Source of the DNA: Octopus bimaculoides
Taxonomy: Eukaryota
NCBI RefSeq assembly: GCF_001194135.2
Contig: NC_068989.1
Span: forward strand, 88,786,252 to 88,850,251
DNA length: 64,000 nucleotides
Direction: 5' to 3'
Position 1 is the stretch's first letter, and every line of letters begins with the position of its first letter. The position numbers and the translations under genes are program-made. Below, in pieces: positions 1 through 64,000 of the stretch. The notes under the pieces were generated by a model. It did no database searches. It was not told the origin of the DNA and was given only the letters and a program-made list of their open reading frames with translations.

Positions 1-180
1 AGATTCCACCATTTAAAGATAGTAATGATGAAAAAAAGATGAAAAGATGTAAATGCATTGAAAGACATGATGGTCATGGCTAGAAAGCCTTTCGTTAAAC
101 AGTTGATCAGTAAGAAGCTTTAGATTAAATCTGTCAGATATTTGTCATATATTTTGAAAGCTAAGGTATAATATATCTGT

Positions 181-560
181 GGCACTCCGACGGTTACGAT
201 GATGAGGGTTCCAGTTCATCTGATCAACAGAACAGCCTGCTCGCGAATTTAACGTGCAAGTGGCTGAGCACTCCACAGACACGTGTACCCTTAACATAGT
301 TCTTGGGGAGATTCAGTGTGACACAGAGTGTGACAAGGATGACCCTTTGAATTACAGGCACAACAGAAACAGGAAGAAAGGGTGAGAGAAAGTTGTGGTG
401 AAAGAGTACAGCAGGGTTTGTCACCACCCCCTGCTGGAGCCTCGTGGAGCTTTTAGGTGTTTTTGCTCAATAAACACTCACAACGCCCGGTCTGGGAATT
501 GAAACCATGATCCTACAACCGCAAGTCCGCTGCTCTAACCACTGGGCCATTGCGCCTCCA
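181..560 (-). mobile_element. tRNA-headed SINE, family A
   Basis: Reverse complement starts TGGAGGCGCAATGGCCCAGTGGTTAGAGC...GGTTTCAATTCC; homologous to the copies at 12748-13046 and 26425-26801. Confidence 0.85.
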
Positions 561-3500
561 CTATAGTATATAGGAAATACTGAAGCATTGGGTCACATCC
601 AGATCTATGACCAGATAGACGTGTGCCATACGTGGGTCTGTCTGAAAGACTGACTTATGAAGCGGGGTGCTACACAACAACCATAATCACTTTTCTACTG
701 TAGGTACAAGACCTGAAATTTGAAGAAGGGGTTTGGTAGTTGACTACATCGACCCCCAGTGCTTAACTGGTATTTATTTCATTGACTCCTGATAGGATGA
801 AAGGCAAAGTCAAACTTGGCAAAATTTGAACTCAGATTGTAAAGAAACACAAACTGCCGCCCAGCATTTTGTCCTTCATGCTAGTAATTCTGCCATCTCG
901 TGGCCTTAGGTAACCCCTCAAACTGCATCTAAAGCTGCCCTCTGTTTACCCTGCTCCCTTCCTATTGGGTACAGTGATAAGTCAGTGAAGGCGATATTAG
1001 AATACAAATTACAGGTTTCTAAGTTCAAATGACTTTCAGTTAAAAGCATCCAAGCAGGTGGTTAGGAGGACCACATGGAGGAGTGAGAGTAAGAGAAGGA
1101 AATATACTGTGTTGGTGGGGCTATGCAATACATAGTATCAACTGTTGGTGTACTGTATTCCTCAGTATATCCTGGGACATGCAAGCCACCACACCACACG
1201 GAAACCAGACCCTGTAGTGGAGAAGGCTCGTTTAACCACATCAAACTACTCTTTCATCCTCCTCTTCAAATGATATTTAAATTGATAAAAGCTTCACCAA
1301 AGAGGAACTATTTTGTTCTAAGAGAATTAGTTTTATTCACATAAAGATTGAATCCCAATTTAATTACAAGGAAACAAAGAAAAAAACATGGGAAGGATTA
1401 AGCAGCAGAAGTTAGTGGAGAGGGAGTAGACCCCCAGAATGAATAGTCTGTTCTGCTGATATGACCATAATGGCATTGCTATTAGGAATGGCCAGTGACA
1501 TTTGCTGCTGCAGCCACTCCACTTCATGGGGCTCATTTCTCATATGGGCCGCAGTTATCCCAGTTTTGCAGAGGAAATCAGCAGTGCAGAATCCTCGAAC
1601 AGTTGAGGTTTTGATGGTGACCGGCACAAACTAATAGAAGTTGGTCAGGCTCCTGGAAACTGCTTGCCTCCCTCCTCCGCCAAAGGAAAGCAGTAGAATG
1701 ATGCTTACAAGGGAACCGGCTGACTGCTAAGTGCATCCTAAATCTAACAACAATGTTCCAGTGTTGAATGAGTTTTTGATTCTACCCCTCTGTCTTGGAC
1801 AGGCCTAGCTGAGACTTCCATTTAGTGTCGGTTGCACTACTAAGCCAAAGAATTTTATAAGTTCTCCATAAATTCCAATCTGGGAAACTACTGTGATCTT
1901 CTTTGATAGCTAGATCATTCCGCAGAACATCTCTCATGCATATCAATGGTCGACGCCCCACTGGCTAACTTGAAAGGATTGTGAGTCTTTGACAACATTC
2001 CAGATGCCAAGGGCACTACCATAGTCTACACTTGACTCAGAAATGTAGCCCTATCAAAAGGAAAAGCTGTAACAAAAAAACTGCTGGACAAAAGACAACC
2101 ACACACACACACACACACACACATATGTTAAGTCAGGTCGCTCATGAGTGACATGCAACCTAGTACAACCTTGTTGCATAGTTAAGCAGTCAGAGGCGAA
2201 ACAGGCAACACCAAGCTTATTTAGTGAGTAGGTTGGTCTTTGGACAGCTTGTGAGGTGAAAGACCCATCAAAGTTGGAGGAACTTGGGAGAGTGAAAGGC
2301 CATCCTATATAGAGATATATACATGTGTGTGTGTCAGCGTTGCATAAAAGGCACCACATAAAAACCTCCTGTGCTAATGTAACATAAAAAGTACCCATTA
2401 GACTCTGTAAAATGGCTGGCGTTAGAAAGAGCATCCAACCATAGAAACCAATGACAAAACAGACAATTGGAGCCTGGTGCAACCTTCCAGCTCCTGTCAA
2501 ACCATTCAAGCCATTACCAGCAAGGAAAATGAATGATAATGGTGATGATGGTGCATGAGAACTTATGAATTTCTTGTTTGGTAGCCTACCAGTGTGGGTT
2601 GGATTCTGAGCCATGGTGGGAGCTACCAACCCAGGAGATGGGGAACTCTGACGGAAAAACTTGAAGTATGTTAGTCATTGAATTTGTGACAAATATTTGC
2701 ACAGTTTTCTGCTCTCAGTATTTTTAAAAAGTGTGGCTGGTCCTACGCAAATCTTCTGAAAACATAATTTGTGTGGGTTGTCCAACAGTTATAATGTTGG
2801 CTGTAAAACCCTCGTATCCTGAAAGCAATGTGAGACTGCACTCTCTCTCTCTCTCTCTCTTTATATATATATATATCACTTGGTACCTCGTGCACCTGTT
2901 CAGGCAATGTCGGTTTGATGGAGGGAGTGAGCTAATATATGACACATTAGTTTGATCCCTATAAACATAACATCTGTGCAGGTCATATGTGTGTGTGTGT
3001 AAAAAGCACTCATGCTGGTAGTGGCACATTAAAAGCATCCAGCACATACTGTAAAGTGATTGGCATTAGGAAGGACATCCAGCTGTAGAAACTCTGCCAG
3101 ATCAGACTGGAACCTGGTGCAGCTCTGGTCAAATCGTCCGACTCATAGCAGCTTAGAAAATGCACGTTAAAGTTTGATACACAAACACATATATATGTAT
3201 ATATACATGGCATGTAAAATGCACCACTCAAGCATCGTCGTTGCCAGTGCCGCCTGACTGGCTCCTGTGCCGGTGGCAAATTGAAAAGTATCATTCAAGT
3301 GTGGTCGATGCCAGTATTGCCTGACTGGCCATCATGCCGGTAGCACATAAAAAGGACCCACTACACTCTCGGAGTGGTTGGCATCCAGCTGTAGAAACTT
3401 TGCCAGATCAGATTGGAGCCTGGTGCAGCCATCAGTCAAACCGTCCAACCCATGCCAGCGTAGAAAGTGGATGTTAAGTGATGATGATGGTGATGATGAT

Positions 3501-3936
3501 ATATATATATATTATTCATGTCAAGAATTTTTGTATAAAGTTTCAAGAAATGCCAGCTCACCATCTTAAACCTACAAATAATAGCATGTAAATATTGGTT
3601 GGAAAAACCCTTTTGGATAGAAAATGTCGAAAGCTGCTCGCACACAGATAGCAATTTTAATTTAATGCTGTTCCTATTGCATATACAGAGTCATATATAT
3701 ATATATATATATATATATTATGGAGATGTACTTGCATAGCAAGTGACCTGATCTGAGATCGTGTGCTAGAACAAAAACAATTGCAGCATGGAAGGTGTTT
3801 TTAAGCCATTTAAAACACATAAAAACTGTTAGATTCACTTCAACATTTAAATTTAATTTTCCCAAAATATTTTCGTCGCTTTGAGACTGTGACCTGTTCA
3901 CTGACAAAATTCCATGCTGCACACACACACACACAC

Positions 3937-3968
<32 letters not shown>

Positions 3969-4205
3969 ATACTTTATTTGTGCACAAATAAAGAAGCTTT
4001 ATCCACCCGTGTGGTGTTGAGCACTGATTCTCATTGTTCGATATTTGTGTGTGTATGAAGAGATTTAAAGCTAATCTTGATTGTGAATCATATTTTTAAT
4101 CCATGTAAATGTTAGCATACAGGGAGTGTTTGTGTCAAATTTTCCAGAATGTTCCTCACAAAATTTGACACTAAACTTTCACCATCTCTTATCTTTCATC
4201 TTCAG

Positions 4206-4398
4206 GTACATCTATAAGAAGGTCAAGATGGAATCACAAAAGCCTGGTGGGTGACTGTGCTGTTGTGAACTTCAGCAAGACCTTTTATTTTGATCATCAC
4301 AGTTTACCCAATCTAGGAGAGACTTGTATGATAAAATTGTGTTGTGGATTCTCATCTCATGCAGGAGTAGATGAGGATCATTCAGTCATTACAAAGAG
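4206..4398 (+). CDS. Probable internal coding exon of an unidentified gene (xTSIRRSRWNHKSLVGDCAVVNFSKTFYFDHHSLPNLGETCMIKLCCGFSSHAGVDEDHSVITK)
   Basis: Long polypyrimidine tract plus CAG acceptor; strong GAG|GTAAGT donor; exactly one open frame over 193 nt (phase 1/2); non-repetitive sequence. Protein not recognised. Confidence 0.6.
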
Positions 4399-4600
4399 GT
4401 AAGTTGATGTTTCACCACAGATCAATACTAATCCTACAGAGGAGAGACGTTCCAAAAGATGACCATCCCATCTTTTTAGGTCTTCTGTCGTTATTTGAGG
4501 TTTAATTCCAGGAGCTGACTGCTATATCCTACTCTTTGACACACAATATAGCAGATGATATGAGATGTATTTTACTTCTAGGAAATATAATGTAGAAACA

Positions 4601-4968
4601 AGGCGCAGGGGTGGCTGTCTGGTAAGTAGCTTGCTTACCAACCACATGGTTCCGGGTTCAGTCCCACTGCGTGGCACCTTGTGAGTGGATTTGGTAGATG
4701 GAAACTGAAAGAAGCCCGTCGTATATATGTATATATATATGTATGTGTGTGTATATGTTTGTGTGTCTGTGTTTGTCCTCCTGCCATTGCTTGACAACCA
4801 ATGGTGGTGTGTTTACGTCCCCGTAACCTAGCGGTTCGGCAAAAGAGACCGATAGAATAAGTACTAGGCTTCCAAAGAATAAATCCTGGGGTCGATTTGC
4901 TCGACTGAAGGTGGTGCTCCAGCATGGCCACAGTCAAATGACTGAAACAAGTAAAAGAGAGTAAAGAG
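4601..4968 (+). mobile_element. SINE family B (tRNA-like head, internal TA/TG microsatellite, GTAAAAGA tail)
   Basis: Homologous to many copies in the window; carries a deletion between two CCTTG microhomologies. Confidence 0.85.
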
Positions 4969-5636
4969 ATATCATCATCGTTATTTAACGTCCATTATCC
5001 ATGCTGGCATGAGTCGGACAGTTTGACCAGAGCTGGCAAGCTGAAGGGTTGCACCAGATTCTGGTCTAATTTGGCATGATTTCTACAGTAGGATGCCCTT
5101 CCTAACGACAACCGCTTCAAGAGTGTAGTGGGTGCCTTTAATGTGCCATGGAAATAGGTAAGAGGTACATGTTTATAATATTCTCAATGAATATTGTCAC
5201 ATACCTCTGCTGTAGAGGAATAAAAAAAAAATCTCTTGTAAAACATGACAGGAAGAGCATCCTGCGATAAAACACTGCTTTGTTTGTTATTTTACATCTG
5301 TTTGTGCAAAGCATGGGTTGAACAAATACCTTTGGAGTATTATTTTAATAACTTGATGCCTTTCCCATCACCAACCCATACCTGTTTTTCAAGTAAAGAA
5401 TTATTTATTCCACTCGTATTCAAAACGAAACGTCAACATTAGATCGCTGTTTTGTTCAAATAGTTTCATGTTGCAAAAATTTTAATTCGCATGCAACAAG
5501 CTTCCATACTGTTTCCATCTACCAATTCCACTTGGCCTGAAAGCTACAGTAGAAGACACTTTACCAAGGTGTTACACAATGCGATAGACATAGTCATTAG
5601 TCGTGTAACCAACTCTGTACACTTGCTACTTTCCAG

Positions 5637-5685
5637 AGATCTCTCCTCTGGGAGCTGCTTATCTCCCCTAGATATTAACATTTGA
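5637..5685 (+). CDS. Candidate terminal coding exon of the same unidentified gene ((R)DLSSGSCLSPLDINI*)
   Basis: TACTTTCCAG acceptor; the phase-2 join to the 4206-4398 exon is in frame to TGA at 5683-5685. Confidence 0.4.
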
Positions 5686-6813
5686 AACCAGTGACATACA
5701 ACTGAGAAATTAGCATATTGTTGAATGTAGGAGTAATACACTGGCTATGGTGCCTGCAGAACACATTGAATGAGCACAATATAAATATATATATATATAA
5801 TTAATGAATGACAAGGAAATAGAAATCATGTAATCAACTTCACTGACAAACAGTCTACATTCTAATGGCTCCAAGGAAGTCATAGGATGTTGCACAAGCA
5901 CTCAGCTCTGAGTGCACTGCTTCTTAGAGCAGAAACAGCTGTAAGCTACTGAAGTTGAGTACATGATTTCTGTTCCCTTGTTATTCATTGATATAATGCT
6001 CTGTACTTACCTAATGCTTTATCCCAAAGCATATTTGTATTCAGCTCTAACAACTAGTTATTAGTTTTACTATGCCTATGTGAAATATAAATATAAATAC
6101 ACACACATATACATGCATATATGTATACATACATATGCATCTTGATGCTGATGACATTTCATTAGTGGTCTCATTTCAACTGATGAGAAATGCTTTTTGG
6201 TTCTCTAAATTGTTAAATGCCACTTGAATTTTTAGATCAGACCTAAAGACAAATCAGTGAAGAATAAGGTGATCTTTGTCCAAAATGCACTAAACTGGAC
6301 TAATGGGGATGCGGGCTGAAGGTGAGATAAGATTAATTAATAGAGTTTAATGTTTAGGGAGAAAACTTCACAGGTCAGTTGATTGGCCGTGCAACATGCA
6401 TGATCTTGTAGCTTCAAGATTTCAATATGATATGATTGTTTATTTCTAGAATGACATTGTAAGGTAGGTGTGAGAGGCCAGATCTGGTCAGTATGTGGCT
6501 GGTTTAAATGGTCATTTGGTTATTAAGAGTCAGTAATAGCAGTAGTAAGTGGAGAAGAGTCGAGTGAAACAAAAGGCTTAGATGGGAATGGTTGGCTAGA
6601 GCAACGTTCTTTGTAATGGCAGTTGTTGAAGGGACAAAGAGAAGGCATAGTTCAGCAGAGACCAAGTGGATTGATATTTTTTGTTGAAAGGGACAAGCTA
6701 ACAGATGCATTCACATTAAATATTCCACTTCACATACAGAGAGGGGTTGTTGTAAACAAGTTCATTAAGACAGTTTATATTCTGGTGACCAATATCCTTT
6801 AAATATATTGTGC

Positions 6814-6874
6814 AGCATCTCTGGTGAAACAGTTGATGATTCAGCTGTTGGTGGTTCAATTCCACCTGGTGCTA
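6814..6874 (+). ncRNA. 61-nt tRNA-like fold with a reduced D arm (mascRNA-like or deleted tRNA pseudogene)
   Basis: Acceptor stem AGCATC/GGTGCT plus discriminator A; T arm GGTGG-TTCAATT-CCACC; central hairpin ACAGTTGA-TGAT-TCAGCTGT; followed by a T run. Confidence 0.5.
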
Positions 6875-7317
6875 TTCTTTTTTTTTTTTTTTAAATAAAG
6901 GGCATTGCTGTTATCCAGAATATCTAGACTGTTTATATCAATGTAATAGGGTCCCAAGTTCAATCATACTGCGTGACATGTTGGTATTTACTATATCCTG
7001 GGCTGATTAAAGTCACATGGGTGAAATTGGGGAAGAATGGAAACTGTGTGTAAGACTGTTGGTTGGGTTGTAGTTGTAATTCTAAAGCATTTCCTGTTGA
7101 CTCAAATATTTAGAACAAACTGAAATACAACATTGAGAATACTTTTAAAATTAAAATAGAACGTCAAACAAACACTGCTTTAAAACCTTAAAAAGAATAT
7201 TTATTGCTGGAATTAAAAATAAATATGTATAGCAATATATACATAAATGAGGGAGGGGGGCATAAAAAAATAATTGTCTTTGATTTTCAAAAAATAAATA
7301 ACGGGTGTCTGGTCTGG

Positions 7318-7429
7318 TTATTTTATATCAAGGAATTGTATGTCCATCTGTAGTAAGTAAGTTTTGGGCAGTGGTCGAGGAGCTGGTGCCAGCACTGTAA
7401 ACACTTGACGCTCGGCATCAACACTGGTT
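7318..7429 (-). CDS. CLP1: CLP1 exon 13, terminal ([36 protein letters not shown])
   Basis: TTTCAG acceptor; TAA at 7320-7318; candidate AATAAA on the minus strand at 7205-7200. Confidence 0.96.
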
Positions 7430-9111
7430 CTGAAATATAAAAAATAATAAAAAAAATTTCAGTTTTGAGCCCGTTTTATGGTTCAGCTATTAAATATATA
7501 CCAGTTAGATTTTAATAACTTTTCAATTCTATAGAAGTTGAAAAATATTTTCACTTTCTTACTGTGATAAATGACTACGTAGTTAATTATCATTAGCGTA
7601 TACTTAAGAATATTTTTTAATTCTTTTATTTGTTTCAGTCATTTGACTGCGACCATGCTGGAGCACTGCCATTTTAGTCGAACAAAACGATCCGAGGACT
7701 TATTCTTTGTAAGCCTAGTACTTATTCAATCAGTCTCTTCTGCTGAACCGCTAAGTTACGGGGACATAAATACACCAACATTGGTTGTCAAGCAATGATG
7801 GTGGGGACAAACACAGACACACAAACATATACAATGGGCTTCTTTTAGTTTCTGTCTAGCAAATCCAATCACAAAGCTTTGGTCGGCCTGAGGCTATAGC
7901 AGAAGACACTTGTCGAAGGTGCCACGCAGTGGGACTGAACCCAAAACCATGTGGTTGATAAGCAAGCTACTTACTACACAGCCACTCCTGCAAATACACA
8001 GGCACCCTTGTGCATGCACAGCCTCTTAAATAAAAATATTATTGACAGTGACTTCGAAGTTTTAACCAGTTAAGAAGCCATTGTCAGACTGCCAGTTGAA
8101 GTGTTCAAAGTCATTGTTAGTAATATTCTTGTTTAAGAATAATAAACCTGTACTCGACAAAAGCATAGTGTAACCCATCCGATTAATGTAAAATTGTTTT
8201 CATTTGACGTAGGAGTGGCTGTGTGGTAAGTAACTTGCTTACCAACCACATGGTTCCGGGTTCAGTCCCACTGCGTGGCACCTTGGCCAAGTGTCTTCCA
8301 CTATAGCGTTGGGCCAACCAAAGCCTTGTGAGTGGATTTGGTAGACGGAAACTGAAAGAAGCCTGTCGTATATATGTATATATATATGTATGTGTCTGTG
8401 TTTGTCCCCCCCCCACCATCGCTTGACAACTGATGCTGGTGTGTTTACATCCCCGTAACTTAGCGGTTCGGCAAAAAGAGACCGATAGAATAAGTACTAG
8501 CCTAATAAAGAATAAGTCCTGGGGTCGATTTGCTCGACTAAAGGCGGTGCTCCAGCATGGCCGCAGTCAAATGACTGAAACGATTAAAAGAGTAAAAAGA
8601 GAGAGTATAACTGAACATAAAAACAAAGTCGNNNNNNNNNNNNNNNNNNNNNNNNNNNNNNNNNNNNNNNNNCAGAGCTGTTGTAATTGGATGTACTTAC
8701 ACAACTACAAATCCCAGCACATTCACTTCGACTAGTTTTTCTAAAGTTGTGGCTGCACTCATACTTAACACATGATGCATTAAGTTCACACCTGAAAAAG
8801 ATTCATTGAATAAATACACAATACATAAATAACCAGCACTCAAAGAGCACAAACCTCTGCCAATGCAACACCAACATCCTCTCAACGATTAACTGGAGTT
8901 AATTTTCAAAATGAGAATATCTGAAATAAAATCCTTCAATGAATATCATGAGATCTTTTGATTTTCTCTTCTCTTAAATTCCGGTCTTCCTTTAGTAATC
9001 CTGTTGTTTTAGATCGATGGATAGAATTATGCAGATATGTAAGTATACTGTAAAGTATTAAAATGTATGTATAATCTCCTAATATAATAATGAGCAGTGT
9101 CTCTTTATATA

Positions 9112-9160
<49 letters not shown>

Positions 9161-12100
9161 GACAGAGCCGGAGTGAGGGTCAAAATAAAGTACCAGGCAT
9201 GTACTGGGGTTGATGCAATTGACTAATCTCCCCCTCCCCATAAAACTGCTGACCTTCCAGAGAATGTGGGAAACATCTGATTTCAATAACACTGGAGAGA
9301 GAGATAGAGAGTGAGACAGAAAGGCAGAGAGAGAGAAAGAGAGAGGGGGACACAGAAAGCAGAGAGAGGGAAAGATAAAGAGAGAGAAAGAAAAGGAGGG
9401 AGAGAGAGAAAGAGGGGGAGACAGAAGGGGAGAGAGAGAGGGGACAGATAAAGAGAGAGAAAGAGAAAAAGGGAGAGAGAGAAGGGAGACAGAAAGGCAG
9501 AGAGAGGAAGAGAGTGAGTGAGACAGAAAGGCAGAGAGAGAGAAAGGAGAAAGAGAGAGGGGGACAGATAAAGAGAAAGAGAAAAAGAGAGAGAGATGAA
9601 TTACCTGGTTGAACTGGAACAAGTTTTGTCTTACTGTCTTGTGATTTCATTCCCAATGGTAAACAAGAATCAGGTAAATGTGGACCTAAAGACAGAGAGG
9701 GAAAGAGAGAATAATCGCTCCATGCAAAACTATTACAGGGTTGTCAAATTAATAAGTTACAACTCTAGTTATTTTAACAAATTCCTTCAAATTATCGAGT
9801 ATTTAGAAAATAAATGTTAGCTCATAGCTCAGTACACTGCTGTTAGAGTGAACTGCTAAGTTTGTTTCATCTAATTGGAATGGCTTTTCATATCTGTGTC
9901 CCTTTAAGACAATATAAGGACACAGATATTGTGTCTTATGGCCAGCTGGAAACGATGTTTCTTGGGGTTAAACATCAGTAGCAGTTGTCCCTTCCAGGAC
10001 AGCCAAATTATGTAGGCAAATAGTCTTTAGCAGAAGACATTTGTACAGAAATAATAAAATATAGCAAACCACATTCACTGAAATAAAAATACAAAAAAAT
10101 AGGGATGATACATTGTATACTGCAGTGATATTCCTACTCCAAGTCTTGATAAAAAATGGGATGGATCATAACACCTCTGACTATAGGTGTGCCTGATCAA
10201 GGTAGACCTAGGGTTAAACAACAATTGCTAAAGCTGAGCTGATTAACTGACAATCTTTTACCTTGTTGTTCTAGTCATGCTGGGGCAACCACCTTTAGTC
10301 AAACGAATCAATACCAATGCTTATTTTTTTAAAGCCAGGTACTTATTCTATCAGTCGCCTTTTGGCGAACCACTAGGTTACAGGGACATAAACACACCAA
10401 TGCTGGTTGTCAAACGGCAGTGGGGGACAAACAGACACACACACACAGACGGGCTTCTTTCAGTTTCCATCTACCAAATCCACTCGCAAGGATTTGGTCA
10501 GCCTGAAGCTGTAGTAGAAGACACTTGCCCAAGAGGTCACGCAGTGGGACTGAACTTGGAATCATGTAGTTGGGAGGGCAGCCTTTTACCATACAGCCAC
10601 GCCTACGACAAAGAGAAAAAGTAATAGAATACTCACCCCCTATTTTGTAAATTTTGACATCAGTGAACTTCACCTCAAACGAATGAGGAAAGTATGTGTT
10701 TCTGATTCCATAGAAATATTCCCTGATTTTGCTGTCACGGCTTTCTGTTCTGCTGTGGGCGTTTCTCTCAACGACCTGATAACAACACAATATTAACACA
10801 CACATTATATATATATATATATACCTGGCATTAGGAAGGGCATCCAGCTGTAGAAACTCTGCCAAATTTAGATTGGAGCCTGGTGTTGCCATCCGGTTTC
10901 ACCAGTCGTCAGTCAAGTCGTCCAACCCATGCTAGCATGGAAAGCGGACGTTAAACGATGATGATATATATATTCTTTTATTTGTTTCAGTCATTTGACT
11001 GCAGCCATACTTGAGCACTGCCTTTAGTCGAGCAAATCGACCCCAGGACTCATTCTTTGGAAGCCTAGTACTTATTCTGAGATATTTTGCTGAACCGTTA
11101 AGTTACGGGGACGTAAAGATACCAACATCGGTTGCCAAGCGATGATGAGGGTACAAACACACACATACATATATATATATATATACATACATACACACAT
11201 ATATACGACCGGCTTCTTTCAGTTTCCATCTACCAAATCCACTCACGAGGATTTGGTCGGCTCGAGGCTGTAGTAGAAGACACTTGCTCAAGGCACCACA
11301 CAGTGGGACTGAACCTAGAACCATGTGGTTGGTAAGCAAGCTACTTACTACGCAGCCACTAGAAAGAGAGAGAGAGAACAAATGGCTAAGGTCAGTTTGG
11401 GTGTGAAGCTGGGGTATTTGCAGAGAAGCAATCAACCCGAATGCTGGGCTATCAGCATTGTCGTGATCCAAGCTAAAGCTGGAATACTTCTGGTGTAGAA
11501 AATCCAAGTTTCACAACAATTATACCGTCATATGCTTTGGCAAAGAGCAAATAATCCAATGAAAAGAAGAAGACAAAGAAAATTCTTTAAGACATCTTTA
11601 ACTATAAGTTACAAATGTTTCCGTACCATCTCCGTTTGCAACACCAGTTTACATGAAAATTCTAAAAGAAAAATCGTGTAATATTTGCAGTTTTAGACAT
11701 TGAAGAGGCACTTCCTCAGACTTGCATTTCTGCCAGCTTACCAACTTCTTTCAGCTTCTGTTTACATAATCCACTCACAAGATTTAGCCCAGGGCTATTG
11801 TAGAAGACCCCTGCTCAAAGTGCTGTGCAGTGGGACTGAACCCAAGATCACATAGTTCTGAAGCAAGAATCTTTACACAGCTGTGTCTGTGTGTGTATAA
11901 AACAGCTAATAGTTTGAGGGGTGGGTAAAATGTGAGAAAGAAGTCCTGATTCCTTACCCCTCCAGATTTTGGCAGCAGGATAACTTTCACGAAGTCTGGC
12001 ATATCTCGCACCAATTCATTGTACAATCTCTCTTGGTCTAACACTGCTATGATGTCCACTGAAAATAGATAACAAAAACGGTATGATGTGTGAGTGACCA

Positions 12101-15100
12101 CAACAATGTTCTAATAAAATAATTAATAAGAATGCCTTTCGAGCGTTTGGCCTCACGGAGGAATGACTGAAACCATTGGCATTATGTCAGGCTTGAGAAG
12201 ACCCATTAAACCAAGCAAAATCACAGTCATGGTAGATACCAGTGTTACGCAAATAGGCACCTGTGCCAGTGACACATAAACGCACCCCGGTGTCACACAA
12301 ATAGGAGCCATGCTGGTGGCATGTAAAAGCACCCACTACACTCTTGGAGTGGTTGGTGTTAGGAAGGGCATCAAGATGTAGAAAACCATATCAAATCTGA
12401 CTGGAGCCTGGTGCAGCCTTCCAGTGTGCCAGCCCAGTCAAACTGCCCAACCCACGCTAGCATGGACAACAAACATTAAATAAATGATGATGATGAATTA
12501 CCATATTAAATTACCTAAAAGATGCAAAAGCATATTAAATGAACCACAACTGCAGAGGTGCAGATTCACAAAAAACATTTTTTAGTGTAATTAACCCTTT
12601 AACATTTAATCCTTTCATTACTGTATTTATTTTGAGATGCTCAAAGAATTTAGTAAAATAACTTAGTTAACATTAAGCTAGTGTTAGGAAGATAAATTGT
12701 GACTAAAGTTTGGTGGAAGATTTTAATTCAAAACTTATGAAAATAAGATGACGAGGGTTCCAGTTGATCTGATCGACGGAACAGCCTGCCTGTGAAATTA
12801 ACATGCAAGTGGCTGAGCACTCCACAGACACGTGTACAGGCACATTCAGCATGACACAGAGTGTGACATGGATGGCCCTTTGTGGTGAAAGAGTACAGCA
12901 AGGTTCACCACTACCCCTTGCCAGAGCCTCACGGAGCTTTAGGTGTTTTTGCTCAATAAACACTCACAATGCCTAGTCTGGGAATTGAATCTGCGATCCC
13001 ATGACTGCAAGTCTGCTACCCTAAACACTGGACCATTGCACCTCCACAGAACACACTAGTATGAAGTTGAAGTAAAAAATAGATTCCTGTTGTAGATCAG
13101 GACTTATTTGATCCTTCACCTTTTACTAATGATGACAATAACAACAATGATTTCAGATTTTGGCACAAAACTAGCAATTTGGGAGAAGGGAGTTAGTCGA
13201 TTATATCGACCCTAGTGCTCAACTGGTACGTGTTTCAGTGACCCCAAAAAGATGAAAGGCAAAGTTGACCTCGGTGGAATTTGAACTCAGAACATAAAAA
13301 AAAAAACCAGATGAAATACCACTAAGCATTTTGCCCAATGACCTCACAATTCTGCCAGGTTGTCATCTTTGTTATTGTAGTAGTAGTAGTAACAATAACA
13401 ACAGTGATTTAGTTTGACTGGAGATAAAACTCATTTGGTGAAGGAGAGAAGATATATTTATAGCTGAGTAAATTGAACCTAGTAATTTTAATTGATAAAA
13501 TTAATATACTTTAATAGACTGACCTTCAAATGCTCCAGCTGTATGTACTAGCGATTGATAACCTCCACCTCGTACCCAGCCACTTGTGTTGATGATGACG
13601 CCACTGAGGTTAGCTGAAACAGAAAACCAAGTAAATAAATCATCCATCCAGACACTGGAACTGTTTGCAAAAATCAATATGGCCTACTTAAATTAAGGAA
13701 CAAACTAATCCAGACAAGAAGAATTTAATAGAGACACGCGCATGGTTGTGTGGTTCAATCCCACTGTACAGCACCTCAGGTTGACCAATACCTGGGGGGG
13801 GGGGGGATTTAGTAGATGGTAACTGTGTAGAATCCCACCAACACACAAACACACATATATGTATAAACTTGTTTACCGACCAAAGCCTTGTGAGTGGATT
13901 TGGTAGACGGAAACTGAAAGAAGCCCGTTGTATACATGTATATATGTGTATGTGTGTGTGTTTATTTGTGTGTCTGTGTTTGTCCCCCACAGCATCGCTT
14001 AACCGATGGTGGTGTGTTTACTTCCCCATAACTTAGTGGTTCGGCAAAAGAGACCGAGAGAATAAGTACTAGGCTTCCAAAAAATAAGTCCTGGGGTCAA
14101 TTTGCTCGACTAAAAGGCGGTGCTCCAGCATGGCCGCAGTCAAATGACTGAAACAAGTAAAAGAGTAAAAGAGTTCAAATATACTTGGGGCATACCTGAA
14201 CCCGTAAGAAAGACATTTGTCATGGAGATAAGTGTAAACCAGTAGATCCCAAACATTTTCAGGCTGCTGCTCCCTTAACCGCTATTCCACATTCCTAGCG
14301 CCCCCACCACAAACATGGACCGCCTTCTGCAGCAAATTCAAAACAACTATTTCACAAAAATATAACCTAACCTAATTAATCCATTATTTTGGTCTTTTTC
14401 CAACATCCATTGCCCCCTTTTGGCCACCCCATTATCATCCCACTTTTCTTCAATGCCCCTTTGGATCTTTTCACCGCCTCCAAGGGAGCAAAACCACCCA
14501 TTTTGGGAACCACTGGTGTAAACACACCAAGTCAGCTTTCAGTGCCACCTAACCAGACTGTTGCATACATGCATTCTGGAGGGATTATCTCCTCCCTTCA
14601 GCAATGAAAACCAAAAAGGTAGACACTGCGAACTGACAGGAGAGAGAGGTCCCTCTTATGATATTCCCATCATTGTTCAATAAAATACAGAGTGACAGCG
14701 CTAAGCGGTGATGTGTATAAATACAAACTTGTAACTGGTAACAAGTTTTCTACACATCACTGCTTAGCACTGTCATCCCGTATGTATATATCTACAGATC
14801 AAACCAACAGGCCATGCACTTTCAAAAAGTAAAAGAGAAATACACACACACACACACACACATATAATATATATATATATATATACTTACTTTTCTTATT
14901 TGCCTCACATTTCAACTGGATTACTGATGCTAGTCTACTGATGAGGAGGTTGTACAGAGCAAGGTTTTCATTGGGACTAAAATGGCCAAAATGGTAGACA
15001 ACAGGTGCCACGGACTGGATGAAGCCATCTTCAATATCTGCAGGTCTTTCTACAACTGCTGCCGCTGTTAATAGGAAAAATTGTACAGTTTAGTTTCAAA

Positions 15101-18100
15101 CAAGGAACAGGATGGAAGTTAGGTTAAATTCTAATACATAGTATGAAGTATTTTCATTAACATCATCCACGACACATGTTGTGACAGGCGAAATACCACT
15201 AAGCATTCTGTCCAGCTCACCGCCTTAATAATAATAATTGCCATAAGACTTACCCAGGGTACCAGGGATTGAAATCATACTCTGGAAACAAAGAAAAAAC
15301 AAACAATTTAGTGATCATTCACAATTTATTTGACATAAGAAAAGTAATCAAAGAAATCAACTATGACATTTGTTTATTGATTTAATGTTGTTTCCATGCC
15401 AAGATGGGTAGAAGACAGACTTACTGAGGCAGCATTTTACAACCAGGTGCTCTTCCAGTTGCCAACTCTTACCTGTTTGTCAAATAAAGGATTTCTTATT
15501 CCACTACTTTTTGAATGTATAGAGCAATTCATCTTAATGTCAGTGGCTCTCATGGCTTCTGACCTTAACTGATAGGAAGTATTAACATGTACATGCTTTG
15601 TCTTGTTGTAAAACAGGGATCACAGCAAATATTCTGCTCAATACCACAGAGTTGCTTGTCAGTTGTTTGACCGTAACCAGTTGAGCTTGTCCCTTAGTGG
15701 CTGACGATATGTACATCTCTGATCACGAGCAGAAGTAGTGGGGGAGCATCATAGCCACGTGTTGAGAGGAAAAGCCTTGCAGAAAAATCAACAGCACCAT
15801 TTGATTTGCCACAGAGAGGAAGACTAGCTACCTTTCCCTACCAAAGGAAAGGGATTAATTCTTACTCTGATGGCTGAATTCATCCTACATGCAACAACAG
15901 CTGTTTAACACAAGACCACAAATCAGTAATGCACAGACACTAAATGATAATATGCAGAGCAGTTTTGTCAAACTGCTCTGCATTTCAAACTGGTTTGCAG
16001 TTGGTATTTCCAATGCTTAAGCCAAGTAATGCCCTACATCCTACCCACCTCCTGTAGCACTGCTACGACAAGGACTTTTGGAAGTTATCCACAGTCCCCA
16101 ATTTGAAAGTTCTTCAGAAGAGACTGCTCAGGCTGTTCTCGTTGATGCCCAGAGCCATTCCCAGACAGTCAGATACAGACTCAGAACGGTAAGGAATGCA
16201 ACAATGATTACTAACATAAACACAAGACCACAAGTTCCAGAGGAAGAGAACCGCTAATCTTCATATCTCCTGAACCTTATTTTGTTGACCCTGGAAGAAT
16301 TAAAGATAAAGCTGGCATCTACAGTATTTGAATTTATAAAGATTGCTACCTTCCAGATTCAACGACTTGTGATCAAAAGCATTCCAGTCATGACCACTCT
16401 GTCTTTGTTACATATATGACCACTTCACGGTCCACTGTGTTCTTCCTATTTTTGAGGTACTAGTAGTGTAAAAAAAAAAAAACATGTAAGGTTGGATTGG
16501 TCGTGGTTGGCATGCTTTTGACCATAGTTCTGCTCTATTACGGATAATTAGGGACTGAAGAACAAAAAAAAAAAAGTTCCAGAATGGAATAATTGATTTG
16601 AAATTGGGGTGTGGGCAGGTTGTGAGAGGTTAAGGACCAAGTTCTCTACTCACTTGTCCAACATCAATATCCACAAATAATGGGGCATGGCCAGCTCGTA
16701 CACAATAATTCAGGAACAGCTTACAAACGGTGCTTTTACCAACATCCTTAGGTCCAACAATCATGATCTGCAAAAAGAAAAAAAAAAAAAGGAAAAAATA
16801 TTTAAAAACACATGAAACAAATTTATAATGATTTATTTATAACAGAAACACAAGGAGAGAAATGTTGAGTGAGGAGGGGACAGTCACGTCAATTGACTGG
16901 GACTCATTTTATACCCCGTCCCACAAGAATGTAGAATTAAGTTGCCTTTGGTGAGATTTGAATTCATTTATCAAGCACAAGGAGAAAAATATGACCACTG
17001 CTTGACAACTGGCGTTGGTGTGTCTACATCCCCATAACTTAGTGGTTCAGCAAAAGATACTGACAGAATAAGTGCTAGGCTTTAAGAAATAAGTCCTGGA
17101 GTCAATTCATTCGACTAAAAATTCTTCAAGGCAGTGCCCCTGCATGGCCACAGTCTAATGGCTGAAACAAGTAAAATATGTGTAAGCACATTTATCTTCA
17201 TTTATCTTGGGAATTTGGTCACCACAAAACACTGATAAATGAATCCTCTCCATGCACTTTGCAGAGGGGAACAAATGGTAGATTCATTGACACCAAATTC
17301 ATTGCCCCACAACAATGAAGCTTCCGCTTTCATGTATTTCTTTGCTCATCTCTACATTTTTCCTGTAAAGAATATCCTCATCTGAATCATTTTTCACGAT
17401 TAAACACCTTCATATATTTCCTATCCACTGGTCCCATGTTGACTGGTGTGAGAGCATAAATCTGTATAAAAAATACATGCAGCCTTGCAGCTCAATTACG
17501 TAAACACAGGCAAAGATCAGTTCGTTCTGGGTGGCCACTGGGGCACATTTTTGCAGTACATACATAATCTTCAATGATCACCAAGCCATGTTATTCTAGA
17601 TCAAATCTATTGGTAAGTGTAACACAGTTCACAACTAAGCATACCATACAGTTCTATATTTAAGAGATGAGGAATTCTGTACATTATTTACATTATTTAC
17701 CTTCAACAGATATTTGTCCTCATCTTGTTTGTTGTTAACACAACACACTACGCCATATGCCCATGGACATATGGTGTAGTGGTTAAGAGCGCGGGCTACT
17801 AACCCCAAGATTCCGAGTTTGATTCCAAGCAGTGACCTGAACAATAATAATAATATTGAAAAATACCTTAGGAATGAGAACCCGGTTTGAAATTTCCCCG
17901 AGACACCTGATGAAGGCTGGAGGGTATATCAGCCGAAACGTTGTGTTAACAACAAACAAGATGAGGACAAATATCCATCGAATGTATATAATGTAAGCAT
18001 ACCATGTTTTCCTGGATCAGTGATAAACAAGACAACATGCATTTACTGTAGTCTTATCATCTAAGGCTATTGAACTTTCATCTCAAGTCCAACCTCCTTA

Positions 18101-21100
18101 GATTAGACCTCACCACTTTCTCCCAAGTCTCATCCGACATATTTTTCAGCGCCATCTATCAGTCATCCTTCACACATACAAACACACCACGTCCATACTA
18201 GTGTAGTCTTCTATCTTGCACATTATGGCACATACCAAACTGTTATCGAAACAGCAACAGAAAGAGGGTTGGAAAAACAGTGAAGCACACAAGGTCTGGA
18301 TCAAGAAGTACTGGGACTGTTGCTATGGTAACAGAGCTAAAATACACAGGGTGAAGCTGCTTGGCATGGAATGACCCTGAATTCTGTCACACTGAGTTAG
18401 AACACGCTCACCCGCTCCCGTTGCTTATGGCAACACTTGAAAGTAAAGTGTGTAGAGTATGGTTATCTCGAAAAGAAGGTTGGGTTTCAGATGTTCAGGG
18501 TCGCCTTGATTAAGATGGAAACTTTTGTAAAGCAATCATAACAGGTGATGAATCATGGGTCTATGGTTGTGACTTTGAAACCAAGATATAAATCAAAATC
18601 CCACTTGAAAGGAACAAAATTTCAAGACATCGAGGAAATCCAAGAGAATGTAATGAGGCTCACTATCCCCAGAAAAGGAGTTCTAGGAATGCATCCATCA
18701 ATGGAAACGATGGCTAGATAAAGGGTGTGGCTTCAGAAAGGGACCACTTTGAAAGAGATTAAATGCTAAATCAATGATCAGAGTCGTAGGTTTATTTTTC
18801 TAGCACCAATCCCAATACTATTTGATCAGACCTTGTATGTATAAATCTGTAGCTTTTAATAATGAGGTGAACTCAATCAATTATGGGATACAATTTTAAT
18901 TAACCAGAAGTAAGCAAGGCTGTAGGAATGATGATGATGAGAGAGAAAGGGGGAGAGAGTACAGTTACATATATGTGTGCAAGGATATATTTGTAGCTGT
19001 ACATATTTTGCTAATATATAAATAGTAAAATAAGATAAAGAGAGACAAATGTGACAGATGAAAAGTACTCACCCTGGGTCCAGGAGTCAGCTCTTCACTG
19101 GCCTTCCGTTTCATCTGTTCCAATGCTCCATGGACATTCAAGTACATCACCATTGGAGTTTCCTTTGAGACATAAGCCATTTCAGTCTTACCAATTAGGT
19201 AACAAAGAATTAAGGACAAATTTACAGAGAGGTAGAACAAAAACAAAACTAAAGAAAAAAAATACATTCAGTGTGCTTGTTCCCAAGACAACCAGAAATT
19301 TATGCTGGATTAGAACCAGCATCACCAGGGCTAAAATTAAACCATAACACTGCTTGATACTGGTTTCAAAGTCATCCAGTTGTTTGATTTACAGAATCAC
19401 AGATTGTTCCAAATAGAAGCTAATTATTCTACAGTCACTAATACGTTAGATATAATGTGGAAACAGATTGAGAGTGGTACCAAGAAGGCTGGTTCTGTGA
19501 ATCACATGTAAAATCAATCTAATGAACCACTACAGTCTCCATCAAGCAAACACTATTGGCCGTTGCCAGTACCGCCTGACTGGCTCCCGTAGGATTTTTG
19601 AGCGAGATTGTTGCCAGTGCCCCTGGACTGGCTCTTGTGCGGGTGGCACATAAAAGACACCATTTCGAGCGTGGCCGTTGCCAGTATCGCCCGACTGGCC
19701 TTCGTGCAGGTGACACGTAAAAGCACCTACTACACTCTCTGAGTGGTTGGTGTTAGGAAGGGCATCCAGCTGTAGAAACTCTGCCAAATTTAGATTGGAG
19801 CCTGGTGTTGCCATCCGGTTTCACCAGTCCTCAGTCAAGTCGTCCAACCCATGCTAGCATGGAAATGCGGACGTTAAACGATGATGAGATGATGATGATG
19901 ATGATGATATATATATATATATATATATATATTAAACTCAACTCTGTCAGTCACGAATGACAATGGGTACACCTAAGGGGTTCCCTTCCGGGATACAAGT
20001 GTGGGCAGAAAATTGCCTCACCAGTGTATGCACAACCTAGGGTTGTTTTTATGGAAGACCAGCAGTCGCCCATGCATACCAGCCTCCTCTCTCCACACCA
20101 CCAGTGTTATCCAATGGAAAGGCAAAGGGGCCAATACAGCTTGGCACCAGTGATGTTGCAACTCATTTCTACAGCTGAGTGAACTGGAGCAACATAAGAT
20201 AAAGTGTCTTGCTCAAGAACACAACACACAGCCCGATCCGGGAATCAAACTCACAACCTCATGATCGTAAGCTCGACGCTCTAACCACTGCGCCATGCCC
20301 CTTCACACACACACATATGTAGGCACAAGCATAGCTGTGTGGTAAGGAGTCTGCCTCTCAACCAAATGGCTTTGGGTTCTGTTCTACTGCATAGAGCTTG
20401 AAAAAATATCTTCTACTATGGCCCCTAGGCTACTGTAGACTGAATTTGGTAGATGGAAACTAAAAGAAACCCATTGCGCGCGTGTGTATGTGTGTATGTG
20501 CGCACATGCATATGTGTTACTGTTTCCATGCCTTGAAGTCATGTGTTGGTTGTAAATTGGTGTCACTGTGATGCAAGTGGTGTCCTTTGTTTTCAATGTT
20601 CTGTGAAAATGTTTGGTGATGGAGAAATTTGACCTTACTTGGAAACAAAAGCTGATGACAAGAAGGGCATCTGTCATAGAAAATCTGCCCCAAGAGATTC
20701 CATCTGAACCATGCATGCATAGAAAATTGGGCATTAAAATGACGGTATATATACATACACAGAGTCACAAAGATTTAAGATTGATTTTAGTAGATGAGTT
20801 ATCAAATCCCATCGGCAGAACTATCCACCCATTGAGCTATAGTCTGAAAGGCTGAACATGCTGTCAGACAATTGTACCCTTAACATAATTCTCAAACACA
20901 ATCTGTATCAAAACTGGTCTTTTGAATTACAACTAAATCTGTCCCACATGCTCCTCACAATGTCAGTCAATTCCATTCACAAGGATTGGGTTGATATGAA
21001 CTTAAAGTAGAAGAAGCACAGTAGGATCAGCCCCTAAACATCAAAACCCTTAACCACAGTTGTTTCTGTATCCATGAACACATACACACACATGCAATAA

Positions 21101-22473
21101 AAGGAAACAAGTAGCTAATAAACACATAAAAGGATATTTTGATGCTGCATCCATGCCATGTGAAGACAGCTAACTTTGAACTTGGCAGGAAAGTGGCCCT
21201 CTTCCCCTTCACCAGTTCTGTACCAAACACCTCTGCTTTCCCATCTGTCAGCTGCAAAAGATAATGAAAAATTTAATACAAGTACTTGACAAAAGTTTAT
21301 CCTTTAGCTGAGAGGGGGAGGAGAGGTCAATAAAAGAAGTATTACTCAAATACTGGAGCCTGATATAATAAACTCTATGTCCTACAAAATCTGTAGTCTT
21401 GTGCCAAATTTAGCAAACTTGAAGACAACATAATATTAAAGAAAACATGTTCATGTTAGTCATCATTATTATTATTATTATTAGTGATGCAATCAGTATT
21501 ACTGTATTATCTAAGGGGGCAAGCTGGCAGAAACATAAGCACGCTGGGCGAAATGCTTAGCGGTATTTTCACTTTTTTAAAAACCTGGTACTTATTCTAT
21601 TAGTCTCTTTTGCTGAGCTGCTAAGTTTCAGGGACTTAAATACACCAACACTGATTGTCAATCAAAACACACACACACACACAATGTGCTTCTTTCAGTT
21701 TCCGCCTAAATCCACACGCAAGGCTTTGGTTGGCCTGACACCATAATAGAAGACACTCACCCAAGGTGCCATACTGTAAGACTGAACTTGGAGCCATATG
21801 GTTGGGAAGCAAGCTTCTTACCACACAGCCACGCCTGCACCTATACGGGAAAAAATAAATAATACAATCCTACGTATTCCGAGAAAAGGGGGATAGTCAT
21901 GACTGGAATGTTTTTGATTGTAGGTTTGCTTCATCAAAGTAGAAGTGTAGGTAAACACCAATAGTGATAGTGTCTGGATTCCAGAAACTACTCACATGCT
22001 ATTGACTAATTGACTAATTACTTGAGGTGATTGACTCCTCTCATTTGCAGTAGTCATAGTCTATTAATTAAAACACAATAGCAGGAATTGCAGGAGGCGG
22101 CGAGCTGGTGGAAACGTTAGCACGCCGGGCGAAATGCTTAGCAGTATTTCATCTGCCGTTATGTTCTGAGTTCAAATTCCGCCGAGGTCGACTTTGCCTT
22201 TCATCCTTTTGGGGTCGATTAAATAAGTACCAGTTACGCACTGGGGTGGATGTAATCGACTTAATCCCTCTCTGTCTGTCCTTCTTTGTCCCCTCTATGT
22301 TTAGCCTCTTGTGGGCAATAAAGAAATAAGGAAATGCAGGAGGTTAATGTTCACTGGAAATACAAACACAACACCATATTTTCTAGCTCAGGTGATCTCA
22401 TGCAATTAAGAGAAATAACAACTTTTCACACACACACACAAATATTGATTTCTTTCATAGCACAAAGCCTTGT

Positions 22474-22514
<41 letters not shown>

Positions 22515-25362
22515 AGAGAGAGAGAATAGAATCAATTATACAAACTTCAGTCCGTGAATATAATTCTCTACTGAAGCCAGTTAAGCATACGTATTTTTTA
22601 TCTTTTACTTGTTTCAGTCGAATGAATCGACTGAGTAACATATTATTTTTTAAGCTTGGTACCTATTCTATCAATCTCTTTCGCCGAACCGCTAAGTTAT
22701 AGGGATGTAAATACATCGACACCAGTTGCCAAGTGCTGGTGGGAGACAAACATCGACACAGACACATGCACACAACAGGTTTCTTTCAGTTTCCATCTAC
22801 TGAATCCACTCACAGGCTTTGGTCAGCCCAAAGCTGTAGAAGATACTACTCGCTCAAGATGCCATACAATGGGACTGAACTTAAAAACCATATGCTTGGG
22901 AAGCAAGCTTCTTACCACACAACAATGCCTACACCTACAGGCAACTATATAAACCCCAGTCCTTAAATGCAATTCTCCACTGAAGTCATTCAAACACTTT
23001 TTTAATTTTTTTAAAAATAACAATACATTATTCACGAGATAATAACAAAGATGGGAAGATTAAATCAGTAGAGATCCGTTTAAAAAGAGACTGTATCATT
23101 GTGTCACTCAAAGAAGACACAAACTAAACATAAAGAGCTAATTCATAAGTAGATATGAGAACTGGGAGCATTTCACATTAATGGCCTTAAAAACCACACA
23201 GGACAATTGACATATTGACAATTGACATATTGACAATTGACAATTGACAATTGACAATTGACAATTGACATATATTTTCAACAGCTGGCCTGTCATGGCG
23301 TTTATGTCTTTTCTTGTCTCTTAGAAAATTTATTATAAACACAAAGTGAAGCTTTATCTAACAAAAAGTTTAAATAAAAGGCTAACATGTTTAACAATGG
23401 ACAACTTGTGTAATCTATTAGATCATCATCATTCAATGACTACTTTTCTCTGCTTGCATGGGTTGGATGGAATTGAGGCAGATTCTCTATGACTGGATGT
23501 CCTTCCTTTTGTTAATATTCATCTGTTTCCAAATAAGGTAATATTTCCCCCATGACAAGATGTGTTTTTGTGAAACACTGAAAATGAAGGACATTGTTTT
23601 CATGACAGTGATGATCATTTACAAACAATATGATGCAAAGCAAAGAGACTGTAACACACATACAATGGGCTTCTTTCAGTTTCCATCAACCAAATTTCCC
23701 ACCCATGCCAGCATGGAAGGCGGACATGAAACGATGATGATGATGAAATTCACCCACAAGGCTTAGGTTGACCTGGAGCTATAATAGAAGACATTTGCCT
23801 AAGATACCACACGGTGGTACTGAACCCAGAACCATGTTGTTGGGAACCAAACTTCTTACCACACAGGCATGCCTGCACTTGGTAATCACAGGAGAACTGC
23901 GTAATACTAATCCAGATGGTGAAGTTCACTTCACAATCATGAAGTTCCCCGAATAATTCCACTGTGCAAAAGCTCATGATATGCATTATATATGTTCTTG
24001 GGTTATAACCATAACAGAAAAATCAATTTAACACCACTGCCTGGCATCTGGCCATCTTTAGCAGAGTTCACTTACAAGCATGGAAAAACATATAAACCTG
24101 AATCGTCCAAATTATTCTCCCTTCTTTGGCATGTTGTTGGACAAATTTAAAGTCTAAAACCATGTCTTGACTCTGTGTAACTGGTAATAATTGTAAATGA
24201 GTATCACTGTCATACAAGCAGTGTCCTTCATTTCCAATCTTCCATGAAAACATGTCTAGCCAGGGGTAAATATTACTTCACTTGGAAACAAGAGACTGCT
24301 AGTGATAGGAAAGGCATTTGACCATAAAAAAAAAAAATCCATCTCGACAAATCCCATCTGACCCATGCAATTATGGCAAAGCAGACATTAAAAAGCAATG
24401 ATAAAACCATTTGTCTTTTTTAATGTAGAAGTATCAAGATATCAAGAAACTTTTCTGCCAAAGACTTCATTTTACATCAAAACAATCATAACCATATCAA
24501 TCAGTTGAATATAGTCTTCTTTCAGGGAAATATGACTGGTATCTATTGCCAGTGAGACCCCTACTTAAATACAAGCAATTATATATCAGCAGAGCACAGC
24601 CAAAATATTTATTTCACAGAGATATTGTTTAGAGACCTCTTTGTACCACATCTGAACCTGTTAGCTTACTGCCAAAATCAGATCCATTTCCCATGTTTTG
24701 TTTTTAATTAATTTTGAGAGGGTTCACCTCTGCTGTGTTTCTTGAAAGGACCTGAAGAAACTAATAAGTTTATCTCTCCACAGATGTAATTTTAATTAAA
24801 ATTTCTTTGCTCTCCATATTAAGTAGGTCAGTACCAACCTTATTTTTTTTCATACCAAACATGTCCCTAAGTATTTTTCTCCTTTGTCTTCAAGTCAGAT
24901 TATTACAGCATATACATACATATATATATATTCACCTTTCACCCTAGACCTCTTTCAAAGCTCATCTCATAATATTGCTAAATTTTATCTATTCTTTTAT
25001 GCTTCTATTAGTTTCAGTTGTTGGATTGTGGCCATGCTGGTGCACACTCTTAAAGGGTTTAATCATACAGACCCCAACATGGTTGTAAGACCAATGTCAT
25101 AAAACAGCAGATATGTTAGAAACACATCCATTTTGGAAAGCAGCAGCTGTGTTAGAAGCAGCCATGGATGAAAATGTTGCAAGTAAATTAAATAACATAC
25201 AGACACAGGTGTGGCTGTGTAGCTAAGAAGCTTGCTTCCTAAGCATATGGTTTTGGGTTCAGTCTCTGTGTGGTGCTTTGGGCAAGTGTCTTCTATCATA
25301 GCCCCAAGCCAACTAGAACTTTCAAAATGGGTTTGGGAAATGGAAACTGAAAAGAAACCCAT

Positions 25363-25394
<32 letters not shown>

Positions 25395-28300
25395 CGCTTG
25401 TCTTAACATTGTGCAATGTATCACACCTTGGGGATACATGGCCATGGGGAAATATTACTTGGAGGCAAGTGCGGGTTGGTGACAGGAAGGGCATCTGGTT
25501 GAAGAATGCCTCAATAAATTTTATTTGTCTCTTGCAAGCATGGAAAATTGGGCATTAAAATGATGATGATGATGATGATGATGCATGTATCACAAGCCAT
25601 CTTTGTCTATGTATTTCAACTCCTCAGTCACCGAGGAGTTGAAATAAGATTGAGACATGCCCACAATTCTCACTAACATGAGACTTATAACAAAGGCATT
25701 GCTCACATTCCATTTTAATTAATTTCAACTAAGATTCTGGAACCATTTCCCCTGCCTTTGTTAGCAAGAATTGATCATTAAGCTAACGATTCTTTCACCA
25801 TACCACAGCTGCAAATATAATTAAAATTTCTTGTTTCATTTCAGTAAGCCCTTCAGCACTGACTTTGCCATGTCATGACTTTATTCACATATATTTTCAA
25901 AATCAATGAGTAAAAATAGAAAATAAATACACACAGACACACACACCCTGCGCTTTTGTATATAAAAAGAAAACAAGAAAAGAAATAACATATTATGACT
26001 CGGGGGAAATTTGTAAACCAAATAATTTCAATGTTATTTTTATTTTCCACATTTTTAGGTGACAAAAATATATTGTAAGCACAAAGTGAAAGTTTATCTT
26101 ACAAAAAGAATTACCAGAAATGTATTTTAAGCTCTAAACAATAACTTTTATATGACACAACAGGGCTGATATTGTCAAATATATATATATAAGGCTATTT
26201 CATTTTGGAGCAGAAGGGGACACGTCATTGAGGAGGCCATACATGGCAATGAAAGGACTTTGGCAAATACAACTGATTGATTGATTAACCAAATGACAAA
26301 TAATAATGAAGTAAAACTGAACCAGTGGGTGTGTTTCTATGATTGGCTTTGCTCATCATGCCATCATCGTCCAGACACTCCTATCTGAATCATATCTCTT
26401 TCTCCCATCATCCTTGTCGTATCCGTGGAGGCACAATGGCCCAGTGGTTAGGGCAGCGGACACGCGGCTTCAATTCCCAGACCGGGCGTTATGAGTGTTT
26501 ATTGAGCGAAAACACCTAAAGCTCCACAAGGCTCCGGCAGGGGATGGTGGTGAACCCTGACCACAACTCTTCCACCACTACTTTCTCTCACTCTTACTTC
26601 CTGTTTCTGTTGGGCCTGTAATTCAAAGGGTCAGCCTTGTCACATTGTGTCACGTTGAATATCCCCGAGAACTACGTTAAGGGTACACGTGCCTGTGGAG
26701 TGCTCAGCCACTTGCACGTTAATTTCACAAGCAGGCTGTTCCGTTGATCGGATCAACTGGAACCCTCGATGTCGTAAGCGACGGAGTACCAACAACAACA
26801 ACCTTGTCGTATCCAACCCACCCCAGGTCCTGCACTAATCCCCATATCATGTCCTCCCTTTCCAGAACATCAACCATTTGAAATTCTTTCCCTGCTCCTA
26901 CTTTTCTCTTTCAAAGGTTCAAGAAAATAAATGGCATTAGTCTCACCAGTTTAAGAGAGCTTGTCACGAGCACTGACCCTTTCTCCAGAACCAGCCAGAA
27001 AAAAATAAATAATTAAAACATTAAAATAAACTCTATTAAACTTCAAACACACAAATAAAATTGCTAAAAAAATTCTCTTTTGACAACTGCTTACTTCCCC
27101 TTTCTAACTCCAAATATCAAAATTGGAAGCAGACATCATGTCACTAATTAAATATTGAAATTCGAAGCAGGTGTCATGCTAATGTACTAAATTATTCAGT
27201 AATCCATGAATAATGAATGATATTAATACAATTGCTGTGGTGTGTGTGTGTGTGTGTGTGAGGAGGGGGGTTACTTTCATAGAGTCAGCATTAGTATCTA
27301 AACCATACACTTCACATTGACCTGAAAGAAATAAGAAGGTACGTCCCCCTCAAATCTTACTCACCCACCTTAAAAAAAACAGAAAAAATAAAGTCGGGAT
27401 ACATTGAGCGATATTGCCCGAGATACACTATAGCCGCAAACAAGTCAGGATGGCCACATCTGGAATACTTTTGATCGTAGGCCTGTTCAATCAGGTCTGA
27501 TATTTGGAGCAGAATAACAATTAGCTGAAACGCTAGCATTCTCTTTGCTCCAGTTGCATTCTGCTCAACACAGATAACACACACACACACCTTTTGACTA
27601 GCTTCATTCAGTAGGTCATGGCCATGCTTGGGCAGTGCTATTAATGTATTCATCTGTTATTTGTTGTGTTAAATGAGGATAATTGAATATCATTTTGGAA
27701 ATACCTACTCATAAATGAATTACAAATCTTCCTAGAGCTATTGTGTAGTAATCTGACAACAACACAGGACTAATTACTCCAGTCTCCTGCTTGGGAAAGT
27801 TCTTTATTATGGACTTAGGCTAATGAAAACCGATTGAATGAATTTGGCAGAAAATGAAAAAAGCCCATCATGTGTGTGTGTGTGTGTTCTGAGTTTAGTC
27901 CTACAATATGCCCCCAACCACCAACCCATCAGAACTATAAGCAATAAACTACATTAGTCAACAGATGCAAACATAGCTGCATGGTCACAAAATTCAATGG
28001 ATTGACTGAAAAGGCGAACATCCTCAAATTTTCATCAACATAAACTGCTACAGGTGTAGCTGTGTGGTCAACAAACTTCCTTCCAAACCACTTGGCTCCA
28101 GATTCATTCTCACAGTATGACACCTTGTGCAAGTGTCTTCTACTATAGTACATCATCATCATCATCATTTAACGTCTGTTGCCCATGCTGGCATGGGTTG
28201 GATGGTTTGACTGGGCTCGTCTGCTGGAAGGCTGCACCAGATTCCAGTCTGATTTGGCAAGGTTTTCTACAGCTGGATGTCCTTCTTAATGCCAACCACT

Positions 28301-31300
28301 TCAAGAGTGTAGTGGGTGCTTTTACACGCTACCAGCACAGGTGCCGTGTGTGTGACACTGGGGTGTGTCTATGTGCCACCAACACAGGTACCAATTTGCA
28401 TGACACTGGTATCTGCCACGACTGTGATTTTGCTCGTCTTGATGGGTCTTCTCAAGCATGACATAATGCCAAAGGTCACGGTCATTACCACTGTGAGGCC
28501 CAACACTTGAATGAAACTCAGCCACTTTGCCTCTGTCAGGCCCAACATTCAAAAGATGTTCTTTACGTGTCACCAGCACGGGTGCACTTGGCTTGACGAG
28601 TCCTCTCAAGCACAGCACATCACCAAAGGTCTCGGTCACCAGTCATTGCCTCTATGAGGCTTGAAGTTCAAAGATCATGCTTCATCACCTCATCCCATGA
28701 CTTCTTGGGTCTACCTCTACCACATGTTACCTCGACAGTTCGAGATTGGCACTGCCTTACACAGCTATCCTCATCCATATGCATCACGTGACCATACCAA
28801 CTTAGTCGTCTCTCTTGCGCAACACATCTGATTCTTCTTATGCCTAACTTTTCACTCAAGATGCTTACATTCTGTCGTTCATGGACACTGACATTGTACA
28901 TCCAGCAAAGGATACTGATTTCATTTCTCTCAAGCCGACGCATGTATTTGCCCATGTTTCTCATTACCATGCAGCATAGCTGTTCACACACAGGCATCAA
29001 ACAATCTGCCTTTCACTCTGAGAGAGGTCCTTTGTTACCAGCAGAGGTAACTCTCTAAACTTTGCCCAGCTTAATCTTATTCTCACAGCTATGCTCTCAA
29101 AGAATCCACTTCCACTACTAACTTGGTCACCTAGATAATGAAGGCTATCTACTACCTCTAGCTTGGTTTCTGCATATTTTTGGTATTTATTGTATCTGTG
29201 CACCTTCCACATACAAATGTTAATTTCCCTGTTAACCTTCCTCTCATGTTACTGCACCTTTTATGTGTCCACACACACACCTTGTGAGTGGATTTGGTAA
29301 ATGAGAATGGAAAGAGGCCTATTATGTGTGTGTGTGCATGTGTGTGTGTATAAAAATCAAAATCAAAATGGAAATTGTAGTTGTGGCCAATGCCAGTGCT
29401 GCCTGACTGGCACCCGTGTCAGTGGAATGTAAAAAGCCCCATTCAAGTGTGGGTTGATGCCAGTGCCACCTGACTGGCTCCTTGTGCTAGTAGCATGTAA
29501 AAGGCACCATCCGAACATGGTTGATGCCCCCCCACAACTGATTGGTTCCTGTGCCGGTGGATTGTAAAAAGCATCATCCAAACGTGGTCTATACCAGTGC
29601 CACCTGACAGGTTCCCGTGCTGCAGGCACATAAAAGCACCCACTAAGCTCTCGGAGTGGTTGGCGTTAGGAAGGGCATCCAGCTGTAGAAACCTTGCCAG
29701 ATCAAATTGGAGTCTGGCGCAGCCTACTGGCTTGCCAGTCCCCAGTCAAACTGACCAACCCTCGCCAGCATGGAAAACGGATGCTAAACGATGATGATGG
29801 TGATGATGATGTGGCTATTTGCAATTTAGAACCGAAAGGCAACAAGTAAAGTTGTTACTAGAGCAATATACACATGTATATTAGTTGGTGTCTCCTTGTC
29901 TTGACATCATGCGATTGCTGTAAATGAGTGTCACCATCATACATGCAGTGTCCTTTGTTTTCAAAAGTCCATGAAAATATGTCCAGCCATTGGAAACAAG
30001 GGTTGGCAACAGGAAGGGCATCCAGACATAGAAAACCTGTCGCAACAGATTCCGTCAAACTGATGCAAGAATGGAGAAGAGGACATTGTAAAAAAAAAAT
30101 AAATAAATAAATAAATTGGTGTCCATTCTCACCATCACTCGTCAAAAGCAGTGCAAACCACTTGTTAATTGTTTTCCATGACAACATCTATAAATATCTG
30201 AGCACTTGTGTGTGTGTGTGCAAGTTAAACATCATGTTTACAATTTCAATACAATAAATTAATTATATGAGTGCATTAGTCAATTAGTTATGTGATTAAT
30301 AAATTATATATTAAGCGTTTATATTAGAGCCAGTACAGTAATGCAGAAATCTGCAAAGCACTTTGCAGATTTTTAAAAATATTATTCCAAGACATTACAA
30401 AATGTACATTAATGCTCAAGTGTCTTGTTCATAATTTGGTTATTCACAAGAATGCACAAGAAGAGGAGGTAAACAACAATTGGGAATAGCTGATTGGACA
30501 TTGAACCTGTTTTGGTGATAACACTTTTTTGGACAGGAGGCAAACACCCACAAACACACATCATCATCCTCATCGTTTAATGTTTGTTTTCCATGCTGGC
30601 ATGGGTTGGATGGTTTGACTGAGGTCTGTAGAGCCAGCAGCTGCACCAGGCTCCAATCTGATTTGGCAATGTTTCTACAACTGGTTCGTGTGTCACATAG
30701 CTAGCTAGAGTCGATGGCCTCTTGGAGCTAATCAACGGCAGCATTCGTCCTATGTTATGGACTGCCATGCTGGCTTGGCGATAACTATTGATATCCAGTA
30801 CCGCTGCCGTAGTCTCTGTTAGAGAAACTTAGAAATATTAATATTTCTATTTTATATAACAGATATGAATATACACATATACATACATGTATATATGTGT
30901 GTGTGTGTGTATTATATATATATATATATATATACATACACAGACAAAAAGATAGATTGATAGATACAACTGAGTGGGCAAACAAAACTATGAGACACTG
31001 CCTAGTGCTTTTTTTTTATTTTGATAAGCCTGGTACTTATTCTATCAGTTTCTTCTTGTGAAACCAGTAAGTTATGGGGATGTAAATAAACAAACAGCAG
31101 TTGTGAAGTAGTGATGAGGGAGAAACACAGAGACAAAGACACACACATATATACATGCATATATATATACGATTGATTTCTTTCAGTTTCTGTCTACAAA
31201 ATCCACTCACAAGACTTTGGCTAGTCTGAGGCTATAGCAGGAGACACATGCCAAGTCACCACACAGTGGGACTGAACACAGGACCATGTGTTTTGGAACC

Positions 31301-31423
31301 AATTTTCTCACCACACAGCCACACCTGCACCTATGTATGTGTGTGTGTGTGCATGTATATGAGTGTATATATGTGTACATATTACATCTATATATATACA
31401 TGTATACATATACAGCTAAACAT

Positions 31424-31506
<83 letters not shown>

Positions 31507-34500
31507 CACATAACATATATTATATATATGTAAGAATGTATATATGTATGCCTATGTGATATAATAGTTTCACTTTAATAGTTTCAGTATTAAAGTGAAA
31601 ATATCTGACATTACAATAGAGAGATGTTATTGTTTCCCTTTTGACACGTAATACTGCAATAGTGGAGGAGATGTGATATTGTACTGGGCTCGCACTAGGC
31701 AAGAAGTGAAAATTTTTTTTTGCCTAAAACACTACATGGACCCTAAGTAAGGCATGTGTAAAATTTGAATGAAATTAGTTATGTAGTTCTCAAGTTTTAG
31801 GGACAGGCACACATTCTTATCTATATATATAGATTACTCGCAGCATTTGACGAAATAGATATAGCTTCACACGATGTGGAAGACAACTGGAGTTTTCTAC
31901 GGGACAACCTGCTCAGGGCCAATGACCAGATCTGTGGATGGTGCAAAGTCCCCTCTCGACCCAAAATAACATAGTGGTGAAACAATGTTGATGTTGCTCA
32001 ATAAAGAGAATGAATGGGAGAAAGAGAGTCTGCCGAATGTCAACCCAACAGAGGGACCAGCTATCTGAATTGACAGTACCTTGGTAGATAAAGCAATTAA
32101 GTGTATGAAGACAGGGAAAGCTCCCAGCCCATCAGGAATCAACGCAGAGATGCTCAAAATATCTGGCGGTGTTGGCTATAGCTTAGTCACTCGTATAGCT
32201 AACCAGGTGATACACGAAGGAGTCATACCCAATGACTGGTGTTAATCCCTTTGTCTGTCCTTGTTTGTCCCCTCTATGTTTAGCCCGCTATGGGTAATAA
32301 AGAAATAAATATTTTAAAATGAGTGGATCAGAGTTGTTAAGTTTTCTGGATTGCAAAGCAGTGTGTCTAAGTGAATCAAGATGTTATTAAGGGGTAAAAG
32401 TGAGTTTAAAATGACAGTGGTGCACTTCCCTCACTGATGCTAAGAAGAAAATGGTTTGGAAATGTTATGATGAGAGGCTGGTGACTGTGATGGATATGTG
32501 GGAAGAAACAGGTTTACTCCAAATATATCCATCTGAGGGACCAGCTAAAATAACTACTAAGGATATGAAGTTAGGAAAAGCTGCTACCCCTGGTAGCTAC
32601 TAGGTAGGGCTCAAATTAGTCATTTGCATAGGCAATTAGGGAGTTCAGGCTGTAATACTGAATGACTAGCCTAATGTTATCAACAAGTGCTACAAAGGCA
32701 AAGAAGAAGCCCTAGAAAGAAGCAGCAACTGCAGAGGGATCAAACAGATGGACCAAGTTATGGGCTACTACTGATGCCTTCTCCCTAGAAAAGGGACTGC
32801 AAAAGAACTTCTTAGCTAAGACTGAGACCTTCTATCGAGCTTTTATAGACCTGTGATACAATACCAAGCACTGTAATCTGCTGGTCATTAAAAAAAACTA
32901 AGTGTAGATGAATAGCTTGTGAGAGTAGTGCAAGGCATGTAGAGAGAAGCAGTCAGTAAAGTGAGAAATTTTGTGACAAGGTAGGCGTTCAACTCTTTAG
33001 CATTCACATTATTCTCTCAAATGTAATACTTGTTTATTCTTGTTGTTTTGAACCAACCATGTATTATCTTGTAGCTTCAAGATTTCAATGATGTGACTGT
33101 TTTAGCATTATGTCGTGCTTGAGAAGAAGACCCATCCAGCTGAGCAAAATTGCAGCCGTGGCAGACACCAGTGTCATGCAAATGGCACCCGTGCTGGTGG
33201 CACGTAAAAGCACCCATTACACTCTCAGAGTGGTTGGCATTAGGAAGGGCATCCAGCCATAGAAAACCAGACTGGATCCTGGCGCAGCCTTTCAGCGTGT
33301 CAGCCCAGTCAAACTGTCCAACCCATGCCAGCATGGAGAACGGACGCTAAACGATGATAATGAAGACATTGTAGGGTAGGTGTGAGAGGTCAAATCTAGT
33401 AAGTTTGAACATAAAAGAAACTATTTTGGTTGGATATGGCCAGTTTAAGTGCTAAAGGGCTATTTATTGTGGTTCTCCAGGCCATAAAAGAAGAGTTTAA
33501 GACTGGATGTCCATGGAAATCCTTCTATAGGCTGATGAGTTAGTATTTATAACTGTATCAGATAGAAATCTGAAGAAATTCCAGACATGTAAGCAAAACC
33601 TGGAAGTAAGAAATTTTCAAAGTAAAACCAGTGAAGAACAGGATCCTGCTGCCATAAGGAAAATGGTTGTGTTCAATTTGCAGAAAAATATAAAGTAGGA
33701 ATTCTATATGGTGAACCCAATGTGAACTATGACAGCACAAGATGTCACGGGATCACATGGACAAGTACAAGTGACTAGATATGAACTATCAAACTCATAG
33801 AGTGTTATCTAGGAGCATACAATTTAGTCTCATATGCTCTCCTGCAGTTAGTAGTTTTTTTTTTACTGTTAGTCAGGGATGGGGGGGGGACAATGATCAC
33901 AACTCTTTATTTTATAGGGTCTTCAAGACTAAACAGGAGGAAGGAAGACCTTAATCTCAAATTTGAGACCTGGTTTTAAAGGCTTGTAAAAGCGTGAACA
34001 CCACTGAAGATGCTAGGTGATGGTGCTAAACCAGGTAACAAATTAATCTACCATCCAAGAGCCCAGAATGCAAAGAACCAGAAATACAGCAAAGCATCTC
34101 ATCCAATGCTGTAACCATTCCGTATGTACACCACACTGGACTGGTACCTATATTATCAATATCAAAGAGATAAAAGGCAAAGAAAGTCAAAACAAATACT
34201 GCAAGCCCCGCCCTCTCTTGTTATGTTTCAATGACTTGACCAATTTGTTAAAATGACAAAAATAAATGAATAAACAGGATGAAATGTTTTTGAAGTTTAG
34301 AAACCAACCTCTAACTCTACTTCTGCTCCACTGTCCACCTCAACTCGAAGTTCAGATAAAGGTTCAAGCTTGTACTCTTCTGTGTGTGTAGTCTGAAAAG
34401 AGAAAAAAAAAATTAATACTTTGCTAACTTCTTTACTGTGTTCTATTAGATCTAGATCAGGTGTTCCCCACCCCCATTGGATCGCGAAGCCTAAGCAGGG

Positions 34501-35852
34501 GGAGGGGTCGCATAGCCTTGCTAGAAGTGGCTTGGGATAATATTAATTTCAACTCATCAATTACATTTTTTATACTCTGCTGATGCTGGGGGGTCGCGTG
34601 GGTTTCAAGCTTTTGGGTAAGGGGTCGCGAGTGTAAAAGTTGGGAACCGTTGATCGAGATTAAAAAAAAAAAAAACAGCAAAACGTTCAAGAGAAATTTG
34701 AAATCCGAACGTGGAGATGAAACTGAAAGTAAAAATAAAACTATGCGCTACTTCGTTTTCATGTTCCCATGAAAGTAGTGTTTATCTTGTTAAAAGTGAA
34801 GGAAGACTTTATCTGAACAGAGTAAAAGTTTTATTTCTACAATACTGCTAAACAAATCTGGAGGACTTCAAGAATAGCTGTTCCACATAAGTTGGAATTT
34901 CTCCGTCTTAGGATTTTTCCAATGGGGAAACATTTAAAAGACATTTTTAAACCCATGCTTTTTAAACGTCTGTCCTCCTACCTCGTCGTACCTTTGGAAC
35001 AGCAGCCACCACTAAAATAAATCTTTTCTTTTTTGTCCACACTTTTCTGAGAAATTCCAACTTATGCGGGTTAGCTATTCCGGAAGTCCACCACGAAATG
35101 TCTGTTCAAATTTATTATCGAGAAAAATATAACGCCACATAAAATTCGAGTTTTGTGAGGCAATGAGAGAGGCTATAAGTTTAAAGAAAGTAACTCTTAT
35201 CTCGTGTATTTGATGTTAAAAAAAGTCCAAGTCAATAAAATGAAATCAGGGTTTTTTTCTTAAGTCCTTAACAGATTACCAACGTGTTGCTTGTTTATCA
35301 ACAGGGGCGATCTTACATCATTAATATTAGGAGTGTCAAAGAAAAATCTCCATCCCCAGATCGAATCTGAGGACACCTGATCAAAAAGACATTCCAGTCA
35401 TGACCATCTCTCCTTTTTTCAGACTGTATCCAGGTCTATATTCGGTCTGTGTACAAAGTGATATAATTTGGCTACAATTTTCTAGGTTGAACGACAACGT
35501 AGAGACACCCAAGTTTGCTCTTGTCGTGGATGTTTGCATCACTTTAACGCAAATATAGAAATGATGACACAAATGAGTTTGGGTGTTCATCCTTGTTATA
35601 GATAGATAGACAGGTAGATAGATAGATATAAAAATCAACAAGGAATGGAAACATACATATTGGTCACATGTGACACAACACTGCCTTTTTATTTACTGTA
35701 GCATCTATAAATATATTATTAATTTAAATATGAACTGAGGATTTGAAAATAACTTCTGAGTGATCATTTTAAAAATGATTGAAAGTTGCTAAATAAAATA
35801 ATAATCCAATTCCACAAACCTCTTCTTTATTTTCACTTGAACTTCCCTCCAT
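7318..35852 (-). CDS. CLP1: Polyribonucleotide 5'-hydroxyl kinase Clp1 (mRNA 3'-processing / tRNA-splicing factor); whole gene span, 13 coding exons, 428 aa
   Basis: Manually joined exons of 33+84+114+126+114+28+174+90+101+139+81+91+112 = 1287 nt read openly from ATG to TAA with matching intron phases. The protein is collinear with human CLP1 as I recall it: [25 protein letters not shown]-loop [73 protein letters not shown]. Confidence 0.97.
7621..7991 (-). mobile_element. SINE family B
   Basis: Near full-length reverse-complement copy. Confidence 0.85.
8207..8605 (+). mobile_element. SINE family B, full length
   Basis: GTGGCTGTGTGGTAAG...GGTTCCGGGTTCAGTCCC head through to the GTAAAA tail. 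Confidence 0.88.
8701..8791 (-). CDS. CLP1: CLP1 exon 12 ([29 protein letters not shown])
   Basis: TTTTTCAG acceptor; GT|GTAAGT donor; 91 nt. Confidence 0.94.
9295..9597 (+). repeat. ~300-bp polypurine (GA-rich) tract with internal repeated units
   Basis: Almost exclusively G/A, with recurring GAGACAGAAAGGCAGAGAGAG and GGGACAGATAAAGAGA units. Confidence 0.95.
9605..9685 (-). CDS. CLP1: CLP1 exon 11 ([26 protein letters not shown])
   Basis: TCTTTAG acceptor; CAG|GTAATT donor; 81 nt. Confidence 0.95.
10255..10608 (-). mobile_element. SINE family B
   Basis: Reverse-complement homology to 8207-8605. Confidence 0.8.
10637..10775 (-). CDS. CLP1: CLP1 exon 10 ([23 protein letters not shown]...VKIYKIG)
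   Basis: ATCAG acceptor; G|GTGAGT donor; 139 nt. Confidence 0.96.
10974..11359 (-). mobile_element. SINE family B
   Basis: Reverse-complement homology to 8207-8605. Confidence 0.85.
11958..12058 (-). CDS. CLP1: CLP1 exon 9 ([33 protein letters not shown])
   Basis: TTTTCAG acceptor; GGG|GTAAGG donor; 101 nt. Confidence 0.96.
12748..13046 (-). mobile_element. tRNA-headed SINE, family A (internally deleted)
   Basis: Same head and body as 181-560, lacking part of the middle. Confidence 0.8.
13524..13613 (-). CDS. CLP1: CLP1 exon 8 ([29 protein letters not shown])
   Basis: TTTCAG acceptor; G|GTCAGT donor; 90 nt. Confidence 0.95.
13879..14172 (+). mobile_element. SINE family B, 5' truncated
   Basis: CCAAAGCCTTGTGAGTGG through to the GTAAAAGAG tail. 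Confidence 0.82.
14240..14515. mobile_element. hAT-superfamily MITE
   Basis: TIRs CAGTAGATCCCAAA / TTTGGGAACCACTG; perfect 8-bp TSD GTGTAAAC (14232-14239, 14516-14523). Confidence 0.92.
14891..15064 (-). CDS. CLP1: CLP1 exon 7 ([26 protein letters not shown]...CEANKK)
   Basis: TTAACAG acceptor; A|GTAAGT donor; 174 nt, phase 1/1. Confidence 0.95.
15254..15281 (-). CDS. CLP1: CLP1 exon 6, 28-nt micro-exon (SMISIPGTL+G)
   Basis: TTTGTTTCCAG acceptor; G|GTAAGT donor; supplies the missing SIPGT motif and the phase-1 junction. Confidence 0.93.
16654..16767 (-). CDS. CLP1: CLP1 exon 5, Walker A / P-loop ([38 protein letters not shown])
   Basis: TTTTTGCAG acceptor; CAA|GTGAGT donor; 114 nt. Confidence 0.96.
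17648..17993 (+). mobile_element. Composite retroposon: inverted deleted copy, tRNA-like head and hammerhead-containing tail, flanked by a 12-bp TSD
   Basis: TAAGCATACCAT at 17636-17647 and 17994-18005; A box 17772-17782 and B box 17815-17826 at tRNA spacing; inverted arms 17689-17744 and 17940-17995. Confidence 0.85.
17902..17947 (+). ncRNA. Minimal type I hammerhead ribozyme motif (Penelope-like)
   Basis: Stem I GACAC/GTGTT; core CTGATGA plus an extra A; stem II GGCTG/CAGCC; GAAA; loopless palindromic stem III AACGTT; predicted cleavage after GUU at 17942. Confidence 0.75.
18290..18835 (+). mobile_element. Internally deleted mariner (Tc1/mariner) element
   Basis: ~30-bp imperfect TIRs (CAAGGTCTGGATCAAGAAGTACTGGGA / TCCCAATACTATTTGATCAGACCTTG), TA on the right flank; transposase remnants [11 protein letters not shown] and [15 protein letters not shown]. 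Confidence 0.85.
19073..19198 (-). CDS. CLP1: CLP1 exon 4 ([42 protein letters not shown])
   Basis: Preceded by TCCTTAAT branch site and an AC 3' splice site; AGG|GTGAGT donor; 126 nt. Confidence 0.95.
19199..21137 (-). other. U12-type (minor spliceosome) AT-AC intron, CLP1 intron 3
   Basis: 5' splice site ATATCCTTT; branch site TCCTTAAT about 10-17 nt upstream of the terminal AC; splicing here gives ...HGCSIK|LIGKTE..., collinear with CLP1 HGCSVQLSGRTE. Confidence 0.95.
19965..20305 (-). mobile_element. tRNA-headed SINE, family H
   Basis: tRNA-like A/B-box head at the right end; plus-strand homologue at about 45250-45585. Confidence 0.78.
21138..21251 (-). CDS. CLP1: CLP1 exon 3 ([38 protein letters not shown])
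   Basis: TTTTGCAG acceptor; ends at U12 donor AAA|ATATCCTTT; 114 nt. Confidence 0.95.
22096..22330 (+). mobile_element. SINE family D (GGCGAGCTGGCAGAAACGTTAGC head)
   Basis: Homologous to 61078-61290 (+) and to decayed minus-strand copies at about 700-905 and 13170-13370. Confidence 0.78.
22604..22940 (-). mobile_element. SINE family B
   Basis: Reverse-complement homology. Further decayed copies at about 21580-21845, 31010-31335 and 53600-53917. Confidence 0.78.
23202..23272 (+). repeat. (GACAATT/GACATATT)n 7-8-mer tandem repeat
   Basis: About 10 consecutive units. Confidence 0.95.
26425..26801 (+). mobile_element. tRNA-headed SINE, family A, with (AAC)n tail and perfect 13-bp TSD
   Basis: CCTTGTCGTATCC at 26412-26424 and 26802-26814. 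Confidence 0.92.
28151..29270 (-). mobile_element. RTE LINE 3' end (ORF C-terminus, 3' UTR, (GAT)n tail) nested inside a family-B SINE
   Basis: ORF piece RRLERNE...RRLSWYGHV...[12 protein letters not shown] runs into the 3' UTR; the interrupted SINE head is at about 28048-28148 and resumes at about 29280. Confidence 0.85.
29383..29810 (+). mobile_element. 5'-truncated RTE-type 3' end with four ~67-bp internal tandem units and a (GAT)n tail
   Basis: Shares the AAAAGCACCCACTACACTCTCGGAGTGG...GTTAAACGATGATG end with copies at about 3225-3500, 10826-10965, 12170-12495, 19545-19910, 33100-33365 and 47500-47830(-). Confidence 0.8.
31431..31505. repeat. (TA)n microsatellite
   Basis: Direct reading. 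Confidence 0.97.
31840..32243 (+). mobile_element. RTE LINE internal fragment fused to a SINE-D 3' end (32243-32310)
   Basis: Highly similar to 48290-48965 but with an internal deletion of about 300 bp. Confidence 0.85.
34309..34392 (-). CDS. CLP1: CLP1 exon 2 ([28 protein letters not shown])
   Basis: Polypyrimidine tract plus TTTTCAG acceptor; GAG|GTTGGT donor; 84 nt, phase 0/0. Confidence 0.92.
34458..34652. mobile_element. hAT-superfamily MITE
   Basis: Degenerate TIRs CAGGTGTTCCCCA / TTGGGAACCGTTG; 8-bp TSD ATCTAGAT / ATCGAGAT (7/8 match). Confidence 0.8.
35820..35852 (-). CDS. CLP1: CLP1 coding exon 1 ([11 protein letters not shown])
   Basis: ATG at 35852-35850; phase-0 donor GAG|GTTTGT joins in frame to exon 2; N-terminal length fits CLP1. 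Confidence 0.8.
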
Positions 35853-36399
35853 CTTGAATAGCAAAAATTTACGATGAAGACAAATCTCACATGAGCGAGA
35901 AAAAGTTAAAACTGATTTTTTTTCTTTTTCAACAAAATAATAATATTTAATTATTATAAACTTCAAAAAAACTTAAAGAAATAATAAACTATACACCTTA
36001 ATTATAATTTAACTATTTTCGGATTATTATTAGTATTGAAAACAAAATAACAAAAACCTTTATCTATAGTATCTAAAAAAATACATCACAACGAGATTAC
36101 ATACATTTGTTTCGATTTCGCTGTTTTCATTCTTATGATTATACTATTTTGAGTTTATTCAATAAAAAAAAATCTTAAAATTTCATTAAACTTTCAAATA
36201 AATATTTATTTATACTGAAATTGATTTACCTAAAGCAACTAGAAAACGAAAGAGAAAAAAAAATAATAATAAGCAAACGACGAAAGAGGAAGACGTGTGT
36301 GGTTTGTGTATAAAGCGGTGCATGCTGGGAAAGTTTTGTGCAGTCCTTGTATCTGCTGCTGTCAGACATTTGGATCAGTATAAGGAAGACGGAGAAACT

Positions 36400-36506
36400 G
36401 GCCAAGCAACATTTAAACAACTCAAGTGGCACTCACTAATTCTTCTTCTTTAGTTTAGCCACATCTTTGTGTGTGTGTGTGTGTTTTTTTTTCTTTTTGC
36501 TGCGAG
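36400..36506 (+). promoter_or_regulatory. Candidate non-coding first exon of the DnaJ gene (5' boundary approximate)
   Basis: Consensus donor GAG|GTAAGT at 36506/36507 in the CpG-richer region about 650 bp from the CLP1 ATG; no plus-strand coding exon found between here and 62813. Confidence 0.5.
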
Positions 36507-37500
36507 GTAAGTGAACTCATCGCCAACTGCTTGCTATTTACAGTTTCTTTCATTTTTCCTTTTTAAATAATCTCTTGTGTAAAATGTCTCGAAAGTTCAC
36601 TTGATCTAATTTACCCTCCATTTGTATATGTACAATATTTTTTAGCTAGCTGTCTTGCAATATCATATATACATACACTGCAAGCCATTTCTCTACAAAT
36701 ATTAAATATATGAAACATATATGTGCACTATATTCCGTTTCCATGTACACTCGCCATTTAAATATCTGGCTGTTTGCGTATGCATATAATATATATACAC
36801 ACACACATATATACACGCCATTGATAGGTGTATGTAACATCTTCCACTTTAGTATATGTTTATGTATGTTCACCATATTTATACACTCTTCTGCTGATGT
36901 ATATATACATTATTATTAGTATGTTTACATCATTGTATATATGTATATGTATGCTCGCCATATGTAAGTATATTATACAATTTCTGTGTTTATATAACCT
37001 TGCGTTTATAAGTTTCTACACCCTTTATTTGAATGTGTACGTGTTCTAAACCCCTTCCGTTCTTTGTATGCGGGTGTGTATTTATTGATGTACGTTTCCT
37101 AGTTGAGTCTCTCCTTACTCAACAATGGAAACCTAACCCAATGGATTCACTTGTGCTTGACTGCTGTTCTCTTCAAATACTTTCATCCGTGTGACACATA
37201 TCTTATATACACACACGCACCGTCTATATAAATATATATATACACATACACAAACCTTTTATGTGGGTTTTAAAATCCTATGGAGATACGAATGGAGGTG
37301 GGGAAATCACAAACTATTTGTTTCTTTATGTTGAAGTTTCGTGTGTGTTTGTTGCCTTTTATTATAGAGGAAAAAAATAGTATTAAATGGTTATATGTAT
37401 TGATCAAACATATTTGCGTGTGTATGTATATATGTGTACATACACACAAATACGTTTTTTTTTTCTTAGTTTAGTCTGAAACATTATTGACTAGGAAAGG

Positions 37501-37520
37501 GGACATGCCTCGGCATGTCT
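37501..37520. promoter_or_regulatory. p53-family response element-like motif
   Basis: GGACATGCCT CGGCATGTCT matches RRRCWWGYYY x2 at 19/20 positions, with zero spacer and CATG in both cores. Confidence 0.45.
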
Positions 37521-38717
37521 ACAAATATTCATTTTAACGTATTTTTATTATATATGTTGTATTTATAAATAGCTATTGCGTCTGTGTGTGTATATATACA
37601 TTAATGCAGACGCAATACAGAGTATAATGTCACTAGTTTTGGATTGTCTCGATTATGAGAGCTTTATAGTAGCATATCAAAGATAAGAGGAAGTGAAATC
37701 TCTCTCTGCACACGTACATTACACACACACACACATGAGTATATAATGTGTCTGTGTGTGTGTGTATATGTATGGAGAGAAAGGTGGATGATTGAGATTA
37801 CACGCTTTTTCGGAGTAATTTCTCAGAATATTGTATGGGAATGGAACTTGCAGAACAGCTCAGCTTTGTATAAAGAGAAATATTGGTTTTGATGGTGGAG
37901 AGATACTGATATAATAGAAGTGGGCTTCTTTTCCTAGTATCATCTTAAACCTTTCCATACTAGTATCATATTTTAATCCTACTATCTATCCATATATATA
38001 TAACTGCATATAGTCTAGTGGAAATTTAAAACCTCCATCCTTAACTCGCTGTGAATACGTCGACATAATTATTTTCCATCAATTTCCTATTGATTTCTTT
38101 TACTTTTCTGGTCCTATTCTTTTGTTCATTGTTAGCTGCATTTTTTCAAGTTTAACTCCAGTCGGGATTGACAAAGCTTAGAAACCAACTCGGCTTTAGA
38201 AATAGTATATCTTGTTTTTAGTTTTGGTTTCAAAACACATCCGCTTCCCACAAATTTGTGTTCTTATGCCCAAGTCAGAAACTGTGTGTGTGTGTATAAA
38301 AATCGACAGTTTGGCTGAAATAAATCTCATCCTTCGTAAATCGAGTTCAAATCCCAATAGTTTATTTTAATCCCCACTTTTTAAAATCGATAAAAAAAAT
38401 GTTGAATAGGTTCAGTCATCCCGTTCCTCCAGAAAATATCTACCACCGTGTTCTTCGTAAAAGATATCTTTATAATAAATGCGTATACGTGTGTAATATA
38501 CACACAGTTAAGAGTTTGTTTACAAATAGCTAAGTATGGCGAGACAGGATCAACTGTTTATGTAGGTCTCATTTCTTCCAGAGCTCATGGCCGTCCAATG
38601 TGTCTCCTTTATATTTTATTTAACAACCACTTCCAGCAGTTTCCATCGATGCGCTGCAAATCGCTCGAGTTTTCTGAATAAACGACCAGACAATGCAATA
38701 AGTTTAGTTGATTGATA

Positions 38718-39066
38718 GGAATTTTCTGGAAGCACTCAATCAAGACGAGTGTGGTGAAATAGGATTGGACGGGTCCTATTGTTGGCAGTTGTAACTAAGT
38801 TTGTGGATTAATGTTTGGAAAACTTCAAGACTGAGGGTGGGAAAGAAACATATGGCTTTTGTTTATTATTTATTTTAGGTTAAAAAAAACCATTTAGAAT
38901 GTACACATTACAATGTGTAGGCTATTCGTATGTAAACCGGATTACATGTCCTAAACAACTTGAAAACAATGTCGCGACACTACTTCCCTATGTTTTGTGA
39001 AATTTCTAGAAACCAAATTCACATGTAATCGTTCACTTGAGTAACCCTGTACATGTTATATATAAA
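38718..39066 (+). promoter_or_regulatory. Two perfect heat-shock elements plus a TATA box
   Basis: gGAAttTTCtgGAAg at 38718-38732; tGAAatTTCtaGAAa at 38998-39012; TATATAAA at 39059-39066. Confidence 0.55.
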
Positions 39067-41501
39067 TGCGTCTTAATTTTTATTCTGTTTTTAATTACTC
39101 TGTTAAGTAATTTCGTCCCATGGTCTGTAGAAACATTTTTTAAAAAAAACTTTAATGTTTCAAACTATTTAGAATGTTTATTTTATTCTGCGAATATTTC
39201 CCTAATGATGGAAACACGACCATATCGTTGGAATAACAAACCCAAAACTGAACGCCAGATGAATTTCTCAAACCTGTTTAAAAATGTAAAATGCTGTAGT
39301 TCTTAGTGGAAAATCGAACTCAACTGTTATCCTTTCAACTTTTTTTTTTTTTGTACCAACTTAAATTTTTTTCTTTTTTTTTTTACTGCTGAGACGCTCT
39401 GATTGTGTATGAGTGAACTTGACTATACCATAGGTTTCGATAGTTTTTCTTCCTTTAGTGGTTTGTATCGACTCATTTACTTCGTTTCAGTTATTACTGG
39501 CGTTTCTTTTTATTTATGGCGAGTGAGGACAACGTGGGGTTTGAACACTGAAATTTTGCTGTTGATCGGACGCTCTGTTACTTAAGTTCTTTTTCTTTTA
39601 GTTTTGTCCGGAATTTCTCTCTCTCTCTCTATTAAACGCTATTGTTCGTTATCAAATCAAAAGAAACGGTTCTCTTTTGCCACACTGAATTGTTCACTGA
39701 TCTTGGTTCCCAAGGTCTCTAAAAAAACCTCATAAACGTATATATTACCTTACTACAAAGAGAGGTGAGGGACATTACGAAAAATTAGTTTCATCAGCTG
39801 CTTTTGATAAACTGATTCAATTTATTTATTCATGGCTAGTTGAATGTTTACACAAGTTTGTCTTGTTTACTCGTTACGTCTCTCGGACTAGAATGGATGT
39901 TTGCGAAATGGTGATAATATTTAGGGACAGACCGGGAGATAAGGATTAATGAACGTTTAAAAAGCAATTTGAAGACATTTCTCGTTTCCTATTCTTTGCA
40001 GAGGAGAATTTTTGTTGGGCAGTGTTTTGTCCAGCTTTCGACACTCACGAAATAGTTCAAGGAAAAGTATATGAGGGTGAAAGATGTTATTTTTACAGCA
40101 TTAACTAATACATCCTTTTGTGCATTAAATGCAATATTGTCTTTATTTACAAGTGTGTGTGTGTGTGTGTGTGTATTTGGAACTTACTGAATCTGTGGTT
40201 CCTCGTCAACTATGGAAGTACTGGTTATATTTGCCATTCTGTATCAAAGCTGTCTTGCAGCAGGGATGGTACTCGTGCAGAGGTAGACCAAGAAAGGAAT
40301 AAATGAATTTAAATAAAACACTTAAATATGACAGACTAATGGAGGTATGCAGTGACATGTATAAACATGTTGAAACAGTGAGTCTATTCGCTGTTCCCTT
40401 GTAAAATGGAAAACTTTTATGAATTTAATTTTTTACTCCTTACTAAATACTCTCATAGAAACATAAGTTTCTTGTATTTTACCCAAATTGTTCAAACCCT
40501 TCATTTACCCATCTATTGAATAAAAGGTGTTAAGTAAGGGCAGGTAATTCATGTGATTGAGATTCTGTTCGTGTCTTATTTCTTGAGTATACTATTCAAA
40601 TCATTAATTTAATTAATGTATATTTATTTCCCATAGTAAGGATGGGATAGTTTCAGTTCACTTGGGAATTGTTGGCAATATTTTGTTATTGTTTTACATC
40701 AAAGTGATATTGCTAATTCTTGTGAACTGGTAATATGTATAATCAGTATGGTAAAATAGTGTACCTTACCTAGAGACATGACACTGGTTAATGCTTTGAA
40801 CTCTTAATCTTGTGATCAGCATTTCATCACTACCTGACCAGTTAATCCGTTCCATATAGTTTTATATGGTAACTAGTTTTAACAGTTTATTGCACTGTAT
40901 CTCTTGAAGCTTGTCAACTTTAGTACTGTACATATTAACTATATGGTCTCATATTGGCTTGTTTTATTGTAACACTAAACATTTTAGTGAAGTGTTTCAC
41001 AAGCTAGTTTTTTTGTAAAAGTTCAACACCAAATTTACATGGCCACACTAAATACATTTTGTCAGCTGTTTTGGTTAGTAATAGTTAATCCAGAAATTAC
41101 TGAAGGGATTTTGTTGATAGATATTTAGAAAGATTTTACCATCCTTCTGCTTTGTGAAGTTTAAGAATTCTTAATACAATAGTTTTTTTAATTATTACAT
41201 GGTAGTGATATATTTTCCAGTATTCTGATTACAATACATTGGGTAAGTAAAAGTTCATTGTTTCTGATCTTGTTACATAATCACACAAAAAACTGGGTTG
41301 AAATTAGCAAAAGATTAAAATAAGCTATATGGAAACAACTTGTATTTTATTGCCTAAATATTTAAAATAAAAATTATGGTAAAACAAAGTTCAGTCTTTT
41401 GTATGGAATAAAAAATCATTAGCATTTATCAAGTCATAATATATCTGAATGAATTAAAAACTGGAGTGACTGCAATCAACTGAAACCCTTTTTAATATAC
41501 G

Positions 41502-42135
41502 TGTATACATGCATCATACAATCTTCCTTTCACTTGTAGAGAGATACCTTTTGTAGCCAACAGAAGTAACAGCAATTTGAATTTCTGTCATCCCATTCTT
41601 ATCCTAGCTATTTACTTGAGTTAAGTTACTTGGTCATGACCCCTGGCCGGAGCCCATGCACTGTACAAACAAGACAGACAAACCAGAAAGATTTTCAATA
41701 ATATTAACATAGTAAAGAGCAGCTGTTTTATATGTGTGGTTGTCATCATCGTTTAACGTCCACTTTCCATGCTGGCATGGGTTAGACGATTTGGCTGAGG
41801 ACTGGCGAACCAGATGGCTGCACCAGGCTCCAATCTGATCTGGAAAGCGGATGTTAAACGATGATGATGATGACACAACCACACACACATATAAAACAGC
41901 TGCTCTTTTACAAAAATAGCATACTATGTTAATATTATTGAAAATCTTTCTGGTTTGTCTGTCTTGTTTGTACAGAGCATGGGGTCCAGCCAAGGGTTAT
42001 AACCAAGTAACTTAATTCAAGTAAATAGCTAGGATAAGAATGGGGATGGCAGAAATTCAAAGTGCTGTTACTTCTGTTGGCTACATAAGGTATCTCTCTA
42101 CAAGTGAAAGGAAGATTGTATGATGCATGTATACA
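41502..42135. repeat. Long inverted duplication (arms 41502-41769 and 41841-42135, 71-bp spacer)
   Basis: Arms are reverse complements along their whole length apart from scattered substitutions and small indels. Confidence 0.92.
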
Positions 42136-42929
42136 AAAAGCAATTCTACATGGTAGTGAGATGTGGGCCCTGAATGCAGAGAACATGCAAAGGTTAGAAA
42201 GGAATGAGGCTACTATGCTCTGCTGGATGTGTCGTGTACGTGTTCAACAGTGCTAATGTATTGAGAGAGAAGTTAGGCATAAGAGTAAATAGATGCTTGT
42301 GTGCATGAAAGAAGTGATCTCACAAAGTAGATGGAACACACGGAAGTGGGAGACCAAGGAAGGCATGGGACTGAGGAACGCTGAACCTTTCAGGCAAGAA
42401 GACGAAGGACCAAGATGTCTGGTACTTTGCTGTACTCAAGAAGACTGTACTCTACAGCAGAAGTGTTAAGGCCAGTTCCCTCTTGTGGAGAGGATTGGCC
42501 TGCAAGAGTCATGTGTCAGTGCCATATAAGCACTCGTGCCAACACCACATAAAAGCATCCAGCTGTAAAAACCATGCCGAATTAGACTTGAGCCTGGAGT
42601 AGCTCTCCAGCATGGACAACAGATGTTAAATGACCATGACTCATTCAGCGCTTACCTTCTATAAACTAACTTGTACATTAGGTGTTTGGCTAATTAAAAA
42701 AAAAAAAGGTTTTGTGTTCCCATTCCAGCCCATTTGATGTCAAATAAAACAGGCATAGATGGTAACACTTGTGAGTGTATATATGTATATGCGTGCACAC
42801 ACGCAATTTTCATCCTTTACTAGGAAAAGATTGAATACTCAACCTGGACTAGATATTAGTAACTTTAGGGTGAGAGCTAGGTGAAGCCAGAGACAAGTCC
42901 TCCTGGAGGAGGAGATGGAAATTGAAAGA

Positions 42930-44560
42930 GCTTTCAACCAGCAGTGGGGTCAGATCCTAATTGATGCATAAGGCAAGGAATAGGAAGTTATAACGTAGAC
43001 AATTGGGTGTTCCTATGGAACAGCATATTGGGGGTAACAAACTAGATCTGTAACTGGTGCAAGGACCCAACAAAAAAAAAAAAATCAAAAAGGTATGACC
43101 TGGATGGAATCGCTCCAAAGTAGAGCCATAAAGGCTGAGATCTAGGAGTGGAAAGAGTGGATGGAAAAAAAAAAGCAAAGAACAAGAAGCTAGATGTCAG
43201 GTACACCTAGCATGGAGAAGTGCTGAAAGTAAGAATTTTGCCAGTGTTCTAAGACATGGTCAGAAGCATGAATTGTTCCAGATTGCAAGGCAGTATACGA
43301 AAGAAATCAAAACCTTGTTGATGTGTATACCTAATGGCAAGAGCAGACTTGCTCTTATTGACACTGAAAAGACCGAGTTATGGAAGAGCTGTTAATAAGG
43401 AATTGTTGAGTTGGGAGGATGCATAGAAGATGGCGGGTTATATGAAGGTGAATCTAGGAGGACCAGTCAATTAAGTTGACAGCAATTATTGTTGATGGTG
43501 TTTAATGATATGAAGATAGGAAATGTATCTGGTTCATCAAGAATAGCAGACGTTTCAAATTTCTAGCAGAATAGATTACAAGCTAATCACTCACATAGGT
43601 AAATTATGATACCTTAGGGCTGGTGTAGTAGCAGCATCAACTGTTACGAGGACAAAAGGGCTGCACTTGAAAGAGGAACTAGAGGTATCAAACTGCAGTT
43701 GATTAGGAAAAGAATTAACCTAAATGAGATGCAGTTTGGCTTTGTGCCAGGAAGTACTACTACTGATGGCTTCTTAGTGAGACAACCACAGAAATACTTG
43801 TTCAAGAGTAAACTCATATAGCTGGCATTTGTTGACTAGTGTGGCCTTCAGTGGGGTATCTAGCTCTGATCTAGAAGTCTGTTCATTATAATCTTGTAAG
43901 CTGAAGCAGGAATTTAAGACCAGCTGTCTGTGGGAGCACCTAAATGTTGATCTAGTCCTTATTGCTGAATCTATTGTAGAATTAGACCGAAATAAAAACC
44001 AAGAAGCAGAAGAGAAAACAAAACCTTACTAAATTTACAATTGTCATGCTCACTATGCAGACAAGAAGGTAGAAATTCCATATGTACCCATTGTCGCACA
44101 GAAGGAACACTTCACGGGACAGGTGGTAAGAGGCAATCAGCCAAAGCTTACAGAAAATAGATTCTTTCAGAAGGGATGGGTGTTTTGAAGATATAATAAA
44201 ACTGAGTTAATAGAACTCTCTGCAAGATGGGGCTTCTCTCTCAGTGGAGATAGATATGAGGGTTTTGTACAGTGTAATACTGCATTGTTGCTGCAAGACT
44301 TGATGCAGAAGATTGGAAAGAAATGAAGCAAGCATTCCTTGCTGTATGTATGATGCTACTATGCATGAAAGACAAGGTGCGTATGAGCTGAGAGAAAAAT
44401 TGTCAGAGGAATTAAATGTAATCTGCAAAGGAGAAGAGTATTATGGCATGACTATGTGATGTATATTGAGGATGACTGCTGTAAACAGAAAGGGACTTGA
44501 GGAAGATGTGGGACAAAGTAGTGAATGCTGATTTCACAGAAATGATAAAGGACCATATCA
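42930..44560 (+). mobile_element. Older, more decayed RTE LINE fragment
   Basis: Collinear but diverged similarity to 47880-49845 (e.g. GATGCAGTTTGGCTTTGTGCCAGGAAG); boundaries approximate. Confidence 0.7.
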
Positions 44561-45249
44561 ACCAGCAAAATCCAGTGCTGGAGAAGGCCCATTAATAAGC
44601 ATTAAAAAATGGCAGAGCGGGGGGACATAATTGTGTGTGCACGCATTAATTTCACATCTGCTGCCTCCCCCACTTTTCGATACCCTCTCTTTTCATTCTC
44701 TTGTAGCAAGTGATCGTATTGAGCCTAGCCATATTTCATTTCCCCACCATCCTCACCCTGTTTATAAGGACTGGTTGTACTTGATACCATCTACTATTAC
44801 CCTGTCTCTCTCTTAGGCTACTCATCATTCACTTCCATTGTTATCCATCACTCCCTCTGTTCTCTCATCCCAATCTAATTTCCCATTATATTCAAGTGCC
44901 CTGCATCCACTTGTTCCACAGTCATTGTTCTCTTCAGTTTACTTTCCTTCTCCATCATGTTGCTGTAAGCAGACAAATACTTCGTAGAGTAATGAGAACT
45001 TGTTGATATAAGGGGAAACTATAAAGCAACATCACTAATCTTGGTGCCACAATGAATTGCTCCCAGTACACTGTAAAGTAGTTATTAATAGGAAGGGCAT
45101 CCAGTCAGAGAAATCACTCTGAGACTGAAATAGGCAATGTTGTGCTCCAACCTATCTGGGAAGGCAATAACTTTGAATAGGAACAAAATCCATGCCCGTA
45201 TGGAACATAGATGTCAAAGTGATGGGGGTTGACTTTCAATATTAATATA

Positions 45250-45585
45250 GACGCATGGCTCTGTGGTTAGTGTCAAGCTTACGATTGTGAGGTTGTGAGT
45301 TTGATTGCTGGACTAGCCTGCGTGTTGTTCTTGAGCAAGGCACTTTATTTCACATTGCCCCGTTTCACTCAGCTTTAGAAATGAGTTGCGACATCACTGG
45401 TGCCAAGCTGTATTGGCTTTTGCCTTTCCCTTGGATAACATTGGTGGTATGCATGGGCGACTGCTGGTCTTCCATAAAAACAACCCTAGGTTGTGCGTTC
45501 GCTGGTGAGGCAACTTTCTGCTCAGACTTGTACCCTGGAGTGGAACCTCTTAGGTGCACCCATGGTTGTTCTTGACCAACAGTCA
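45250..45585 (+). mobile_element. tRNA-headed SINE, family H
   Basis: Reverse-complement homology to 19965-20305. Confidence 0.75.
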
Positions 45586-47879
45586 AGTTAATATAGGCAC
45601 ACATGCATGCAAAGAATATGCACTAATCAAGATTCAATATAAATGCACAATATGTTATATTTAAAATAGTCTGAGAGATTTAGAAATGTATTATTTCTAT
45701 TTTTGAAATCACTGTTTCACTAGAATTATGTTTACAAGAGCTTGACAGGTATCTCCAACTAGCAGGCCATTGCTACTCTAGGCTGATGACGAGCAAAGAC
45801 TCAGAAACATGCCTCTGGATGCAGGCTTAGCTGAGTGGAGGTGCTTGTCTCCCCCTTGTAAACATAAGGACATAGGAAATGTGTCAAGGCCGACAGGAAG
45901 CGGTGCAGCTTCCTAGGGCTAAATAGCAGTAGTATAATTCCCTTCATGGGACTGTCACATTAAGTTGATAGCATACAACTACTTTATGTTAATAGTTTTC
46001 AAAGTTAGTAAATAGTTTAAATTTTTGTAGACATGTGACCTGAAGTTCCTTAATGGCTAGTTGTATGACAGTTGCTAAACTCCTTTTTTATAGGATAAAA
46101 TTTGTTTTACTTTTTATTTAGTAAAATAGCTTTTTAAAGCATTTTTTACATTCATGTTTTTCTTTTTGTGGACTGTGGTTACACCTTCAGTGTCTATATC
46201 ATTTTAATGCTCACTTTTCCAAAGTTGCCTGGCTCAGGTGAAATTCAATGTAGATTTTCTGTCATTGAATGTTCTTCGTATTGCCAACCCTCACTTGTTT
46301 CCAAGTAAGATATTTCCTCTAGTTTGTGCATGCAAACAACACAATCATTGGATATGTTTTCATTTAAAATTACAAACAGATGACACCACTGGCATAAAGG
46401 TGCCATTTGCTTGCATTTAGCACGTCATGAGAAGGGACACTCTTGTATGCACACATTTTGGGCTTCTTTCAGTGTTCCTCTATGAAATCCATTCACAAGG
46501 TTTTGCTTGGCATCACTGTAGTAGACATTTGCTGTACAGTGGGTTTAACCCCCAAATCATATGATTGCAAAGTCATGCCTGCTTACATTATATTTAAGCT
46601 TATAGATTAGAACTAAAAATTCACTCTTTTTTTTCCCCTTGTTGGGTGATGCAATTCTTTTCATCTGTATTAAGTCATTGATTTATATTTAGTAAATTAA
46701 AACCTCATTTATTTTTCTGTTGTACTAGATTTCTTCATGCTTTGTTTCTGTACACTAACATTTTAGTCGGGTTTTTACCTCCAATTCTTGGGTGAGATGA
46801 GATCCTATTACTCTAAACCTAATTAGATCAACCCTGCTTACTTTCATTTTTCTGATTGTAAAAAGCCACCATTGACAATGTTTGTCATACGTTTATAAAA
46901 TGTTCTTAATTGTTCACTTTTCTGCCTTGACATGTTATTCTTGCTTTATGAACCTAGTTGTGTGTGCATAATTCTTCTGAAAGCCTGTTTTTATAGATGG
47001 TGTTTGTAATTTTTTTTTTATGAATGCACAAATTTGAGGACTTGTTTTGACACATGGATTTGCAACTGTTACAGCAACTAATCCTTGTGGAGCTGCTTTG
47101 TTCCAACTCTAAACGCACATGGTTTAGTGGTTAGGGTTTTCAGCTTATGACATCAGGTCATGTGTTTGATTCTTGGCAAAAATGAATTGTTCCTATAATT
47201 CAAAGGGTATGCATGTCTGTGGGTTGCTCAGCTGCTTGCACGATATAATTTTGGAACAGCTGGAGTCCTTGTCATTGTAGCCAGAATGCTTATTTATTGT
47301 TCTCAACTCTGTTTTTAATTGGTAGACTTAATCTGTTAGGTAAACACCATGACCCTTTCTTTGGGTGCCTTATTGAGTTTACTCTCTTGCAAGCATTTGG
47401 GTCTAATCTCTGGTTTGAAGATAATCTCATCCCTAACAAAACTCAAGAAAAAATAGTATGTAATTATTTTGAGATTTCGGTATTGTGGAATTCTCATTCA
47501 TCATTTAATGTCTGTTCATGCTGACATAGGTTGGACAGTTTGACTGGGCTGGCATGTTGGAAGGCTGCACCAGACACCAGACTGATTTGGTATGGTTTTC
47601 TACAGCTGGATGCCCTTCTTAATGCCAACCACTCCAAGAGTGTAATAGGTGCTTTTATGTGCCACCGACACGGGTGTCATTTGCGTGATATTGGGGTGCA
47701 TTTACATGCCACTAGCACGACACCGGTATTTGCCACGATTGCAATTTTGCTCGGCTTAATGGGTCTTCTCAAGAATGGCATAATGCCAAAGGTCTTGGTC
47801 ATTACCTCTGTGAGGTCCACTAATATTTTTCTTACATATCCTTCTGAATGACTTAACTGGTAATCATTATTTTCATACA

Positions 47880-49845
47880 CACATGCAATAGGCATGCAGT
47901 CCATGGAAGCAAGGGAAGTAAGGTAGAGAGGAGGTTCTGCTAGGTTCCTCACAGACAAAGAACACAGGTACAAGATTTTCTGGGCAGGCTGCTGGAGTTC
48001 TGCGATGCAAATGACCTTATGGTTTGCAATACTAACTTCAGGAAACCTGCCAGTCACCTACCATTCTGGCAGACACACTAGCCAAATTGACTACAACCTC
48101 GCCAGAAAAAGGGAAAGATGGCTGCTTATAAATGCCAAAGAATGTACCCTGCAACACAGACTAGTAGTTAGTGACTACAGGATCAGGGCTAAGTGGTTGC
48201 CTATAGAAGACGACCAGCATGGAGGAGAAGGGTCTGGAAGCTTAAAGATCCTGTGAATAGACAGATTTAGAGACATATTACTTGAAGCTTTTGACGAAAT
48301 AGAAGGGGATATAGCTTCACATGATGTAGAAGACAACTGGAGGTTTCTACGGGACAACGTGCTGAGGGCCACTGACCAGATCTGTCCCCTCTTGACCCAA
48401 AATAACATGGTGGTGGAACAATGTTGTTGACAGGGCTATTAGACAAAAGAAACGGGCTTGGAAGAATGATGGTAGCAGGGAATTTTATCAGACTGCCAGA
48501 AGGGAAGCTAGGAGAGAGATTTATTTAGCCAGAGGGGAAGCAGATAAGAAAAAATATGCCAATGTTCTGCGCCGTGAGGACTATAGACTTGACATATTTC
48601 GTGTTGCAAGACATTGTTTGAGAGAGAATCGTGATGTCGTAGGAGAGAAATGTGTCTGCATGGATGATGGTTCACTCGCACTAAACATGGCTGCAAAGAG
48701 AGAGGTTTGGAGATGCCACTATGAAAGGTTGCTCAATAAAGAGAATGAGTGGGAGAAAGAGTCTACCGAATGTCAACCCAACAGAGGGACCAGCTATCCG
48801 AGTTGACAGTACCATGGTAGATAAAGCAATTAAGAGTATGAAGACGGGGAAAGCCCCCAGCCCATCAGGAATCACTGCAGAGATGCTCAAAATATCTGGC
48901 AGTGTCGGCTATAGCCTAGTATAGTTAACCAGGTGATACATGAAGGAGTCATACCCAATGACTGGTGTAGCAGCACCATAGTCAACTGCTACAAAGGTAA
49001 AAGTGACGCTTTAGATACAAGTAATTAGAAGTATCAAGTTGTTGGATCAGGTAATGAAGGTCATGGAGAGGGTCATAGCCCAACTAATTAGGAAGAGTCA
49101 ATTTAGATGAGATGCAGTTTGAGTTTGTGCCTGGGAAAAGCACCACTGATGCTATATTTCTGGTAAGACAGCTTCAGGAGAAATACCTAGCCAAAGATAA
49201 ATCTCTGTACCTGGCTTTCATTGACATGGAGAAAGCCTTTGACAGAGTCCCTTATCTGGTGGTCAATGAGGAAACTAGGGATAGATGAATGGTTAGTGAA
49301 AGCTGTGCAAGCCATGTACAAGGACGCTGTCAGTAAGGTGAGGATTGGCAACAAGTACAGTGAACAATCCCGGTTAGATGTCCACCAAGGTTCAGTCCTC
49401 AGCCCTCTCCTATTTATCATAGTCCTCCAGGCAATAACAGAGGAATTCAAGACAGGTTGCCCCTGGGAGCTCCTCTATGCTGAGGACTTTGCCCTAGTTG
49501 CTGAGTCACTATCAGACCTAGAGAAGTTTCAGGAGTAGAATCGAAGGGCCTTAGAGTCAACCTAGCTAAAACCAGTCCTAATAAGTAGGAAGGTAGACAA
49601 AACACAAATCCCTTCAGGTAGATGGCCCTGCTCGATCTGTAGAAAAGGCATAGGTAGAAACTTTATAAGATGTACCCAGTGTAAGCTATGGACACATAAG
49701 AGGTGCAGCAATATCAAAGGAAGATGAACTGGGAAGATAGTTTTTGTATGTGGCAGATGCTCGGGAACAATAAACACTGAAAATGTGCAAAAAATAAGTT
49801 TTGCCACATTCCAGGGAGAAAAACTAGAAGTAGTTGATAGCAGAA
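47880..49845 (+). mobile_element. Decayed RTE-clade LINE (end of endonuclease, linker, reverse transcriptase)
   Basis: Fragmented ORFs with [25 protein letters not shown] and LLYAEDFAL (degenerate YADD); many stops and frameshifts. Confidence 0.92.
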
Positions 49846-49849
49846 GCCA

Positions 49850-51280
49850 ATTGTGAGTCTCATTTGAGCTAGCAGGGGATTTTTGTGGAGGGAGTCGGAA
49901 GTATTCTCTGGCCCTTTAGTTATATAGTAATGCAAGGCTTAGTGTTTGTAGTGACCCTGAGGGATTTAGTTTTTTTTTTTTTTTTCCAGTTTGGTGGAAG
50001 AATGTGATATCGTTTTGTTAGTGTGTAGCAGTTGGTCTCTGTGCTGTTTTAAACAAGATTAGTGTGTCCCCTTTAGAGAGCAGTTTCAAAGTTGGTGCTT
50101 GTTGGACATAAAGTCTAGGTTGTGTGTAGATGATGCTCGGAACAGAAGATTTCCATGTCTTCCCAGCTGAGGACCAAACTGCCTTATCTGACATACAATT
50201 ATAAATTGTATATCAGTCTGGGAATGTTGTTGTATTCTGTCAACTGTCATATGTCTGTACATTCACAGTTGGTGTCCACAGTCAGAACATAACAGCTGTT
50301 TCAAGATGTTGTCGTGATCTTGGGTTCTTGTGTATATGTTTGAATATTTTGGAGGAGGTTTTTCATACAGCTACAGGTTATTGACATTGAAGCTTCCTAC
50401 AGCAATAAAATATACTGTTTGTATTTCCAGGTGGTCTTTTATTATTATTTTGCTGTGTAGATGGTCAGTGATGTGCAGTGTGATATTTGTACTTTTGTGG
50501 TTTGTTGTGTACAGGATGGAGGGATACAAGTGGAACTGGCATAGTTTGTGATCTGTCTAATGTAGTGTGCAATTTTTAATTTGTTGGTCAAATGTGGTAT
50601 GCATGATTGCTCCAATTATGCTTTGCATCTTTTTCCATTCTTTTTACCGAGTCTTCATGTATATGTTGCTACTATCTGTTGTGAAAACGGGTTTCAAGGG
50701 ATTTTATATGAAACTGAAGTCCTTGTCATTCTGCAAACACTATGACATAATGCATCAGAATGTGATGTCATAAGCATGTAAAACTGTAGGTTTCATGGAG
50801 AAAGTTTTAGAGAAAGCTAATGAGTGGGTGAGAGCGTTGATCATTATCATATTCTGATTAGGAAGTAATGCATTGTTGCTCTTGTACATTATATAGGTGG
50901 CAATGTAACAAGTAGCATTTTGAGTTTCTAAAGGTAATGTTGAGTGGATTCCAGGAATGGAGTCAAGTTTTCTGTGAATTTGACAGTAAATGTTAGTGGG
51001 TTCGGCAATTCCTTTGTGCCATTGGTATTTTACGTGTACTTTGTGTATATGTACATGGTAGTGATCCTGTATATCTGCAGGAACTGTTCCAACCTATCAG
51101 TATGAGTTGCTCTTGGTTGGAAGACTTTCCATGATAGGCCTACTGGAGCCAAACAAGTCTCTCGAAGCTGTTAATGCTTTTTTTTCATTTCATTTTAATG
51201 AAACCCAAGTTATGTTAATTATCCCTGTAGTTATTCCACCCAGTCTTACTTGGCTTACTGCTGTTTCACTTTGAACTGCT
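49850..51280 (-). mobile_element. Highly decayed non-LTR retrotransposon, probably the endonuclease region
   Basis: Interrupted minus-strand frame with YFIAVGSFNVNNL, resembling the APE GDFN motif; family unresolved, boundaries approximate. Confidence 0.35.
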
Positions 51281-51322
51281 GAATACACTTCTGGTTTTAT
51301 AACAAACTGGTCCTACTTCTAT

Positions 51323-51323
<1 letters not shown>

Positions 51324-51383
<60 letters not shown>

Positions 51384-51619
51384 NNNNNNNNNNNNNNNNN
51401 NNNNNNNNNNNNNNNNNNNNNNNNNNNNNNNNNNNNNNNNNNNNNNNNNNNNNNNNNNNNNNNNNNNNNNNNNNNNNNNNNNNNNNNNNNNNNNNNNNNN
51501 NNNNNNNNNNNNNNNNNNNNNNNNNNNNNNNNNNNNNNNNNNNNNNNNNNNNNNNNNNNNNNNNNNNNNNNNNNNNNNNNNNNNNNNNNNNNNNNNNNNN
51601 NNNNNNNNNNNNNNNNNNN

Positions 51620-51700
<81 letters not shown>
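51324..51700. repeat. (TC)n microsatellite spanning an assembly gap (N at 51384-51619)
   Basis: Direct reading. Other gaps: 8632-8672, 58612-58621, 62689-62698. Confidence 0.97.
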
Positions 51701-51703
<3 letters not shown>

Positions 51704-54700
51704 TTATAGATTTAGTTTTATTTTCTATCAAAATTGAAGAATAAGTATCATTAGCTCTAAGATTCCAAAGGGTCAATTACTGATACACTGCATTTCTAGC
51801 TGTGTGAGTAGTGTTTGTGACTTAGTGCTGAACAAAATTGCAAGGGGCCTCACTAAATGTTCTCTTCATCTTATGTTTACATCCCTCCCAAAAGCTATAT
51901 AAGTAGTCACATGCATGCATGTGCACACACACACACACACTATATTTATTCATATATATCATGCACTTAGATTTTTAAACTTAGGAATTGGGCAGAAGAC
52001 TTTTTTGGAGGGGTGGTGGTGGGGTAATATTTTGTCACATCTTAATTTACAAAGTTTATCTCGTCTGATTTTCTAAAAAAAACAATTTTTAAAAACTTGT
52101 CGGGGTTTCAGAATAAGCACTCACTTCCAACTTTTTTATTTTTATTTTCTGAAGATAGTAAAAATTAGTTCAGTGTTTTCAAATAGAATTGTGATTTTTT
52201 TTTTTTTTAATATCTTTTTTTACCCTGTGTGTTCTATCCCTGTTTAACATAAATATGGTACCCTTTTAACATTTATGTTGAAATATACCTTTGTTTTAAT
52301 TAATTTTGAAAATGAAGAGTTTAGTAAAATAAATTGGTGTTTGGAACATAAATTAAGGTGAAAATTTGATAGGTTTTAAATTAGATCATTTTAAAATAAG
52401 ACATTTTTTATCAGAATCAGGCAACTTCAGGTAAGTTGGTATTCAAGAGTTAAATTACTGATTCAGTTTTAAATGCTTCTGGTGGAGCTACCCAATCTCC
52501 AAGTATTGTATCGAGACACATGGATGGAATTTAAAATAGAATTAGTTGCTATTTTTAACAATACTTGATACAGCCTTGACATCCAGTGATTTGGTTCATG
52601 TATTCTTGCATCACATTCATTGGATCAGCTGGTTGTGATTTAAGAGCAATGTGGCTGTTTTTAATGTCTACATATGATATTTAAAACAGTTGGATGTTTG
52701 GGAAAAATTAAGCTGCCCATTGGCAAGTACATAGTACAACCTGGAGTTGGGTTGTTTAAAGAGGACTTCTTTTAACATGAAACTGTCTTCAGAAGGTAGG
52801 CATATACATTAGTTGTTGCTATTCATGCAATTTCATGTATAAGGGGTTCAATATTTGGGAACAATTTCCAATCCTAGTTAATTTTGTATCTAGTCTGTTG
52901 TTCAACTGTCACAAAATAGTATAGTTTTACTTGCATTGGTAAAGTTCTAAGATCACTTGAATTTTTTTGTTTACTATAGTTTCTTTTTTTTTTTTTTAAT
53001 GTATATTATACAACGATTAATTATCTAATTCCTTTTTTCTGTAAAGAAGTCAGATAATTCATGTACTTCATTATAACTTTTTGTCGTTTCTTTGCCCTTT
53101 AGAGTTGCACAATGCACATAGGTACGCGTTATATGTGAATAAATAGGGTGATAGGCTTCTGCACAATTTCTAGCTATCAAATTCCACCCCCAATGTATTG
53201 GTCAATCTGATGCTGTAATAGAAGACACAAATGTTCAAAATACAGTGTACTTGAACCTGGAACAATGTGATTTCAAAGTATTTTTCAACCGCACAGCTAT
53301 GCCACCATCTGTTTTAATTCTAATCATTTAAAAACGTTTTGGTTTTATTAGTTTTAAGTATATCATAATTAAGCAGTGTCACCTGTCACATTTGCTATTT
53401 TTTACAAAACATGTTTTTTGTTTTGTATATTTGCATTTAAAAGGTGGTTTTTATTTGAAGATTGTGATGTTCTTTGTGTCCAATACTTCTGTGGTGTCTT
53501 GACAATCTACCCTGCAGTCATACTTTTCCAAAGAGTACATATATCGTATTGCTGGTTTAGTTTCAAATCAAGAAATTTCTTATATAATTTTATTTTTACT
53601 TATTTCAGTCATTTTACTGTGGCCATGCTGGAGCACTGCATGACTTATTCTTTGTAAGCCTAGTACTTATTCTATTGGTCTGTTTTGCTGAACCGCTAGG
53701 TTACTAGGACGTAAACACACCATCAGTTGTCAGGTGGGGAGGTGTAAACACACACACATACATGCATTAGGCTTCCTTCAGTTTCCATCTATCAAATCCA
53801 CTCACAAGACTTTGGTTGGCCTGAGACTATAGTTGACACTTGCCCAAAGTGCTATGCAGTGGGACTGAACCCAGAACCATGTGGTTGGGAAGCAAGCTTC
53901 TTGCTACACAGCCACTCTTGTGTGTGTGATTTTAGGCAGCAGATTGGCAGAGATGTTAGAACATTGAAATGTTTCAGCTTGCTGGGCCCTGATTTCAGCA
54001 TCCTCTCAAGGTCAACTTTGCCTTTCATCCTTTCAGGGTTTATAAAGTATCTTTCTTTTGGATTGGCAGAATTGTTAGTGCTTTGGACAGTGCTTTGCAG
54101 TATCTGTTCCAGCTCTGTGCTTTCTGAGTTCAACTTGCAACTGATGCTATCTGCCATTTAGCAATTGTAAAATCAAGGAAACTGTTTTCTTTGTTTATTG
54201 GCTGCTCTGTGATGATTTCAATAACTGCCACCATGATGCTGTACCATTGTTAGCTTTGTCTTCAAATTTAGCAACAGAAACCTAATCTCTTTTTTCTTAA
54301 TCCTTATTATTATGGTCTGAAAATGTTACATTGTGGTATTAGACTGTTAAAACCTTCTCATTAAAGAAAAAAACTGGAGTTGTAAGTGGAATATGTAGAT
54401 TCATATTGTTTTCTCAATAACAGCTAAGAAGTTTAACGAACTGTATAAAAAAAATTCCCCGGTGGTAGTAGTATTGTTAAGTACACCCCAGTCAGTTTCT
54501 GCAAATTTACTTCTTTCAGTATTCACCAATCCCAATGGTAGTATATCATCTTAGCCAGCTGGCAAGGTGAATATTTTCATTTTCTTTCATATGTTGGACT
54601 CTATATTTAATGATGACTAACCATCAACCTCTTTTTACTATGTTATTCACCGTAATATTCAATTAAAATCCTAAAATAACTATCTCAAGGAAACTGCCTA

Positions 54701-57700
54701 AGTTATATACATAGCAGTGTCCTGGAACTTAGACTTTGGCTTGGCATTTTTTCTCTACTTTCAAAACTATTTTAAACCAACTACCAGTATTACAAATATA
54801 CAAATTCTCTTTATGTAAAAAAAAAAAAGAAAACTTAAGCAAACACTTGCACTGACGCAAATATTAAAAAAGGCAACAATGTTTACTTTCTTCATTTTGT
54901 GACCATGAATTGTCGATTTGATAGTAACCATACTAAAAGCCAGTCATAGTTTGGTGAATTCTGTTTGCATGTTGGGATATCGTCTATCAGCTGTTATTCT
55001 TGTAACCTCTATTTTACATTTTCTTTATGCTTTTCCATTTATCTTTTTAATATATTTCTTTTATTTTTATTCCTCTTCTGGCAAAACTTTTTTATCAAGG
55101 TGCATGTTTAATCTCTGATGATTGTTTTTCCTACACAGATTTCTGGTATATTTGTAGTAAATATCTCTTGGTGAATTTTATATTCTGATTGATATTCTAG
55201 TTCTACAATTATACTAATCTGTTTTTGAATTGCTTCACTCCCCATATTAAATTTGTAAATGGTGCTGTCTCACAGTCAAAATAAAATTAGAAGTTTGGAA
55301 CCTGGTTTCAATTCCTAGTTGGTCTTTTTTCACTTATCTTTCCCATGTTTCAGTCACCCCTCCCCTTCCACTAAGTTGTACAGCTGGATACCATTATTAA
55401 CTTAATTAAGGCAGACTTGAGTGAACAATATACTTTTGTCTCACACTGGCTAATTGGTAGAGATTCACTCTCCAGTATTTTCCATACACTTTCACATACT
55501 TTTTCCTTTCTCTCCTTTAGCTGCTAATAGCCATTGTGTTTGTTTTCTTTCTTTCTTTCTCTGAACCAATAAGGAGTACAGCTCTTGTTCAGGCCCAGTA
55601 CAATTCTTCTCACCAGCCTTGTCTCACTTCACCATAAATTATACTAACATCTTTTAATTATTATTTTACACATTTGTGAACATGCAGTCTCCAAACAGAA
55701 TACAATGGTTGACTCCCCAGAACTGTAGTTTGTTGGATTAAGTTTGTAAATGTAAGAAACTTGGAACTGAAGTAATTTACCTTCACAGGTTCATCATCAT
55801 TTAACGTTTGTCTTCCATGCTGGCATGGGTTGGCCGATTCTACAGGAGCTTGCAAGTCGGAGGATTTCACCAAGCTCCACTGTCTGTTTTTAGACTTTTT
55901 TTTTATATATATATGGCTGGATGCCCTTCCTAATACCAACCACTTTACAGAGTTAGAATCTTAAATCTCTCTTCATCAATTACTCAACCAGCCCAAATCC
56001 TAATTGTTTCTGTGCCATGCTGGCATAGAAAACAATGGATACAAATCTTTGAGGTAAGACTTATTTGGCAAAATACCTATATAAAAAAAAAAGTCTGAAT
56101 TTTGAAGGTAAATTAGAAAGCTGGATAAATCTTCCCTAGATTGTGCAGTGGTGTGTGTATAGGGTCCTCTTCTCCTGAGACATTTCCATTGCATATGTTG
56201 TATGCTTCTCAAACTGCCAATCAAAAGTACACTTAACACAATTTTCATTTTTTACTCTCTAATTTATCAGACTTTTTTTTTTTAATTTCCAAATATTTAG
56301 GAATGATGATTCCAGGTTATCCTTGTTTAGTCCCAGATCAGCTCTATGGTTGAAGGCAATCGAGTCAGGAGCCTTTTCTTCAGTGTATTTATCTAGGGCT
56401 GGCAAAATTCCCAAAATTAAGAGATAATGGGGTTAGAGCCCCGAACGACACTGTCAAAACCGTACCTTGGACTGTATTTTACACACACACATAATAGGAT
56501 GTGATAGAGGGATTTGGTTGCTATAGTTGGCATTTGAACTACACAAAGGCTTCTTTGTTGGTTTAATAGTTACTGGCTGCTGTGGATGTCTTTTTTATAA
56601 ATGAATGCTGATTACTATTGAGAATTGTTCCATGGCTATTGAATTTATTACCTTAGTTCATGATTTACTCATTAGATACCTCCACACTTCAATCTGTATA
56701 ACAAAATAACTGCATAACATCCATTAGTTGCCCTTCAGTTATTGATCAGATGTTCCAAAAATGTTTTCTTGGTGGTGACTGACAAAAATTTATAGTGGTT
56801 TTTCCTTATTGTTAAACCACTTTGAACGGCTTAGCATTTCTGCTGCTAACTGACATAGTTTACATTTTATAAGCAACGGTCTAATTCATCTCCTGACTGT
56901 TGGAGGCATGAAATTACAAGATTAACAGCCATTACACAAAACTTTATCCGAAGAAAGAAATGTTTCAAGTCTAAACTTGGACCTCGCCTTTATGAAGTCA
57001 TGTATTGCTTATCAGAAGCATGAAGGATGTCTTCTAGAGTCAGTTATGTATGTTGCAAAGTTAATTTGATGACAGTTGCATAGTATTTATGTTATAGTGG
57101 TGCTATCCAATTTATCTGCCCTATTAGTACCTAGAATCAATGAATATTATGAGTGGTCCTCTATTGATATATTAAGTCCTGTGTTGCTACAGTGTACATA
57201 ATTTACAAATTAGCTTAAATTAAAATTGATTGAAAATACACACTGTTAGAAATTATTATTTACCAAAATTTGTAGATTCATCAATCAAAATACCATGTAT
57301 TTCTTATGGCTCTTTGTTCTGAATGAAAATCCCACTGCGGTCAGCTTTCCCCTTTATCCCTTTGGAGTCTAAAAATAAGTACCAGTTGAATAGTCAAATG
57401 TGTCTAAATCAGAAACTATTTTCGTTTCCCTCTCCTTTCTTCTCGTTGGTAATTCTTTGAAGTTTGTCTGAACTGCTTCTGAGAGTGACCTTGACTGTCC
57501 AGGTAAAATGAGTTCAGTCTGAGCTGAACAATCTTAATAATACCAATAATTAGCTGGTTGACACTTATACATATCAAGTCATTGACAATATTTGGCCTCT
57601 GGTTGCACTACTCTTTCGCTTGGACCATGGGAACACGGTTTTGTGCGATATCAAAAGCTCTGCTTAGCTGTAGCCATGGGTTTTACATTTCTGAATGTTT

Positions 57701-58621
57701 TTTTTTCATGCTTCATTTCCTCCTTGTTTTTTCAGAGTAATTTCACATATTTGATTTTTTTAATTTCCTTGTTTGCACCTGTTGTAAACAAGGAAATATG
57801 TTTACTGGAGGCAAATGTATATCATTATATTGCAGTAGCTTTTCTAACATTTTATTTCTCTTTGTTGTCATTTACTTAAATATATAATTTCATTAGTCAA
57901 ATAATTTAAATTCTAACAAATCTGTGTCCAATAAAAAATACGCTATCACTCTTTTATTGAGTGTAGGTGGAATTATTTTGTTTTTTGAAAAGCAAAAATA
58001 TTTTGTGTTGCTCTATAGGTGAGGTGTATATGTTTTAGCTGGCAGACTTGTTTCTTTTTATCCTTTCAATCTGTTTTTAGCTATAAAACTAGCTTTAACT
58101 GGAATGATTCAAGGCATTTAACAGCTTTTAGTTGTAGGTGTGAATCAGGCAGCTAGCACAACTCACACTGTTCTTACAAATGCCTCACTATTCTAATCTT
58201 CCTCCACAGATAAGGATTCTATTTCAGTATTTTGGTGTGGCAACCAGTCACTTCAGGACTGCTTAAACTATTTTCCTATATGGGATTCTTTTAAAAAGTG
58301 GGATGCTATTGTTTCGTTTAAAACTTAGGGATCATTCAGATAAGTGGTAAGTAGGTATTTGCCGTTAATATTCTTCGTTCCTTAACACTACTTCACCTGG
58401 CTTGCCTTCTTCCAATTCTCTTTTTCTTTCTTTTTTTCTCTCTCTCTGTCCTTGACTGGTTTGGCTCTTTATAGTGAGTGTTTATACTTCTGCTGGTGGG
58501 TAAACCTCACTGGAATGTTGGAGCTTCCCATTAATGGTTGGTTGTTGCCCTTATTAGTATGATTCTAGCAGACTTCTAAATTAGTCATCTTTTTTCTCTC
58601 TCTCTTTCTTTNNNNNNNNNN

Positions 58622-58662
<41 letters not shown>

Positions 58663-61077
58663 AACAGCTGTTGTTTCCTGCTTGGGGTGATGAAGATTTT
58701 TCTTCTAATAAAAAAACATTTTAATTCACGTACTCTCCATATTGAATGTTATCTGTTGCGTTAGAATAAGCTGATGCAGCATCTCTTGATTTCGTTTTGT
58801 TCTGTTCTGCAGTTTCTTCTTGGGTTATGTTTATTAACCGAGCATTCATTTCCCCCAATCTGACATTTTACTAATCTCTCGATTTTACTGTCATTATTTC
58901 GTTTTTATTTCTTTCTTCTCTGTGCCTAATATCTCATTGTTTCCCTTTTGTTTGTTCTGTTGGTTTGTGCCAGCAATTTCTGGCTTCCGAACTGCTTAAT
59001 GTTGCAGAATTTTGAATTATTGCTATTTGTATAGGGATCTTTTATTTGCAAGGAGCAGTGTTACCTCTTTATAAAGGAAATGTACCAGAACTAAACTTAA
59101 AACTTTTTTTTATTGGTTTACTAGAGTAGTGTAACTGAAATTATAATAAAATTAATACAGAAAACTAAAAAAAAATTAAGTTATAAGCTTCATAATTAGT
59201 TACCAATTTCCGTACTTATATTAAAAATATAGCAAAGCTATTTATTAGTTTCTATCTTTGAAGTGAAGAGGTTGTTTTGACATTTTTGTTCATTACTCAG
59301 GTCAAATTTTATTTACTGTCCTTTTTTTTTAATATTGGTAAACCAGTATATACTATTTCAAATGCAGTTTAAGTACTCCTCCAGGTACTTATTTTCTTAT
59401 TGCTGGTTTTCTAATATGAAAATTTGTTGTATAAATTGTTTTATCTAATTGGAATATCAATGAATGAATAAGCAGTTGGAATGTTGTTGTTGACTACTTC
59501 TTTCTCCATACAAAAACTTTGTATTTTAATAGATGTGACATTGAAGATCATATAAAAAGCATTGTAGCAATATATTCCATAAAATACACAAATTCCCACA
59601 ATGTTTTATTTCTGTTCCATCAATTAGTATAGATATTGTTTCATTAATTTCAAGAAAACCTGTTTGCTAATTTTTTTTCGTTTTCTTGGTTTGATTTGAA
59701 GGCAACTGTACTCATAGTCCTCCTGGTCCCTCTGTTCGATATTTTGAATAATTAGAATAAAGTTGTTCACAACACAAACAAAAGAAAGCATTTATGCTGC
59801 ACACAAGTTTCTTGTTCATGCTTTGCTATAATGCCTAAAAGATACACAATTTCTCTAAATGACCAAATTGTTTTATAGACTAGCAACATCTGCAAAAGAT
59901 CCATTGACTACAGGTTTTTCCTCTCTGCAACTGAGGGTTTTTAAAATTTTTTTTTTTTTTCATGTTCCTCAAAAGTATCCAATCACTTTTACAAGTTGAT
60001 GATGGCAATTATAAGATTTAAAAAAATATTAGGTTTTTCATTGTATTATGGCTCTTGAAAAATTAGCATCAAGTTATGTAATGCTATCTATAGTTGTCTG
60101 ACCCCATTCTCATCCAGTGGTCGAACAACAGTAAAACATCAGATGGTAGTAACTCTCTCTGGAGCTGTACAATGAAAATAAGCAGTGTTCTCTATTTTTA
60201 ACTGCAGCCAGAAGCAAGTTTTCCCCAACTTATTTTATTCTCTCCTCCCACAGACTTGCTTAAACATGTATCATTGTCACTAAGTCTGCTTTTCATTAGT
60301 CTAATACAAGCTGCAAGTGTTCTTTAATCTTTCACTTATATGCACTACTAGACATGTCATTAGTTTTATTAAATCTAGCTTCTAATCTTTCTGATTTGCC
60401 CATAATTATAATCTTCACTATATTTATCACCTACTTAATTATTTGTACATTTTTCTCATTTCTTATTTGAAAAGTTTTCAAGAAATTTTTAATTTGGAAG
60501 TAATTGTCAGTAAAGATAAAAATTTCTATTGCTCTAAGACCAAAGTGAAGAGGAAATATTTTAATTTTTATAATAGATGCCCCATGTTCTTGCATGTCGT
60601 AAGAGATAGCTAAAAGGGCTGATTAAACAAGGGTATCTAACAGTGAAACCTGTTCAACTCCTGCCAACATTAAATATGAAATGCATCATGAGGATATACA
60701 TGTGTGTATGTAAGGAGACATAGTCATGGACACCTAATTTCCTTTTTTATAACCATGGAGAGATCTAAATTTCTTGCATGATTGAAAATCTAATTATTTA
60801 TTATGCAGCTAAGCAGATTGGAGTTATTTTAATCTAAATCTCATCCAGTGCTGACTTTTGGACTCTTATTTCGTTAAGCAGGATTAATTAGAAACTAGAA
60901 TTTAGAGACTGTTGGCTTCTGTTATTTTCTCATTTAAATTTCATTATGAACTTGTTCTACTTCTGGAATTATTACTGCTTTAATAGAACCTATTTGATAA
61001 ATGTATATTGGATAGGTTGAAAAATGAAACAGTACACAACTTCTTCAGTGGGTAATCTTTTCAAAGGGTGATATTTA

Positions 61078-61290
61078 AGGTGGCGAGCTGGCAGAAAGGT
61101 TAGCACACCGGGCAAAATGCTTAGCAGTATTTCATCTATCTTTGTTCTGAGTTCAAATTCCACCGAGGTCAACTTTGCCTTTCTTCCTTTCAGGGTTGAT
61201 AAATTAAGTACCAGTTACATACTGGGGTTGATCTGATCAACTGGTCCCCTCCCCAAAAATTTTGGGCCTTGTACCTAGAGTAGAAAAGGA
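61078..61290 (+). mobile_element. SINE family D
   Basis: Shares the head and the GAGTTCAAATTCC...GAGGTCAACTTTGCCTTT body with 22096-22330. Confidence 0.78.
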
Positions 61291-62812
61291 TATTTCTGTT
61301 AACACCCCCCAGGATTGGATTAGCTTCAGAATTGACAATGTTGATTTAGAGTAATCTTTAAAAGTAATACAATGAATATGGCTGTATAGTTAGATTGGTT
61401 TCTTGGCTATATGGTTTTGGGTTCAGTCCCAGTGTGTAGTACCTTAGCATCAAACTGACCAGAGTGGCTCTGATAAACTGAAAGATACCTTATTTTGACT
61501 TTGTGCATCAGAAAATAAGCTCCACCATCAAACAACTGGTGTCATTTCCAATCTTATATAAAAACATGTTTGGGGAAATATTACCTTGCTTGGAAATGTG
61601 TAAGGGTTTAATTCTTTATTGCCCGCTGGGGGCCAACAGAGAGGGGACAATACAAAAACACAGGTCTATAAAAACGTATGAATTTTACATAAAGATTTTT
61701 AAATTTATGACAAACTTAATGCGTATGTTAGACAATAGAAAACAGCAGTGAGGGGGTTGGCTCCGACCCCACAAGCACTATTCCACCACTGAAACCTTTT
61801 AGTTTTCCTTCATGGTTTACACTTGCATACGGTCATTCATACTTAACATTTGTACTACACCCTTCCATCTTTTGTTATATATAACAGATGACAAACATCT
61901 CTTCTCCAGCTGTATTTTCCTTAAGATGGAAAATGAGGAAACTCACCAAACCCCGGCTGGAGATGAAGATGCTTGTTGTTACTGCTTTCATTCAGGCCTT
62001 CCATACTGCCTCTATCACCATAGCAATCACAACAAGAAAACAAACCTTTTCTTCCTTGTTAAAGGAAGACAGTGGAGCAATCTTTGATTCAGGTGGCAGC
62101 TGTACTCTTCCCATACGAGACAGCAGCTATTTGACATTAGAAACAGGTAAAGGTTAGCAATAGGAAGGGCATACCACCATAGAAGATAAGCTTCAAATTC
62201 TGTCTGACCCATGCAAGCATGGAAAAGTAGGTATTAAAATGATTGTTGGCAAAAGTTTATTATTCAAGAGTTGTTGGATGATTGTATACATTTTAGAAAT
62301 AGACTTCTAATATTTTGAATACTGTCTTTAATAAAAATGACTGACTAGATTGCAATAACCCATAAATTTGTATTGGTAACTTACAATAAAACGCAGATTA
62401 CACATCTAGTCATCTAATGACATTCTACTGTGATAATTGTTTTTGTTTTTTGACATTTCTATCATTGGATAAAATATTACAAGAAAAAAATTTCATATTC
62501 TGTTGCATAGTTTAGGATTTCTTGTTAAACTTGTTTTAAGATAGACGATCTCAAGTCTGTTAGATTGTTTGACCTTTTCAGATAGGTATTTCAAGGAATT
62601 CTCTGAGGAATAAGAAATATGAGGCTCATCGAGCCACAACTTTGATTTCTTACAAACAATGGATTCTGCTTTTATAGAATTCCCCCCCNNNNNNNNNNAA
62701 TGCATATTTCCTTGAACTTTGTTACTAACTTCATGTAAAAACTAGTAAATGTTAAATTGTTTTGTCTTTTGCAGATTGACTGCTTGTTTGTTTTCAGCAG
62801 AGATCTCCTAAA

Positions 62813-62880
62813 ATGACTGTTGATTATTACAAAGTACTTGGTGTAAACAACAATGCCACTGATGCTGAAATAAAAAAAGC
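62813..62880 (+). CDS. DnaJ/Hsp40 class B (DNAJB6/DNAJB2-like), first coding exon MTVDYYKVLGVNNNATDAEIKK(A); gene continues beyond the window
   Basis: J-domain helix I/II start (DYY-VLGV...A...EIKKA). Phase-2 donor GC|GTAAGT sits where I recall the first coding intron of vertebrate DNAJB6. Upstream acceptors at 62774, 62797 and 62800. Subfamily assignment is tentative from only 23 aa. Confidence 0.88.
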
Positions 62881-64000
62881 GTAAGTATTTTTTTTTTCTC
62901 GGATTAACCTTAGTAAAAAAAATTTTTTAATGGTTTACATTCATGGTAGAATTTTTTTTACCGAAAGTGCATATCACTCAATTGTTTTCTGTAAAGCTAA
63001 CTTTACACATATACTGCGATTGCACGTGGCTAAGTGGTTAGGATGTTGGGCTCACAATCAGGAATTTGATTTTTCAGACCAGGCAATGTCTTTGAACAAA
63101 GTGCTTCATTTCACATTGATCCAATTTGGTCAACTGGAAATGAATACTGCTCTTATACTGGTGCAGCCTTCTTTCTTCCAACTGTCACTTGATGCTCCAT
63201 TATGTCAACAGGAGGGTACCTGTTTGACAATTACATAGGCACCTAAAATTTAGTAAATGCTTGGTACATGCTTCCTCACTTGCCAGCGACAGCTATGGTT
63301 GTGTGTGTATGTGTGTATAAAGGTACAGCTGTATAATTAAACAGTTCAAAATCATATGGTTTTGTTTCTATAGTCACAGGTTAGCTTTGAGTAAGATATG
63401 GTAGACAGAAACTATAAAGTACCTACAATATGTATCTTGTCTTGACATGCAAATTACTTGTGAAGTCACTGTCATAAAAGTAGTGCCATTTGTGTGCATC
63501 CTCCAATCATTTCCAGCTATTGAGCTGCTTGTTGTTTGAAGTATAACCTTGCTGGGAAGCAGTTATGGTTGACCTCAGCAAGTTTAGTCTGATTCGTGCA
63601 AGCATGGAAAAGCAGACGTTAAAAATGATAATGAGGATTGTGTTTGGTTTGAAGTCCTTTTCAGGTTCCTTGAGACCATTGTTCACCTTGATAGGAATGG
63701 CTGGGCAACATGTAATGGTGACAGTGTGGGATGGAAGGAGGTGAGACTAAATCAGAAATGCTGGAGTTCATGTGACACGAGTCGCCAGCTCTGATAAGCA
63801 AAGGCCACTATAATAGTTAATAGAAAAGTTGGACAACTTGTCTGTAAACTAGTGGTTGTAGTGATGGACTTTGACAGTTGGTTTGGTCAAGTGACCTTTC
63901 TTTGGATGGAACCTAGATTGTGTCCATGAAACATCAGCACGCTTTATAAAATTCTCTGATTAGTAATTGTGAGCCTCCTTGTCTTTACTGTAGCATTTAT

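Follow-up and report, generated by a model that had tools for sequence, protein, structure and literature searches.

A deeply conserved AT-AC intron with U12-type signals in the CLP1 gene of Octopus bimaculoides

CLP1 of Octopus bimaculoides is interrupted by 12 introns, 11 of which are GT-AG introns with pyrimidine tracts, and the third is the only one that is not. To which class does this intron belong, how old is it, and does it matter for the expression of its host gene? These questions are addressed here for a window of 64 kb (the whole stretch of DNA analysed), which is 100% identical to the O. bimaculoides chromosome sequence CM046609.1.

The CLP1 gene and its third intron

The gene has 13 coding exons (Table 1) specifying 428 amino acids, and its product is identical to O. 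bimaculoides XP_014774939.1 (= A0A0L8H6R6). On record, the protein carries PF16573, PF16575 and PF06807, namely CLP1_N, CLP1_P (the P-loop kinase) and the Clp1 C-terminal domain; it matches annotated Clp1 with E = 3e-203 and shares 57-68% identity with the CLP1 proteins of other animals. It shares these domains and Walker A with the known CLP1/Cbc polyribonucleotide 5'-hydroxyl-kinase, which belongs to the tRNA splicing endonuclease complex and is a subunit of cleavage factor IIm. The protein itself is unremarkable. The gene structure differs from that of shark CLP1, with 13 versus two coding exons.

Exon 3 is preceded by an ordinary acceptor (...ttttgcag) and ends in ...AGC ATC AAA at 21138; the intron then starts with ATATCCTTT at 21137. 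Near its other end, TCCTTAAT is followed by TCTTTGTT and then by the terminal AC, the branch adenosines (19211/19210) lying 11-12 nt from the intron 3' end. Exon 4 starts with CTAATTGG at 19198 and is followed by a strong U2-type donor (AGG/GTGAGT). Joining 21138^19198 gives ...FTWHGCSIK/LIGKTE..., in frame and in phase 0. A single split point reproduces the annotated CLP1 protein, and that split is AT-AC. Pyrimidines make up 70% of the last 30 nt of the intron; judged on this composition alone, there may be a U2-type contribution.

Table 1. Coordinates of the CLP1 features in the 64-kb window
Feature	Position	Strand	Description
CLP1 coding region	7318..35852	-	ATG 35852..35850, TAA 7320..7318; exact spliced protein alignment
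Coding exon 3	21138..21251	-	114 nt, phase 0-0, 38 residues
Intron 3	19199..21137	-	1939 nt, phase 0, AT-AC termini
U12-type 5' splice site	21129..21137	-	ATATCCTTT, 9/9 versus minor-class consensus
First in-frame stop on intron 3 retention	21027..21029	-	TGA, 36 codons into the intron
Intron 3 interior	19610..20740		interspersed repeat copies, >20 further occurrences elsewhere in the window
U12-type branch-point sequence	19209..19216	-	TCCTTAAT, fits TCCTTRAY
Terminal AC of intron 3 (3' splice site)	19199..19200	-	
Coding exon 4	19073..19198	-	126 nt, phase 0-0, 42 residues
GTAAGA in exon 4	19186..19191	-	TTG/GTAAGA, 7 nt into the exon; codons GGT AAG = Gly-Lys
Coding exon 5	16654..16767	-	Walker A/P-loop GPKDVGKST; downstream of the retention stop

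The junction is that of the RefSeq/UniProt protein, and its use in O. bimaculoides appears likely from this model and from homology. In other cephalopods, assembled contigs of ~1.4-1.95 kb, which are most likely transcripts, encode full-length collinear CLP1 of 409-441 amino acids across it. The repeat content of the intron probably accounts for its length differences among octopods. ARAGORN found no tRNA in the intron, part of which had a tRNA/SINE-like look on visual inspection. A scan of the whole 64-kb window with Rfam at gathering thresholds gave no matches, hence neither a minor snRNA gene nor any other RNA gene of relevance here, a result that is uninformative either way for the class of the intron.

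Conservation, age and class of the intron

Comparison of gene structures across phyla, by which the initial annotation of this DNA had proposed to date the intron, revealed the same AT-AC intron in nine more species and its absence in a shark. Together with O. bimaculoides, this makes ten species in six phyla (Cnidaria, Mollusca, Brachiopoda, Annelida, Arthropoda and Echinodermata) with an AT-AC intron at the identical CLP1 codon boundary. The orthologues are found in Octopus vulgaris, Octopus sinensis, Argonauta hians and Haliotis asinina among molluscs, and in Lingula anatina, Capitella teleta, Centruroides vittatus, Patiria miniata and Nematostella vectensis. The octamer ATATCCTT at the 5' splice site is invariant (10/10). 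Branch sequences were scored in nine species including O. bimaculoides; in the eight orthologues other than that of Nematostella, at least seven of nine positions match TTCCTTRAY, 9-14 nt from the intron end. The Nematostella intron, compared by arrangement outside this scoring, has ATATCCTTT, a branch-type sequence TTTTCCTTGAT near its end and a terminal AC. Octopus and Argonauta have diverged in the interior of the intron but share its 5' site and the segment from branch sequence to AC. In Lingula CLP1, exon 4 together with the U12 3' splice site is duplicated in tandem. The coding region of shark CLP1 contains a single intron, which lies elsewhere, and none at this boundary, so that the AT-AC intron is absent rather than converted.

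Since an AT-AC intron is shared from Nematostella to bilaterians, comparative sequence evidence places its origin before the cnidarian-bilaterian split. By the same comparison, it was kept in molluscs, the brachiopod, the annelid, the scorpion and the starfish, and lost in a shark.

How much do the signals say about class? In the 64 kb, ATATCCTT occurs six times where 3.06 are expected, and TCCTTAAY-N6-12-AC five times where 2.24 are expected. Both counts are about twice expectation but within the range of shuffled sequence and not significant by themselves, so that the argument for a U12-type intron rests on exact placement and on conservation. The chance of finding both motifs at the exact ends of the protein-homology gap is ~(3.06/128000) x (2.24/128000) = ~4e-10. 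With a 5' site of ATATCCTT, a TCCTTRAY box near the 3' end, AT-AC termini that restore the frame and U12-type orthologues, intron 3 is very probably a U12-type (minor-class) intron of the AT-AC subtype. The initial annotation had proposed such an intron between exons 3 and 4; its coordinates and exon numbering proved exact, and the assignment withstands the available sequence tests and is confirmed by conservation of position in all ten species.

Phase 0, the phase of CLP1 intron 3, is disfavoured among minor introns. The related biases at the -1 nucleotide are reported to be absent from the AT-AC subtype (PMC7367187). There is no structural difference from the U12-type AT-AC introns catalogued in U12DB, in IAOD/intronIC (PMC7367187) and by Larue and Roy (PMC10639083). 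The octopus intron shares with that class ATATCCTT, the branch box 9-14 nt from the 3' end, the AT-AC termini and deep positional conservation, as well as its situation as the lone such intron amid many GT-AG introns in a housekeeping gene. Minor introns are reported from O. sinensis, and from molluscs generally with enrichment (PMC10639083).

If the minor spliceosome acts here, the U11/U12 di-snRNP would jointly recognize the 5' site ATATCCTTT and the branch sequence TCCTTAAT, and U6atac would then take the place of U11 at the 5' site. The branch adenosine, 11-12 nt upstream of the terminal AC, would attack the 5' site, and exons 3 and 4 would be joined in phase 0 to give ...HGCSIK-LIGKTE.... 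Help by exon definition could come from the strong U2-type donor at the end of the 126-nt exon 4. Functional CLP1 mRNA would then require the minor spliceosome.

Retention and regulatory readings

The initial annotation was correct in stating that retention reads 36 codons into the intron and stops at 21029-21027, before the P-loop, which is encoded in exon 5. In all nine species checked, a retained intron brings a stop within 5-36 codons. Because the octopus stop precedes the kinase P-loop, an unspliced transcript is proposed to yield a truncated N-terminal fragment or to be degraded.

A stronger reading, which goes back to the initial annotation's inference of minor-spliceosome control, takes intron 3 as a regulatory throttle: CLP1 dosage, and thereby the capacity for tRNA splicing and mRNA 3'-end processing, would be set by regulated retention or by minor splicing that is slow or inefficient. 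In mammalian cells, U12-type introns are retained ~2-fold more, and the unspliced transcripts are degraded (PMC4615840); retention of the CLP1 intron is non-productive in 9/9 species checked, and the intron has been kept since at least the cnidarian-bilaterian ancestor. According to a survey across eukaryotes, however, neutral processes account for much of the evolution of minor introns (PMC10639083). AT-AC introns, which the U2-type spliceosome recognizes poorly, have largely escaped class conversion (PMC7367187), so that their persistence is expected without selection for regulation. Shark CLP1, moreover, does entirely without the intron. Deep AT-AC conservation by itself does not establish rate-limiting regulation of CLP1, and the throttle appears unlikely. 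Minor-spliceosome control of CLP1, as the initial annotation had worded it, amounts to no more than the trivial point that a functional mRNA depends on this junction.

A bolder version, that the intron embodies a selected, ancient regulatory coupling by which minor-spliceosome activity gates CLP1 output in most animals while vertebrates escaped, is very doubtful. If it were true, the vertebrate escape would have come with the loss of nearly all CLP1 introns, and the tandem duplicate of Lingula would hint at further lineage-specific elaboration.

Other splicing solutions and public gene models

Could the intron be an ordinary U2-type GT-AG intron spliced through nearby sites? The initial annotation had stated that no GT-AG pair gives the collinear protein, and this holds: 20 in-frame, stop-free GT/GC-AG pairs lie nearby, and none restores LIGK. 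The best candidate combines the donor TAT/GTGTTT after 21126 with the acceptor ...TTGGTAAG before 19186. This pair preserves both length and reading frame and meets no stop, and deposited tick and whelk models have the same shape (ISFLR-TEV and ISFIF-TEV). However, it turns LIGK into ISFY and so destroys L-x-G-K, a segment that is aligned without indels in 191 of the CLP1 proteins matching the motif scan and whose Gly is shared by 124 of 128 CLP1 proteins in the alignment. Its donor is weak, and its acceptor lacks a pyrimidine tract because it is itself part of the coding sequence. Argonauta has just one GT near the intron start, 8 nt in and out of frame, and both the RefSeq model and the transcript-like cephalopod contigs have the LIGK-type sequence. 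An ordinary GT-AG intron is therefore extremely improbable.

The GTAAGA noted by the initial annotation 7 nt into exon 4 is indeed present. It resembles a U2 donor, and a model restricted to GT-AG would choose its AG as acceptor. As a functional, conserved U2 donor, it was rejected: it merely reflects the Gly-Lys codon choice of Octopus and is absent in Argonauta and all non-octopus species.

Excision of an AT-AC intron by the major (U2-dependent) spliceosome is just as improbable. AT-AC termini alone do not settle spliceosome class, and a small minority of AT-AC introns are U2-dependent. These have a U1-compatible 5' site (AT plus a GT-AG-like extended consensus), a distant branch point and a pyrimidine tract, whereas positions +1 to +9 of CLP1 intron 3 are the full U12 consensus and the TCCTTRAY box lies 9-14 nt from the 3' end in the nine scored species, with a like arrangement in Nematostella. 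That termini by themselves leave the class unsettled is also stated in the literature (PMC10639083).

The U12-type AT-AC reading also accounts for gene models elsewhere. The expectation that annotation trained on GT-AG introns would mis-model this gene failed for O. bimaculoides, whose XP_014774939.1 is collinear and uses the junction, but it came true in four other species. Deposited CLP1 proteins of Rhipicephalus microplus, Nucella lapillus, Lottia gigantea and Ixodes hexagonus contain 'ISF' at the junction; since ATA TCC TTT is the U12 5' splice site itself, these models are best read, from their sequences, as annotation errors. They translate this splice site as 'ISF' and then mend the frame via a false GT-AG pair. 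No such footprint occurred among 150 distant CLP1 representatives, taken as proteins without DNA.

A search of the available literature found no paper linking CLP1 to a U12 or AT-AC intron. CLP1 did not appear in the accessible portions of the texts or supplements of PMC6717393, PMC10639083, PMC7367187 and PMC3291851, nor in the available part of the supplement to a study of human and mouse genes with minor introns. Since at least one vertebrate, the shark, lacks the intron, CLP1 would be missing from the gene lists of work focused on human and mouse. CLP1 intron 3 is genuine, deeply conserved and ordinary for the well-catalogued U12 class, of which it is a new named member. The finding leaves knowledge of the minor splicing mechanism unchanged; it extends the list of ancestral animal minor introns by a clean, deeply conserved case of the AT-AC subtype and explains a recurring error in CLP1 annotation, of a kind that screening homology breaks for ATATCCTT would catch. 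Kept in Cnidaria, Lophotrochozoa, Chelicerata and Echinodermata and lost in shark, the intron is also a convenient positional marker of intron loss.

Gene model and splice signals of intron 3

The stretch matches Octopus bimaculoides chromosome CM046609.1 (assembly GCA_001194135.2) at 100% identity, and exact spliced alignment of XP_014774939.1 (UniProt A0A0L8H6R6, 428 aa) defines 13 coding exons of CLP1, from 35852 to 7318. The product comprises the domains CLP1_N, CLP1_P and Clp1, with the P-loop GPKDVGKST encoded by exon 5. Eleven introns have GT-AG termini and acceptors rich in pyrimidines; AT-AC termini are found only in intron 3 (1939 nt). Every coordinate of the initial annotation, which had proposed a U12-type intron here, proved right when the minus strand was re-read.

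Elements of CLP1 intron 3 and other features located in the window
Feature	Position	Strand	Detail
End of coding exon 3	21138	minus	...AGC ATC AAA
5' splice site of intron 3	21137..21129	minus	ATATCCTTT
Stop codon reached on retention	21029..21027		TGA
Repeat-rich interior of intron 3	19610..20740		
Branch box of intron 3	19216..19209	minus	TCCTTAAT, then TCTTTGTT
Terminal AC of intron 3	19200..19199	minus	
Start of exon 4	19198	minus	CTAATTGGTAAGACT
Further 5'-site motif, intron 4	18981-18988	minus	ATATCCTT
Further branch-like motif, just within intron 5	16619-16636	minus	TCCTTAAC-N-AC
ORF in intron 2	28668-29000	minus	110 aa
Example copies of intron 3 repeats	10831-10967, 45253-45582, 3240-3512, 29540-29811		first copy 138 nt, 97.8% identical, just upstream of exon 10
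Assembly gaps (N runs)	8632-8672, 51384-51619, 58612-58621, 62689-62698		first in intron 12, separating exons 12 and 13

Joining 21138 to 19198 yields the in-frame CLP1 protein in phase 0, and a search of all split points, with dinucleotides disregarded, found this one to be unique in reproducing it. The branch A lies 11-12 nt from the AC. Intron 3 shares with the U12-type AT-AC class every sequence-level defining feature, all of which were tested, and is on these signals a standard member of that class.

Chance occurrence, GT-AG alternatives and database models

The splice motifs by themselves prove nothing about intron 3, because each occurs several times in the window: ATATCCTT, the shorter 5'-site motif, six times (3.06 expected) and TCCTTAAY-N6-12-AC five times (2.24 expected). 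The further motifs in introns 4 and 5, away from any exon boundary, are chance occurrences, and motifs alone are not diagnostic. Arithmetic from the window expectations gives a chance of roughly 4e-10 that the two motifs would precisely coincide with the edges of the protein-homology gap.

As had been claimed, no GT-AG pair gives the collinear protein, since none of 20 open-frame GT/GC-AG pairs near the boundaries restores L-x-G-K. The most plausible of the 20, with a donor after 21126 and an acceptor before 19186, is length-neutral and keeps the frame open, but it replaces LIGK by ISFY and uses the AG of a Lys codon as acceptor, while the LIGK segment is indel-free across 128 aligned CLP1 proteins, with Gly in 124 of them.

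The predicted mis-modelling of the gene did not materialize in O. bimaculoides, whose public protein is correct, but is seen in four deposited models elsewhere, which translate ATA TCC TTT as Ile-Ser-Phe exactly at the exon 3/4 junction. Those of Rhipicephalus microplus (protein P0062, …TLE-ISFLR-TEV…) and Nucella lapillus (P0073, …TIK-ISFIF-TEV…) have the same shape as the octopus ISFY alternative; that of Lottia gigantea (P0092) has ISFPN inserted, and that of Ixodes hexagonus (P0103) a 20-residue insertion starting ISFH. This 'ISF' is the translated ATATCCTTT, left behind where gene predictors imposed GT-AG sites, and likely extends the distribution of the intron to ticks and two more gastropod lineages. 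Pinctada imbricata CLP1 (P0018) carries another three-residue insertion, DLL, at the same spot.

The TTG|GTAAGA noted 7 nt into exon 4 is correctly placed; in Octopus its GTAAGA corresponds to the Gly-Lys codon pair GGT AAG. As a conserved signal it is ruled out by differing codons in the orthologues from outside Octopus (GGA AAG in Argonauta and Lingula, GGC AAG in Haliotis, GGG AAG in Capitella, GGA AAA in Centruroides, GGC AAA in Patiria and GGG CCA, Gly-Pro, in Nematostella).

Conservation and age of the intron

The junction was placed in each orthologous locus by exact matching to the same species' own protein. An AT-AC intron starting with ATATCCTT occupies the same phase-0 codon boundary in each of these ten species: the cephalopods O. 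bimaculoides (1939 nt), Octopus vulgaris (1451 nt), Octopus sinensis (1449 nt) and Argonauta hians (755 nt), the gastropod Haliotis asinina (669 nt), the brachiopod Lingula anatina (365 nt), the annelid Capitella teleta (93 nt), the scorpion Centruroides vittatus (4419 nt), the starfish Patiria miniata (1422 nt) and the sea anemone Nematostella vectensis (150 nt). The split point can slide by a few bases in Lingula, Capitella, Patiria and Nematostella, and no equivalent position is GT-AG. A TTCCTTRAY-like box (7/9 or better), with the branch A 9-14 nt before the terminal AC, is found in the nine species scored; in Nematostella, outside that scoring, the intron end reads ...TTTTCCTTGATAGTTCCCAC.

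Comparison of Octopus with Argonauta shows a diverged interior, while the 5' site and the segment from branch to AC are preserved. Much of this interior in O. bimaculoides consists of interspersed repeats, with at least three families in mid-intron and more than 20 recurrences across the window (67-98% identity). The intron 2 ORF resembles the C-terminal portion of ORF2 from a non-LTR retrotransposon and is probably a decayed LINE fragment.

The cross-phylum comparison of gene structures proposed for dating finds the intron in molluscs, an annelid and a cnidarian; great white shark CLP1, the one vertebrate compared, lacks an intron at this position. Since the same intron is present from Nematostella to octopus and absent in the shark, it is older than the cnidarian-bilaterian split, and at least one vertebrate has lost it, through removal and not through conversion to U2-type. 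The Carcharodon carcharias gene (CM029988.1, 1001-25229) has two coding exons separated by a ~23 kb intron, against 13 in octopus, which indicates wholesale intron loss in that lineage. CLP1 was not found in the accessible part of the supplementary files of a human/mouse minor-intron gene study.

In Lingula (LFEI02000266.1), a tandem duplicate of ~350 nt (2026-2367 and 2379-2709, 85.6% identical) spans the whole of exon 4 together with the AC 3' splice site and U12 branch box. Both copies encode identical 43 residues, and inclusion of both keeps the frame; they could either have duplicated recently or serve as mutually exclusive exons, with a separate U12 3' site for each.

Splicing, retention and possible control

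The signals of intron 3 are those of the minor (U12-dependent) spliceosome. According to the established model, the U11/U12 di-snRNP would bind the branch box together with the 5' site, U11 would then give way to U6atac, and the branch A would make the attack. Exon-definition help from exon 4 is plausible because this exon is 126 nt long and closes on a strong U2 donor, AGG|GTGAGT. Transcript-length contigs (~1.4-1.95 kb) of other cephalopods encode full-length collinear CLP1, which shows that such an mRNA exists in cephalopods. With the intron retained, translation in O. bimaculoides runs for 36 codons before a stop, as initially annotated, and in eight other species for 5-17; the stop lies upstream of the kinase P-loop in every species checked, and retention is therefore predicted to be non-productive.

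Many minor introns are already known in Octopus sinensis, Lingula and molluscs generally, and a public database spans >1500 species (PMC10639083), in which this intron is very probably listed. No publication turned up by the literature search names a minor intron in CLP1. Intron 3 is real and nicely conserved, though no surprise to the specialist.

Dependence of CLP1 on the minor spliceosome would follow from the intron class. That minor splicing might be rate-limiting for CLP1 is a hypothesis whose general form has support in mammalian cells (PMC4615840); against it, neutral processes, as argued from a large survey, account for a large share of the evolution of minor introns (PMC10639083), and AT-AC introns, which the U2-type spliceosome recognizes poorly, have largely escaped class conversion (PMC7367187). 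Intron 3 is therefore expected to persist for long even in the absence of selection for a regulatory role.
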